From contig NIVC01000659.1 of the NCBI GenBank assembly GCA_002269645.1, positions 186,001 through 250,000 on the forward strand: a stretch of DNA of 64,000 bases. Reading direction: 5' to 3'. A program made the translations under genes and the position numbers. A model generated the notes under the pieces. That model was not told where the DNA came from. It saw nothing but the letters and a program-made list of their open reading frames with translations, and made no database searches. Positions 1-64,000 of this stretch are shown here, in pieces (the first letter of the stretch is position 1; every line of letters begins with the position of its first letter). Source of the stretch: Macrostomum lignano. Lineage: Eukaryota.

Positions 1-99
1 GGTGTGTTTGCTGAGATCTTCTTTTAATAGAAAAATTGCTTTTGCTGGATTGCCCAGCTACCCCAATAGAATCGCCCCAGCTACCCTAAAAGAATCAAC

Positions 100-912
100 C
101 CATAGACAATCGCCCTGAACTACCCATAGACAATCGCCCTGAACTACCCATAGACAATCGCCCTGAACTACCCATAGACAATCGCCCTGAACTACCCATA
201 GACAATCGCCCTGAACTACCCATAGACAATCGCCCTGAACTACCCATAGACAATCGCCTTGAACTACCCATAGACAATCGCCCTGAACTACTTACTCATA
301 GACAGTCGCCCTGAACTACCCATAGACAGTCGCCCTGAACTACCCATAGACAATCGCCCTGAACTACCCATAGACAATCGCCTTGAACTACCCATAGACA
401 ATCGCCCTGAACTACTTACTCATAGACAGTCGCCCTGAACTACCCATAGACAGTCGCCCTGAACTACCCATAGACAATGGCCCTGAACTACCCTGTCTAC
501 GCATAGACAATCGCCCTGAACTATCCATAGATAATCGCCCTGAACTATCCATAGATAATCGCCCTGAACTACCCAAAGACAATCGCCCTGAACTACCCAC
601 AGACAGTCGCCCTGAACTACCCATAGACAATCGCCCTGAACTACCCATAGACAATCGCTCTGAACTACCCATGGACAATCGCCCTGAACTACCCATACGC
701 TCGTAGACAATCGCCCTGAACTACCCATGGACAATCGCCCTGAACTACCCATGGACAATCGCCCTGAACTACCCATAGACAATCGCCCTGAACTACCCAT
801 GGACAATCGCCCTGAACTACCCATAGACAATCGCCCTGAACTACCCATAGACAATCGCCCTGAACTACCCATGGACAATCGCCCTGAACTACCCATGGAC
901 AATCGCCCTGAA
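100..912. repeat. 24-bp minisatellite (GACAATCGCCCTGAACTACCCATA)n, probably intronic in TARS
   Basis: Directly visible tandem units; explains the SMGSSGRL-repeat ORFs. Confidence 0.95.
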
Positions 913-1014
913 ACCTATGCATCACCTAGAATATTTTCCCTGAAGTTTTGATCGGCCCTCAAATCATAAATAATCTTTCCCCTCCCTTTCCCTTGATCAC
1001 GTGATCCCGTTCAG

Positions 1015-3238
1015 CTACGCGGACTTTGGCGTCCTGCACCGCAACGAGCTGTCCGGCGCACTCAGCGGCCTCACCCGGGTGCGCCGCTTTCAACAGGACG
1101 ATGCGCACATCTTCTGCCGCGAAGACCAGATCCGCGACGAGATTGGCGGCTGTCTGGACTTCCTACGACACGTCTACGGAATATTCGGCTTCACCTTTAA
1201 ACTGGAGCTGAGCACCCGGCCTGAGCAGTATCTTGGCGAAGTTGAACTCTGGGATCGGGCTGAGAAACAGCTGTCTGAATCGCTAAACGCATCCGGTCTG
1301 GAATGGAAGCTCAACCCGGGCGATGGCGCTTTCTATGGGCCCAAGATTGATATTGGCATTCAGGACGCGTTGAAACGCTGGCACCAGTGCGCCACAATAC
1401 AGCTGGACTTCCAGCTGCCGCAGCGGTTCGATCTGCACTATCAGTCAGAGTCTGATGATACTGACGCTGTGAGTGCTATAGTGCTGTATAGGTGTGTGCA
1501 GACAGTGGTTCTAGCATTGCTAACTCACTGTGTATATCCTCTACCCCTTCTATCTTCTACTTTTTACCCACACTCTGTCTTCTACCCTCTGTCTTCTACC
1601 CTCTCCCACCCTCTGTCTTCTACCCTCTGTCTTCTACCCTCTCCCACCCTCTGTCTTCCACCCTATGTCTTCTACCCTCTCCCACCCTCTGTCTTCTACC
1701 CTCTGTCTTCTACCCTCTCCCACCCTCTGTCTTCTACCCTCGGTCTTCTACCCTCTCCCACCCTCTGTCTTCTACCCTCTGTCTTCTACCCTCTCCCACC
1801 CTCTGTCTTCCACCCTCTGTCTTCTACCCTCTCCCACCCTCTGTCTTCTACCCTCTGTCTTCTACCCTCTCCCACCCTCTGTCTTCTACCCTCGGTCTTC
1901 TACCCTCTCCCACCCTCTGTCTTCTACCCTCTCCCACCCTCTGTCTTCTACCCTCGGTCTTCTACCCTCTCCCACCCTCTGTCTTCTACCCTCGGTCTTC
2001 TACCCTCTCCCACCCTCTGTCTTCTACCCTCGGTCTTCTACCCTCTCCCACCCTCTGTCTTCTACCCTCTGTCTTCTACCCTCGGTCTTCTACCCTCTCC
2101 CACCCTCTGTCTTCTACCCTCTCCCACCCTCTGTCTTCCACCCTCTGTCTTCTACCCTCTCCCACCCTCTGTCTTCTACCCTCTGTCTTCTACCCTCTCC
2201 CACCCTCTGTCTTCTACCCTCGGTCTTCTACCCTCTCCCACCCTCTGTCTTCTACCCTCGGTCTTCTACCCTCTTCCACCCTCTGTCTTCTACCCTCTCC
2301 CACCCTCTGTCTTCTACCCTCTCCCACCCTCTGTCTTCTACCCTCTGTCTTCTACCCTCTCCCACCCTCTGTCTTCTACCCTCGGTCTTCTACTATCTCC
2401 CACCCTCTGTCTTCTACCCTCTCTCTGTCTTCTACCCTCTCCCCCACCCTGTCCTCTACCCTTTCATCGATCCTCTGCCTTCTACCATCTTCCCCACCCT
2501 AAGCTGCTTACCAATGCCAACCAGTTGTCAACGCTGATTTCTTCTCCGCAGTCGCGCCCCCGCCCGGTGATCATTCACCGAGCCGTGCTGGGCTCAGTTG
2601 AGCGCATGATGGCCATCCTCACCGAGAACTACGCCGGCAAGTGGCCTTTCTGGCTGTCCCCTCTCCAAGCCTTCGTCATTCCCGTTGTGTCCGCCTGCGA
2701 CGATTACGCTACGGGAGTGCGAGACCGGCTTAAGGAGGCAGGGTTTATGGCCGATATGGATCTGGATCCTGGTTGGTGGCCTAAGTTACTGCTTGGGATT
2801 AGAAAATGACTATTGCGCTTGAATTTAATTGGTTTGGGGATTCTTCAGATTATCGGATTTATGGATTATCGGGGATTCTTCAGATTATCGGATTTATGGA
2901 TTATCGGGGATTCTTCAGATAATCAAATTTATGGATTATTTGGATTGGGTCTTTAGGAACTTTCTAACTGACGGATATTGCTTATCACTGGCCATCAGAT
3001 TAAGAGATTTGTTATAATCTGTTTCTCAGGCAAGTCGCTCAACAAGAAAATCCGGAACGCGCAACTGGCACACTACAACTTCATCTTAGTTCTGGGAGCT
3101 GAGGAGCAGAAGAACGGCACGGTGAATGTTCGCACGCGCGACAACCGGGTGCACGGCGAGCACAGCTTGGATCACGTGATTAAGAGATTCACCGAGTTCG
3201 CGCGTACTCGCACCCGAGACGCTGAGGAGTCGTTTTGA
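1015..3238 (+). CDS. TARS1: Threonyl-tRNA synthetase, 3' exons 1015-1468, 2552-2771, 3030-3238 (5' part outside window)
   Basis: [58 protein letters not shown] and anticodon-binding domain ([14 protein letters not shown]); GT-AG junctions keep phase. Confidence 0.97.
1570..2440. repeat. CT-rich 14/24-bp minisatellite (CTACCCTCTGTCTT / CTACCCTCTCCCACCCTCTGTCTT) in TARS intron
   Basis: Tandem units inside intron 1469-2551. Confidence 0.93.
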
Positions 3239-3560
3239 TGGAGCGCAGAGTCTGGTTTAACAACTGATATTTGACTCGTTCGTTTCCGATTAGCTTCACG
3301 ACTTAAAAATATTTATCCTCTTCTCACTGTCTGTTTTGTCTTTAAGTTTGAATACGGTATGGACCCAAGGCTGGTACTGAAAAGCGTTAAAATGCAAATT
3401 TGTGGGTCTTTGGAGACCAAATCGACTTGATTTTTGCCGTGTTTTTGCACTTTTCTCTTTCTTTATTTCCTTGGTTAGCTGCGCAGCTACTCTATTGATA
3501 AATGCGCTTATACTTAAAATTTGGAGGTGGTTTTATCTTTGAGTTAGTTAGATACATTCT

Positions 3561-4106
3561 GTCACCTGTTAGACAGTCAGGTGTCACCTGTTAGACAGTC
3601 AGGTGTCACCTGTTAGACAGTCAGGTTTCACCTGTTAGACATTCAGGTGTCACCTGTTAGACAGTCAGGTGTCACCTGTTAGACATTCAGGTTTCACCTG
3701 TTAGACATTCAGGTGTCACCTGTTAGACAGTCAGGTGTCACCTGTTAGACATTCAGGTGTCACCTGTTAGACATTCAGGTGTCACCTGTTAGACAGTCAG
3801 GTGTCACCTGTTAGACATTCAGGTGTCACCTGTTAGACAGTCAGGTGTCACCTGTTAGACATTCAGGTGTCACCTGTTAGACAGTCAGGTGTCACCTGTT
3901 AGACAGTCAGGTTTCACCTGTTAGACATTCAGGTGTCACCTGTTAGACAGTCAGGTGTCACCTGTTAGACATTCAGGTGTCACCTGTTAGACAGTCAGGT
4001 GTCACCTGTTAGACAGTCAGGTGTCACCTGTTAGACATTCAGGTGTCACCTGTTAGACAGTCAGGTGTCACCTGTTAGACAGTCAGGTGTCACCTGTTAG
4101 ACAGTC
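3561..4106. repeat. 22-bp minisatellite (GTCACCTGTTAGACAGTCAGGT)n with internal CACCTG/CAGGTG inverted pair
   Basis: About 25 tandem units visible. Confidence 0.95.
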
Positions 4107-4679
4107 AGCAATCAAAAATGCGTTTGACTTCAATTTAATGCTATATGATTAGGTGGTTTAAATTATTTTATTATACTTAAACGCGTAAGATTGATAATAG
4201 TATACGGTTGTGTTGCTGCAATCGGGTTATTATCAACTGTAACCTTAAAATAATGTTTATGCTTATATTGCGAACCGGTGGCTGCTTAGAGCTTAGTTTG
4301 ATTGGCAGTTTGTTAAAGATAAAAAAATTAAATACAATGAAATTCAAGCTCATCTGATAGTAAAAGTCCATCCTTATCACTTTCCTTACTTCCGTCTCCA
4401 GCCCTGGATTGCAAATCTGATTTTTGTTTTTTTGTGCACCGCTTTACAATTTCTATTGCACTTTAATCAGCGATCTTCACTGCGTGCTGCTTAGTGACAT
4501 TTCAACTACTCTTCTTTTACCTGTCACCTACCATCCGTGCGCGAACCAGGATCTTGGGAATTGTTGGCAGAATAATGTAATAGTTCTTATGCTAAATGCA
4601 TACAGTTTGAAATAGAATATGAGCACTGCGGCTCCTGACTTGCTTTTATTTCATTTTTATGGTTACTTTAGCTTGACTA

Positions 4680-5480
4680 CCAGCCTTCCAGATCTTCAGT
4701 TGCTGGGCCAGCCTCCCAGATCCTCAGTTGCTGGGCTAGCCTCCCAGATCCTCAGTTGCTGGGCCAGCCTCCCAGATCCTCAGTTGCTGGGTCAGCCTCC
4801 CAGATCCTCAATTGCTGGGCCAGCCTTCCAGATCCTCAGTTGCTGGGTCAGCCTCCCAGATCCTCAGTTGCTGGGCCAGCCTCCCAGATCCTCAGTTGCT
4901 GGGCCAGCCTCCCAGATCCTCAGTTGCTGGGCCAGCCTCCCAGATCTTCAGTTGCTGGGCCAGCCTCCCAGATCTTCAGTTGCTGGGCTAGCCTCCCAGA
5001 GTGTCAGTTGCTGGGCCAGCTTCCCAGATCTTCAGTTGCTGGGCCAGCCTCCCAGATCCTTAGTTGCTGGGCCAGCCTCCCAGATCCTCAGTTGCTGGGC
5101 CAGCCTCCCAGATCTTCAGTTGCTGGGCCAGCCTCCCAGATCTTCAGTTGCTGGGCTAGCCTCCCAGAGTGTCAGTTGCTGGGCCAGCCTCCCAGAGTGT
5201 CAGTTGCTGGGCCAGCCTCCCAGAGTGTCAGTTGCTGGTCCAGCCTCCCAGAGTGTCAGTTGCTGGGCCAGCCTCCCAGAGTGTCAGTTGCTGGGCCAGC
5301 CTCCCAGAGTGTCAGTTACTGGGCCAGCCTCCCAGAGTGTCAGTTGCTGGGCCAGCCTCCCAGATCCTCAGTTGCTGGGCCAGCCTCCCAGATCCTCAGT
5401 TGCTGGGCCAGCTTCCCAGAGTGTCAGTTGCTGGGCCAGCCTCCCGGATCCTCAGTTGCTGGGCCAGCTTCCCAGATCCT
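4680..5480. repeat. 28-bp minisatellite (TTGCTGGGCCAGCCTCCCAGATCCTCAG)n upstream of eIF3L
   Basis: Tandem units; 28-aa periodicity in all three frames. Confidence 0.95.
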
Positions 5481-5585
5481 CATCTGCTCAGCAACACCTC
5501 CGAGATGCTCAGTACCGCCTCACCATTCTCCTTTGCAGCTAATCGGTTTTCCGCAATTGTCGTCGTCAAGCCTCTAAAAATAGCA

Positions 5586-7848
5586 ATGACGTCATGGGAT
5601 GAAAAGGTGGGCGGCGAGCCGGCCGACTACGGCAACGCGGTGCTGAGCGCCAATGGCAGCTACACGATCCTGCCGGAGCCCGTCAAGACTTTCCTCTGCA
5701 ATTTCGAAGCGGCCATCCGCAATCGCAACGTGTACGACATCATACAGTGCTACGAGGCCCAGTTTCCAAAGCTCACCGAGCGGTTCTTCGCCAAGTACAA
5801 CTGGCCGGCAACCCAGGTGGTGACGGAGATTGTCAGCCGGAGTCTGGGCGGCAAGGAGCCGGACCAGCTGTTCGTCATCCTGTACACGGAGATGTACTAC
5901 AAGCACATCTACGCCCACATTGCCGGCGGGCCGAGCTTCGAAGATCGGGAGGCCTCCTATTTTAACTATTGCGACTTCTTCAACTTCGTGTTGGGCACGG
6001 ATACTCCGGTGACTCACGAGCTGCCCTACCAGCTGCTCTGGGACATCATTGACGAGTTCATCTATCAGTTCCAGAACTTCACCCAGTACCGGGCCAAGCT
6101 CAAGAATAAGAAAGATGAAGAGATCAGCACGCTGAGGGACAGCGTCACCACCTGGAACATTCATTCCGTGCTGAATGTGCTGCACTCGCTAGTTGAGAAG
6201 TCCTGCATCAATGAGCAGCTGAGAGAGCTCGCCTCTGGCGGCGATATATCCGCTGTGGCTGGGGAGTTTGGCGAGCGGCAGCTGTACAAGATGCTGGGCT
6301 TCTTCAGCCTGATTGGCCTGTGCAGGCTGCACTGCATTCTGGGCGACTTCTTTCAGGCGTTGAAGGTAATTTTGCAGTTGTTTAAATCTGGGCTCAGGTT
6401 CGGGATTCGAACCATTTCCTTTGATTCTCATTTAGTGAGATTCTAACCCTTTTCTTTGATTCTTATTTAGTGGGATTCGAACCCCTTTCTTTGATTCTCA
6501 TTTAGTGGGATTCGAACCCCTTTCTTTGATTCTCATTTAGTGGGATTCGAACCCCTTTCTTCGATTATGTATTTAGTGGGATTCGAACCATTTCCTTTGA
6601 TTCTCATTTAGTGGGATTCGAACCCCTTTCTTTGATTCTTATTTAGTGGGATTCGAACCCCTTTCCTTGGTTCTTATTTAGTGGGATTCGAACCATTTCC
6701 ATGATTCTCATTTAGTGGAATTCGAACCATTTCCATGATTCTTATTTCATGGGACTCGAACCCCTTTCTTTGATCCTCATTTAGTGGGATTCGAACCCCT
6801 TTCCTTGATTCTTATTTAGTGGGATTCGAACCATTTCCATGATTCTCATTTAGTGGAATTTGAACCCCTTTCCTTGATTCTTATTTCGTGGGACTCGAAC
6901 CCCTTTCTTTGATCCTCATTTAGTGGGATTCGAACCTCTTACTTCAATCCTCATCCGTATACCCGCCGCCTGAAGGTCCTTGAGAACATCGACGTGAGCC
7001 GTCTGGACCTGTACTGCAACGTGCCCACCTGCAACATCACCACCTCCTATTACGTGGGCTTCTCATTCATGATGATGCGCCGCTACGAGGACGCGATTCG
7101 AACTTTGAACGACGCTCTGGCCTATCACAACCGGGTGAAGTCCTCTCTGGCCGGCCGGCCGGACGTGGCCGACTATGTTGCTAAGCAGACGGACCAGATG
7201 TGCCACCTGCTGTGCCTGTGCCTCAGCCTGCACCCGATGCGCGTTGACGAGATCGTACACGCCCAGATCAAGGAGAAGTACAACGAGAAGAATCTGAAGC
7301 TGTCCCGCATGGATCTGGACGAGATCGCCAACACGTTTCAGTACGCCTGTCCGAAATTTCTGTCCCCTGTGCCGCCGAACTTCGACCTGCCCGAGAATTA
7401 CCAGATGAACCCGATGCGCCAGATCAAGGAGGAGTTCATCAGCGAGATCAAGCAGCAGGCTCGCATCCCGGATATCCGCTCCTACCTGAAGCTGTACACC
7501 ACACTTAGCATAGAGAAACTGGCCGGCCTGATGAACACGGAGCCGCAGGTCCTGCACCGGGAGCTGATGTGCTACAAGCACAAGATGCAGAATATTGTCA
7601 CAGCCGATGCGGCCGCAGCCGCCGCCGCGGAGGCCCCGACAGCCAGCTCCTCGGAGTTGGATTTCTACATTGACGGCGACATGATCCACGTGGCCGACAC
7701 CAAAGTGGCTAGAAAGTTTGGCGAGCTGTTCATCCGGAATATTCTCAAATTGGAGGATGTGAACCGGGCTCTGACCCGGCTGGACCAGTTCATCTATGGC
7801 GTGGCCGCTGGCGAGGCCGGGCCGCAGGCTGGGTCAGCCCGCTCCTAA
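5586..7848 (+). CDS. EIF3L: Eukaryotic translation initiation factor 3 subunit L; exons 5586-6365, 6976-7848
   Basis: ELPYQLLWDIIDEFIYQFQ, YKMLGFFSLIGLCRLHCILGDF, YYVGFSFMMMRRYEDAIR, IRSYLKLYTT, LDFYIDGDMIHVADTKV; phase-0 intron. Confidence 0.96.
6400..6940. repeat. 35-bp minisatellite in eIF3L intron; each unit carries GGTTCGAATCCC (Pol III B-box) on the minus strand
   Basis: Unit CCCCTTTCTTTGATTCTCATTTAGTGGGATTCGAA, about 15 copies. Confidence 0.92.
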
Positions 7849-8223
7849 GAGAGTTGACCTACAATCACCTGGCCTGAGCTACAGTGGATGTGTTAAAGAA
7901 GCAGATTTCATTACTTAGTTCATGTGGGGTGTAGAGAAACGTTTGTTTTGGCAATTTCATTGATCAACAAAAGCAAAAGCTGTTTGGACAGTTGACGTAT
8001 GGTTTAAAGCAAATACAAATTCAGCATTGTTGTTAAACATTCGATTGCGTATGGTAATTCTGGTGCATAATCGGTATTCGAGTTCTGTTATTTTCGTCCA
8101 AATCCTAGGTAGGTCTTCAATTGACTTTAGTAGCCTACATACAGCTGCGTGCTAACCACGGCCATCACTGCTTAACTTGCTGTGGTGCTGAGCACATGGC
8201 TACAGAGTAGTAATAAAAAAGTA

Positions 8224-8545
8224 GTTGCTGGGCCAGCCTCTTAAATCCCCAGTTGCTCAGCCAGCCTCCCAGATCCTCAGTTTCTGGGCCAGAATCAGAG
8301 ACTGTCAGTTGCTGGGCCAGCCTCCCAGAATTTCAGTTGCTGAGCCAGCCTCCCAGATCCCCAGTTGCTGGGCCAGCCTCCCAGATCCTCAGTTGCTGGG
8401 GCAGCCTCCCAGATCCTCAGTTGCTGAGCCAGCCTCCCAGATCCTCAGTTGCTGGGCCAGCCTACCAGATCCTCAGTTGCGGGGCCAGCCTCCCAGATCC
8501 TCAGTTGCGGGGCCAGCCTCCCAGATCCTCAGTTGCTGGGCCAGT
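8224..8545. repeat. Second array of the same 28-bp minisatellite, downstream of eIF3L
   Basis: Same unit and orientation as 4680-5480. Confidence 0.93.
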
Positions 8546-9312
8546 TTCCCAGAATGCCGGTTATGTGGGGTCTGTCAAACTATGTATTATCGAGAAATCT
8601 ACATACATAAGGACATAAGTGTTGTAGACAGGCCACAGAAACAAACGCTTCAACAATTCACTGTGATAATGGATAGCCCTTAGTGGAAAATATGTATACT
8701 AAAAACTTCTAGTATATTGGATTTGTTTTAAAGAATCGAAGAAATCAGAGTTATTAACAAGCTTTTAATGCATATTTATAACAATAATATGCATTTTTAT
8801 GTTAAATTACAGTTTAAGAGATAAGGAGTTCATACTTTAAAGCTTAAAGTTGAAGTACGTGCATCTAAGACAGGGAAATTGTCACTTCTTAGCAAAAGTT
8901 GATACAAAATATTAATTATTATAATGATTAGAATTATTTAGATTAACAAAGTTCAAGATCAAAGATAAAATGTGTGAAGCCGACAACATTGAAAATAGAC
9001 TTAACAAAAGGTTTTGTAAATGTGTAGTGTGTACCCTAAAATGTGTTGTATACGCGTAAATCAAAAGCAATTCACGTCTTGAAAAACACGTCAAGCTACT
9101 TTAAATTCAGTAGTATTGTAGTATATGACTGCCCTGTTTTTGTACCCGGTTTTTTTTCCTTCAACTGCAGCGAAGTTTGAAGGAAAGTTCAGAGGTAAAA
9201 GCTGTCTCATCTTCCGAATTTCGTTCGATGTGCTGCATGCACTCTCGCAACTTTGTCAACAAAAGGTTTGAAAAGTACATGTTCTTAGAGAGGGAGCTGC
9301 GCTTTCTAAAAC

Positions 9313-10008
9313 CAAGGAGTTCTATAATTAGCAATCTGGAGTGGGAACGAGTTTTTCAGTTTTACCTCATGAGGCCTGGGGGGTGTTTCAGATTTGACAA
9401 GCTACAATTGACTGATTATTGACTCATAGACTGATTTGTAAATCTAGTGACAAGTTACAAGCTGACTGAGTAGTGAACTAAATATCTATGGGCCAAACAT
9501 CAAGTCCGTCCCAGGCGCAGCCACAGCCGACTCCCGTTGGACCCTGGATATGATCTACCTGGTAGTTCTGTATAGAGGAAGGACGATATTTATCAATATT
9601 TAAATATATTCTTTGGCGTAGAAGTCTATCTTACACGTTTTGGCCCACTAGCAAGCGTAAGAATGGTATATCTCCGCACGCTGCGCCTCGGCCAAAAAAC
9701 AAGCTCTCAGGCGAGGAATTCGGGCCAAAGAAGGGAAGAAACGGAAAGAACTTATACATCTCCGCACTCTAACGAGTGCATCAATGGCAAAAGCACGAGT
9801 GCGCGTAGCGTAGCTACTCACTGCTCACTTGTCGCACTTGTAACTCTGACAAGTGGTCTATGAAACACCCCCCCCCCCCCAGACTAGCATAGGCAGAGTC
9901 AGACAGAGCCATAGACATTCAGTGCTGGCTCCTTATTCTTTACAATTGGCGTGGCCTCATGAGGTAAAACTCGTTTCCGCTCCAGACTGCTAATTGTAGA
10001 ACTCCTTG
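9313..10008. mobile_element. hAT-type MITE (about 700 bp) with imperfect TIRs of about 60 bp
   Basis: CAAGGAGTTCTA...GAGGCC (9313-9376) is the inverse of 9953-10008; 8-bp TSD TCTAAAAC at 9305-9312 and 10009-10016. Confidence 0.85.
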
Positions 10009-10297
10009 TCTAAAACGGATGTCACAAAGCTAATTTGCACAGCGCAGAATGGGGTTTTGCCATAGACAAATTTGTCGATAAAAACCCATCTACAGAGACA
10101 GGGAATTTGCTTGCTTGCCCGGTCTCGGTGAACACACTTGCTACATTTGAAATTCGGAAGGCTGTAGTCGGTGAAATATTGGGAATTTAGTGATACACAA
10201 CTGAAAACTTTCCAGTCTCGCTAATTGCAGGATTTTTTGTGTTAAGCGTCCGTCTGCTTGAGTTGTTCCTGTGTTTAGCCACGCAGATCAAAGCCAA

Positions 10298-11298
10298 TCA
10301 AGCGACGAGATCGAAGAACTCGCGAATCTCAACCTCAGACATGCTCGAGTTGGCAATCGCCAGAGCTCTCAGGGTGCCGCTGAAATAATCATTCGGTGCT
10401 GGTGCAGTCCCGATCCGCAATCCGACGTACAGACAGGCGTTGGCGTTGATGATTGAGCAAGGACTCGAATCGCTTAAAGTCGGCAGGCTGCTTCTCAGAA
10501 GAAAGGAATCCTTCATGAAGACGTCGTACTCGCTTCCACTGACGGTTAATCCAAAGTTGATCCAGTCCTCCGAGCTGGCCGGGAGAGCGTCAGCTGGCGA
10601 GTAGATAAAAGGCAGAAGTGTTCCAGTGATTTCATTTGTTCGGGCGAACAATTGTCTCGGAGAGCCGTACTCCCACAGGTGAACTCCGTGTCTCGTGGGG
10701 GCGTTCATGTTGTTGCAGTCGGTGAATTCAATGAACGGCTGCAATTTCGGCTGCCTCTTGATCTTGAGCAGCCAGGTAAGCCCGGTAGAGAAGTTGAGGC
10801 TCGACTTTTGCAGCATCGCATAGGCGGTTGTGCCATCGAACTTGGCGCCTTCGCTGCTCCACTCGACGTTCATCAGGTGGAGCCGGTTGGTGTCTTCATC
10901 AGCCTGGCACACCAGGTTCTCCAGTCTGCTCACGCTGTCGCCCAGCCACACGCTGTTGAGCTTGGAGTTGATGGCTCTGTGATCGATCGGAAATCGGTAG
11001 AACACCTCGCGCCAGTTTTTCCAGGAATCAGACTGCGGCAGATCGACTGGAAGTTGAAGATGGCGCACGTGCCGGTGTCGGAGTTGAACTGGATCAGCAG
11101 AGCTCCGGTCAGGCCTGTCAGGAAGTCGCTCATGGCGCAGTGGGTCTCCGTGACGGCTCTGACGTGAGCCACCGCCACGGGCGAGTCATCGGGCACGCAT
11201 TGGACTTTGGCGGCTTGGTACACGGACTGCTGCTGCTGGCAGTTGGCAAGGGTGGCAGCCAGCAGCAGCAGGTTGAGTGCGGCAGCAACGATTGACAT
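10298..11298 (-). CDS. Secreted protein: signal peptide, PAN/apple-like module and LamG/ConA-like domain; single frameshift at 11016-11020
   Basis: ORF 10930-11298 has a hydrophobic leader; one extra A in the A5 run joins it to ORF 10298-11068 (...SLIPGKNWREVFYRFP...); GC-rich codon usage throughout; domain calls are by eye. Confidence 0.55.
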
Positions 11299-11984
11299 CG
11301 GGTGCAGTCAGCTCATTCCTGGTGTACAGTGTAAAAAAGTGTATAACAAGTCTTGAGTCGTAGAAAGGATCACACTGGAATTCATATTACAGCAACCAGG
11401 TAAGTACAGGGCTTAGTTGCAGAAGCTTACCTGGAATTTCGCGACACAACGGTGGAAGCCAATAGTAGTGGCTGATTAGAAAATTATTTTTTTAAAGATA
11501 GCAAATTTAAGCAAAAAAAGTTTAGAGACCTCATCTCATCACCATGGGAATTAATCGATAGAATGCCCATCTATCATGCCTGCCAATGTTGGAGTCATCA
11601 AGCCCCATGCAGACGCCCGCTCATTAAAGTTGTGGACCGGAGCCTCAATAATTTTTTCTATATTGAAGCTGGGTAGATGGGGTTTTGTCTAGTAAAACAG
11701 AGAATCATTAAACTGCTTGCAAGCTTTGGCTTCAGCTGTTTTACTGCGCTCTCCCTACACTCCCTGCGGCTCCCTGTTTAGATGACTTATTTTATTAAAT
11801 TATGCATGCATTTCCAAAGTCTTGCTATACCCACTTCACAGGACCGCGCTTTTTGTAGCCCTATGCTGCAAGTTAGAATGGCCTGATCTGCCATTCTCCC
11901 TCTCTGCTCATGTGCTGCCATTGGAAGGCTCATCTTGCATGATGGTTTTTTGCATTTCCATTTGACAGCAATGCCTCACTCACT

Positions 11985-13890
11985 CACTGTGCCATTTGCT
12001 GTCTCACTCGCTGTCTCACTCACTGTCTCACTCACTGTCTCACTCACTGTCCCATTTACTGTCCCATTTACTGTCTCACTCGCTGTTTCACTCACTGTCC
12101 CATTTATTGTCTCACTCACTGTCTCACTCGCTGTCTCACTCACTGTTTCACTCACTGTCCCATTTATTGTCTCACTCACTGTCTCACTCGCTGTCTCACT
12201 CACTGTTTCACTCACTGTCCCATTTATTGTCTCACTCACTGTCTCACTCGCTGTCTCACTCACTGTTTCACTCACTGTCCCATTTATTGTCTCACTCACT
12301 GTCTCACTCGCTGTCTCACTCACTGTTTCACTCACTGTCCCATTTATTGTCTCACTCACTGTCTCACTCGCTGTCTCACTTGCTGTCTCACTCACTGTCT
12401 CACTCATTGTCTCACTCACTGTCTCACTCACTGTCTCATTTACTGTCTCACTTACTGTCTCACTCACTGTCTCACTCACTGTCTCACTCACTGTCTCACT
12501 CACCGTCTCACTCACTGTCTTACTCACTGTCCTATTTACTGTCTCACTCGCTGTCTCACTTGCTGTCTCACTCACTGTCTCACTCATTGTCTCACTCACT
12601 GTCTCATTTACTGTCTCACTCACTGTCTCACTCACTGTCTCATTTACTGTCTCACTCACTGTCTCACTCACTGTCTCATTTACTGTCTCACTCACTGTCT
12701 TACTCATCGTCTCACTCACTGTCTCACTCACTGTCTCACTCACTGTCTTACTCACTGTCTCACTCACTGTCTTACTCACTGTCTCACTCACTGTCTTACT
12801 CACTGTCTCACTCACTGTCTTACTCACTGTCTTACTCATCGTCTCACTCACTGTCTCACTCACTGTCTCACTCACTGAGTGAGATTTACTGTCTCACTCA
12901 CTGTCTTACTCATCGTCTCACTCACTGTCTCACTCACTGTCTCACTCACTGTCTCATTTACTGTCTCACTCACTGTCTTACTCATCGTCTCACTCACTGT
13001 CTCACTCACTGTCTCACTCACTGTCTTACTCACTGTCTCACTCACTGTCTTACTCACTGTCTCACTCACTGTCTTACTCACTGTCTCACTCACTGTCTCA
13101 CTCACTGTCTTACTCATCGTCTCACTCACTGTCTCACTCACTGTCTCACTCACTGTCTTACTCACTGTCTTACTCACTGTCTCACTCACTGTCTCACTCA
13201 CTGTCTCACTCACTGTCTTACTCACTGTCCCATTTACTGTCTCACTCGCTGTCTCACTTGCTGTCTCACTCACTGTCCCATTTACTGTCTCACTCGCTGT
13301 CTCACTTGCTGTCTCACTCACTGTCCCATTTACTGTCTCACTCGCTGTCTCACTCACTGTCTCACTCACTGTCTCATTTACTGTCTCACTCACTGTCTTA
13401 CTCATCGTCTCACTCACTGTCTCACTCACCGTCTCACTCACTGTCTGACTCACTGTCCCATTTACTGTCTCACTCACTGTCTCATTTACTGTCTCACTCA
13501 CTGTCTCACTCACTGTCTCACTCACTGTCTGACTTACTGTCTCACTCACTGTCTGACTCACTGTCCCATTTACTGTCTCACTCACTGTCTCACTCACTGT
13601 CTCACTCACTGTCCCATTTACTGTCTCACTCACTGTCTCACTCACTGTCTCACTCACTGTCTGACTTACTGTCTCACTCACTGTCTGACTCACTGTCCCA
13701 TTTACTGTCTCACTCACTGTCTCACTCACTGTCTCACTCACTGTCTGACTTACTGTCTCACTCACTGTCTGACTCACTGTCCCATTTACTGTCTCACTCA
13801 CTGTCTCACTCACTGTCTCACTCACTGTCTGACTCACTGTCCCATTTACTGTCTCACTCACTGTCTGACTCACTGTCCCATTTACTGTCT
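11985..13890. repeat. 1.9-kb 12-bp minisatellite (ACTGTCTCACTC)n with higher-order variants
   Basis: Directly visible; source of the SETV/LSHS/VSLT ORFs. Confidence 0.96.
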
Positions 13891-14281
13891 CACTATCTAA
13901 CCCTAACTATTTTATCAGATTTTTTGCATCAGACGTAGCCGCCCGTTATGCAGTTAAACAGAAAAAACTTTGCGCGTTGAAATTTGTCAGCCAGCATCCC
14001 AGCTGACTCCAGCGATGCGCAAGTTGTTTTGCACTGAAATCTGCGGGCAATGCGGAGACAAACTGCAGTGGCCGCACACACTGCGGCTGTGTGACAGGAA
14101 ATGCCTGCACAGATGATTGAACTGCCTGATTACAACCAGAGCTGTTTACACAAACATGCTTGATGAACTGGACATGTATAAATACAGGGTTTAAAAACAC
14201 GCGCAAGCTAGCTAGAATAAGTTGCTAGTTTTGAAATTTTGAAATTGTAAGCCGAATAGCTAATAAGCTAATCTTAGAGTC

Positions 14282-17200
14282 ATGCTGCGAATATTGACAT
14301 TGCCTGTGCTGCTGTTGCAGTTCTTGCGGCTGCTGCGCTTCACTGAGGCGTCCATTAACATCCTAGATGACGTGAGTTCGATATTGGAATTTCTCGATTA
14401 GAGTAACTCTGTAGAGACTACGTGTCATGCTAGTAACTAGGCTATTTTCATTCCTATCGTTCAGGGTCAGCTAGATCTTTTAACCCCCCCCCCCAGATAG
14501 AGAACCTACTAGCACATGGTCTGCAAGAGGAGGGGAGAGAAAAGGGGATGGGTGAATAGAGAGATGCGAGGGAATTAAGGAGAAGAGAGAAGACGAGAGG
14601 ATACGAGAGGAGAGGTGAGATGAAATAGGAGTGGAAAGAGGAAAAGGAGAGGAGAGAAGAGGAGAGAGGGCAGAAGTAGATGAGGGAAGGTAGAGGAGAG
14701 GGAGAGAGGAGAGGAAAGAAGTAGATAAGGGAAGGGAGACAAGAGGAAAGAAGTAGATAAGGGAAGGGAGAAACAAGAGGAGAGAAGTAGATAAGGGAAG
14801 GAAGACGAGAGGAGAGAAGTAGATAAGGGAGAGGAGAGGGAGAGAGGAGAGTAGAGAAGTAGATGAGAGAAGGGAGTGGAGAGGAAAGAAGTAGATAAGG
14901 GGAGGGAGACGAGAGGAGAAGTAGATAAGGGAAGGGAGACGAGAGGAGAGAGGAGAGGAGAGAAGAGAAGGGAGGAGAGAAGTAGATAAGGGAAGGGAGA
15001 GGAGAGCAGAGCAGACAGGAGTGAGAGAAGAGAAGGGCCGAGAAAGTAGAGAGGAGAGAGGAGAGAGCTGAAAAAGACACCAACCGCCCCTAAGTTGTCA
15101 TAAATTTGTGATTGCAATTCAGAATTAAGAGAAGCCAAAATCATTTCTCAGGCTCAGACCCAGCCAGGCCGCGGAATCATAACTCTATCGCTGGCGAATC
15201 TCTCCAATCCCATTGGAGTTTCGTCTTTCACTGGCCTTCGGTGCGACCAGCGGACTGACTGCGACCCCTACTTCACCGTCACTCTTACCGATGAGAGCGG
15301 AGAGTGAGCAGTTTTTAACTCTTAATAAGTTTAGTCTGTGAGGGAGGAATGCATTTGTGGGGCCAGGTACTTCAGTACTAAATCAAGTGAGGCTGATGGA
15401 TACACTTTTTCAATCATAGTGGATATCCAGGTGGGGATATCCAGGTAGAAGGGACAGGTGGGGATATCCAGGTAGAAGGGACAGGTGGGGATATCCAGGT
15501 AGAAGGGACAGGTGGGGATATCCAGGTACATGTAGAAGGGACAGGTGGGGACAGGTGGGGATATCCAGGTGGGGACAGGTGGGGATATCCAGGTGGGGAC
15601 AGGTGGGGATTATCCAGGTGGGGACAGGTGGGGATATCCAGGTGGGGACAGGTGGGGATTATCCAGGTGGGGACAGGTGGGGATTATCCAGGTGGGGACA
15701 GGTGGGGATATCCAGGTGGGGACAGGTGGGGATATCCAGGTGGGGACAGGTGGGGATTATCCAGGTGGGGACAGGTGGGGATATCCAGGTGGGGACAGGT
15801 GGGGATTATCCAGGTGGGGACAGGTGGGGATATCCAGGTAGAAGGGACAGGTGGGGTATCCAGGTGGGGACAGGTGGGGATATCCAGGTGGGGACAGGTG
15901 GGGGCAGTTGGGTTTGTCGTTCAGAATCTCTTGATTACCTTAATTAACCCAGTAATAAAATCCCTTTGCCCGAACCCCAGGGAGCTAATCTACGCTCGAA
16001 CCGAGGTGTGGCGAAACCAGAACAGCCTGATGTTTGAGGTGTTCCGTCAGTCAGTTTCGCTGAACGGATCTCTGCCTGTAAGCGGAACGTTTAAATTTTT
16101 TTATTGGTAAAAATTTTCCCTAGAAGTTTCACAAGTAGATTTCATAAATCAGCGGTTTTTTTTAAATTTCAAATTTCAGTCGAAAGTGTACCTGAAAGTT
16201 TATACCATGGACAAGCACATGCCTGACGATCAGATCATCGCAGAGTTCGATGCTAAGTTTCAGTTGAACCAACCCGACAGGCCCGACAAGGTGCAACTGT
16301 TCAGCACTCCAAGAAACAAATACGTCAGGTGATCTGACACTCTTGTGATCTGACACACTTGTGATCTGACACTCTTGTGATCTGACACACTTGTGATCTG
16401 ACACTCTTGTGATCTGACACACTTGTGATCTGACACTCTTGTGATCTGACACTCTTGTGATCTGACACTCTTGTGATCTGACACTCTTGTGATCTGACAC
16501 TCTTGTGATCTGACACTCTTGTGATCTGACAGTTTAGTCGCATTTACAGTTGCAGACTTGTTCAATTTTGTTGACTTTTTTGTTTTCGTTAAAATTTCAG
16601 TTTGATAGCAAAGGTGGCGGTCACGTGCTCGCAGTTCTACTTCGGGCCCACCTGCTCAGAGTTCTGTCGCAACGCCTCCATCCTGACTACCTGCCGGCCC
16701 GACGGCAGCCTGGTCTGTCTGGACGGTGAGTCAGGGACCGCGGATTCTGGTCACTGTGACACCCCAATTCTGGTCACTCTGACACCCCAATTCTGGTCAC
16801 TGTGACACCCCAATTCTGGTCACTGTGACACCCCAATTCTGGTCACTGTGACACCCCAATTCTGGTCACTCTGACACCCCAATTCTGGTCACTCTGACAC
16901 CCCAATTCTGGTCACTGTGACACCCCAATTCTGGTCACTGTGACACCCCAATTCTGGTCACTCTGACACCCCAATTCTGGTCACTGTGACAGCCCAATTC
17001 TGGTCACTGTGACAGCCCAATTCTGGTCACTGTGACAGCCCAATTCTGGTCACTGTGACAGCCCAATTCTGGTCACTGTGACAGCCCAATTCTGGTCACT
17101 ATGACACCCCAATTCTGGTCACATTAACACTGACTTAACCTCCCTTATCCTATCAGAAGACCTAATCAGCCTAGCGCACCATAGCGGAGCAGCTTTGCAT

Positions 17201-20200
17201 CACATGATATTTCAGTTAAGAAATTCAAAGCAAAAATATTGTTATGAAGGGCAGCCCTCTGTACCATTCAGTCCAATTTAATGCTTGAAACATGCAGATA
17301 GTCAACACCGGAAGCAGATATTGCTAGCATTTGTTTAAAATAGGCCCCCAGTTCAGTTTAGTTCGAGTCTGACAATAACAGCTAGGGGGGGGGGGGTAGT
17401 GCTATCACGTGGCTTCTTGCTTTTGCGTGTAAATACGAGCCTATTTTTCCCCCAGCGGCCCCTGGATATCTAGGGGTCTCATGAGGCACAGATCGAGCCT
17501 GGCACCTTGATAGACAGATTTGCAGCTGACCTTAGAAACCTTGTCTGTCAGTGACGTGCAGGTAAACTGATGTTCTGTTGCAATTGAGCGTGCAGTATAG
17601 ATGCTGGAGACCACTCTCTGTTGTTGGTTACAGGCTCCATGGACTGCCTGCGACCGCCTGTGCGGGAGGCCAAATCTGTGTCAACCACTGCTGAACGAAT
17701 TGAAGTGCCCGTGAGCCTTTGAGTCTTCTTATTGCTTATGATTATAAAGTTTCTGTCTGTTCTTCTTTCTGCTTTCATCTCTTGTCTCTCATCTCTCTTG
17801 CCTTTCAAGTCTCTTAAATCTCTCGTCTATCACCTCTCTTGTCTCAGGAATCTCATCTCTCATGTCTCTCGAATCTCATCTCTCATGTCTCTCGAATCTC
17901 ATCTCTCATGTCTCTCTCGAATCTCATCTCTCATGTCTCTCTCGAATCTCATCTCTCATGTCTCTCTCGAATCTCATCTCTCATGTCTCTCTCGAATCTC
18001 ATTTCTCATGTCTCTCTCGAATCTCATTTCTCATGTCTCTCTTGAATCTCATCTCTCATGTCTCTCTCGAATCTCATCTTTCATGTCTCTCGAATCTCAT
18101 TTCTCATGTCTCTCGAATCTCATCTCTCATGTCTCTCTCGAATCTCATTTCTCATGTCTCTCTCGAATCTCATTTCTCATGTCTCTCTCGAATCTCATTT
18201 CTCATGTCTCTCTCGAATCTCATTTCTCATGTCTCTCTCGAATCTCATTTCTCATGTCTCTCTCGAATCTCATCTCTCTCTTGAATCTCATCTCTCATGT
18301 CTCTCTTGAATCTCGTCTCTCATGTCTCTCGAATCTCATCTCTCATGTCTCTCTCGAATCTCATCTCTCATGTCTCTCTCGAATCTCATCTCTCATGCCT
18401 CTCTTGAATCTCATCTCTCATGTCTCTCTCGAATATCATCTCTCATGTCTCTCTCGAATCTCATCTCTCGTGTCTCTCTCGAATCTCATTTCTCATGTCT
18501 CTCTTGAATCTCGTCTCTCATGTCTCTCGAATCTCATCTCTCATGTCTCTCTCGAATATCATCTCTCATGTCTCTCTCGAATCTCATCTCTCATGTCTCT
18601 CTCGAATCTCATCTCTCATGTCTCTCGAATCTCATCTCTCTCTCGAATCTCATCTCTCATGTCTCTCTCGAATCTCATCTCTCATGTCTCTCTCGAATCT
18701 CATCTCTCATGTCTCTCTCGAATCTCATCTCTCATGTCTCTCGAATCTCATCTCTCGAATCTCATCTCTCATGTCTCTCTCGAATCTCATCTCTCATGTC
18801 TCTCTCGAATCTCATCTCTCATGTCTCTCTCGAATCTCGTCTCTCATATCTCTCTCGAATCTCATCTCTCATGTCTCTCTCGAATCTCATCTCTCATGTC
18901 TCTCTCGAATCTCATTTCTCATGTCTCTCTCGAATCTCATCTCTCATGTCTCTCTCGAATCTCATCTCTCATGCCTCTCTTGAATCTCATCTCTCTCTTG
19001 AATCTCATCTCTCATGTCTCTCTTGAATCTCATCTCTCTCTTGAATCTCATCTCTCATGTCTCTCTCGAATCTCATTTCTCTTGTCGCTTGAATCTCGTC
19101 GCTCATGTCTCTCAAATCTCATGTTGTTTCTCCTGAATCTCATTTATTAACTTTTTTCTTTAGTATCTTTGATAATCTTACAAAAATTAATTAAGATGAA
19201 CCAATTGCCCATTCGCGCAGAGAACTCTGGTCTACTGGGTCATCCCTGGCGTGTGTTTCGGCCTGCTGCTCATAGTGCTGATGGGGCTGTTAGTGAGGCT
19301 GCTCAGAGCTCAATCGGACAAGATTATTGTGTGAGTTGTGGCGGCATTGGCAAATTTCTGTCATCAGCAGTTTACTAAAGGGCAAAGGCTTTTCTTCTAT
19401 CGAGTGCCGAGAGTAGAGAATAGAGTAGAGAGTAGAGAGTAAAGAATAGAGAATAGAGTAGGGGGGCGTAGCCCAGTGGTAGCGCAGCTGCTCTGGTGTG
19501 CCAGCGACCCAGGCTCGATTCCAAGTGCAGTCACATTAATTTGGGGCTGAATTGGAATCTTGGCTTGGCTCTGCTCTTGCAATTAACGGCCTTGAGAGCC
19601 AACCCCCCAAGGCGCAGTGAAGTGTACATGCCTAACGATAATATAAAGTTAGGGCCGCTGTACACTCCTGTGTGAGTGTGTGCCTGCGTACGTATCCGCG
19701 CGCTTGTATGCCTGCTCAGGGGAGTCGGCGGAATGGGCAGTAATGCCTCTCGCCGGTTGTGTGCCTATGTCGCTGAAAGTGCGCCAGGGTGCACACAACC
19801 CCCCTGCCTCTAATAAAAAATAAAAGAATAGAGTAGAGAGTAGAGAGAGAGAATAGAGTAGAGAATGGAAACCCTTTCTGATCTGAATCCGCAGCACCTC
19901 CCTGGAGGCCGCTCTTGAGAGCGGCGCCGGCGACCCGGACGTCTTCGAGTCGTTCGAGCACCGCCAGCTGCCCGACGACATCGACGTCCTTCGCTCGCCG
20001 ACTCTCCTGCTGGCTCCGGCGGACAACCAGCGCTTCCGCAACCCGGTCTACTCGGCTCTGCGCTCAAACGAAGCCGGCCGCTCAGCGTCGGTGACCACCC
20101 AATCCACCGCGGTGTCAACTTCGGTGGCCGCGTGCAGCAGCTCGGAGCTGGATCGCGATGCTGCCGCTGGTGCAGCCGTCAGCGACACCGCGGAAGACTA

Positions 20201-20276
20201 CGACGCCTATGACGAACTGGAAGAGGTGCTGCACGGCCCGGCCCAGGTGCCTCGCCCGCTGCCTCCGACGCCATGA
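14282..20276 (+). CDS. Type I membrane protein with signal peptide, C2/MNNL-like domain, DSL domain, TM and NPxY tail (Delta-like, no EGF repeats); exons 14282-14371, 15152-15303, 15981-16077, 16180-16328, 16601-16725, 17634-17710, 19221-19330, 19895-20276 (393 aa)
   Basis: All junctions GT-AG and phase-consistent; GIITLSLANLSNPIG...CDQRTDCDPYFTVTL resembles the Notch-ligand N-terminus; C-SQFYFGPT-C-SEF-C-RNASILTT-C-RPDGSLV-C-LDGSMD-C fits the six-Cys DSL pattern; TM YWVIPGVCFGLLLIVLMGLLV. Confidence 0.75.
14550..15070. repeat. Purine-rich (GA) degenerate repeat in intron 1 of the DSL gene
   Basis: AGAAGTAGATAAGGGAAGGGAG-type units. Confidence 0.85.
15420..15905. repeat. 24/25-bp G-rich minisatellite (GGGGATATCCAGGTGGGGACAGGT)n
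   Basis: Tandem units in intron 2 of the DSL gene. Confidence 0.93.
16329..16530. repeat. 16-bp minisatellite (GTGATCTGACACTCTT)n starting exactly at the splice donor
   Basis: First unit supplies the GT of intron 4. Confidence 0.92.
16745..17120. repeat. 23-bp minisatellite (CACCCCAATTCTGGTCACTGTGA)n
   Basis: Tandem units in intron 5. Confidence 0.93.
17830..19100. repeat. 25/27-bp pyrimidine-rich minisatellite (CTCTCGAATCTCATCTCTCATGTCT)n
   Basis: Tandem units in intron 6. Confidence 0.94.
19461..19824 (+). mobile_element. tRNA-derived SINE, copy 1
   Basis: A-box-like TAGCCCAGTGG, B-box-like GGCTCGATTCC, A-rich tail; near-identical copy at 47032; flanking direct repeat AGAATAGAGTA. Confidence 0.85.
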
Positions 20277-21294
20277 TCAGCTGAGAGATGGGAAGCTCTC
20301 TCGATCTGTACATGCGCTGCACGCAATCGCCATCTCGCGGAAAACTGAATGCACATTATGGTAACATGGGTTACCCTATGCCTGTACATTTGCTGTACAT
20401 GTACATGTAGTACTCATTGTAAAACACATGCAGATCATGCAAAAAACGTTTGATGCAGCATGCAGCGTGCTTAACATTAGTCCATTCGTATTTTTGATTT
20501 TATAAATTTTTACATTTACATGTAAAAACTTCAACATTAAATTAGATAAGCTGAGTTGTAATTTCTCCTAGTCCTAGCGAACCTGAAGATGTTGCTAAAA
20601 TTGCTAAATCTCAACGACTCTCTCGATAACTTATGCGCCGCCTGCACACATGTACATGTAATGACGTCAAGATAGACTTTTAAATAACTTTTTCCCCATA
20701 GAAATGTTACCGCAATTTTACTTAAATACAGTTAAGACTTCATTTTGACATCGCTTGAGTAAAGTATTACACTGCCCTATTTTATTGGAACTGACCCGCA
20801 ATAGCACTTTTACAAAGCAAGCTAAATGGTAAATACACGGGTTGAATTGTCGTACTTGGAAAAAAAGATTCCAACTATAAGTCGTGAAAGATTTCCGTAC
20901 TTTTGTAGAATGAAAAATTCAGTTTATTTGTAGGGGAATTCATATGATTATGGCATGATTATTTCATATATAGTTAGCTAAAGTAATTACTTAGTAACTT
21001 TGTGACAAACAATGACAAAAAGACAGATTAAAATCTTTTACAGTGGCAATAATTGGCTATGAGCGGTTTTCGTTATGAAAAAAGAGGTCCTTAACTTGTT
21101 TATGTACTCTTACTCGCCTACTGTTAGTAGGGAACTTAACATTTTGTTAATATACTTTAGAAAATAGCCCTAAAAGTGACGTCATCATACAGCATATTAG
21201 CCTCAATCGCAGCCCAGACCGCCTAACGCCAGCCTCTTTAAAGCGAATTGACTAGAAAACCGTTAGGCGTGCACATCGCCACAGGCGGTTTCAG

Positions 21295-21375
21295 CCAACA
21301 CAATCGGCTGCGTGCCACAGGCGCCATCATTAAAACGACAAACCCTTTGCTGGCAGCGGCGTCATCAACGCTTCA
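21295..21375 (-). promoter_or_regulatory. Candidate SECIS element in GPx 3' UTR
   Basis: Minus strand AUGA-cgccgctgccagc-AAA...uggcacgcagcc-GA; helix II can pair but the apical region is longer than usual; folded by eye only. Confidence 0.35.
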
Positions 21376-21561
21376 TACAGAATGGCTTGGTGAGTAGGCG
21401 GCGGCGGAACTGCATGAGCTGCTAGCTAACAATTTACTGCGCATGTTACATACTCGCGATTTACGATGTACACTACTTATTTATCCAACAAATAGTTGCA
21501 TAATAGGGAAATAGATTTAAGAGGCTCAGAGACGGGAGGCTGGAGGTTGGGAAAGCCTTCT

Positions 21562-24004
21562 TCACTTGCCGATCTCGTCAAGCAGTTTCACAACGTCGGC
21601 CTCCATGTCCTGAGGAGAGAGTGATTGGCGATGTTTGTCTTTGTGTGTCTTCGTTGGCTAAAGTAAATGGCTTTTTGTATTAAAAACATTGGACATATGA
21701 ACTGCAAGTTTTACATTCGAAACCAAAAATACAAAGCGAATACAAAGAAGTGTCCTAGTCACCTGTCTTAGTGAGGCTTAGTTACCTGTCTTAGTGAGAC
21801 TTAGTTACCTGTCTCAGTGTGTCTTAGTTACCTGACTTAGTGTCTTAGTCATATGTCTTGTGTGTCTCAGCCCCTTTAGTGTGCATTAGTAACCTGTCTT
21901 AGTGCGTCTTAGTCACCTTACTGTGTGTTAGTCACCTGACTTAGTGAGAATTATTAGTACATGTATCTGTGTGTCTTAGTGCCTGTCTTTATTGTGCCTT
22001 AGCACATACATGAATGTACGTTTCTTAGTTTCTTTCATAAATGTGTATCCATGGCAGCTTAGATTCCGAGAAAGTTAGTGTGCGTGTCCAAGTCAGTCTT
22101 AATAATAAAGTAGATCTCATTTATGCAAGCCAGGGTTTACGGGTAGAGCTGGAGACTTGCGCGAATGCATACGTTTCGCAAACGTCAACTGTGAAACATT
22201 TGATAAGCAACCCGAGCTACACACGTGACATCTTGAGGTATCAGATAACTGAGGCGTCAGAGCTAATGTACGCGTAAATACTCGGGTAGTTAATAACATT
22301 CTTATCTATCAGATTGTCCAGCAGAGCAGATAAAAGCTCAAGTAAGCTAATAAGAATCTCAGCTAAGGTCTGATAGAGCACGGTAGGCATTGAAAAAAAA
22401 CTATGAAGCAGGTTGGAAGGCAGATTTCTAGTAGTCACGAGGGTCGAATAAAGATTCTTCAGCATAGTTCTGCAGGGCACTGAGGGCACCAACAACAGCG
22501 ATTTGAGCTTGTTAGAAAAGTAAAAATTGCATTCTTTAAAATTTAGATTAAAATTAAATCGATTATCTCACTGGTGTAACAAACACTTTCTGAAATTCTA
22601 TCAGAGTTTCTATCAGGGTGTGACAGGCACTTTCTGAAATTCTATTTGGGTGTGACAGACACTTTCTGAAATTCTATCAGAGTTTCTATCAGGGTGTGAC
22701 AGGCACTTTCTGAAATTCTATTTGGGTGTGACAGACACTTTCTGAAATTCTATCAGAGTTTCTATCAGGGTGTGACAGGCACTTTCTGAAATTCTATTTG
22801 GGTGTGACAGACACTTTCTGAAATTCTATCTGGGTGTGACAGACACTTTCTGAAATTTTATCAGGGTGTGACAGACACTTTCTGAAATTCTATCAGGGTG
22901 TGACAGACACTTTCTGAAATTCTATATGAGTGTGACAGACACTTTCTGAAATTCTATTTGGATGTGACAGACACTTTCTGAAATTCGATCAGGGTGTGAT
23001 AGAAACTTTCTGAAATTCTATTTTGGTGTGACAGACACTTTCTGAAATTCTATCTGGGTGTGACAGACACTTTCTAAAATTCTATTTGGGTGTGACAGAC
23101 ACCTGAAAATCCATCTAGGTGTGCCGTACACTAAAAGTCTGAGTGTGACAGACACTTTATGGAGTTCCATTTGGGTGTGACAGACACTGAAATACTAACC
23201 AGATGTGACAGACACTGTGAAATTCCAACCAGATGTGACAGACACTATGAAATTCTAACCAGATGTGACAGACACTGTGAAATTCTAACGAGATGTGACA
23301 GACACTGTGAAATTCTAACCAGATGTGACAGACACTGTGAAATAAATTTTATCCAGGTGTGACAGACACTGTGAAATAAATTCTATCCAGGTGTGACAGA
23401 CACCTTCCGAAAAAGAGCCGCTTTGCTGAAACCCAGTGAAACTCACCTTCGGCGCCGTGGTCGGGGAGAACCGCTTAACCGGGACACCTTTGGAGTCCAC
23501 CAGGAACTTGGTGAAGTTCCACTTGATGAAGTCGCCAAAGGTGCCAGACAGACGGTTCTTCAGGAACACGAACAGAGGATGGGTGGCGCTGCCGTTCACG
23601 TTGATCTTGGAGTACATGTCGAAGGCGACGTTCCAGCGAGCGATGTAGGCCTTGATCTCAGCCTCCGGCCAGGGCTCCTGGGAGCCGAACTGGTTGCAGG
23701 GGAAGGCGGCGATGGCCAGGCCGCGGTCAGCCAGTCGATTGTGCATCTCAACTAGCTGGGTGTAGTTCTTCTCGGTTGCACCTCATTTGCAAGCCACGTT
23801 CACCACGATGAGAACGCGGCCCCTGGGATTAGGAGGGGAAAAGATCAAAGTGCTATCGCTTAGGTCTATTTAATAATATAACTAGCTATTATAACTAAAA
23901 CTTGAGTACTCGAAAACTTACTTGTACTTGTCCATCGACACATTGTTGCCATCGATGTCGACAGCTTCGAAGTCGTAGACAGTGGATGGCTCCGCACTTG
24001 AAGC
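21562..24004 (-). CDS. GPX4: Selenocysteine glutathione peroxidase (PHGPx/GPx4-like); exons 24004-23922, 23822-23447, 21609-21562; first exon (possibly ATG only, near 24304-24306) uncertain
   Basis: VNVACK-TGA-GATEKNY with in-frame UGA at 23785-23783, AFPCNQFGSQEP, KWNFTKFLVD, KRFSPTTAP; phases consistent. Confidence 0.93.
22590..23400. repeat. About 32-bp minisatellite (GTGTGACAGACACTTTCTGAAATTCTATCAGG)n in GPx intron
   Basis: Tandem units with gradual drift. Confidence 0.92.
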
Positions 24005-25859
24005 CTAAAATAAAAATTAAAATATCATTTACTTAGCTTAGAAAGTTATTTAGTTGTGGTAAAGTAATTTTAACGCTAACACTAAACTAATATAAGTCCG
24101 GATAACAGTAACAAACTATTATTTAATTTCAAATACAAAAACGCAGTGGAATAGTTAACGCTTTTTATTTGGCCCCTCTATAAACTTTTAGGTTTTACTA
24201 GCTAAAAACTGCAGTCAGCAAACCGCAAAAATCCGCGAGTCGGGAACCATTCCAAATCTTAATTAGTATCAAATAGCGCAAAAAATAAGAAATAGTTATG
24301 TACCATAGTTAAAATGGAAGATTGATAGCAGAAAACGCAATTAACTTAGCGCTGTGTAGAAGAAATTAACTCCTGTAGACGGAGTGGATTCAGGTATGTT
24401 TCGAGTTCAGAATAATCTTATTTGTTCCCAACTTAAAAAAAGTTATTTACAAGCCTACGTAACGTTTTAACAACAAAAAAATTGAAATATAAATAAAGAG
24501 ATTAGTAAATTAGCCGTGAAAAAATCACTAAGCAGCATCCATTGTTTTTATTTGATTTTTTAATTAAGCATATCCTTTGTAGCATATCCGAGTTACGCAT
24601 GCACGCACTCCAAGTTAAAAATTTCCACGAAACGGGTAATTGCCAAGGCAAATGGAAAAGTGGAAAATCTACATAATTTTCCAGTCGTTCGACAGTATAC
24701 TCGGTTAATGCCACATAAAACTAGTGCGATTCTTTAACGGCGTAGGCCTATATTTTATTTGTTTTTTTGACACTTTTTGCCTTACAGTACGAAACGCTGT
24801 CTCAATTTTTGACTGGATTGTGTGATGTAAAATTAGGCTAATTAATTAAATACTGTATCAATTCAGAACTCAGAAGTCTTTCTTATTGCCTATTATTAGA
24901 CGAGTACCATTAAACTAAGTTAGCTCAATGATACCTTCTTTTGTTGGTTTTGTCACATGTTAACGATGTAGTTTTTAATGACTATAATAAAGTGCTCTGT
25001 GTCACTCTGACAAGCGACAACTCATTTTTATAATGATAGCTTTGTTTTAGCCTGTACCCTAGTCTAGTTGTTTATAATAATAATATTATAGCTACCAGCC
25101 TCCAGGCATAACAGCTGATTATGATTAAGACTGGATAACCTTTAGTTTTACAAATAAAATATTTCTTATTCTCAAAACTAAGAATTAGAATTTAGTTAAA
25201 GTCAGATATAGCTAGCTAGCAACTTTTTAGATAGGTTCTATTATCATCATATTTACTTTAATCAATTTAATGGCATCTAGTAGATATAGGAGGTTATAGA
25301 TATATTGATTTTGGCCTTCAAGTTAATAGATTTGGTTATTGCCATAGGCCAATGGTCATGGAATAGAAATTTTATAGATGTTTCTCATATAGGCCTACTA
25401 TATTGTCATAGAACCTAGTTTTTGTGGAAATCCTTCAGTTTATAATCACTGTCTATTTTGCCAGTTTCAGTTTATAATCACCTATTATTCCATTTTCCTT
25501 TTACAATCACCTTATATTTTGCTTATTGCAATGCAAAATTGGTATGTTCAAAACTAAGACATAAAAACTGACAGTAGTTTCAAATGAAAAGAAAGCAAAA
25601 GTTGGATGATCAACTAACTTTGTAAGTTTGTTTATTTGAAACTGAAAAGATTATACATTGGTTCACTAGTAGCTTATATATATCACTTTCAGTTTACAAT
25701 CATTTGAAGCAAGCTATATAAAAGCATATCAACCCTAGCTTAGTATAATTAATCTTTAATGCTGCACCCACCCCCCTCACTTTTGGTTTATGATCACTTC
25801 CACATATGCACTCCATTGAAATGATTGTGAACCAAAGCTGGCTATAGGAAAGCATGGCC

Positions 25860-26510
25860 AGCTTTCTTATGGCCAGCTTCAGTTCACAATCATTTTAATA
25901 GGCAACATACATTTGGGTGGTTTTAAACCAAAGGTGAAATATATAGACTACCATAGCTCAAACTTGCAACTTGACAGTTGAAATTATTTTGACAGGTTTT
26001 TCTATTGCCAGCTTTGGTTCGCGATCATTTCGATGGGCAACATACATGCGCAACCTCCGAAATTCGGTCAGCCATGCGACTTAGTTTTAACAAAAATACG
26101 ACATAGTTTTTGGCCAAAAATGCAACTTACATGTAAAAAACCATAAAGCAAAATGAATGCAACACCTGTGGGTAAATGGCAGGAGTAACTATTACTGTCT
26201 TATTAAGCCAAAATGCCTCTTCGTGCCTCTTGGTGTTTTTTCGGGTGGGCATTTTTGCGACTTCCTTGGTTGGCCACCAAATTGGTTGGCCGGATCGGCC
26301 GACTTGGCCGACTGTTGCGCATGTATGATGGGCAACATACATTTGGGTGATCGTAAACAAAGGTGAAATACATAGGCTACCATAGCTCAAACTTGCAACT
26401 TGACAGTTGAAATAAGTTTGACAGGTTTTCTTACTGCCAGCTTTGGTTTGCGATCATTTCAATGGGCAATATACGTTTGGGTGATTGTAAACGAAGGGGA
26501 AATATAAGGT
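25860..26510. repeat. About 135-bp tandem repeat (2-3 units) interrupted by a MITE
   Basis: GGCAACATACATTTGGGTG...CATAGCTCAAACTTGCAACTTGACAG recurs at about 135-bp spacing. Confidence 0.75.
26041..26327. mobile_element. hAT-type MITE (287 bp), TIR CATACATGCGCAAC
   Basis: 14-bp perfect TIRs; 8-bp TSD ATGGGCAA; inverted homolog at 28766-29062. Confidence 0.9.
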
Positions 26511-28695
26511 GCTACAACAATCTTACTATCTTTTAAAATAAACAACTAGTCAGTTTGCCAACATTTGATTTTGTTTCATTGGAAACTATGGATTTTATGT
26601 CTTATAACTGTTTTTTTGTGGTGATTGTCACTGTTTAAGGTGATTTCAGTGAAATTGTGTTTACTTTTTATAATTGTTGTTTATAATTATATCACAAAAA
26701 ACTAAAAATCTCTAAAGAAGTTTATAAAACACAATAGACATAGTATATGTAGCAACTTATCAGCAAGTAAATAGAAATAAAAATATAAAATATAAAATTT
26801 TATATAGAAATAATAGTAGAAATGGCATAAAAATAGAAGTTATAACATTGTATAAAAAGGCTGTGGTGGAAAGTGCAATTCATTATTTTCAATCAATTAG
26901 TCCATCTCAATCTGCGCCGACTCTATTATGCCCACACATTGATTTTCTCCAAATACACCCATATCGATTTAATGTACGCAAATGCATTGTACGCAAGCCA
27001 GGTGAACTTACTCTTTTTTACACGGCCTTGATTAACTATTTAATAAATAAACTGTAGCCCAGTGAGGCTGGGATTGTGTTTTTTTTGTGCATAATGCAGC
27101 GTCGCTAAAAGTTCAATCCAAATTGACTACAATTCAACTACATGGCGCCCAAACAGTGAAATTCTACTATCTATGATTCAGCAAACTGCGCTTTGAGGTT
27201 CAGGCTTTGGATCGGAGCTACAGGAATCGTCTGAATCTGCTCAACAATTCCTACGTCTTCAAGGCTCCTGTTGGCATCCGTTTCCGGGTCCTGAGGTTCA
27301 TCAACAAGAGCATCTTCGTGAAACTCCTTCGACTGCGCGGACTTGTTGAGACATTTTCTGTTTTTTTGCTAATTCATTTGACATCTATTCAAATTTCCCG
27401 TTTGTGTTTTTAAGCGAAGATGATTTTTTGTTAGATTATTCCCACTGTCATAATTTTTTGCTCTTCTCGTGCCTCATATCTGCTCGGAATCTGCTTCCTT
27501 CTTTCTTTCATCTGTCCTCTCGCCTGTCTCTGCTCTGTTCTTCTCAGCCTTTGATGGAGGAGTTCAAGAAAGATCGCGCTGTGCTGCGTCGTTCGGCTAC
27601 GTTGCTGGTGGAAAAGATTCAGGCGGTTTTGGCTGGAGCAGAGAAATCAGAGGATGAGGTAAATTGTTTGCTGCGCTTGGTGGTGACGAAGAAAACCGAG
27701 CTGGAAAAAGTCGACAAGCAGATTTTGCGCGAATTTGTTACAGACGATGGTGAGCCAACGGACAAGCTGCAGGAAGAGACGGAAAAATGTGACGAGTATA
27801 TGCTCAAATTAGAAAGAGCGGCTGCAGGTCTAGAGCGGATTCGGGAGAAAAGATTTAAATCGGTGGCTGCCCCATCTTCAATTGGTTCAGGAAGCCCAGC
27901 GTCAGCTGTCGGTTCCAAAGTGATGCCGGAGACGGCTGATCGCAAGTGCAATGTAAAGCTGCCGAAGATGAGTCTGCCTATTTTTGACGGGAGCGATCCA
28001 ACTCAGTGGCCCAACTTTAGTTCGCAGTTCAACTCATCAATCCACCAAAATTTGCATCTGTCAGATGTCGAAAAATTTTCATATCTTCAGAGCTGTCTAA
28101 AGGGTGAAGCACGACGATGCATCGAGAACTTTAAACTTACGACGGGTGACTACCACAACGCCTGGGAGTTGCTGGAAGACAGGTACGGGTCTCCAGATAA
28201 CCTCATTCAACACTTTATGAAGAGGCTCGAGACAGTCCGATGCGCGTCCGATTCCACTGTAGCTCTACGCTCATTCTTAGACGTGAGATCCAGCGTCCGA
28301 GCCCTAGAAACTTTAGGAGTGGCTACAAACAACTACGAAGTGCTACTTCTGCCGAATCTGGAAGCTAAGCTGCCCGGATCAATTCGCGCTGACGTCATGC
28401 GCCCAATTCTGACTAGAACTTATAGAAAACCGTCAAATCTGGAAAACTTCTTAGATGCACTCGACGACGAAATTAAACTCCGTGATCGATGTGCCCTGGG
28501 CTCAGGCAGATCAGGCGACCAAAGCCGACACACGCCAGAGATACGTAGTTCTGTAGCAGGACCTACTCAGAAGTTTTCATGCGACCAAGATTCGCATCCC
28601 TCTTCGTTCGTCACGCATCATCCGGCGTCAAAGGAGCAGAACAAAGCAGCAGAGAGTCAGCAATCGGATTCAGCGCAAAATTCCGTGTCGTGCAC

Positions 28696-29178
28696 AGTGC
28701 ACATACATGCGCAACCTTGGGAATCACCCGGCCGTTTCTATTGGCAACACACACATGTAAGTCGCCATACATGCGCAACAGTCGGCCGAGTCGGCCGATC
28801 CGGCCGACCGATTTGGCGGCCAACCAAGGAAGTCGCAAAAATGCCTACCCGAAAAAATAACAAAGTAGTAGTACTAAGTAGCTGACGAGGCATTTTGGCG
28901 TTATAAGACAGTCATAATTACTCCTGCCGTTTACCCAAAGTTGCGTTAATTTTGTTTTTGGTTTTTTTGCATGTAAATCGCATTTTTGGCCAAAAACTAT
29001 GTCGCATTTTTGTTAAAACTAAGTCGCATGGCCGACCGAATTTCGGAGGTTGCGCATGTATGTAAGTCGCTATTGGCTGAGAGCAGTCACGTGACCAATA
29101 TTCTGTCCAATAGCGACTTACATGTGTGTGTTGCCAGTAGAGGCGGCCGGGTGAATCCCTAGTTTGCGCCCAAGCATG
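28696..29178. mobile_element. Palindromic MITE of about 190 bp hosting the inner MITE, inserted in gag
   Basis: GGGAATCACCCGGCCG...CACACACATGTAAGTCGC mirrored at the right end; duplication CGTGCAC; another right-end copy at about 32694-32744. Confidence 0.75.
28766..29062. mobile_element. hAT-type MITE (297 bp), same family as 26041-26327
   Basis: TIR CATACATGCGCAAC; 8-bp TSD TAAGTCGC. Confidence 0.9.
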
Positions 29179-32100
29179 CGTGCACTTACTGTCGTCAGGG
29201 TCACTATTCCGATTTCTGCACGGTTGTTCCCACAGCAAAGGAGAGGATAGAGATTCTGAGAAAGGAGAGACGCTGCTTTTGCTGCCTACGACCGAACCAT
29301 CCTTCCAGTCAGTGTCGATCGAAGAGAGCTTGTCGCCATTGCGGTAAAATGCATCACCCAAGCGTCTGCCTGACTTCCCATCCTGGCGAAGCGCATCCTG
29401 CGATGACGAAAGTTGGAGCTGGGCACGTAGACCAGCAGAAAATAGTAACTCCACCGAACTGCAGTAGCACAACAGCCGTGACCATACCATGCGAGGACAA
29501 GACAATCTCTGAGAGTCAATCCCTTGTCGTGCACTCCAATCCTGCAGTGATCATGCCGACTGCTAAGTGTCTCATCATCAGTTCGGATGGCAAAACCGAA
29601 GTTCTGGTTCGTGCGCTCTTTGACACCGCCAGCAATAAAACTTATATCAGACAAGATTTAAGTCGGCAGCTGGACCTTGCAGTTGAGGCAACGGAAGTTT
29701 TGCGGGTCAACACATTTGGATCCAGCAGCACTGAATTCACATCAAGCATCGTCAGATTTAGCATTCGCAAAGCCAACTCTCTGGACGAAGATTATGTGAC
29801 TCTGAGAGGCTACACGACTCCTCGGATCTGCGAACCTCAGGCATCGGCGATGTGCGACGCTCATCCAGAACTCCAGCGTCTTCATCTGGCGAATCCATTT
29901 GACCCTCGCGATGCTAATGAGCCGATATCTATCTTGATTGGTGCCGATTGTTACTATGATTTGGTGGACGGCGACATCGTTAGAACAGTGAGCGGCAATG
30001 GTCCAGTCGCCGTTAAGAGCAAACTTGGCTATCTGGTCACCGGCAGATTAAGAATTGCTGACACACTTTGTGCTTCCTCGTCCGCATGCGCGATGCACTG
30101 TTCCGGAGAATCCCTAATGGATGGTATGCTGGCAGATTCCACAAGCAGTGAACTAGATCCGATGAGGGCGAAGCGGCCATTTCCTCCAAGTCTGGAATTT
30201 GAGCAAGGTAGATACTCCATCGGTCTGCCATTCAGGGATGGATGTCGAAAACTTCTGAGTGACAATTTTGGTCTCGCCTACCGACGGCTAAGGTCGACTG
30301 CGGAAAAGCTGCGTCAGACAGGAACAATCGACGAGTATGACAGGATCCTGCAGGAACAGCTGAACAGTGGCGTCATAGAACCTGTGCCATCTGACAGTGA
30401 TCCCGAATCAATCCAGCACTATCTGCCGCATTTGCCGATTGTCAAAGAGGACAGTTCGACGACGCGACTTCGTATCGTCTTTGATGCGAGCGCCAAGTCG
30501 GCAGCCGGCTGTTCGTTGAACGACGTATTGGAACAGGGTCCTTGCCGCTTGCCGTCTCTGTCACCGGAAGGTGGCTCACGGGGGAGTTGCAGCTACGTTG
30601 GTGCAGATTCGCGAGAAGTATTGGATGCTGAAGGCTCGGCAGAAAGTTAAATCTACTCTACGACGTTGCAACACCTGCATCCGGCTCCAGGGTTTGCCGT
30701 ACAAAGTTGGTCAGCAGTCGCAGTTACCCCTGTCAAGAATCGAATCGCTGAGAGCTTTCCAGCATGTTGGCCTGGACTACTGCGGTCCGCTTTTCTACCG
30801 CAGGGGGGAGGGAGATGGCCAACAAAAAGCCTACATCCTGCTCTTTGCCTGCATGGGCACCCGAGCGGTCCATCTTGAATGACCACAGATTTGACTACTC
30901 AATCTTTTCTGCAGAGTCTTCGTCGCTTCTGTGCTCGTCGCGGGATTCCGTCAATCATTTCGGACAACTTCAAGACTTTCCACGCAGCCGCGCGACTACT
31001 AGACGCCCACACGGCGCCCCTTCAGACCACACGAGTTCAAGAGTTTTTAGCCGCAAAAAAATCTGCTGGTCGTTTATCCCAGAAAAAGCACCATGGATGG
31101 GCGGATTCTACGAGCGATTGGTTGGTGTCGTGAAGTCAGCTTTGAAAAAGAACGTCTGCAAAGACTTTCTCACTCTGGACGAGTTAACAAACAGTTGTGT
31201 GCGAAGTGGAGGCAGTTGTGAATTCAAGACCACTCGGGTTCGTCTCGTCCGAAGCGCACGCGGAAGTGATCACGCCGAGTCATTTTCTTGTTCTGCATCG
31301 CCTGACAAAAGAACCAGAAGCGAATCCGAAAAGCCAAACAGTCCTGCCTCTTCCAGAGCGTCTGAGCAAAGTGCGGCGGATGCTGACCAAATTCTGGCAA
31401 GAATGGTTGAATGAGTACATCGTGGCTCTGCGCGAGCGTTCAGCAAGGAAGGAAGGACGAACTCTGGTCGCATAATCAAGGTCGGAGATGTCGTTTTGGT
31501 GATGGACGCCGGCATGCCGAGGCTGCAATGGAAGCTGGCGGTTGTGGAAGCGGTACATCATGGCCGTGATGGCGTTGCTAGGTCGTGCCTCCTGAGGTTA
31601 GCTAGTCCGCATCGTAGTCGCGCTGCTGTGCATTTTCGGCGGCCGGTGGCGTCGCTGGTTCCTCTGGAGGTCTAAGCCTGTCTCTCTTTTTTTGATCTTG
31701 TCTCGTGCTGTCTCGCCGTCGATCTCTCAGTCTATCTTTGTCTGCGTTTGCGTCGTCTAAATTCTGCGAGCTATCTGTAGCCACTGCGTGATTAGTTACT
31801 GATTCTGTTTCACTTGCATGATTTTTGCTGGCAATCAAATAATGCCTCTTGGTGTCGTAAGTACATACGTAAATTCGACGCACTTTTTTTAATCCGCAAT
31901 TGATCATAGTTTTGTTTGATTTTAATGTTCCAGTTTTTGATTGTCTTTGTGTCAAGGCACTTATTTCCAATATAAAATATTTTCTCGAAGTGCATTCGCT
32001 TATTTAGCTCGAAAATTTGTATTCGATAAAATAACTCGCATTCAATGTCTCGTCTTTATTTTCAGTGAAAGTTAGACTTTGCAGCCCTTTCCTTTTTAGC

Positions 32101-32940
32101 CAGAGGTCTTGAGTTCAAACCTCTGGCGGGGGAGTGTGGCGGAAAGTGCAATTCATTATTTTCAATCAATTAGTCCATCTCAATCTGCGCCGACTCTATT
32201 ATGCCCACACATTGATTTTCTCCAAATACACCCGTATCGATTTAATGTACGCAAATGCATTGTACGCAAGCCAGGTGAACTTACTCTTTTTTACACGGCC
32301 TTGATTAACTATTTAATAAATAAACTGTAGCCCAGTGAGGCTCGGATTGTGTTTTTTGTGCATAATGCAGCGTCGCTAAAAGTTCAATCCAAATTGACTA
32401 CAATTCAACTACAATTCAAGGCATACAAAGCAAGAAGCACTAACATTTACCTCCTATCCATGACATGGAATTGTTAAAGTAGGCATAATTAAGCCATATA
32501 TTTCAATAAGGTAAAGGTTTAAATAGGAAATAGGGGAATCAATCCTATGATCCCAAAAGCCTAGAATTTGGTCTCTTTAGTCTAGATTTTTAGATTTTTT
32601 AATCATCTTATACTAAATTTTATCTAGTGCAGTTTGAAATTGACCTTTTGGCTATAGTTTTAAACATGGCCAGTTTATTTTGCTTTACAAACTGTGTTGC
32701 CAATAGAAATAGCTGGGTGAATCCCTATGTTGCGCCCAAGCATGTTTAATAATTTATATGCTAATCAAGTTAGAAGCTAAAGTTCATTCAAAATAATAAA
32801 GGTCCCAATAGATTTAGAATCAGTTTATGGAAAAGGTTTTGCTTTTTATTCTAGTTCACCTAGTTATATTTGCATGATTTCATAATCATATTAATGAATT
32901 AATAATTATATCAGCAACCCCACTGCATTCATGTACAAAA

Positions 32941-35900
32941 ATGTTAAGTCAACTTCGTCACAGTTGCTTCAAGTTCAAAGCAAGTTTTCAAGGTCTGACC
33001 CGACCACCCCTTCGCTGGGCACGCTCATCCTCATCAGCATTGCTGCAGCTTCCTGGCCATCAGGCGCCAAGTCTGCAGTTGCAGCGTCAGCTACACGATA
33101 AGCTGGTGCACAATCGGTCTCTTCGCTATCGTTTGGTGATATTTGACAAGGATGGCACCTTAGTGTGCTTTCACTCCATGTGGGCGCCTTGGGCTCGGGG
33201 CTTGGCAAATCGGCTGGTGAAGGCTAGCGGCCTTGATGTGGCTGCCAAGGTGGGTTTCTGGGTGAGGGTGAGGTAGAATGCCAGTTACAGGTGAGGTAGA
33301 ATGCCAGTTACAGGTGAGGGAGAGTGCCAGTTTCAGGTGAGGTAGAGTGCCAGTTGCAGGTGAGGGAGAGTGCCAGTTGCAGGTGAGGGAGAGTGCCAGT
33401 TACAGGTGAGGGAGAGTGCTAGTTACAAGTGAGGTAGAGTGCCAGTTATAGGTGAGGAGAGTGCCAGTTACAGGTGAGGTAGAGTGCTAGTTACAAGTGA
33501 GGTAGAGTGCCAGTTACAGGTGAGGGAGAGTGCCAGTTACAGGTGAGGGAGAGTGCCAGTTGCAGGTGAGGGAGAGTGCCAGTTGCAGGTGAGGTAGAGT
33601 GCCAGTTACAGGTGAGGGAGAGTGCCAGTTGCAGGTGAGGTAGAGTGCCAGTTACAGGTGAGGGAGAGTGCCAGTTGCAGGTGAGGGAGAGTGCCAGTTG
33701 CAGGTGAGGGAGAGTGCCAGTTACAGGTGAGGGAGAGTGCCAGTTGCAGGTGAGGGAGAGTGCCAGTTACAGGTGAGGGAGAGTGCCAGTTGCAGGTGAG
33801 GGAGAGTGCTAGTTGCAGGTGAGGGAGAGTGCCAGTTGCAGGTGAGGGAGAGTGCCAGTTGCAGGTGAGGGAGAGTGCCAGTTACAGGTGAGGGAGAGTG
33901 TCAGTTGCAGGTGAGGTAGAGTGCCAGTTGCAGGTGAGGTAGAGTGCCAGTTGCAGGTGAGGGAGAGTGCCAGTTGCAGGTGAGGGAGAGTGCCAGTTGC
34001 AGGTGAGGTAGAGTGCCAGTTGCAGGTACCGGACACCCAATTCCTCGCACTGATCCGGCAGGTTTACGGGATCCTGGGAGTCTGCGAGCAGACCCAGCGT
34101 GCGGGTCCGGGCCTGCTGGCCGAGGGCACCAAAGCCCAGATGCGGGTAGCACTGGCGCAGATGCTGGCTCACGAAGGCATGGACAAGGCCAAGGCCACCG
34201 CTATTGTTGAGGCCTGCGTGCCGGAGCCCGCTACGGATGCTGAGCACGTCAAGGAGCTGCACGATCTCAGCCAGCTGTTCGAGGTGCTGAGGCAGCACGG
34301 AGTGAAGATCGCCGTGTGCACCAGCGACCAGCGGGAGAGCACCATTGAGTCGCTTCGCCGGCTGGGGGTGAGGCGGCTGATGGGTGTCTCAGGATGGAGC
34401 GGGTGATGGTGTCTCAGGGTGGAGCGGGTGATGGTGTCTCAGGATGGGGCGGGTGATGGTGTCTCAGGATGGAGCGGGTGATGGTGTCTCAGGATGGGGC
34501 GGGTGATGGTGTCTCAGGGTAGGGCAGGTGATGGTGTCTCAGGGTAGGGCAGGTGATGGTGTCTCAGGGTAGGGCAGGTGATGGTGTCTCAGGGTAGGGC
34601 AGGTGATGGTGTCTCAGGGTGGGGCAGGTGATGGTGTCTCAGGGTAGGGCAGGTGATGGTGTCTCAGGGTGGGGCGGGTGATGGTCAGTGGTGTGATTCA
34701 GGCGCGAATTCGCGCCAGGCGCGAAAATGGCGCGAATGCGCGAATCCTGGGGGTCTGGCGCGAAATTTTGTGGAACCATGGGCGCGAAAATTGCATTCTT
34801 ATTTTCTGCTTTTTACGCTTATTCTCTTGTCAGACAGTATGAAATACAAGAATGTCATAGCTTAGGAGATTAATCTCGAGAATTTCGAGATTCGTGGAGA
34901 ATTTCGTGGTCGCAAAGAAGCAAAGTGACAATGAAGATGTGGCTGCTACGTCTGCAAGGGCGGCAGAGATCAGATGTGTGTGTTGTCAGGATTGCACTGA
35001 AGAATCGCAGCTTCGAGTCAGAAGAGGACCTTGCCGAGGATCTGATGGCCATTTGCCCAGATTCAAAGATTCCACCCAACATCGCCAACAAGAAGTTCAG
35101 GCGGGACACGGCTGGGACTTGAGAGACATGCTAATTGGTAGCCAGACGCATCCTCAAAAGTGTCATCAATTGACTTATTTGGCTGTCAGTAGAATATCAT
35201 TGGCATGGCGCGAAAATTTTCAGTCGGCGCGAAATTGGGCAAACTTTCCAATCACACCACTGGTGATGGTGTCTCAGGGTGGGGCGGGTGATCGTGTCTC
35301 AGGGTGGGGCGGGTGACTTAAAAATGTGGTCTCAGCCCGACTCAAACAGGAATCTCAGCATGACTCAAACAGATATTTCAGCATGACTCAATCAAGAACC
35401 TCAGCATGACTCAAACAGATATTTCAGCATGACTCAAACAGATATTTCAGCATGACTCAATCAAGAACCTCAGCATGACTCAAACAGATATTTCAGCATG
35501 ACTCAAACAGGAACCTCAGCGTGACTCAAACAGATATTTCAGCATGACTCAAACAGATATTTCAGCATGACTCAAACAGATATTTCAGCATGACTCAATC
35601 AAGAACCTCAGCATGACTCAAACAGATATTTCAGCATGACTCAATCAAGAACCTCAGCATGACTCAAACAGATATTTCAGCATGACTCAAACAGGAACCT
35701 CAGCGTGACTCAAACAGATATTTCAGCATGACTCAATCAAGAACCTCAGCATGACTCAAACAGATATTTCAGCATGACTCAAACAGGAATCTCAGCATGA
35801 CTCAAACAGATAGTTCAGCATGACTCAATCAAGAACCTCAGCATGACTCAAACAGATATTTCAGCATGACTCAATCAAGAACCTCAGCATGACTCAAACA

Positions 35901-38900
35901 GATATTTCAGCATGACTCAATCAAGAACCTCAGCATGACTCAAACAGATATTTCAGCATGACTCAAACAGATATTTCAGCATGACTCAATCAAGAACCTC
36001 AGCATGACTCAAACAGATATTTCAGCATGACTCAAACAGGAACCTCAGCGTGACTCAAACAGATATTTCAGCATGACTCAAACAGATATTTCAGCATGAC
36101 TCAAACAGATATTTCAGCATGACTCAATCAAGAACCTCAGCATGACTCAAACAGATATTTCAGCATGACTCAATCAAGAACCTCAGCATGACTCAAACAG
36201 ATATTTCAGCATGACTCAAACAGGAACCTCAGCGTGACTCAAACAGATATTTCAGCGTGACTCAAACAGGTGTCTCAGCATTACTCAAACATGTATCTCA
36301 GCATGACCCTGATGCGCCTCCTCCCAGGTGTCCCACCTAGTTGACAAAGTGGTGTGCGCAGACGATCCAACCAGCCTGCCGAAGCCGGACCCGCACAACG
36401 CCCTGATGATCTGTGACGCTTTGAGCGTGCATCCAAAGGACACCGTGATGGTCGGGGACACGGCCACCGACATGCAGTTCGCTAAGCAGGCTGGTCTCGG
36501 CCTGGGGGTCGGCGTTCTGAGCGGCATTGGGAGGTGCGTTTTGTTGAATTCGGTAGTCCGTAAATTGGTCAGATCAATTTATAAAATTATTGATTGAGTA
36601 GTTGAGTATTAGATCATAGGATTGTCATTTGATGGTTAAATTAATTGGTCAGATCAATTTTTTATTGGTCAAACCAGTTTGTAAATTCGTTTGATTGATT
36701 CGTAAATTGGTGAAATAATTTTAGAAGTATATAAGATAATTTTTTAAATTGGTCAGGTTAATTTGCTAATTTGTCAGAGTAATTAAAAATGGTCTAAACC
36801 AGGGGTCGGCAACCTTTTTCCACTTGAGGGCCAGATGAGGTTTTCAGTTCAAGACCACGGGCCACAGGTCGTCCCCCGATTACTTCGCCCCCCCCCCCTG
36901 GGTCTTTCTTTACCCTCCAAAATCTGCCCTCTGGGTCTTTACCTCCAAAATCTGCCCTCTGGGTCTTTACCTCCAAAATCTGCCCCATGGGTCCTTACCC
37001 TCCAGAATCCGCCCCATGGGTCTTTACCCTCCAGAATCCGCCCCGTCGGTCTTTACATTCCAGAATCCGCCCTCTGGGTCTTTACCCTCCAAAATCTGCC
37101 CCGCTGGGCCTTTACCCCCCCCCATACCATATTCGAAAGTTTGAACTGATGTGCTGTCTGTCTAGAGTTTGTAAACAGCCACTTACACGATCAGTTTGGG
37201 TCTCATTGTTAACTAATTTGTTATTAAAGTTGGCAATTGAGGAAAGAAATTTCCCATTATTAGTGCACAAAACTTTTGTAGGAGAAACAATGAAGTTACA
37301 ATAAAGGTGCGGGCCGGATTGTAATAATTAAGATTAAGGAAGTTCGCGGGCCGCATAGAAAGTCTTTGCGGGCCGGATCTGGCCCGCGGGCCGGAGGTTG
37401 CCGACCCCTAGTCTAAACAGTTCATAAGTTTGGTAGCGTAATTTGATAGCAACACATAAGTTGATCAAATAAATTTACAAATTGTTCAAATCAATGTGCT
37501 GGTTTTTTAAACCAATTTACAGATTAGTCAAGCCAATTTGCAGATTAGTCAAACCAATTTGCAGTTTAGTCAAACCAATTTGCAGATTAGTCAAACCAAT
37601 TTGCAGTTTATTCAAACCAATTTGCAGATTAGTCAAACCAATTTTTGCAGATTTGTCAATCCAATTTGCAGATTAGTCAATCCAATTTGCAGATTAGTCA
37701 ATCCAATTTGCAGATTAGTCAATCCAATTTGCAGATTAGTCAATCCAATTTGCAGATTAGTCAATCCAATTTGCAGATTAGTCAATCCAATTTGCAGATT
37801 AGTCAATCCAATTTGCAGATTAGTCAATCCAATTTGCAGATTAGTCAAACCAATTTGCAGATTAGTCAAACCAATTTGCAGATTAGTCAAACCAATTTGC
37901 AGATTAGTCAATCCAATTTGTAGATTAGTCAAACCAATTTGCAGTTTAGTCAAACCAATTTGCAGTTTATTCAAACCAATTTGCAGTTTATTCAAACCAA
38001 TTTGCAGTTTAGTCAAACCAATTTGCAGTTTATTCAAACCAATTTGCAGATTAGTCAAACCAATTTGCAGTTTATTCAAACCAATTTGCAGATTAGTCAA
38101 TCCAATTTTCAGATTGGTCAAATCGATTTGCACATTGTTTATAATAAATTTAAAATGAACTATTTATTTTCGCTCTGTATTCTAGGAAAGCCGACTTGGA
38201 AGCTGCAGGCGCCAGCACAGTAGTAAACACTGTGGGCGATGTGCTGCCAAATTTCTTCCCAGACCAGCCGATCAGCTTGACGGAGTCTGCGCGCCTCATC
38301 GCCGAGCGCGACTGGCGGCTGATCATCTGCGACAAGGACGGCAGTCTGGCCGACGTGCGCACCCGCTGGTCGGAATGGGCGCTGCGGGTTGGCAACCGCC
38401 TGGCCGAAGCTACCTCCGAATCGGTGGCCGAAAATTTCTACGATCTCATCGGATTCGACCCGGACACTGGCCGGATTCTGGGCGGTCCGTTGGCCGAGAG
38501 TCCGCTGTCCGATTTGCGCGATATGCTTGAGAGTCTGCTGCTGTTGAAGTGGCGGGTGGACGACAAGCAGCTGAGGGGAATTCTGGACCAGGTGAAATTC
38601 CATTGTCTACCTGGTTACCTTGAATTATAATGAGAAAGTCAATCATTTCTGCTCCATGGTAAAATTTGCGATTCTCTTCAGTCAAGTTCGGGATTTCCCT
38701 TAACCACTGTAATCTCGGATTTCTCTCACGTGAGTGCGGGATTCCCTTCGTTCCAATTGGGATTCCCCCCAATCCAACTCGGGATTCCCCTCCATCTGAT
38801 CGCGATTCCCCTCAATCCAACTCGGGATTCCCTTCATCCCAACTCGGGATTCCCTTCATTCCAACTCGGGATTCCCCTCAATCCAACTCGGGATTCCCCT

Positions 38901-41900
38901 CAATCCAACTCGGGATTCCCCTCAATCCAACTCGGGATTCCCTTCAACCCAACTCGGGATTCCCTTCAATCCAATTCGGTATCGGGATTCCCCTTCATCC
39001 GATGGCGATTCCCCTCAATCTAACTCAGGATTCCCTTCAATCCAACTCGGAATTCCCTCAATTCAACTCGGGATTCCCCTCAATCCAATCGGAAATTTCC
39101 CTTCAATATAACTCGGGATTTCCCGAAATCCAACTTAGGATTCCCTTCAATCCAACTCGAGATTCCCATCAATCTAACTTGGGATTTCCCGAAATCCAAC
39201 TCGGGATTTCCCTCAATCTAACTCAGCTGATTTTTCTCAATCCAACTCGGGATTCCCCTCAATCTAACTCAGCTGATTCCCCTCAATCCAACTCGGGATT
39301 CCCTTCCGTCCAACTCGTGATTCCCCAACTCAGGATTCCCCTCAATCAAGCTGGCTACTCCGCCCCCCTCTGCAACCAATCCAAGGTGTGGGACGACGGC
39401 AGCTCGGCCAGCAACCGCGCCGCCGACTCGCTGGCCGCCGATGGTATCCCGGAGGCTTTGGCCGACCTTCGCTCGCTCGGCTGCCGCGTCGCCGTGGTGA
39501 CGTCGGACTCCCGAGCCAGCCTGAACCAGTTCCTCACCGACTTCAGCCTGGCCAGCCTGGTGGATTACAGCCTGACCCCGGCCGAGCACCAGCCCTGGAG
39601 CGGCGCCTGCAAGTCACAGCCGCTGCTGGCCGCCTGTCGCCTCGCCGGCGTCTCCCCAGCCGACGCCGTCGTTGTTGGCGACACTCGCGCCGATTTGTCC
39701 GGCGGCCGGCGCGCCCGTCTCGGCGCCACCGTCGGCGTCCTGAGCGGCATGTCGGGACCGGAGGCGCTGATGCCGCACGCCGATTTGCTGGTGCCGAACC
39801 TGCCAGGCTTGACCGGCCTGCTCAAGCGGCGGCCTGCAGCTGAGCTCGGCCGGAGGTCCTACTCCACCTCCGCGGCGTCTGCCGAATACGATTACGTCAT
39901 CGTTGGGGCGGGCAGCGCCGGCTGCGTGTTGGCTAACCGATTGACCGAAGATTCCAATGTTCGCGTGCTGCTGGTGAGTAGCCTGTCTGGGTTATTGTTA
40001 GATCCTGGATGGGTTTGAACCTCAGCTGAACTTCAGGATCCTGAATGGGTTTGAACCTCAGCTGAACTTCAGGATCCTGAATGGGTTTGAACCTCAGCTG
40101 AACTTCAGGATCCTGGATGGGTTTGAACCTCAGCTGAACTTCAGAATCCTGGATGGGTTTAAACCTCAGCTGAACTTCAGAATCCTGGATGGGTTTGAAC
40201 CTCAGCTGAACTTCAGGATCCTGGATGGGTTTGAAACTCTGGTGAACTTCAGGATCCTGAATGAATTTGAGCTTCAGGTTTTAGGATTCTGAATGAGTTT
40301 GAGCTTCAGGTAGACTTCAGGATTCTGAATGGATTTGAGCTTTAGGTAAACTTCAGGATCCTGAATGAATTTGAGCTTCAGGTAAACTTCAGGATCCTGA
40401 ATGAATTTGAGCTTCAGGTAAACTTCAGAATCCTGAATGAATTTGAGCTTCAGATAAACTTCAGAATCCTGAATAAATTTGAGCTTCAGGTAAACTTCAG
40501 GATTCTGAATGAATTTGAGCTTCAGGTGAACTTCAGGATTCTGAATGAGTTTGAGCTTCAGGTGAACTTCAGGATCCTGATGAATTCGAGCTTCAGGTAA
40601 ACTTCAGAATCCTGATTGAGATTCAGCTTAATCTAAACTTCATGATTCTGAATGAGTTCGAGCTTGAGCTAAATTTTTGTATCTTTAATACCCAGAGTAA
40701 AAATGAATATTCTTCCAGATCGAAGCCGGCCCCACCGACCGTCGCAACCTGTTCATCCACATGCCCGCCGCTCTCATGTACAACCTGTGCCACGACAAGT
40801 ACAACTGGTACTATCACACTCTGCCGCAGAAGCACATGGACTCCAGGGTGATGTACTGGCCGAGAGGTCGCGTCCTTGGTGGCAGCAGTTCGCTAAACGC
40901 TATGGTTTACGTTCGGGGTCATGCATTTGACTATGACAGGTAAATATAGGGGCAATTCATGTGTCTCACTCCTGGTATAATTTTTAACGCTCTTGCGATA
41001 TCGAGAGCTGATTCAGAATATCCCATTTATCAATTATGAATCTTGTGTATATATGAGGTGGGTTGCGCGGGACTGTAGAGACAAGACGTCACGAGTCTGG
41101 GATGCACGGGTCATAAGCTTTCTGTTAAGGGTCATAGGCTGTATCAGGGGGTCCGTTATGAAGGGGTCATATGCCTTTTGTTAAGGGGTCATAAGCATTT
41201 TGTTAAGGGGTCATAGGCCTTTTTCAGGGTCATAGACCTTGTTTTAAGGGGTCATAGGCCCGGAAGCACAAGTCATAAGCCCTGTACCAAGAGATCATGG
41301 GCCTCGGAGCAAGGGGTCATAATCTTCGTGTCAAGAAGTCAATCTTTGTGTCAAGGAGTCTTAATCTTCGTGTCAAGAAGTCAATCTTTGTGTCAAGGAG
41401 TCTTAATCTTCGTGTCAAGGAGTCAATCTTGGTGTCAAGGGGTCATAGCCTGGTGTTAAGGGGTCATAGCCTGGTGTCAAGGGGTCATAGCCTGGTGTTA
41501 AGGGGTCATAGCCTGGTGTCAAGGGGTCATAGCCTGGTGTTAAGGGGTCATAGCCTGGTGTCAAGGGGTCATAGCCTGGTGTTAAGGGGTCATAGCCTGG
41601 TGTTAAGGGGTCATAGCCTGGTGTCAAGGGGTCATAGCCTGGTGTTAAGGGGTCATAGCCTGGTGTTAAGGGGTCATAGCCTGGTGTTAAGGGGTCATGT
41701 TTGTAGCAGAGGGGTCACAGAGTCAGCAATCTCGGCAGCTGATTGTCACCCCTCGGCCACCCCCAGGTGGGCCAAAGAAGGCGCCGCAGGCTGGTCCTAC
41801 GCGGACTGTCTGCCCTACTTTCGCAAAGGTCAGCATCACGACGACCTGCCGGCTGACGATTACGTCGGCGGCGACGGGCCGCTGCACGTGTCGCGAGGTC

Positions 41901-44900
41901 GCACGGCGCATCCGCTGCACAGCGCCTGGCTGGCAGCCGGTCAGGAGGCCGGATATCCGCTTAGCGACAACTTGTACGGCTATCAGCAGGAGGGAGTTGG
42001 CTGGCTAGACATGACCGTGCACAATGGCAGGCGGTGGTCAACCGCTACAGCTTATCTTTGGCCGGCTGCCAAGAGGCCAAACTTGACTGTGGTTACCGAC
42101 AAGCTGGTGACGAGGTAAATTGTTGGATGAGTTGACTGCAAAAGTTTTGTTTGTTTGGGGTTGTTTTTGGGATGACTGCTCAAGTTGGAGATGTTTTTGG
42201 GATGACTGCTCAAGTTGGAGATGTTTTTGGGATGACTGCTCAAGTTGGAGATGTTTTTGGGATGACTCTCAAGTTTGAGATGTTTTTGGGATGACTGCTC
42301 AAGTTTGAGATGTTTTTGGGATGACTGCTCAAGTTTGAGATGTTTTTGGGATTACTGCTCAAGTTTGAGATGTTTTTGGGATGACTGCTCAAGTTGGGTA
42401 TGTTTTTGGGATGACTGCTCAAGTTTGAGATGTTTTTGGGATGACTGCTCAAGTTTAGGATGTTTTTGGGATGACTTCTCAAGTTGGGGATGTTTTCGGG
42501 ATGACTGCTCAAGTTGGGGATGTTTTTGGGATGGCTGCTCTAGTTTGGGATGACTGCTCAAGTTGGGGATGTTTTTGGGATGGCTGCTCTAGTTTGGGAT
42601 GACTGCTCAAGTTGGGGATGTTTTTGGGATGACTTCTCAAGTTGGGGATGTTTTCGGGATGACTGCTCAAGTTAAGGATGTTTTTGGATGACTGCTCAAG
42701 TTGGGGATGTTTTTGGGATAACTGCTCAAGTTTGGGATGTTTTTGGGATGACTGCTCAAGTTGGGGGTGTTTTTGGGATGACTGCTCAAGTTGGGGATTT
42801 TTTGGGATGACTGCTCAAGTTGGGGATATTTTTGGGATAACTGCTCAAGTTGGGGATGTTTTTGGGATGACTGCTCAGGATAACTGCTTGAAGTTCAAGG
42901 ATCAGAGTGATTTAAATCCTTGCTTGTGCTTGGGATTAGAGTGGTTGGGATTCAGATCACTGGCAGCCTGAGCAGTGCAAGCCCCACCCTCTCCCCTCCC
43001 CAGCCTGGTGTTCGACGGTCTCCGTGCTACCGGCCTGCAGATGCAGGGCAGGCGTGGCGGCGGCGGCGACAGCCAGACGGTCCGCGCCAATCGCGAGGTC
43101 ATTCTCAGCGGCGGCGCCATCAACTCGCCCCAGCTGCTCATGCTGTCCGGCATTGGGGACGCTGACCAGCTGCGCAATCTGGGCATCCCGCTGGTGCACC
43201 ACCTGCCCGGAGTTGGTGCCAACCTCCAGGTGAGAGCCCATAGCACACACTACCCCCGTAGCACCCACCACCCCATAGCACCCACCACCCCATAGCACCC
43301 AGCACCCAATAGCACCCAACACCCCACAGCACCCACCAACCCGTACCACCCACCATCCCACAGCACCCACCACCCCACAGCACCTACCACCCCACAGCAC
43401 CCACCACCCCACAGCACCTAACACCCCACAGCACCCACCACCCCACAGCACCCAGCACCCCATAGCACCCAGCACTCCACAGAACCTACCACCCCACAGC
43501 ACCCACCACCCCACAGCACCCACCACCCCATAGCACCCACCACCCAATAGCACCTACCACCCCACAGCACCTACCACCCCACAGCACCCACCACCCCACA
43601 GCACCCACCACCCCACAGAACCTACCACCCCACAGAACCTACCACCCCACAGCACCCACCACCCCACAGCACCTACCACCCCATAGCACCCACCATCCTA
43701 CAGCACCCAACACCCCACAGCACCCACCAAACCCGTACCACCCACCACCCCACAGCACCCACCAACCCGTACTACCCACCACCCTATAGCACCCACCACC
43801 CCATAGCACCCACCACCCCACAGCACCCACCAACCCGTACCACCCACCACCCTATAGCACCCACCACCCCATTGCACCCACCACCCCACAGCACCCACCA
43901 CCACAAACGTATCTCACTGTCTACCTCACCGCTCCCACCGCCGTCAGGACCACCTGGAGCTCTACGTGCAGCAGCGGTGTACTCAGCCAATCACACTGTA
44001 CAGCGCCCAGTGGAAATTCCCCTGGAACATGGTGGGCATCGGACTGCGCTGGCTGACCACCCAGACAGGCTGGGGCGCCACGTCTCACCTAGAGACTGGC
44101 GGCTTCATCCGCACGGAGGCTGGCGTGCCTCATCCGGACGTGCAGTTTCACTTCCTGCCGTCTGTGGTCACGGATCACGGTCGAAAGTCGGGCAATTGTC
44201 ACGCGTTTCAGGTAGGCATTGTTCATTAGGTGCTGGAATTATTGATTTTTTCTAATATTTCGCATTGTTTTTCACTCCACTTAATCCGCTTCACAAATAT
44301 TATAATCCTACAATCTCCCAATGATCCAGTCCTAATCCGCTTCCCAATGATCTTCCCATAATTTACTTTTAATAATCCACTGACGATGATCCACCTCCGA
44401 TAATCTACTCAATTATTACTTCTGATGATCTACTTCCAACAATCTACTTCCGATAATAAATTTCTGATAATCCGCCTCCGATAATCCACTTTCCACAACT
44501 CACCTCCGATAATCCACTTCCCATAACCGAGCTCTGATAATCCACTTCCAACAACCCACCTCTGATAATCCACTTCCCACAACCCACCTCTGATAATCCA
44601 CTTCCGATAGTCTACCTCCGGTAATCCATTTTCAAGAAATATTTCATCTTCGATAATTCATCTCTAATAATATCCTCCCGATAATCTACTCCCGATGATC
44701 CAATTCCAAAAATCTACTTTCGATAATCCATTACAGATAATACACTTCTACATTCCACTTCCGATAATTCATCTCTGATATTCTGATAATCTATTTCAAC
44801 TGGATAAATCATTTCGACAATTAAATTCCGATAATCCACTCCCTATTATTAACCTCCAATTAATATTACTAGATGAAACTATAGTCAGAGTTTATCCCAG

Positions 44901-45989
44901 ACCGTTTATAATCATATCCAAACGAATCCCCCAGGTGCACGTGGGCCCCATGCGGCCGGAGAGCCGCGGCACGCTTCGGCTTGCCTCGGCGGACCCGCGC
45001 CAGGTGCCCCTGCTGGATCCAAACTACATGGCCACCGAGCGGGACAGGTGGGAAATGCGGCAGTGCATCCGGCTGGCTAGGGAGATTTTCGCCCAGCCCG
45101 CGTTCGACCAGTACAGAGGTGAGATAATAGTAGATCCCCATAGCAACTGTCATTCCTATACTAACCGCATCTATTGCCAAATAAAAAACCATTACAATAG
45201 CAACGATTTGGCTCCATAGCAGCGGTTAGGCCCCCCATAGCAACGGTTAGGCTCCCTCCATAGCAACGATTTGCCTCCCCATAGCAACAATTCGCCCCCA
45301 TAGCAACGATTTGCCCCCATAGCAACGATTAGCCTCCATAGCAGCGATTAGCCCTCATAGCAACGGTTAGGCCCCCATAGCAACGGTTAGGCCCCCATAG
45401 CAATGGTTAGGCCCCCATAGCAACGGTTAGGCCCCATAGCAACAATTTGCCCCCATATCAACGGTTAATATGGCCCCCATATCAAGGGGGCCTAATAGCA
45501 ACGTTTAGTCCGCCATAGCAAGGGTTAGAACTAATAGCAATCATTAGCCCTCTTAGCAACGATTAGCCTCCCTAGCAACGATTGATCCCCATGGTAACAA
45601 CCATTCGATCTCCAGGCTCCGAGCTGCAGCCGGGCTCCGAGGCCCGCACCGACGCCCAGCTGGACGCATTCGTCCGGGCCGCCTCCGACTCGGCCTACCA
45701 CCCGTCCTGCACCTGCCGCATGGGCCCGGCCGCCGACCCCACGTCCGTGCTGGACGAGAACCTCCGGGTTCGTGGACTCGACGGCTTGCGCGTCGTCGAC
45801 GCCTCGGCGATGCCCTCGATTGTGTCCGGCAATTTGAACGGGCCAACCATCATGCTGGCCGAGAAGGCCGCCGACATCATCAGGGGCCGCCAGCCGCTGC
45901 CACCAGCCACCGAGGTCCCCGTGTGGCAGCCGGCCCGGCCGGAAAGGCAGCGAGACGGGGAGCCGGTCAGGCGATTGGAGCAGGTTTAA
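32941..45989 (+). CDS. CHDH: Mitochondrial fusion protein: presequence, two HAD-like phosphatase domains and choline dehydrogenase (GMC oxidoreductase); exons 32941-33249, 34062-34367, 36328-36533, 38186-38591, 39386-39973, 40719-40939, 41767-42114, 43004-43229, 43948-44211, 44935-45118, 45616-45989 (1143 aa)
   Basis: HAD1 FDKDGTL/CTS/PKP/GDTATD; HAD2 CDKDGSL/VTS/CKS/GDTRAD; [71 protein letters not shown]; the HAD2 end and CHDH start lie in one exon (39386-39973); all phases consistent. Confidence 0.92.
33265..34027. repeat. 23-bp minisatellite (GTGCCAGTTGCAGGTGAGGGAGA)n in intron 1
   Basis: About 33 units, each containing CAG|GTGAG. Confidence 0.94.
34380..35315. repeat. 25-bp G-rich minisatellite (GTGATGGTGTCTCAGGGTAGGGCAG)n split by a MITE
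   Basis: Units resume after the insertion at 35263. Confidence 0.88.
34686..35262. mobile_element. hAT-type MITE (577 bp), TIR CAGTGGTGTGATT, subterminal GGCGCGAAA repeats
   Basis: 13-bp perfect TIR; 8-bp TSD GTGATGGT. Confidence 0.88.
35335..36305. repeat. 23-bp minisatellite (TCAGCATGACTCAAACAGATATT / TCAGCATGACTCAATCAAGAACC)n containing TGACTCA
   Basis: About 40 units, two interspersed variants. Confidence 0.95.
36800..37410. mobile_element. hAT (Charlie-like) MITE (611 bp) containing an internal minisatellite of about 28 bp
   Basis: TIR CAGGGGTCGGCAACCT / AGGTTGCCGACCCCTA; 8-bp TSD GTCTAAAC. Confidence 0.9.
37510..38110. repeat. 21-bp minisatellite (CAATTTGCAGATTAGTCAAAC)n
   Basis: Tandem units in intron 3. 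Confidence 0.94.
38735..39345. repeat. 22-bp minisatellite (CCCCTCAATCCAACTCGGGATT)n
   Basis: Tandem units in intron 4. Confidence 0.9.
39995..40660. repeat. 36-bp minisatellite with two variant blocks (GGATCCTGAATGGGTTTGAACCTCAGCTGAACTTCA to GGATCCTGAATGAATTTGAGCTTCAGGTAAACTTCA)
   Basis: Tandem units in intron 5. Confidence 0.92.
41110..41700. repeat. 21-bp minisatellite (GGGGTCATAGCCTGGTGTCAA)n with degenerate 5' part
   Basis: Tandem units in intron 6. Confidence 0.9.
42155..42880. repeat. 30-bp minisatellite (TGTTTTTGGGATGACTGCTCAAGTTGGAGA)n
   Basis: Tandem units in intron 7. Confidence 0.93.
43240..43900. repeat. About 17-bp C-rich minisatellite (CACCCACCACCCCACAG)n
   Basis: Tandem units in intron 8. 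Confidence 0.92.
44330..44850. repeat. Degenerate CCGATAATCCACTT repeat in intron 9
   Basis: Eroded tandem units. Confidence 0.7.
45215..45575. repeat. About 20-bp minisatellite (CCCCCATAGCAACGGTTAGG)n in intron 10
   Basis: Tandem units. Confidence 0.88.
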
Positions 45990-47031
45990 GGAGGCTTGAA
46001 CTGCGGTTGCTATGCGGTAACTATGCGGTTGCTATGCGGTAACTATGCGGTTGCTACGGCCTCGTTTTCCGTTTTTTTACTATCTAGTTTCCATGGTTGC
46101 AACTATTTAGTTGCTATGGACGCAATGTGGTTACTATGGACTCTTTGACCGTTTAACTTGCCATAGTAACAGCATCACGATTGGTTGCTAGGGCCTATTT
46201 TTACTGTCCCATATGTAAACCACTTAAATTTATAGTTTATCTGGTTACCATAGTTACGACTCTATCAGTGGTTGCTAAGGCCTATTTTCATAGAGATTCG
46301 GGCTTGTTCTGAACATTTCTGGCTAATTTTGCATCCCATCTGTTACCATAGAAACCAAAGTTCTATTGTGAATTGAAACGCCTTCTTTCTAGTTGTCATT
46401 AAATTATAGTAACTAGACTCAGTCTCGCTGCTCCATCATTTTGATTCTATCACTTTCCTACCTACCAACTTTACCAATATGCTTTAACCGGTCTTTTTTG
46501 TTGATTGCCTGTGTAAAATTCTGATTTCTTTTTTATAGATGGTAGCTTAGTGAGTTATATAGTTCTATAGATAATAATTTCAATTCTAGCTCATAAAATA
46601 CTATCAGGCATTGTGTGCGCATTTTGTTTAACTGATCTGTTAGCAATTATATTTTTTTGCATTACTCTGTGTTAATCCAGAGGTGATTGTAGATGGTTTC
46701 ATCTCATGCTTGATCGAAATCTGCCACACCAAAAAGTTTATAAATGAAGTTATTTCCGTCTAGCAGCGGAGCTTGTGATTTTCTGCTCTTTGCTGCTTCA
46801 GGCCAAAAAAGTTGGGAATCAATACAAAACTACTGCTTTTAATTTTATAAATTTAAACAAATGTTGCACATTAATAACGCAAATTTGCTGACGTGAATGC
46901 CGAAATTTGTTATGAATTTGCCTATAGACTTGTCCATTATTTCTTGTAGGCTGCCGGAGTCTTCAGCGATTTAAAAAAAAAATTAATAAAAAAATTAATT
47001 AATTAATGAGGAAATTAATGTAGGTGAGCAC

Positions 47032-47389
47032 GGGGGCCGTAGCCCAGCGGTAGCGCAGCTGCTCTGGTGAGCCAGCGACCCAGGCTCGATTCCAAGTGCA
47101 GTCACATTAATTTGGGGCTGAATTGGAATTTCGGCTTGGCTCTGCTCGTGCAATTAACGGCCTTGAGAGCCAACCCCCCAAGGCGCAGTAAAGTGTACAT
47201 GCCTAACGATAATATGAAGTTAGGGCCGCTGTACACTCCTGTGTGAGTGTGTGCCTGCGTACGTATCCGCGCGCTTGTGTGCCTGCTCAGTGGAGTCGGC
47301 GGAATGGGCAGCAATGCCTCTCGCCGGTTGTGTGCCCATGTCGCTTAAAGTGCGCCAGGGTGCACACAACCCCCTGCCTCTAATAAAAA
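47032..47389 (+). mobile_element. tRNA-derived SINE, copy 2, followed by (GACA)n microsatellite
   Basis: Near-identical to 19461-19824; 14-bp TSD AATGTAGGTGAGCA at 47017-47030 and 47390-47403. Confidence 0.9.
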
Positions 47390-48633
47390 AATGTAGGTGA
47401 GCAGACAGACGGACGGACAGACAGACACACAGACAGACAGACACACACACAGACAGACAGACAGACACACAGACAGACAAATAGACAGACAGACAGACAG
47501 CCAGGCAGGCAGGCAGCCAACGTACTGTCGGTCAATTGTCTGACCAAGTATTGCACTGAAAGCGAATTATTGCTGAGCGTAAGCATTATGGCCACAATCC
47601 GCTACTCGCGAGTAGGCACATGCAGATGCAGCTACCAGTACAATAAGAAGCGCACCCGTGCAAATGTACGGGTTTGCATAAACAGTGCTATAGTTGATTA
47701 AAGAGGGTAAAAGAAAAGCACCTGAACAACTGGGTGAATCCGGTGGCTGTGTACACTGGCAACGGGTGAACAGCTGTTTGGCCGAATAGCAGCTCATTTT
47801 TCGTCTCTTATATCAACCCCGTTAGCTAGCTGAAAGCCAACTACCTGCTAGTTTTATCTGTCTATCGTGACAGCGAGTGGCCCAAAGAGAATGAGCGAGA
47901 GTGCCTGCTCGCATTTCATTATGTTAGGAGACTTGAAGGAAAAAAACTGCTGTGTTGAATTTAGTCTCAAGAACGTACGGGTAAGGCTGGAGAGATGAAG
48001 ACAAACAAGAGACGGTGGCCTCACAAAGGCGATGCTGGGAGAGAGGGAGAGGCTGGAGAAGCGAGGAGGTGGCTGCGGACAGACCTGGAGAACTCAAAGG
48101 AACCGAATTTGGATTGGCAGCTTTTTACTGTAACGCTCGTTTGCAGACACAAGATTTATTGTACAATATAGTACGAGAATAATATCACAATCTGGTAAAT
48201 TACATGTCAGAGAACATCCGCGAGGTTTAATTTAAGCTAGTTATATTTTCATAGTTGTGTCATATTGACGAATCCGGTTGAAAAAATAATGCATATAACA
48301 GAGACAGAATTAGCAGGTGAAATTTTGCTGGAACTTTTCTCGCTTGCTTATTATGGTGTCCGGTAGGATTTCATAAGTAAATTAACTTGATAAATCTGCT
48401 ACTCATATGACCTTGTAGCGTCCGTAGAGGGAGGGGTGAGCGTTAGCGCTCCAGATTCTTGTCTTTAGGTCTCCTGGGGTGCAGAAATCTAATCGAAAAC
48501 ACACGCCGCCCCACCTCCACCTGCACTGGTCTGGGTTAAGCGCTGGTTTCTAAACCATTATAGGCACAGGTTAGTCCGATAAACACGAGAGTGGAATTCT
48601 CGCCTCTTTCATTATCTACTTGCCCAACTTCTG

Positions 48634-51501
48634 ATGAGCATGAGACCGCCGAAGCCGCAGGGTCCGCTGCAGGTGGACAAGGCTACTCACCACTCGCTGG
48701 AGCTGAACTGGGAGGCGCAGCTGCAGCAGGCGGCCGCAGAGCAGAGCGGCGAGGACGGCCGACTTCGAGTAGAGGTCCAGTGGTGCCGATTTGAGAACAC
48801 CTGGGAGGTGGCCTACAAAGGATTCGATGTGCGCTGCGTCTGCGCAGGCCTGGAGCCCAACCAGGAGTACCAGGTGGGCAGTTGAGCTTTGCGAAATTCG
48901 AAATCTTGATGGCTGTTTAATTTAACTCTGAGGGACATTGCTAATACAGCTGACGCCAATTCCGTTAGAAACGAATTACCGTGACAAGAATTGCTATAGA
49001 GAGTCATTGCAAACAACTCACTCTAGCGACTATGGGGCGACTCTTGTGACTTTTTAGCGACTGGTGCGATGGAGAAGCGGTTTTTGAGTCTGGAGCGCAT
49101 CACGTGAGCTGCAGAATCGTAAAAGAGTCGTGAAAAGATCGTCCAAGAGTCGTTGTGTTAGCGCTTTACTTTCTACTGACTCAAGTAGTCTAAACAGAGT
49201 TGTTATAAATGCGAAATGCGATTCTGATTCGTTAAGTAAGTGACGCAAATGCGCTTTAGACGCAAGTCGGTGATTCTGCAGCGACTCGAGCTGCCTCAGA
49301 TCCGACTTTACGGCCCCAGAGTCATTTCAGAGTCGAAGCCTACATGTAGGTACCGTTTTCAGCGGAATAGTACGATACATTCTTGCAGAAGCCTTGAAAA
49401 TCGTGTCTCGTTACGTCTAAACTCAATGTGAGCGATGGTTTTCTAGCGAGGAGGAACACTGATACGTACACAGGCATGGCACAGGCTCACAGGATGTCCC
49501 TTCCCTCAAATGAATGAATTGAACCAAGGGTCGTGTCGTGCGACTACGTGATTACAGTTGAGCTACTCCAGCCCGACAGCAAGAATTCGTTTGTTTTGTA
49601 TATTTGTGGATTGAGTGCCCGCAGCCCCTGGATGTAAGAGCAACTGCAGCACCCCCCCCTCGTCAAAACCCAGGTGCGAATCCGGTTCGGCAACGGGCAC
49701 GGCTGGGGCGACTTCAGCGAGCCGGTGACATCGAAGACCGCCGCCAAGCCGTTCAGCGGCGAGGATCTGCACCGGTATATTCGTCGACGAAATTTGGACG
49801 CTCTGGTGAATGTGCTGGAGACCGGGGAGGCCAACCCCAATGCGCCGGATGACAAAGGTTTTACGCCTCTGGCTGAAGCGGCTCTGGAAGGCTTGCTGGA
49901 CTATTGTCAGGCGCTGCTGGACCATCGGGCTGATGTCAACTGGTCTGGAGACAATGGTGCGTCGAAGGGTTGAAGCTGGATTAGTTTACATATTACCGTT
50001 GTGGTGTACATGCTGAATGAATTTTACTTCCTGATAGAGTGTACCCTCAGGGAGAAATAATTATTTTTTCATCACAAAGACAATGATTGCATTTGATCTG
50101 TGGTAGTAAAGATTACCATTATTGTACAATAATTTAGCATGCACAGCACGTTACTCTGTTGATTTTATGTAGTTCTGTAGTAAAATGATTTTTTCTTATC
50201 AGAATTCTCATCTTAAATTGGCCTCCAAAAATTACACAATGTTTGAGTTTTTTTGTCGTGTTTTTCGACAGTACAGTGGTGATTTTTTTAAATTAATGTG
50301 TTAGTACATGGATTCTAGAGTGTGTGGCAGAAGGAGGACTTAAGTGGGACGGGAAACCTCGTTTCCTAGAAAATTTTTGAAGGCGGCTTTTCCCGAAAAA
50401 ATACACTACGGAGATAGGAAGTTTTCATTTTTTCAGCAAAAAATTGCTATTGCTTTTGATAGGAGGCAGATCCAGTGTTCATCTTTTGATATGTTGTGCC
50501 TTTTTTATTGCTCTATCGATATTTATAAAGCTTTTCGTTCAGAAAATTAGGATTCTATGTTAATTTTTTTTCTACGTACATTTCCTTTACCTAAACAATA
50601 ATAAAAATGCATGGCACAGCTTCAATCTTTGGTTTTATGAATCTATCTTATCATCTCTGTTACAAATATTTGTTACTCAGTCAGCTAAGGATGATAAAAT
50701 AGACTCATAAAACCAAAGAGCCGAGCCGTGCCATTTTAATGGTTTTTAGGCACAAGACAAGTGCAAATGTACGTAGAATAAAAATAACGTATTTTTAAAG
50801 TGATAAAGTATTTTTCGGAAAAGCCGGCCCTCAAAACTTTTCCAGGAAACGAGGTTTCCCGTCCTTCTACTTAAGTCGTCCTTGGTGTTGCATTGCTGAC
50901 AAAATAAACATTGCTGATCAAAGTCGTTTGTCCAATGTTTAATTTTCAAAGAACTTCCCGATCCTGCACCGCCGCAGGCAAGACCTGCCTGATGCTGGTG
51001 GCCTACAAAGGCAAGCCGGAGGTGCTTCAATGGCTGCTGGAGTCGGCCAACGCCAGTTTGCATCCGCGCGATCGCAACGGGCTCAGCGCGCTGCACTACG
51101 CGGTGGACGGCGAACAGCTGGACAATGTCCGACTCCTGCTGGACGCCGGAGCCGACCTGCACGCCAAGGACAACGCCGGCTGCACGCCGCTGCTCCGCTG
51201 CGCCCAGCACCGCAATAACGGCAACGCAGCATTGGCAGTCGAGCTGCTCAACCGTGGAGCGCTAGTCGACGAGACCGACTCCAGCGGGCAGACGGCGCTG
51301 TTTTACTGCGTGATGAACCGGCACGAGAAGCTGGCCGCTGTGCTGCTGCATCACGGAGCCGACATCCGGGCCACCAACAGCCGCGGCCTGTCCGTGCTGA
51401 AGGCCACAGACGGCCAGCAACCGGACCGCAAAGCGATGCGGGCGCTGCTGCTTGAGCACGAGGAGAAACGCCGGTCGGAGCAGCAGCAGAAATCCGCTTA
51501 A
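48634..51501 (+). CDS. FANK1: Fibronectin type III and ankyrin repeat domains protein 1; exons 48634-48873, 49674-49956, 50978-51501 (348 aa)
   Basis: FN3 (HHSLELNW...GLEPNQEYQVRIRFGN) followed by ankyrin repeats (GFTPL, GKTCLM, GLSALH, GCTPL, GQTAL); phases consistent. Confidence 0.9.
50330..50884. mobile_element. hAT-type MITE in FANK1 intron 2
   Basis: TIRs ...ACTTAAGT...GACGGGAAACCTCGTTTCC; TSD GTGTGGCA/GTGTTGCA (7 of 8 match); same family as 57090-57799. Confidence 0.85.
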
Positions 51502-51799
51502 GTTAGGCGTTCGTGAACCGCAAATCTCACAATAAACTTACATATTTATTGTTTTAATACGGTACAAAATGAACATTCTACACATTGAATTCTGAGCATT
51601 CTGTTGTTGCGACCCGCTTATGCTATAACATCAAATTTTAATTCAAAGTATTTGTATTATCAAGCTCAAATTTTGAAATTGATTTAGTCATTCGTTAAAA
51701 ACCATAAAAATAATTATATTTGAAAACTTTTCAAATCAATCTGACTACCTATCGTCTCTTTGGCGTGTAAAAAACATTGAAAATATGCATTTAAGTGTC

Positions 51800-52240
51800 C
51801 TTCCTGACGTCATGTAGCATCTGTGTTCTTCCTGACGTCATGTAGCATCTGTGTCCTTTCTGACGTCATGTAGCATCTGTGTCCTTTCTGACGTAATGTA
51901 GCATCTGTGTCTTTTTAGACATCATGTAGCATCTGTGTCCTTTCTGACGTCATGTAGCATCTGTGTCCTTTCTGACGCCATGTAGCATCTGTGTCCTTTC
52001 TGACGCCATGTAGCATCTGTGTCTTTTTAGAAATCATGTAGCATCTGTGTCCTTTCTGACGTCATGTAGCATCTGTGTCCTTTCTGACGTCATGTAGCAT
52101 CTGTGTCCTTTCTGACGTAATGTAGCATCTGTGTCTTTTTAGACATCATGTAGCATCTGTGTCCTTTCTGACGTCATGTAGCATCTGTGTCCTTTCTGAT
52201 GTCATGTAACATCTGTGTTCTTCCTGACGTCATGTAGTCA
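51800..52240. repeat. 28-bp minisatellite (GTGTCCTTTCTGACGTCATGTAGCATCT)n containing the CRE palindrome
   Basis: About 16 units, roughly half with perfect TGACGTCA. Confidence 0.93.
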
Positions 52241-53809
52241 TTTCCATGTAGTTATGTCATGTCCCTTTGCTCGCTCACCCGGGTCCTTTGTTACGCACTC
52301 GTATGCATCTTTAAGTGCTGGCGCCCCTTCCGGTGCCCTATGCCGACAGACGCTTCCTCATCTGTGGCTAATTACTATCAGCAAAAAGCCACAACTGCGG
52401 AACCTTTTGATTAGGCTGACAAAGCATTTTTTTGACTCACCCAATCCGACTATCCTTGTCATCGATGCAACTTCTCAAGTGTCTAATAGTTCCCAAATGA
52501 TTTCCAAAGCCAACTGTGAGTTTTAAGCTGCAGGAGTCCTCGAGTCAAAGCATGGGATAACCGGATCGGTAAATCCGACAACCATGGATAGGCGTCGACA
52601 AGAGCAGCCAGTCAGCAGCGGACATCGCTGCATCAACAGCCCGCATCAATTTGCCTCCAAGCTGGACTCGACTCGGAGAAATTCGATTCCGTATGGGCGG
52701 CAGGCAAATCAGCGGGGGGAGGCCGTGAGGGGGCAGCCAGCGCCGGTAAATACGGGTCGTTAGGGAGGCGAGCTTATTTAACAGGTGAAAAGTCTGCCTC
52801 CGTTTTCGATACTTTTCTCAGAAGCTCTGACGTTGGTATCGAGTATTTGAGCTCGTTAAAAACACAAACTTGCTTTGCAAAATGTCAAATAATTCCGTTG
52901 AAAGTGTTACTGGTAAGTTTAATTGATAATAAGTGAATCTGGGTATAGAAACGGTGTAAAAATTCATTGAGTATACCCAAAAGTCTGTTCCAATCAGAGT
53001 TTACAGCAGATGTTTCAATATACTGATATACCTGAGTAGCACCAGAGCTCCTTATTGGTAAGGTAACGCGTCAGACCAGGGGTCGACAAACTCCGGACGG
53101 CGAGCCACTTGCGGCCTGCAATGGCCCCTCGGGTCCTTTGAAACTTCAAAATAGCAATCCGGCCGATCAGGGTTGCTGTCGCTCCTCAGCTCCCTTTACT
53201 CTAATCTCTTCCTCCTTTCTCCTCTCCTCCTCCTTCTCCTCGTCTCCTCTCCTCTCCTCTCATGTCTAATCTTTAATCTCTTCTCATCTCCTCTCGTGCC
53301 CTCTTTTCTCCCTTATTACATCGCCTCTCGTTTATCCTATCTTTCTTCTCTATTCCCTCTCTTCTCGTTCCTCCTCTTGCCCGCAGTCTTGCGCTAGGTT
53401 CACTATCTGGCCCTTGAGTAAAAAATTCGCCGACCATTGTGCCAGACTCTCGCGCGAAAGTCCCTGGTTCGATTCCGGGTGCAATCACATTAACGTGGGT
53501 CCGACAGCGCAAAAGTTCGCACCTGAGGCTTGTTGTACGATTCACGGCCATGAGAAATAACCTTTATTGTGTATATTCCCGAAATCAGGGTCTCCAAATA
53601 CCCTGCACGTCTAGATTGTTGCTTTGATTAGCGGCAATGCCCAACTCCGTCCAATTAAAAGCCAACAAAATCCACAGAATGCACACAGGAAACACAGGTA
53701 GAGTTGAGGTCTTATCTAGTTTAGTCAAACAGAAGATCTGATAGAAGTAAAAAAAACGCAAGGGTAAGTGAGTAGACTGTTGCTGGACGCAGCCAATTCC
53801 CCGCAGACA

Positions 53810-54125
53810 TGAGGATAGAGCGAAAGGGTCAGAGAGGAGACGCCGGCTAGCCACAACCAATCAGCGCAGAGATCAGGATAGAGCGAAAGGGTCAGAGAGG
53901 AGACACCGGCTAGCCACAACCAACCAGCGCAGAGATTAGGATAGAGCGAAAGGGTCAGAGAGGTGACGCCGGCTGGCCGCAACCAATCAGCACAGAGGTG
54001 AGGATAGAGCGAAAGGGTCAGAGAGGTGACGCCGGCTGGCCGCAACCAATCAGCACAGAGGTGAGAATAGAGCGAAAGGGTCAGAGAGGAGACGCCGGCT
54101 GGCCGCAACCAATCAGCGCGGAGAT
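53810..54125. repeat. 60-bp tandem repeat with AACCAATCAG in most units
   Basis: About 5 units immediately before the GPCR exon. Confidence 0.9.
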
Positions 54126-54204
54126 AAGAAGAGAGCATCAGAATTAAACTAAGACACCAACCGGTTTATAGTGAATCTCCACTAATATTTTCTTCAAGTT
54201 GCAG

Positions 54205-55494
54205 ATGAGCCCTACTCATCTCTTTGGATCGTCAAGAAAACTACGGATGAGATTCTAGCGAACTTAAGGCTCTTCGTGGCTCCAACCGCATCTGCGGTGA
54301 GCATAGTGGGCCTTCTTCTATCCGTATGGGCGTTCGCTAGAACCTGGCGCGTCCTCAAAGGCAAGGACCTGCTGCTGTGCGCCAATATCGCGGCCGACTT
54401 CGTCACCGTTGTCACCACGTAATTTTCAATCGTTTGATTATCAAATGGCCAAGCCGCACACGTTACCAGGCACAAAAATAATTTGGCAAGTTAGCAAAAA
54501 GTGAAGTATAAGAGATAGTCTACTATGAGTAGTAATAGCAGGAGGGCTGCGGGCACCCTTCGGCGACATCGTCCTAGAAGCAGCGCCGAAGTAATTCTGC
54601 TCATTACGCTGCTCGGCACGCACTCATACACACGCTCACACAGGGTCGTCAGTCATGTACACTCTCACCTAGCAGTCCTTGCCAATGTCCCTTCCTGGTG
54701 TCCGCAGGCTGACTGCCCGCGAGTTTCTCAACGGCGGCCTCGGTAGTCGAATGTCGCTAGCGCTGCCCCACCTGGCTCTGAACTGGGCCTGCAAGCTGTG
54801 GGCCTTCTTCTGGGTGCTCAGCAATAGCCTGTCGTCCAATTTGATTTGTCTGATGGCCGCGGACCAGATCTACGCCCTGTGCTGGCCGCTGCGCCACCGA
54901 ACTCGCATGACAAAGCGGAAATACTGCCTGACGCTCTTCTTGTTCGTCTTTCTCTTTGCCTGCGCAGCAGCTCAGGGCGTCCTGTACGAGACTTACGACT
55001 ACTATGGGCAGAGGTACTGCTACCTGCCACTCATGCTGATCAAAGTCGTCTCCGAGCTCACCCAGGCCTACGCCTCGCTGCTACTTAACGGCGTTGTTAG
55101 CAGCATAGCTCTGGCCGTTAGCAACGTCTTCATCTGCGCCAAGATCTTGTCGATTCGAGCAGCCAGTGCGAAGCTGCAGCAGCAGGCGGACCAGCAGGCG
55201 GTGGACCTGCGCGGCGCCAGAAGCCTGCTGGTCACTGCCGCCGTCTACCTACTGGTCTCGCTGCCCCGAGTGGCGACGTACTTTTTAGCCTATCTCAACA
55301 TCCGCTACAACATGTGGGATAACGGGGACATCATGAACCCACTGCTGCTGGCGCTGGCTAACGTTTTCAACTACCTGTTCTACGTGTACTGCTCGGTTAA
55401 CTGGCTGCTCTGCGGTCTGCGAATTCGGCTGTTTCGCCACCAGTTCAACCAGCTCCTGGGCCGCCTCAGGCAGCGCGCCACTGGGCCTGCGTAG
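54205..55494 (+). CDS. Orphan rhodopsin-like (class A) 7TM GPCR; exons 54205-54418, 54708-55494; N-terminal exon not located
   Basis: Seven hydrophobic segments; TM3 end LMAADQIYALCWPLRHR; TM6 VYLLVSLP; TM7 followed by FRHQF helix 8; phase-2 intron consistent. Confidence 0.8.
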
Positions 55495-55569
55495 GCTGCT
55501 AAAGTTTGAGGACATTTGGCACCAACTCTAAGCTCCCAATGTGACGTCACACAATTACACATCTGGCGC

Positions 55570-55900
55570 CAACCCTAGCTCTCAGATCGGTTCCAATTAA
55601 CCCTAGCTCTCAGAATGGGCGATTAACCCTGGCTTCCTAGATCGGCGCCAATTAACCCTAGCTTTTAGATCGCGCCAATTATCCTTAGCTTTCAGATCGG
55701 CGCCAATCAACCCTAGCTCGATCAGATTGGCGCCAAATAAACCTAGCTCTCAGATCGGCGCCAATTAAACCTAGCTCTCAGATCAGCGCCAATTAACCGT
55801 GGCTCTCAGATCGGCGCCAATTAACCGTGGCTCTCAGATCGGCGCCAATTAACCCTGGCTCTCAGATCGGCGCCAATTAACCCTAGCTCTCAGATCGGCG
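55570..55900. repeat. 28-bp minisatellite (GGCGCCAATTAACCCTAGCTCTCAGATC)n
   Basis: Tandem units after the GPCR stop. Confidence 0.9.
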
Positions 55901-57089
55901 CCATATTTGATTGTTACTGGCATTTGGGATTAGTCTATAGTGCTTGTGGTGTGTCTGTTTTGTAGTAAAAATGTTTGTGTCTCTACCCAGATAAAGTGTG
56001 ATTCGAACTAAGGAGTCTAGTAATTAGGAGTTCTAGAAAAAGTCTCTACTTGTTAGTAGGCTGTTTTAAACGTTGCTTTTTAGACGCACCACATTTACAG
56101 GTAAGCTAGCTGATAAAAATGATGGGACAACGGTAGGTGGTATTTTTAGCGATTTAAAAACACTCGAAGCGAGCCCGTGACCTACAATTTAATTAGCAAG
56201 GTACTGTAGTTGCATCAGGACACTCCTTTTTCGATATTATATTTTTTAATTCTGATTTCGCATCAAAATCGCTTTAGTAGTGTGTTAAAATTTGATGTTA
56301 TATTTTGATTAAACATTTTATAAGCACCCAGTGTACTTTGAAGTACTCAGTAAATGAATTAATAGAAACTTAATTTTTATTTTAATCAAATTTATATATT
56401 ATTTATTGCATGTTGTTTTTACGTTGATGATCCTAAAAAAAATTTATTTAGTTTAATTTATTTATATTTTACTTTATTTAATTTCTTTTTTCCAACGTTT
56501 GGCGTAACAAAATTTTGCACCCGTTGTTGTCTGTTCCTCACCAGCTATAATCAAGAAGTTCAAAGTTTATTTTTTATTTTCTCGATTACTTCTTGTCAAC
56601 GTTCTTTTTGTTAATTTAACAGACTCTGTTGTGGGCAACTCTGTTTATGGCACTGCATGCCAGTCCAATTCCGCGGCAAGCTCTGATCGAGGGAAATAAA
56701 AAGCTAGACAAGAAACAAAAAACAAATAAGAGAAATGGCCAGGGCAGACCGCCACTGCGTTTTCCTTGTTGGCAGCAAATATATACTCTTTATAATTACT
56801 GCGACAGGTAAAATATGCAAAATACTTTTTACCGTAATAACTAGTAAAAATTAGAATTTGTGGAGAGTTTTAGAGGAATAGCTCTAAAACTATAGCGAAA
56901 GATGCATCGAAATTCACGATCGATTTTTTTATTAATAAAGGTTTTAAACAATGTATTTGACGATTTACCCTTTTTAAATGTCCAATCCCTAGCTATAAAA
57001 GCTAGAATTAATTTTATTGAATCAATAGTCTTCCACTCTGATCCAGAGACCGCGCATTCTAACCTGAAATCAATGCTCCATAATGCAAC

Positions 57090-57799
57090 CAAGGACGACT
57101 CAAGTAGAAGGACGGGACACCTCGTTTCTTAGAAAATTTTAGAAGGCGGCTTTTCCCGAAAAAATACACTAGCTACGGCCAGATAGGAAGTTTTTGTTTT
57201 TTCAGCACAAAAACTGTTATTGCTTTTGATTGCAGGCAGTTCCAGTGCTCATCTTTTGATATGCTGTGCCTTTCTTATTGCTTTATTGATATTCATAGAG
57301 CTTTTCGTTCAGAAAATTAAGATTCTATGTAAATTTTTCATTCTACCTACATTTCCTTAACCAAAAAAAATATTAATGCATTGCACAGCTCCAAATCATT
57401 GGTTTTATGAATCCATTTTATCATTTGTGCAGCTTGTGCTACGCATATTTGTTACACAGTCAGCTAAAATAGATAAAATAGACTCATAAAACCAAAGAGC
57501 CGAGCTGTGCTATTAATGGTTTTTAGGCACAAGACATGCGGAAATGTACGTAGAATAAAAAATCAACATAGAATCCAATTTTCTGAACGAAAAGCTCTAT
57601 GAATATCAATAAAGCAATAAGAAAGGCACAGCATATCAAAAGATGAACACTGGATCTGCCTCCTATCAAAAGCAATAACAATTTTTGTGCTGAATAAACG
57701 AAAACTTCCTATCTCCGTAGTGTATTTTTTCGGGAAAAGCCGCCTTCTAAAATTTTCTAAGAAACGAGGTCTCCCGTCCTTCCACTTAAGTCGTCCTTG
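57090..57799. mobile_element. hAT-type MITE (710 bp) with long inverted arms of about 200 bp
   Basis: TIR CAAGGACGAC...GTCGTCCTTG; 8-bp TSD AATGCAAC. Confidence 0.9.
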
Positions 57800-57986
57800 A
57801 ATGCAACCTGAACCTAATACTACCCAAATGCAACCCCTCAAGCTACTCGTAAACTGAGGCCAACTAGCCAAACCAATTTAAGTCTGCAAATGCTGAAGCA
57901 GACAAACCATGCACATCTGGCTGGTGTAACAAGTGAAGCGTCTAGAGCAGCGTACTCTGTCGTTGAGAAGCGACTCCAGCTCAAGC

Positions 57987-60900
57987 TCACACCGATGGGA
58001 ACTGCTGCTCATTGCCACTGCCGTTCTCCACCCCAATGGAGCCATAGCGCGGCCGCCGCATCTCCGACGCGGCCAGGTCCTCCGGCTCGGTGAAGTTGTC
58101 AACAACCTGCCGCTCGCGTTCCTCGTGCTCGGCGCGCCAGTTCAGCTCGTTGCCGCGGACGAACTTCTCCGCGTCTTCAACGGTGTCGGGCAGCGGCATG
58201 TCCTTGGTCTCCGGCAGCCACAGCACGCTCAGCACCGATACAATAGTCAGGCCGCCAAACACCACAGCCGGTAGCCACTCGGCCACTGTTGACAGGTAAT
58301 TAATCACAGGTGAGATTACGCTGAGAAAGCCGGCTACCACGGCCGAGAGGAAGACACCGTTGTTGCGCAACGAGGTGGGGAAATTCTCAGCGCCGTAGAT
58401 GTCCATGGCTGAGTAAGCGGCCGTGAGTAGGCACTTGCCTGGGGAATTTCATGAAAGTTGGGTGCATTGTGCTTGTAGTCTGAATTTCTCTTGTGACTCA
58501 AGTCCTAAGCTTGATCCCTGATTTCTCTGACTTCTCTTGTGACTCAAGTCCTAAGCTTGATCCCTGATTTATCTGACTCTCTTGTGACTCAAGTCCTAAG
58601 CTTGATCCCTGATTTATCTGTGACTATCTTGAGACTCAAGTCCTAAGCTTGATCCCTGATTTATCTGTGACTCTCTTGTGACTCAAGTCCTAAGCTTGAT
58701 CCCTGATTTATCTGTGACTCTCTTGTGACTCAAGTCCTAAGCTTGATCTCTGATTTCTCTGACTCTCTTGTGACTCAAGTCCTAAGCTTGATCCCTGATT
58801 TATCTGTGACTATCTTGAGACTCAAGTCCTAAGCTTGATCCCTGATTTATCTGTGACTCTCTTGAGACTCAAGTCCTAAGCTTGATCCCTGATTTATCTG
58901 TGACTCTCTTTAGACTCAAGTCCTAAGCTTGATCCCTGATTTATCTGTGACTCTCTCGAGACTCAAGTCCTAAGCTTGATCTCTGGTAACTTGGTATTGC
59001 CGAAACACACAGACATACCGATAAGCGCCATTGCAACCTTGATGGCAAACAGGTACTGCTGCTCCTGCGGTATGAACGGCACGGCAATTATGGCCACTCC
59101 AGCCACGATGGACATCGCCACGGTAGGCGTACGGCGCCCGATCCGCTCGGAGACCTGCCAGGCGAGTAGGTAGGCGGGAATCTCTAGCACGCCGCTGACA
59201 GCCGTGTTGATGTACACGTCGTCAATGATGAACGTGGTGTCTATGGTGAGGCCGTAGTAGGCCAGTGAGTACACCAGCATCACGAAGACAATGATGAGAG
59301 TCTTGCGGCGCATGATTGGGTAGGTGAACAGCTCCAAGGTGCGGCCCGTGGGCGTCTCCTCTATCACGATCTTCTGCAAGTTGCGACCGTGAGGTACTAT
59401 GTACAGGAGTGGATGTTTGTTCAACAGATAAAGCCAGAGACCTCGGCATTTCTCTATAGAGAGATCTTGGCGCTTCTTTAGACATTCAGAGACTCTGTGG
59501 CACTCAGTTAGGGATCATGGAAATTCTATCGACATCTAGAGACTCTGTGACACTCATCTACAGATCCCGGCACTTCTATAGACATCTAGACACTCTGTTA
59601 CACTCATCTAGAGATCCTTGAACTCCTCTAGACTCTCCTAGAAACTTCTCTAGAGTCGGCCTCTTGTGCCTCTGTGCCTTGTCTTGCTGCAGACCTGCTC
59701 AGAGTCACCCTAAAAACTAACTTAATTAACCACAGAGCTGTAATCAATCACATCAAACTTGTTGGTCCTCCATCGAATTCCGTTCCATCGGGCCATCTTC
59801 TCGAACACTCGACCGGCCTCCTTCGTTCGGCCCTTCAGCAGCAGCCAGCGAGGCGACTCCGGCACCAGGAAGTACACCAGGATGTAGCTGGAACTGAACG
59901 CCAGACTAATTAATTGAATGATGCGCCACTCCTGGCCCAGGTAGGCGATGAGGCTGCATAGCGAGTAGCCGATGCACCAGAGCAGCCAATAGAGATTGCC
60001 CAGCATGGCCCTGTGCTTGGCGGCTGTCAGCTCTTCGACCAATAAGAGGCCCTGGTAGTACACTGGCGATGCCAGACCTGCGAGCGATGTGGTATTTTCG
60101 AATTTGTTATCGGTTTCGACTTTCGACACAAGTTCATGTACTGCTCGCATAAATTTTCATGAAGATTACTTGTCACTCCTGGCATTGATTTGTCACTCCT
60201 GACACTGATTTGTCACTCCTGACATTGATTTGTCACTCCTGACACTGATTTGTCACTCCTGACATTGATTTGTCACTCCTGACACTGATTTGTCACTCTG
60301 ACACTGATTTGTCATTTCTGACACAGATTTTTTATTTCTGACATTGATGTGCCACTTCTGACAGTGATTTGTCACTCCTGACATTCATTTGTCACTTCTG
60401 ACACTGATTTGTCACTCCTGACACTGACTTGTCACTTCTGACACTGATGTGTCACTTCTGACACTGATTTGTCACTCTTGACAGTTTTTTGTCACTTCTG
60501 ACATTGATGTGCCACTTCTGACACTGATTTGTCACTCCTGACACTGATTTGTCACTCCTGACACTGACTTGTCACTCCTGACACTGACTTGTCACTCCTG
60601 ACCCTGACTTGTCACTTCTAACACTGATTTGTCACTCCTGACACTGACTTGTCACTCCTGACACTGACTTGTCACTCCTGACACTGACTTGTCACTCCTG
60701 ACACTGACTTGTCACTCCTGACACTGACTTGTCACTCCTGACACTGACTTGTCACTCCTGACACTGACTTGTCACTCCTGACACTGACTTGTCACTCCTG
60801 ACACTGACTTGTCACTCCTGACCCTGACTTGTCACTTCTAACACTGATTTGTCACTCCTGACACTGACTTGTCACTCCTGACACTGACTTGTCACTCCTG

Positions 60901-62609
60901 ACACTGACTTGTCACTCCTGACACTGACTTGTCACTCCTGACACTGACTTGTCACTCCTGACACTGACTTGTCACTCCTGACACTGACTTGTCACTCCTG
61001 ACACTGACTTGTCACTTCTAACACTGATTTGTCACTCCTGACACTGACTTGTCACTCCTGACACTGACTTGTCACTCCTGACACTGACTTGTCACTCCTG
61101 ACTCTGACTTGTCACTTCTAACATTGATTTGTCACTCCTGACACTGACTTGTCACTCCTGACCCTGACTTGTCACTTCTAACATTGATTTGTCACTCCTG
61201 ACACTGACTTGTCACTCCTGACCCTGACTTGTCACTTCTAACACTGATTTGTCACTCCTGACCCTGACTTGTCACTCCTGACACTGACTTGTCACTCCTG
61301 ACACTGACTTGTCACTCCTGACCCTGACTTGTCACTTCTAACACTGATTTGTCACTCCTGACCCTGACTTGTCACTTCTGACACTGATTTGTCACTCCTG
61401 ACAGTGATGTGTCACTTCTGACACAGATTTGCCCCTCTTGACAGTGATGTGTCACTTCTGACACTGCTTTGTCACTCCTGACACTGACTTGTCACTCCTG
61501 ACACTGACTTGTCACTTCTGACACTGATTTGTCACTCGTAAAACCAGTTTATCACTCCTGACACTAATGCACCCACCAATGATACAAATTTGTCACTCTT
61601 AGAATCTTACAATATATTTTCTGAAGTATAAAAAATACTCTGAATAAAAGCGTAATTTATTTTAAATTCAGTATGAAACTTAAATTACAATTTTCATGTA
61701 AGAGATCGCCTACTTGTAAGTAAGAGAGAGAAACATTTTATTCCTTTCTTTGTTGCCTGCCCAACGGAGGAGGCTAAGATTGCTAGTTAAACCTGGATAG
61801 TTATTTATCCTATCTTAAATTAAAATAAAAAAGGAGAGTTGCAGGAAACCTTACCTCAGTGCTTCGGCGACATCGTGAGGCCCATTCCACTGACTCCTGT
61901 GCAGACAAGCCTGCCAATACTGCAGGCACTCATACATACGCTCACACAGGGTGCACAACGGTCCTGACTTTCTAATCGCTGGGCATTACTCTCTGTGCCT
62001 TGGGGGTTGGCCCTCATGGCTGCTCTTCTGCCTGAGAAGCCAACTGATGCATTTCTCACCTTTCAGAAATCGAGCGCCGATCTGCCACTCAACGGTGGGC
62101 GTGAAGACCGGCAGCACGGTGGTGACAATGTCCACGCAGCCGCAGACCAGCAGGATGGTGCGCCGGCCGATCCGGTCGCCCAGAGTGGCAAACAACATGC
62201 CGCAGGCGTCGCCAAAAAAGTACACGCTCATGAGGATGGTCGGGTAGATGTCCCTGGCGCAGACCAACTGGAAGTCCTTCACCATCGTCAGCCGGATGAA
62301 GTCGTTCTCGAACTCGAACTCGGTGCACGCCTCTTCAGTCATGTTGCCGGCTGAGTACAGGGACGGATCTGCTGATGAAGCGTTGCCAGCCTCCGACGAC
62401 CTGCTTATCGTGCAGTGACTGTCAAAGCCCTGAGGCTCGTAGCCGCTCGAGTTCTGCTGGGCGCACCTGAACGGCGACACGTGCAGCATGAGGGCCAGCA
62501 GCTGCAGGTCCAGCACCGCCTTCACTGACGTCATCGACAGGGAGAGAAAAACCATCAGCTGGGCGCGACCGAAGCCGCCAATCTGCGTGAGAATTTTCTC
62601 GTACTCCAT
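57987..62609 (-). CDS. SLC22 organic cation/carnitine-type MFS transporter; exons 62609-62060, 60077-59731 (donor uncertain), 59373-59019, 58438-57987 (about 567 aa)
   Basis: MEYEKILTQIGGFGRAQ, DFQLVC, LGDRIGRR, PESPRWLL, ERIGRR, ENFPTSLRN, LPETKDMPLPDT. Confidence 0.92.
58480..58985. repeat. 47-bp minisatellite (GTGACTCAAGTCCTAAGCTTGATCCCTGATTTATCTGTGACTCTCTT)n
   Basis: Tandem units in SLC22 intron. Confidence 0.92.
60170..61560. repeat. 20-bp minisatellite (CTGACACTGACTTGTCACTC)n, 1.4 kb
   Basis: Tandem units in SLC22 intron 1; each has a TGACA...TGTCA inverted pair. Confidence 0.95.
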
Positions 62610-63039
62610 CTGTGCACGAACTTTGGAGTCTTCTTTAATTCTCACCTGAGCATTGCTACCTGGCGAAAAATGGGTCTGTCGTTTCTCCACGAGCTAATCG
62701 AGACTTTACACAAAAATTGAAACAATTTTTTAAACAGATATCTTAGGCTTTTCTGGTTTTATCTTAAAAATAAAGTGCACACTTTCTCTTGGCAAAGTAA
62801 GTTGCTGGCTTCCACGCAGGTAAGCCATGCCTCAATCAGAAATGACCAGACTCGGTATCAGGGCTCAGTTGAGAACGGCGGAGCTCTCGGTTATAGTGAG
62901 TTCAAAGCTCAAATCTGATTTATACTGTTTGGTCTGAAATGAAAACACTGGAATAACCTGCACTAAAATAAGGCATTGGGTAACGGTTGCTTTTGAATAC
63001 ACTGTGCAGTCCGCAGTTTCAAAAAAGTCATCTAAAGAA

Positions 63040-63290
63040 CCCGAGAAGAGTTGTGGCGCCCTCTGAAGGACCCGAGAGAAATTGTGGCGCCCTCTGAAGT
63101 ACCCGAAAGGAATTTTGACGCCCTCTGAAGGACCCGAGAGAAATTGTGGCGCCCCTCTGAAGGACCCGAGAGAAATTGTGGCGCCCTCTGAAGGACCCGA
63201 GATAAATTGTGGCGCCCTCTGAAGGACCCGAGAGAAATTGTGGCGCCCTCTGAAGGACCCGAGAGGAATTGTGGCGCCATCTGAAGGACT
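63040..63290. repeat. 31-bp minisatellite (CTCTGAAGGACCCGAGAGAAATTGTGGCGCC)n
   Basis: About 8 units. Confidence 0.9.
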
Positions 63291-64000
63291 TACTACAGTG
63301 TCTAGTAGACGACAAATCCTTACTCTAAATAATTAGGTTAATGAGGCTAATCAGCTTTTATTGCCTTTTATGCAGCTCCAGAGACAGTTTTATCACGTCG
63401 TTACTTTGTCAGTAGTGTGGCGTGAACCCGAGTTTGTTATACAAATCAAGAGGAATTTTATTCCTATCGGACTCGAAAACAAATCAATTGGATCAATTCA
63501 AAGCAAACTTTCTCATATTACTCCAATTCTCTTTTACTATTTAAACTCCCAGCTTCCGACTCCATCCAGAGCCATCTGGAGGTCTATAAAACTCTCCCTG
63601 AAGGATCAAAATCATCATTCAAAGGAGGCTTGACAAATAAAAAACACTGGACCCATCTCTGCACGCTTTGATGTTTTCGAATTTCAAAATGTCAGTCAAA
63701 AATCCATAACTTTGCGCTGAGTTGACAAGAAGGCCTTCGGAGCTCCGGTTGGCGCTCCTGGACCGACAGTGCAGCTTCCGTCTTGCAGATTCCTCATCTC
63801 TTCGTGGCCATGCATGCACGGGATTTCCGCGACTGCAGAACAATGGGAGCGCTATGAGGTAAGTAGACCCTGAGCAAACTGATTTGCCTAGCATTAAGCT
63901 TCAGCTTAAACGGGGAGCCTGTTACTCGAGACAGCTCAGGATGTGTGCTCTGGCTTCGGGGTCGGCAACAACTGTGGAAGCTGCCTGGGCTTCAGTTTGT

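Follow-up and report, generated by a model that had tools for sequence, protein, structure and literature searches.

In the 64,000-nucleotide stretch of Macrostomum lignano DNA analysed here (the window), we identified a single protein-coding gene whose product is a precursor of 1143 aa, in which an Arg/Ser/Leu-rich N-terminus is followed by two HAD domains (HAD1 and HAD2), a linker of about 25-30 aa and a complete choline dehydrogenase (CHDH). We lean slightly towards a reading in which this HAD-HAD-CHDH precursor would be cut in mitochondria and its HAD module would serve the choline pathway.

The gene lies on the + strand and spans positions 32941-45989. We reproduced the 11 exons and 1143 aa of the original prediction, with GT-AG borders in all ten introns, consistent phases and a terminal TAA stop; an in-frame stop is present 21 codons 5′ of the ATG. 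Exon 1 (32941-33249, aa 1-103) carries the start codon, the presequence-like N-terminus and HAD1 motif I, FDKDGTL (33142-33162), exon 2 (34062-34367, aa 104-205) the HAD1 cap domain with motif II, AVCTSD (34311-34328), and exon 3 (36328-36533, aa 206-274) motifs III and IV, KPDP and VGDTATD. The junction of HAD1 and HAD2 falls within exon 4 (38186-38591, aa 274-409), which encodes the HAD1 C-terminus, a short spacer, HAD2 motif I, CDKDGSL (38328-38348), and the start of the HAD2 cap. The junction of HAD2 and CHDH likewise lies within exon 5 (39386-39973, aa 410-605), where a single open frame runs without a stop from HAD2 motifs II-IV (AVVTSD, CKSQP and VGDTRAD) through the linker to the first GMC beta-alpha-beta unit with the FAD motif VGAGSAGC (39902-39925). 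As this one exon carries the junction, the fused ORF is real and no artefact of merged neighbouring genes, in agreement with the original prediction. GMC_oxred_N continues over exons 6 (40719-40939, aa 606-679), 7 (41767-42114, aa 679-795) and 8 (43004-43229, aa 795-870), exon 9 (43948-44211, aa 871-958) encodes the substrate-binding part of the GMC fold, and GMC_oxred_C is encoded by exon 10 (44935-45118, aa 959-1020) and exon 11 (45616-45989, aa 1020-1143 and the stop), the latter with AYHPSCTC (45693-45716) and SGNLNGPT (45825-45848).

An alternative acceptor of exon 2 at 34026 would give a product of 1155 aa, but the 12 added residues are absent from all seven aligned homologues, and the acceptor before 34062 was therefore preferred. 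The acceptor of exon 5 is an unusual AAG; it yields the Q-x-W junction conserved in homologues, with the W invariant in the alignment. The first 62 aa contain 10 Lys or Arg, one Asp or Glu and 10 Ser or Thr residues, a likeness to presequences that is one of composition only. The precursor would be imported into the mitochondrial matrix.

Regarding the CHDH part, Pfam recognised GMC_oxred_N (188.4 bits, 2e-55, cut-off 23) and GMC_oxred_C (138.8 bits, 2e-40, cut-off 24.6). Against the NCBIfam choline dehydrogenase profile NF002550, which has a cut-off of 605, the C-terminal 569 aa reached 800.8 bits and covered positions 5-557 of 563; no CHDH exon is therefore missing, and the enzyme is complete, as originally predicted. 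Against the bacterial betA equivalog TIGR01810 the protein scored 719 bits, slightly below the cut-off of 732.1. The hallmarks VGAGSAGC (aa 582-589), YHPS (at 1047) and GNLNGP (at 1091) occupy columns that are invariant in 40 aligned sequences, including the conserved His and Asn of the two exon 11 motifs. Judged by its sequence, this part has every hallmark of an FAD enzyme oxidising choline to betaine aldehyde.

The complete catalytic motif set of subfamily-IA (C1-cap) phosphomonoesterases is kept in each HAD domain, as all four motifs are present from FDKDGT to VGDTATD in HAD1 and from CDKDGS to VGDTRAD in HAD2. PF00702 (139 bits) and PF13419 (116 bits) each matched the HAD part in two stretches, above the Pfam cut-offs, and the fold agrees with the Rossmannoid core of the subfamily, into which a helical cap is inserted behind motif I. 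The AlphaFold model of HAD1 has a pLDDT of 95, HAD2 is also well folded, and the solved structures nearest to the HAD1 model among the best Foldseek matches are HAD-IA phosphatases, including the phosphatase domain of MtlD from Acinetobacter. Family and fold searches gave generic proteins as their best matches, namely phosphoglycolate phosphatase, beta-phosphoglucomutase-like proteins, N-acylneuraminate-9-phosphatase and PpaX. The top NCBIfam match, the phosphonatase-like hydrolase TIGR03351, was rejected, since its scores, 71 and 47 bits, stay below the cut-off of 218.9; members of that family show D-x-A-G-T and Arg in place of the D-K-D-G of motif I and the Lys of motif III found here.

The substrate of the HAD module was more difficult to approach. 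The original prediction had pointed to the known phosphocholine phosphatases PHOSPHO1 and Pseudomonas PchP, which belong to the HAD superfamily like the window protein and perform the proposed reaction, yet come from different HAD families. An argument by homology from these two is not supported, as the PHOSPHO1/PECP1 profile PF06888 had no match in the HAD part (Pfam, E≤0.01) and PchP was neither among the 19 PDB sequence matches (E≤0.001) nor among the best 50 fold matches. Sequence and fold give no clue to the substrate, and phosphocholine is plausible, though without support from homology. We tentatively suggest, at rather less than even chances, that the module hydrolyses a phosphate ester of the CHDH pathway; the simplest candidate is phosphocholine, the release of choline and Pi from which would feed CHDH for the synthesis of glycine betaine. 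It is the HAD-CHDH fusion and the linkage of the genes that suggest such a coupling. In betaine-making plants a phosphatase frees choline from phosphocholine before oxidation. Against the phosphocholine step, phosphocholine does not count as an established metabolite of the mitochondrial matrix.

It is possible, although somewhat unlikely, that the module is a mitochondrial phosphatase for another substrate, such as a sugar or acid phosphate, a damaged metabolite or a flavin nucleotide, and is fused to CHDH only for co-import or co-expression. Such a role would fit the generic matches and the stand-alone orthologues of about 300 aa in nematodes and Nematostella, of which at least one nematode copy (P0052) has a basic, presequence-like N-terminus. 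However, the module is repeatedly fused to or linked with CHDH specifically, both among animals and in a protist transcriptome, which speaks for a common pathway, and fusions to other partners (MFS, SPX) were seen only among weak, more distant HAD matches.

The architecture had been put forward as novel, but the taxonomic-range search for HAD+HAD+GMC found it already in public predictions: HAD+GMC proteins are auto-annotated in several phyla, and the three-domain form occurs in partial models from the molluscs Octopus and Dreissena. On sequence comparison, the window gene is the local member of a HAD-CHDH family that proteome predictions from several animal phyla, and one protist transcriptome, already contain. 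Its HAD+CHDH proteins of 766-907 aa come from amphioxus, crinoids, hemichordates, a copepod and the protist, and include, by their NCBI/UniRef names, those of Branchiostoma belcheri (880 aa), Anneissia japonica (870 aa), Antedon mediterranea (866 aa), Glandiceps talaboti (907 aa), Ptychodera flava (896 aa) and Lepeophtheirus salmonis (863 aa); the Rmarinus protein from the EukProt transcriptome (886 aa) has the same layout as the animal ones. Sequence searches recovered more than 15 further fused proteins. Transcript-like support comes from two intronless contigs, one of 2.4 kb (L001) with HAD-HAD-linker and the start of GMC in one ORF, and one of 3.4 kb with an 812-aa HAD2+CHDH ORF (P0235). 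In our literature search we found no paper describing or testing the HAD-CHDH fusion.

The naming of these proteins deserves a remark. They are currently called just "choline dehydrogenase", several of them "choline dehydrogenase, mitochondrial-like", with the HAD part ignored, and many of the gene models are truncated or split. Published qPCR primers for an oyster "CDH" appear to lie within the HAD part.

The predictions from B. belcheri (P0035), A. japonica (P0054), P. flava (P0076), G. talaboti (P0071) and L. salmonis (P0066) share the N-terminal extension and the full CHDH with the window protein, but have one HAD domain where the latter has two. This HAD-IA domain is orthologous to HAD1 (189-220 bits in those compared), the linker carries R-x-(F/Y/L)-S-T, and the CHDH of P0035, P0071 and P0076 is 63-64 % identical to ours. 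The HAD1 and HAD2 of the window protein are closest to the HAD-HAD proteins of trematodes, Opisthorchis felineus CRM22_007285 (P0001) and Schistosoma mekongi MN116_001184 (P0002), with 37-40 % identity over 96 % of the HAD1-HAD2 part; HAD2 keeps D-K-D/N-G there, as in the window protein, and in Opisthorchis the HAD1/HAD2 junction also lies within one exon. Unlike the window gene, the trematode models are annotated with a stop after HAD2 and with CHDH as a separate gene model. In Opisthorchis the HAD-HAD gene is followed at a distance of 4.5 kb by a GMC gene of equal orientation, and since the parts are annotated there as separate genes, the fusion is not obligatory. In the mollusc and krill HAD-HAD(-CHDH) predictions (Octopus P0005, Dreissena P0009, Meganyctiphanes P0006 and the contig protein P0007), all of them partial or internally gapped, domain order and linker motif match the window protein, but HAD2 motif I is D-L-H-G instead of D-x-D-G, with loss of the general acid/base Asp, so HAD2 need not be catalytic everywhere.

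The original prediction had overlooked that the linker (39818-39886, aa 554-576) looks, from its sequence, like a retained presequence cleavage site. It holds RRSYSTS (39851-39871), a candidate MPP/Icp55-type site, and aa 559-573 form the sole stretch with pLDDT below 50 between HAD2 and the GMC domain. The motif R-x-[FY]-S-T was present in the linkers of 32 of 38 fused proteins (shuffled linkers: mean 0.13, maximum 2), counts that are not independent events as the 38 proteins are related, and its density was 43 matches per 3223 linker residues versus one per 26110 residues elsewhere. The motif is absent from P0168, a fused protein whose linker is short. A looser motif was found in 35 linkers, and in 28 of these the copy nearest to GMC begins 14-22 residues ahead of Rossmann strand 1; related strings of the form (F/Y)-S-(T/A) occur equally far from it in the presequences of stand-alone animal CHDH. 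MPP sites have Arg at -2, while sites trimmed by Icp55 have Arg at -3 and Tyr or Phe preceding the final cut (bioRxiv 10.1101/639203). Moreover, composite mitochondrial precursors, Arg5,6 among them, are cleaved by MPP at junctions inside the chain that resemble presequences (PMC8734313; the paper mentions neither CHDH nor HAD proteins). Because the linker motif fits an MPP/Icp55 site, the precursor may, as Arg5,6 does, undergo cleavage once imported, and if the site is retained, the two activities may end on separate polypeptides and not in one channeling enzyme.

Such an uncleaved bifunctional enzyme, the model of the original prediction, would keep its three domains on one polypeptide at the inner membrane and pass the choline freed from phosphocholine by HAD directly to the CHDH active site. 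The continuous frame within exon 5 and the recurrence of the fusion across phyla agree with it, and MtlD, whose phosphatase domain is among the fold matches, is a solved uncleaved HAD-dehydrogenase. However, a pure tether would not need a linker predicted as disordered and bearing a conserved presequence-type cleavage motif, linker length varies from 35 to 145 aa among the fused proteins, and the HAD substrate is not pinned down by sequence or fold; we regard this model as unlikely.

The likeness of the linker to the end of stand-alone CHDH presequences could also be explained by two products from two starts, CHDH coming mainly from an internal promoter or an exon-5 AUG (Met531 or Met538) with the linker as its presequence, and the long ORF being minor or read-through. 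Two in-frame Met codons are indeed placed 28-35 residues upstream of RRSYSTS, and the separate genes annotated in Opisthorchis would be in line with this. On the other hand, neither a stop codon nor an intron separates the parts, the three acidic residues after Met531 are atypical for a presequence, several fused homologues (e.g. Branchiostoma P0035) have no Met in the matching stretch, and the intronless contigs of other species hold both parts in one ORF. We regard two starts as very improbable.

Returning to the cleaved precursor, we see about even chances that the R-x-(F/Y)-S-T site of the linker represents the retained end of a CHDH presequence, where cutting by MPP and Icp55-type trimming would set the phosphatase module free from CHDH, the two polypeptides being made in a fixed ratio. 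The full proposal would make the family an unrecognised animal mitochondrial polyprotein, with one presequence, a linker processed in this manner, a matrix phosphocholine phosphatase and CHDH in a fixed ratio, and a phosphocholine-to-betaine route of invertebrates that is absent from vertebrates; taken as a whole it is decidedly unlikely. Marine invertebrates use glycine betaine as a major osmolyte and methyl donor, and the fusion bears on the question of where the choline for its mitochondrial synthesis comes from. That a phosphatase module accompanies CHDH again and again, fused to it or as its neighbour, in animal groups far apart and in one protist, points to a step missing from the pathway.

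Among known systems, vertebrate CHDH (about 590-635 aa) and bacterial-size BetA-like proteins (about 530-565 aa) are free of HAD domains, as the original prediction stated. Both have the GMC fold, the FAD motif and the conserved His and Asn in common with the CHDH of the window protein, to which the vertebrate enzyme is 62-65 % identical, but both are stand-alone. The mannitol-1-phosphate dehydrogenase/phosphatase MtlD of Acinetobacter baumannii resembles the window protein in that a HAD-IA phosphatase domain is fused to a dehydrogenase, and this domain matches the HAD1 model in fold with E ~1e-10; the NCBIfam match is weak. Its product mannitol is a compatible solute. MtlD differs in being bacterial, with an unrelated dehydrogenase, a phosphatase acting after the dehydrogenase, and no targeting signal or cleavage. 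The yeast proteins Arg5,6 and Atp25 have an N-terminal presequence and, where two enzymes from one pathway meet, an internal presequence-like junction with an MPP-type motif (PMC8734313, PMC5063612), a layout like that predicted for the window protein; their cleavage is demonstrated, whereas that of the window protein is predicted only. If cut, HAD-CHDH would add an animal metabolic case to the few mitochondrial composite precursors cleaved internally by MPP.

Open segments resembling HAD and GMC proteins in translation are chained on the + strand from 32.8 to 46.2 kb of the window. They form a gene of 11 exons (32941-45989) with a canonical GT donor and AG acceptor at every junction and with phases that agree. 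Using the exon-2 acceptor at 34062, we obtained the 1143 aa of the original prediction, followed by a TAA stop codon. The other possible acceptor, at 34026 (1155 aa), was rejected because the 12 residues it inserts at the exon 1/2 junction are missing in all seven aligned homologues. We also rejected an upstream extension of the exon 5 coding start into the open frame 38663-39385, as this frame is a 22-bp minisatellite with no homologue match, and the exon 4/5 junction, Q-V-W split after Q, agrees with the conserved Q-x-W of the homologues, in which the W is invariant. The other strand of the locus showed no sequence that looks coding.

All ten introns contain a minisatellite of their own (period 17-46 bp, 7-39 copies), which takes up most of the intron in eight cases. 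The arrays are located at 33267-34027, 34366-34685, 35330-36307, 36907-37117, 37509-38136, 38737-39326, 40001-40665, 41161-41698, 42155-42877, 43237-43902, 44421-44635 and 45197-45592. Those of introns 1 and 2 start at the donor or adjoin it. The repeat unit of intron 1 holds the splice-site-like strings GGTGAG and TTGCAG, and the rejected exon-2 acceptor belongs to the last unit of this array. Long low-complexity open frames of a similar kind were found elsewhere in the window (398-914, 1492-2534, 4616-5574, 11887-13935, 14457-15147, 15397-16107 and 17723-19147), and minisatellites seem to be general in the M. lignano genome. These open frames also show strong local GC and AT skew.

Pfam searches recognised two HAD stretches, GMC_oxred_N and GMC_oxred_C. 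HAD1 ends and HAD2 begins within exon 4 (38186-38591). In exon 5 (39386-39973), the latter half of HAD2 runs on into the linker and the FAD-binding motif GAGSAG in one stop-free frame, just as had been claimed for the HAD2-CHDH junction. The choline dehydrogenase is complete, as was also predicted, since the last 569 aa cover the whole NCBIfam choline dehydrogenase profile with 800.8 bits (cut-off 605). The four catalytic motifs are kept in both HAD1 and HAD2. The composition of the first 62 residues, with 10 Lys+Arg and one acidic residue, fits a putative mitochondrial presequence.

The fusion could in principle be an artefact of gene modelling, but two kinds of evidence speak against this. 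First, two short intronless contigs from sequencing-run assemblies hold both parts in one ORF: a 2.4-kb contig with HAD1, HAD2, the linker and the start of the GMC domain, and a 3.4-kb contig encoding an 812-aa protein with HAD2 and CHDH (P0235). We infer that both are transcript assemblies, because the M. lignano gene has ten introns. Second, the linkage survives where the parts are annotated separately. In Opisthorchis felineus (SJOL01007411.1, 10001-43269), a HAD-HAD gene and, 4.5 kb downstream on the same strand, a gene for a 671-aa GMC protein lie in tandem as separate models. The former has a genuine TAA after ...LVLSNQH, that is, after HAD2, and the latter has a 66-aa N-terminus of its own. 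We consider both the gene and the fusion confirmed as real, and correctly read in the original prediction.

In a published primer table for the oyster Crassostrea hongkongensis (PMC11849188), the qPCR primers for "CDH" translate to PSGHNTL and VMKKIG, and near matches to both, PSGHNTTL and VKSKIGV, occur 37 residues apart in the HAD2 part of P0235. Given this resemblance, the oyster CDH cDNA probably includes the HAD module, on which the authors did not comment.

The implied novelty of the architecture did not hold, as protein searches recovered HAD+GMC fusions from several phyla. One HAD followed by both GMC domains (863-907 aa) is present in Branchiostoma belcheri, two crinoids, two hemichordates and the salmon louse, mostly under the label "choline dehydrogenase, mitochondrial-like", and the arrangement recurs in a EukProt transcriptome protein (Rmarinus). 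The single HAD of other phyla is orthologous to HAD1. Models with HAD-HAD-GMC exist for Octopus (815 aa) and Dreissena (830 aa, partial). Over 15 additional fusion proteins of 766-839 aa ranked among the best matches to the CHDH part, many of them truncated within HAD2; identity of the M. lignano CHDH part to any match was at most 67%. When 1.84 billion cluster representatives were scanned in full with HMMER, the top match was also a fused protein. The distribution is patchy: CHDH is a stand-alone protein of about 600 aa in vertebrates, sea urchins, starfish, a sea cucumber, Lingula and an ascidian. None of 5.8 billion proteins searched with the HAD1-HAD2 part exceeded 40% identity, so M. lignano's own protein is absent from that database. 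The gene thus adds to a family already listed in databases as choline dehydrogenase, and it is not a new architecture. Our literature searches found no paper describing a HAD-CHDH fusion or an invertebrate phosphocholine phosphatase.

In NCBIfam the HAD domains matched phosphonatase-like, phosphoglycolate phosphatase, PpaX and related models only weakly and below threshold, and a PDB sequence search returned generic HAD-IA enzymes. The AlphaFold model of HAD1 (42 sequences, pLDDT 95) is closest to solved HAD-IA phosphatases with a helical C1 cap, among them the phosphatase domain of Acinetobacter MtlD, itself a HAD-dehydrogenase fusion. Based on these generic matches in sequence and fold, the HAD domains are very probably phosphomonoesterases, for which neither sequence nor fold names a substrate. 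Kinship with PHOSPHO1, PchP or phosphonatase was considered and rejected on profile, sequence and fold comparisons: the PHOSPHO1 family profile was not matched in the Pfam search, and PchP was missing from both the PDB sequence matches and the top fold matches. HAD2 is most similar to its trematode counterparts (129-136 bits), and it has D-K-D-G where mollusc and krill HAD2 have D-L-H-G. Among distant HAD relatives with other partners, P0080 is joined to an MFS transporter domain (E 2e-30) and P0082, a weaker match, to an SPX domain (E 8e-16).

In plants, phosphocholine is dephosphorylated and then oxidised to betaine. This known route, together with the repeated fusion or linkage of HAD to CHDH, makes the predicted role of the HAD module as a phosphocholine phosphatase reasonable, but homology lends it no support; we judge this role less likely than not.

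Directly upstream of the gene lies a BEL/Pao-like retroelement whose open frames contain DUF1759 and an integrase zinc-binding domain (27350-31500, + strand). Downstream the gene is flanked by an ankyrin-repeat gene (50908-51498, +), beyond which is a rhodopsin-type GPCR (54673-55491, +). Exons of an MFS/Sugar_tr-type transporter (57990-62693, -) are located 12 kb downstream; our impression is that it is SLC22-like, of the organic cation transporter type. Other exons in the window belong to a class II aminoacyl-tRNA synthetase core (974-1480, +), eIF3L (Paf67; 6913-7845, +) and glutathione peroxidase (23318-23782, -). With 59% identity to its best match and about 51% to its counterparts in molluscs, a brachiopod, a nemertean and an annelid, the eIF3L exon points to a source lineage that evolves fast or is poorly sampled. 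Taken together with a HAD2 of trematode type, these values suggest a fast-evolving spiralian, perhaps a flatworm.

The most testable new point is a conserved cleavage-type motif in the linker. R-x-(F/Y)-S-T recurs directly before the GMC domain, in its strict form in 32 of 38 fused-protein linkers, compared with a mean of 0.13 and a maximum of 2 linkers when their residues were shuffled 2000 times. It occurs 43 times in 3223 linker residues and once in 26110 residues outside; these counts come from related sequences and are thus not independent. Otherwise the linkers (35-145 residues) show no conservation. With a looser motif, the copy nearest to the GMC domain begins 14-22 residues before the first Rossmann strand in 28 of 35 linkers. 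Since related (F/Y)-S-(T/A) strings stand at equal distance in the presequences of stand-alone animal CHDH, the motif is most simply read as the retained end of a CHDH presequence.

In M. lignano the motif is RRSYSTS (aa 565-571, 39851-39871). An AlphaFold model of aa 299-1143 shows HAD2 and the GMC domain confidently folded, and aa 559-573 are the only segment between them with pLDDT below 50. Sites of MPP are marked by Arg at -2, and Icp55-trimmed sites by Arg at -3 and a Tyr or Phe preceding the final cut (bioRxiv 10.1101/639203). Considering the conserved motif, the low-confidence linker, these site features and a precedent in yeast, the precursor may be cut at the linker following import, and we judge the chances of this to be about even. 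The precedent comes from a paper that makes no mention of CHDH (PMC8734313), in which MPP cuts composite precursors, e.g. yeast Arg5,6 and Atp25, at internal presequence-like junctions.

Follow-up and report, generated by a model that had tools for sequence, protein, structure and literature searches.

A few fungal composite precursors, and one from rice, are established as substrates that MPP cuts internally (PMC8734313; PMC5063612). Arg5,6 carries a proven internal MPP site, RSY, which is used only if the precursor has a strong presequence at its N terminus (Friedl et al. 2020, PMC8734313). The authors of that study described conservation in animals only as "potential" and regarded Arg5,6 as the sole widely conserved fusion of its type (PMC8734313). 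The published consensus for ICP55 is RX(F/Y/I/L)↓(S/A)(S/T), the arrow marking the cut (PMC8847149). Here, we describe a fusion of two HAD domains with choline dehydrogenase (CHDH) in the flatworm Macrostomum lignano that is probably processed in a similar way. The literature searched contained no relevant description of a HAD-CHDH fusion, an absence that does not in itself prove novelty.

The window analyzed is a 64,000-nucleotide stretch of M. lignano contig NIVC01000659.1 (positions 186,001 to 250,000, forward strand); coordinates below count from its first base. The gene was modeled as follows.

32941-45989, + strand: coding region, presequence-HAD-HAD-linker-CHDH; 11 exons, all introns GT-AG; product of 1143 aa, 124.6 kDa
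32941-33249, 34062-34367, 36328-36533, 38186-38591, 39386-39973 and 40719-40939, + strand: exons 1-6
41767-42114, 43004-43229, 43948-44211, 44935-45118 and 45616-45989, + strand: exons 7-11
39386-39973, + strand: exon 5, with the C-terminal half of the second HAD domain (HAD2), the linker and the first CHDH Rossmann strand in one open frame

The spliced translation is identical to GenBank PAA78948.1 (Macrostomum lignano), save for two leading residues that it lacks. An alternative acceptor for exon 2 at 34026, which would add 12 residues, was dropped; the orthologues and the GenBank entry favor 34062. The M. lignano annotation is RNA-seq based, with trans-splice and poly(A) sites mapped (PMC5730564), and the 1145-aa PAA78948.1 model appears, from its locus tag, to stem from it. 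This evidence-based annotation gives one 1145-aa ORF for each of both copies of the gene.

HAD and CHDH are fused, two proteins in one continuous reading frame, because the junction falls within a single exon and a single open frame, and two further contigs likewise show no break there. The 32 codons at 39818-39913 (+ strand) are in frame and free of stop codons and introns. In a mollusc-like genome contig (L003), a single 2.4-kb exon holds HAD2, the linker and the whole of CHDH, and in a transcript-like 4.6-kb contig (L001) a 3,546-nt ORF runs uninterrupted. The single-exon junctions in M. lignano and L003 rule out a merged gene prediction, and a split by an operon or by trans-splicing is ruled out as the main reading by the lack of a stop codon or intron between the parts. 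This means that invertebrate "choline dehydrogenase" models of about 1,150 to 1,200 aa (di-HAD) or 880 to 1,010 aa (single HAD) are real fusions and not merged predictions.

Pfam recognized two HAD domains followed by GMC_oxred_N (PF00732, 2e-55) and GMC_oxred_C (PF05199, 2e-40). The parts upstream of the linker are listed here.

32941-33090, + strand: presequence-like N-terminal region, aa 1-50; the first acidic residue is D53
33130-38228, + strand, spliced: HAD domain 1 (HAD1), about aa 64-288; Pfam Hydrolase/HAD_2/Hydrolase_like
33142-33159 and 36454-36471, + strand: HAD1 motifs I (FDKDGT) and IV (GDTATD), read in the sequence
38304-39823, + strand, spliced: HAD2, about aa 314-555; matched by the Pfam HAD families a second time
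38328-38345 and 39677-39694, + strand: HAD2 motifs I (CDKDGS) and IV (GDTRAD), read in the sequence

Both HAD copies fit the subfamily IA-type motifs I DxDG[TS], II S/T, III K and IV GDxxxD, the sets being FDKDGT, CTSD, KPDP and GDTATD in HAD1 and CDKDGS, VTSD, CKSQP and GDTRAD in HAD2. HAD2 is modeled confidently by AF2, with a closing helix at residues 550-557 of P0001. No specific NCBIfam family was assigned to the HAD part at its cut-off, the best being PhnX-like (71.7 bits versus 218.9), and the PDB matches were generic HAD phosphatases that did not pinpoint a substrate. Gene neighbors of two bacterial HAD homologues disagreed, one homologue lying beside phosphoglucose isomerase and the other closing an ABC importer operon. 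That the HAD part is a phosphocholine phosphatase feeding CHDH is pure speculation. Nematodes have a stand-alone HAD protein with a presequence-like N terminus.

In a home-made composition classifier, residues 1-50 gave the top presequence-like windows of the whole protein. Hydrophobic-moment peaks fall at residues 17-34 (up to z=2.9), and AF2 draws a helix at residues 2-22 with pLDDT below 50. By that classifier, the one basis for the assignment, the protein has the strong N-terminal presequence that internal cleavage of Arg5,6 requires.

In the CHDH part, a GMC oxidoreductase, the GAGSAGC of the FAD fold (GxGxxG) is invariant, the closest solved structure is an oxygen-dependent choline dehydrogenase (9lq0; E 1.5e-171 over the full length), and identity to animal CHDHs is 61 to 67%. 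Between HAD2 and CHDH lies the segment of interest.

39824-39880, + strand: linker K556-S574 (19 aa); presequence-like and unstructured; basic, with a net charge of +4 over 14 residues
39851-39868, + strand: core motif R565-R566-S567-Y568-S569-T570; conserved columns, fits the MPP/Icp55 consensus
between 39859 and 39860, + strand: predicted MPP cut, S567 from Y568
between 39862 and 39863, + strand: predicted Icp55 cut, Y568 from S569
39863-45986, + strand, spliced: predicted mature CHDH, S569-V1143, 575 aa, 63.5 kDa
39887-39925, + strand: start of the CHDH Rossmann fold (13 residues)

Only two places in the protein reach a net charge of at least +4 per 14 aa, and the linker is one of them. AF2 gives pLDDT below 50 at residues 559-575 of P0001, exactly the linker stretch. 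The protein holds a single match to R.[FY]S[TS], at residue 566 and thus at the domain junction; by chance, 0.033 matches would be expected in the whole protein and 0.001 within the junction. The M. lignano linker is the shortest among the 58 compared and contains one Glu; the classifier scored it at z=2.5, below a window within HAD2, and its amphipathicity is moderate. Taken alone, classifier score and hydrophobic moment for this one linker are suggestive but not decisive.

An earlier note, written from the letters of the window, had placed a cleavage motif between HAD2 and CHDH at 39830-39890, and the motif is there, the peptide boundaries being off by a few bases. The note read the motif as an MPP/Icp55 signature with the cut after RRSY and before STS. 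The signature itself agrees with the consensus (PMC8847149) and with the RSY of Arg5,6; the position of the MPP cut does not, since it belongs after RRS and before YSTS, and the bond that the note had marked would correspond to the later trimming by Icp55. The precedent that it invoked, a tandem polyprotein cut internally by MPP in yeast, is sound, the RSY site of Arg5,6 being proven (PMC8734313).

We next consider how far the motif is conserved. The note had counted a lack of conservation among orthologues as evidence against its reading, and the outcome is clearly the opposite. Of 58 non-redundant linkers from HAD-CHDH fusions, 51 keep R-x-[FY]-S-[TS], although the surroundings cannot be aligned. 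The hosts span eight phyla (flatworm, nemertean, annelid, molluscs, amphioxus, hemichordates, copepods and acoel). Matches numbered 69 in 3,400 linker residues and none in 41,948 other residues, and 0 of 3,000 shuffles reached 51 motif-bearing linkers (shuffle mean 0.85). Because the orthologues are related, these numbers tally sequences and not separate evolutionary events. The strict motif is missing from seven linkers, four of which also lack the loose form. Seventeen linkers carry two or three copies, spaced 7 to 29 aa apart. Over the 25 aa that precede the motif, D+E make up 3.8%, K+R 16% and S+T 24%, compared with 11%, 10.5% and 10.6%, respectively, in the CHDH domain. In 14 of the 22 orthologues scored with the home-made classifier, no internal window was more presequence-like than the linker.

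Conservation is confined to a few positions. Among 21 orthologues, R566 is kept in 16/21, F/Y568 in 20/20, S569 in 19/20 and T570 in 18/20, so that motif columns are 76 to 100% conserved, as opposed to at most 5/21 (24% or less) in the flanking columns. Arg stands at -2 in 54 of the 67 [FY]S[TS] sites found in linkers. Outside the motif, linkers are unalignable and range from 19 to 116 aa in length. Because the motif stays while the rest of the linker has diverged, the linker end appears to have been kept under selection, probably since at least the bilaterian ancestor.

Such selection might have acted for a reason other than cleavage. The motif could belong to an internal targeting-like element through which Tom70/TOM copes with a long precursor, or could be a regulatory site for a basophilic kinase (R-x-x-S) in the inter-enzyme hinge. 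Minimal basophilic kinase motifs have an Arg at -3 from Ser, as here, and the composition of the linkers is presequence-like. A targeting-like element, however, is a feature of composition and needs no exact R-x-[FY]-S-T, and a kinase site leaves the invariant aromatic residue at -1 and the Thr at +1 unaccounted for, both of which are consensus positions of MPP/Icp55. We rejected a kinase or 14-3-3 site on this pattern of conserved positions and regard the whole group of explanations as very improbable.

The linker might also serve as the N-terminal presequence of a CHDH-only product, made from an internal transcription start, a trans-splice site or one of two in-frame AUG codons.

39749-39772, + strand: in-frame Met codons M531 (39749-39751) and M538 (39770-39772), a possible CHDH-only start

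The full-length fusion need not then be cut, although such a product may coexist with cleavage. The two Met codons, at 39749 and 39770, precede the predicted MPP cut by 37 and 30 residues, an older UniRef model (A0A1I8FV72, 613 aa) begins at M531, some Met is found 12 to 70 aa upstream in 31 of the 51 motif-bearing linkers, and many M. lignano mRNAs are trans-spliced (PMC5730564). Yet the Met is not conserved, and Tubulanus and Owenia have none from the HAD2 core to the Rossmann fold. The 20-residue N terminus that would result is acidic and Pro-rich, with a presequence z of about 0. In both M. lignano and L003 the stretch immediately before the linker is free of introns, which leaves an alternative first exon no place to splice in, and the single ORF annotated for both M. 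lignano gene copies likewise speaks against a separate product. We therefore consider an internal start unlikely.

Where the linker came from is suggested by CHDHs that stand alone. CHDH is unfused in vertebrates, echinoderms, an ascidian and Lingula, and the presequences of the vertebrate, echinoderm and Lingula proteins end in RCFSA, RLLSV, RPFSV, RHLSV and RFYST. From this motif to the Rossmann fold are mostly 6 to 21 residues, with one case at 35. Since unfused CHDHs close their presequences with a like motif at similar spacing, the proposal that the linker is the retained end of a CHDH presequence is well supported, which bears out the earlier suggestion that the ancestral CHDH targeting peptide was kept at fusion.

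A retained presequence end need not be a working site. The protein could stay one 120-kDa bifunctional enzyme, its motif a relic that plays no present proteolytic role or is too poorly placed for one. The well-supported origin of the linker fits this view, the M. lignano linker is minimal, and internal sites can be buried, or passed over by MPP, in vivo (PMC8734313). One eukaryotic HAD-CHDH fusion (P0241) has a direct junction without such a linker, so an uncut fusion is viable; it came from an exhaustive representative search in which most fusions were merged into few representatives and mainly bacterial BetA was returned. A neutral relic, however, should decay, and here everything but R-x-[FY]-S-T-[ST] has diverged past alignment. 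These proteins also have N-terminal cleavage regions that are less canonical than the internal motif, only 3 of 32 showing the strict form, and the duplication of the motif in 17 linkers is hard to account for without function. An uncut relic thus seems to us a doubtful explanation.

We consider it probable that the M. lignano protein is instead cut after import, by MPP between S567 and Y568, with Icp55 removing Y568, so that a di-HAD protein no larger than 61 kDa is parted from a 63.5-kDa CHDH. This is the second alternative of the earlier note, a polyprotein split after import, and like the first it agrees with all that sequence analysis can show. The N-terminal presequence would direct import via TOM/TIM23. 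In the matrix, MPP would take off that presequence and also cut the linker two residues past R566. Icp55/XPNPEP3 would then trim the destabilizing Y568, exposing a new N terminus, S569-T570-S571. The products would be the di-HAD protein, less its presequence, and a CHDH with a mature N terminus like those of unfused CHDHs. Import, cleavage and the proteases named are predicted. Historically, a HAD gene would have become fused upstream of CHDH, and the end of the CHDH presequence would have stayed as the linker. The wider proposal is that HAD-CHDH is an animal-wide, two-enzyme mitochondrial polyprotein of about the age of the bilaterian ancestor, split by MPP/Icp55, and the first tandem precursor of the Arg5,6 type from animals; on this we are evenly divided.

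If cleavage occurs as proposed, the retained internal presequence would explain why the fusion has split repeatedly, as loss of the HAD part would leave a correctly targeted CHDH at once. Under the polyprotein reading, vertebrates, tunicates, echinoderms and a brachiopod are lineages that have lost the HAD part. HAD-CHDH would then exemplify how a retained targeting peptide can make gene fusion and fission reversible. The linkage would also imply that marine invertebrates pair choline oxidation with a HAD enzyme of the mitochondrion, a phosphatase or phosphonatase-like one; the fusion ties a HAD enzyme genetically to the synthesis of glycine betaine, an osmolyte pathway important in these animals. 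With hosts in at least eight animal phyla and a near-invariant MPP/Icp55 site at its junction, the fusion would provide an animal model substrate, and transgenesis is available in M. lignano. The 58 or more divergent linkers amount to a natural experiment on the minimal needs of an internal MPP site.

Several known systems resemble the predicted one in part. Unfused mitochondrial CHDHs carry a motif of the same kind, R/K-x-[FYL]-[SAC]-x, and have an equivalent predicted mature N terminus, but theirs lies at the N terminus of the precursor, whereas that of HAD-CHDH lies 556 residues in, behind two folded domains. Human TOP3A shows that an animal MPP can cut far from the N terminus, at R-x↓F (PMC12585908), although there the C-terminal trimming of about 90 residues modulates one enzyme and does not separate two. 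The fungal Atp25, Etp1 and Rsm22-Cox11 and the rice RPS14 are, like HAD-CHDH, composite precursors with MPP motifs at the junction (PMC5063612; PMC8734313), and the three MPP cuts in Atp25 parallel the linkers with two or three copies of the motif. They differ in that their partner proteins are unrelated, their conservation is not kingdom-wide and none comes from animals.

The closest parallel is Arg5,6. Both comprise two enzymes in one mitochondrial precursor, with an N-terminal presequence and a segment at the junction that, across the HAD-CHDH family, is presequence-like in composition, and both have R-S-Y as the internal MPP site, predicted in HAD-CHDH, with Arg at -2 and an aromatic residue at +1, followed by predicted Icp55 trimming. 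In both, this organization has been kept over very long evolutionary distances. Cleavage of Arg5,6 is experimentally proven, whereas that of HAD-CHDH is predicted from sequence. Arg5 and Arg6 act at consecutive steps and associate in a complex; the HAD part of HAD-CHDH has generic HAD phosphatases as its PDB matches. Arg5,6 reflects a bacterial operon, while the internal signal of HAD-CHDH would be the retained presequence of its downstream partner; and the hosts of Arg5,6 are fungi, whereas those of HAD-CHDH are animals.

Between 39818 and 39913 on the + strand, the window reads as one continuous frame without a stop or a splice site. The exon that holds this frame encodes the C-terminal half of HAD2, including HAD motifs II-IV (VVTSD, CKSQP, and GDTRAD), the linker, and the first strand of the GMC-oxidoreductase Rossmann fold. 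All introns of the gene are GT-AG, with the exon-2 acceptor at 34062. The relevant features are as follows.

32941-45989, + strand: whole gene, 11 exons
39386-39973, + strand: 588-nt exon with the HAD2/CHDH junction
39824-39880, + strand: linker K556-S574 (Met-1 numbering), between HAD2 and CHDH
39851-39868, + strand: core motif R565-R566-S567-Y568-S569-T570 within the linker

The assembled product of 1143 aa is identical to GenBank PAA78948.1 (BOX15_Mlig009934g2) of the flatworm Macrostomum lignano save for two leading residues, and a second gene copy in this species, PAA93511.1, has the linker unchanged. By Pfam, the protein has two HAD domains and, after them, GMC_oxred_N (2e-55) and GMC_oxred_C (2e-40); its CHDH part aligns over its full length with the solved structure of an oxygen-dependent choline dehydrogenase (9lq0; 1.5e-171). 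The earlier note thus correctly placed a presequence-like cleavage motif in the linker between HAD2 and CHDH, which lies in mid-exon; its mass of about 125 kDa also agrees with the 124.6 kDa computed here.

The HAD2/CHDH junction falls within one exon in M. lignano. In L003 (ENA ctg32100, GC 38%, 5212-12406), a mollusc-like genome contig, HAD2, the linker, and all of CHDH share a single 2.4-kb exon, which splicing joins to an exon for HAD1 further upstream; the CHDH part, undivided there, is split by six introns in M. lignano. L001, a cDNA-like Logan contig of 4.6 kb, carries an uninterrupted 3,546-nt di-HAD-CHDH frame flanked by 5' and 3' untranslated regions. The Mlig_3_7 annotation was assembled from RNA-seq reads with the genome as a guide, and trans-splice and poly(A) sites mapped by experiment set its gene boundaries (PMC5730564). 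From the locus tags, we infer that the BOX15 models derive from this annotation, which gives one open reading frame (ORF) spanning the whole fusion in both gene copies. The one-exon junctions, the L001 frame, and the RNA-seq-based annotation therefore exclude a merged gene prediction or operon-type splitting as the main reading. The many ~800-aa ENA/Logan "proteins" are last exons of the L003 type called as prokaryote-style ORFs.

The MPP-then-Icp55 consensus of plants, yeast, and mammals is RX(F/Y/I/L)|(S/A)(S/T), where MPP cleaves two residues past Arg and Icp55 next strips the destabilising aromatic residue (PMC8847149). The linker consensus R-x-[FY]-S-T-[ST] coincides with this motif at every position. 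The earlier note had read RRSY|STS as an R-3 MPP/Icp55 signature. The match to the consensus stands, but its bar marks the Icp55 step: because the consensus puts MPP two residues after Arg, the MPP cut is expected at RRS|YSTS.

The surroundings of the motif resemble a presequence in composition. The 25 residues upstream of it in 51 linkers contain 3.8% D+E, 16% K+R, and 24% S+T, compared to 11%, 10.5%, and 10.6%, respectively, in the CHDH domain. A composition classifier was trained on N-terminal extensions versus mature-domain windows (cross-validated AUC of 0.93; a rough stand-in for TargetP/MitoFates); in 14 of 22 orthologues, the internal window that it scored as most presequence-like lies within the linker. 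AlphaFold2, run on a 21-sequence alignment, modelled both HAD domains confidently, and its pLDDT fell below 50 at residues 559-575 (P0001 numbering), which is exactly the linker, from the last HAD2 helix to the first Rossmann strand. The M. lignano N-terminus has no acidic residue before D53, contains the windows that the same classifier ranks as most presequence-like in the protein, and shows an amphipathic peak; it is plausibly a strong presequence.

A CHDH-only product could also arise by internal initiation at M531 or M538, which lie in frame, 37 and 30 residues ahead of the predicted MPP cut. An older public M. lignano "choline dehydrogenase" of 613 aa (UniRef A0A1I8FV72) begins at M531 (window 39749) and contains neither HAD domain; this entry disagrees with the 1145-aa models of that locus, which are based on RNA-seq. 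However, these methionines are unconserved, with no Met anywhere in the region in Tubulanus and Owenia, the resulting N-terminus would be acidic and proline-rich (z of ~0 in the classifier), and an alternative first exon would have no intron just upstream of the linker to splice into. Internal initiation, which may coexist with cleavage, is an unlikely source of CHDH in M. lignano.

We evaluated how common the predicted cleavage motif is among relatives. Full-length di-HAD-CHDH orthologues of 1,160-1,235 aa were found in a nemertean, an annelid, and many molluscs, and single-HAD-CHDH forms of 880-1,013 aa in amphioxus, two hemichordates, a copepod, copepod-like metatranscriptome sequences, and two acoels. 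Linkers were defined as the stretch from the end of the last HAD domain to the Rossmann start; removal of near-duplicates left 58, of 19-116 aa. R.[FY]S[TS] occurs once in the M. lignano protein (expected: 0.033 per protein, 0.001 at the junction) and is present in 51 of the 58 linkers, which come from related sequences and do not represent 51 independent events; a looser form is present in 54. This bears out the conservation among orthologues that the earlier note had proposed as a check. There were 69 matches in 3,400 linker residues versus 0 in the 41,948 residues that make up the rest of these proteins. Shuffling with preserved composition gave a mean of 0.85 sequences with a match, and none of 3,000 shuffles reached 51. 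In the 21-sequence MAFFT alignment, R566 is kept in 16/21, F/Y568 in 20/20, S569 in 19/20, and T570 in 18/20, while no residue exceeds 5/21 in the flanking linker columns. Judged from these alignments, this is the signature of purifying selection on a five-residue motif across eight phyla, since the motif survived while its surroundings, including linker length, diverged beyond alignment. The motif could serve in some other way, for example as an internal signal that assists import or as a target of a kinase, but this would leave the invariant aromatic residue and Thr unexplained, and we consider it very improbable.

In vertebrates, echinoderms, an ascidian, and the brachiopod Lingula, CHDH is as a rule unfused. 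Many N-terminal presequences of these unfused CHDHs close with a similar motif, mostly 6-21 residues ahead of the Rossmann fold: RCFSA/RCFST in teleosts, RLLSV/RPFSV/RPFCV in sea urchins, RHLSV in Lingula, and, 35 residues upstream, RFYST in a brittle star. In the fusions, the distance from the last motif to the Rossmann landmark is most often 16 residues. Since these presequences carry the same kind of motif at a similar distance, the linker is, by this comparison, the retained end of a CHDH presequence, which is the first alternative of the earlier note, a CHDH targeting peptide kept at fusion. Of 32 N-terminal cleavage regions from these fusions, only 3 contain the strict motif. The more canonical internal motif would fit a site that needs recognition without a free N-terminus.

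The relic origin of the motif also suits an uncut bifunctional enzyme, as do the minimal linker of M. lignano (19 aa) and P0241/P0392, proteins of one eukaryote (Logan/ENA). In the latter, HAD runs almost straight into the Rossmann fold (…APSLGSVYIAPDTNALHTDVLVVGGGSAGC), with neither a presequence-like linker nor an R-x-F-S-T motif; by its sequence, this may be an independent or older fusion, and any date for the HAD-CHDH fusion is based on sparse sampling. Yet the motif was selectively retained and also duplicated, with two or three copies, 7-29 residues apart, in 17 linkers. We therefore doubt that the precursor stays uncut.

Database matches of the HAD domains were generic HAD-IA only. The best NCBIfam match, the PhnX-like phosphonatase-like hydrolase TIGR03351 (72 bits), is far below cut-off, and gene neighbourhoods of bacterial homologues are inconsistent with one another; that a phosphocholine phosphatase feeds CHDH is therefore no more than a guess. 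One bacterial homologue, 39% identical, lies at the end of an operon for an ABC importer that includes an SBP_bac_6-type binding protein (L006, 1982-6735). The PhnX-like match and this operon weakly hint at a phosphonate or a small phospho-amine as the HAD1 (window 33130-38228) substrate. DKDG[ST] is kept in both HAD copies of Macrostomum, Tubulanus, and Owenia. In mollusc orthologues (P0005-P0018), motif I of HAD2 reads FDL[HN]GT (compare window 38328-38345), and since the second catalytic Asp is lost, this domain is probably inactive or repurposed. Trematodes (P0300, P0304) have at least a di-HAD, which a CHDH may follow, the contig being rich in gaps. In the nematodes Parascaris and Anisakis (P0303, P0306), the only orthologue is a HAD protein of ~300 aa that stands alone, begins with a presequence-like stretch, and stops immediately after the HAD fold.

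Almost every intron of the gene (window 33250-45615) is nearly filled by its own tandem repeat with a period of 14-46 nt, and several arrays directly adjoin splice sites. These arrays are striking, even though simple and tandem repeats make up 15% of the M. lignano genome (PMC5730564). Examples of the intron arrays, and neighbouring features, are listed below; the pol-like ORFs after the gag-like ORF had no Pfam match at 1e-3.

27404-31500, + strand: retrotransposon-like ORFs just upstream of the gene; gag-like DUF1759 protein (PF03564, 2e-32)
33267-34027: intron tandem repeat, 23 nt x33
35330-36307: intron tandem repeat, 46 nt x21
37509-38136: intron tandem repeat, 21 nt x30
38737-39326: intron tandem repeat, 22 nt x26
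40001-40665: intron tandem repeat, 36 nt x19
42155-42877: intron tandem repeat, 30 nt x24
43237-43902: intron tandem repeat, 17 nt x39
48583-51498, + strand: ankyrin-repeat protein, downstream (Ank families, ~1e-23)
54673-55491, + strand: rhodopsin-family 7TM receptor ORF, downstream (PF00001, 5e-12)

In the proposed pathway, the precursor would be imported into the matrix, its N-terminal presequence taken off, MPP would cut at S567|Y568, and Icp55 would remove Y568. The predicted products are a di-HAD protein, whose mass with the presequence still attached is at most 61.0 kDa, and a CHDH of 575 aa and 63.5 kDa that would begin at S569. No orthologue has a cleavage motif between HAD1 and HAD2, and because there are no matches outside the linkers, the two HAD domains should stay joined after processing.

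The literature searched contained no description of a HAD-CHDH fusion or of an animal tandem precursor of this type. Friedl et al. went no further than "potentially" for such processing in animals, and they named Arg5,6 as the sole fusion of its kind with wide conservation (PMC8734313). Yeast Arg5,6 is the only two-enzyme precursor with an experimentally dissected internal MPP site, an "RSY" in a presequence-like segment; Icp55 is predicted by MitoFates to trim the N-terminus that results, and internal cleavage in vivo needs a strong presequence (PMC8734313). The M. lignano site is RRSY, and the 17 linkers with two or three motif copies recall Atp25, which is cut by MPP three times. An animal precedent is human TOP3A, where MPP cuts far from the N-terminus, at R-x|F (PMC12585908). 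The modules also exist apart, as unfused CHDHs and the nematode stand-alone HAD orthologue. The mechanism is already known in principle, and the predicted HAD-CHDH cleavage is a clean, testable case with unusually strong comparative support. At the sequence level, the fusions agree with the Arg5,6/Atp25 class in every respect compared, and the feature that defines the class, two mature polypeptides, is predicted for them; the HAD-CHDH system would work like Arg5,6 and Atp25.
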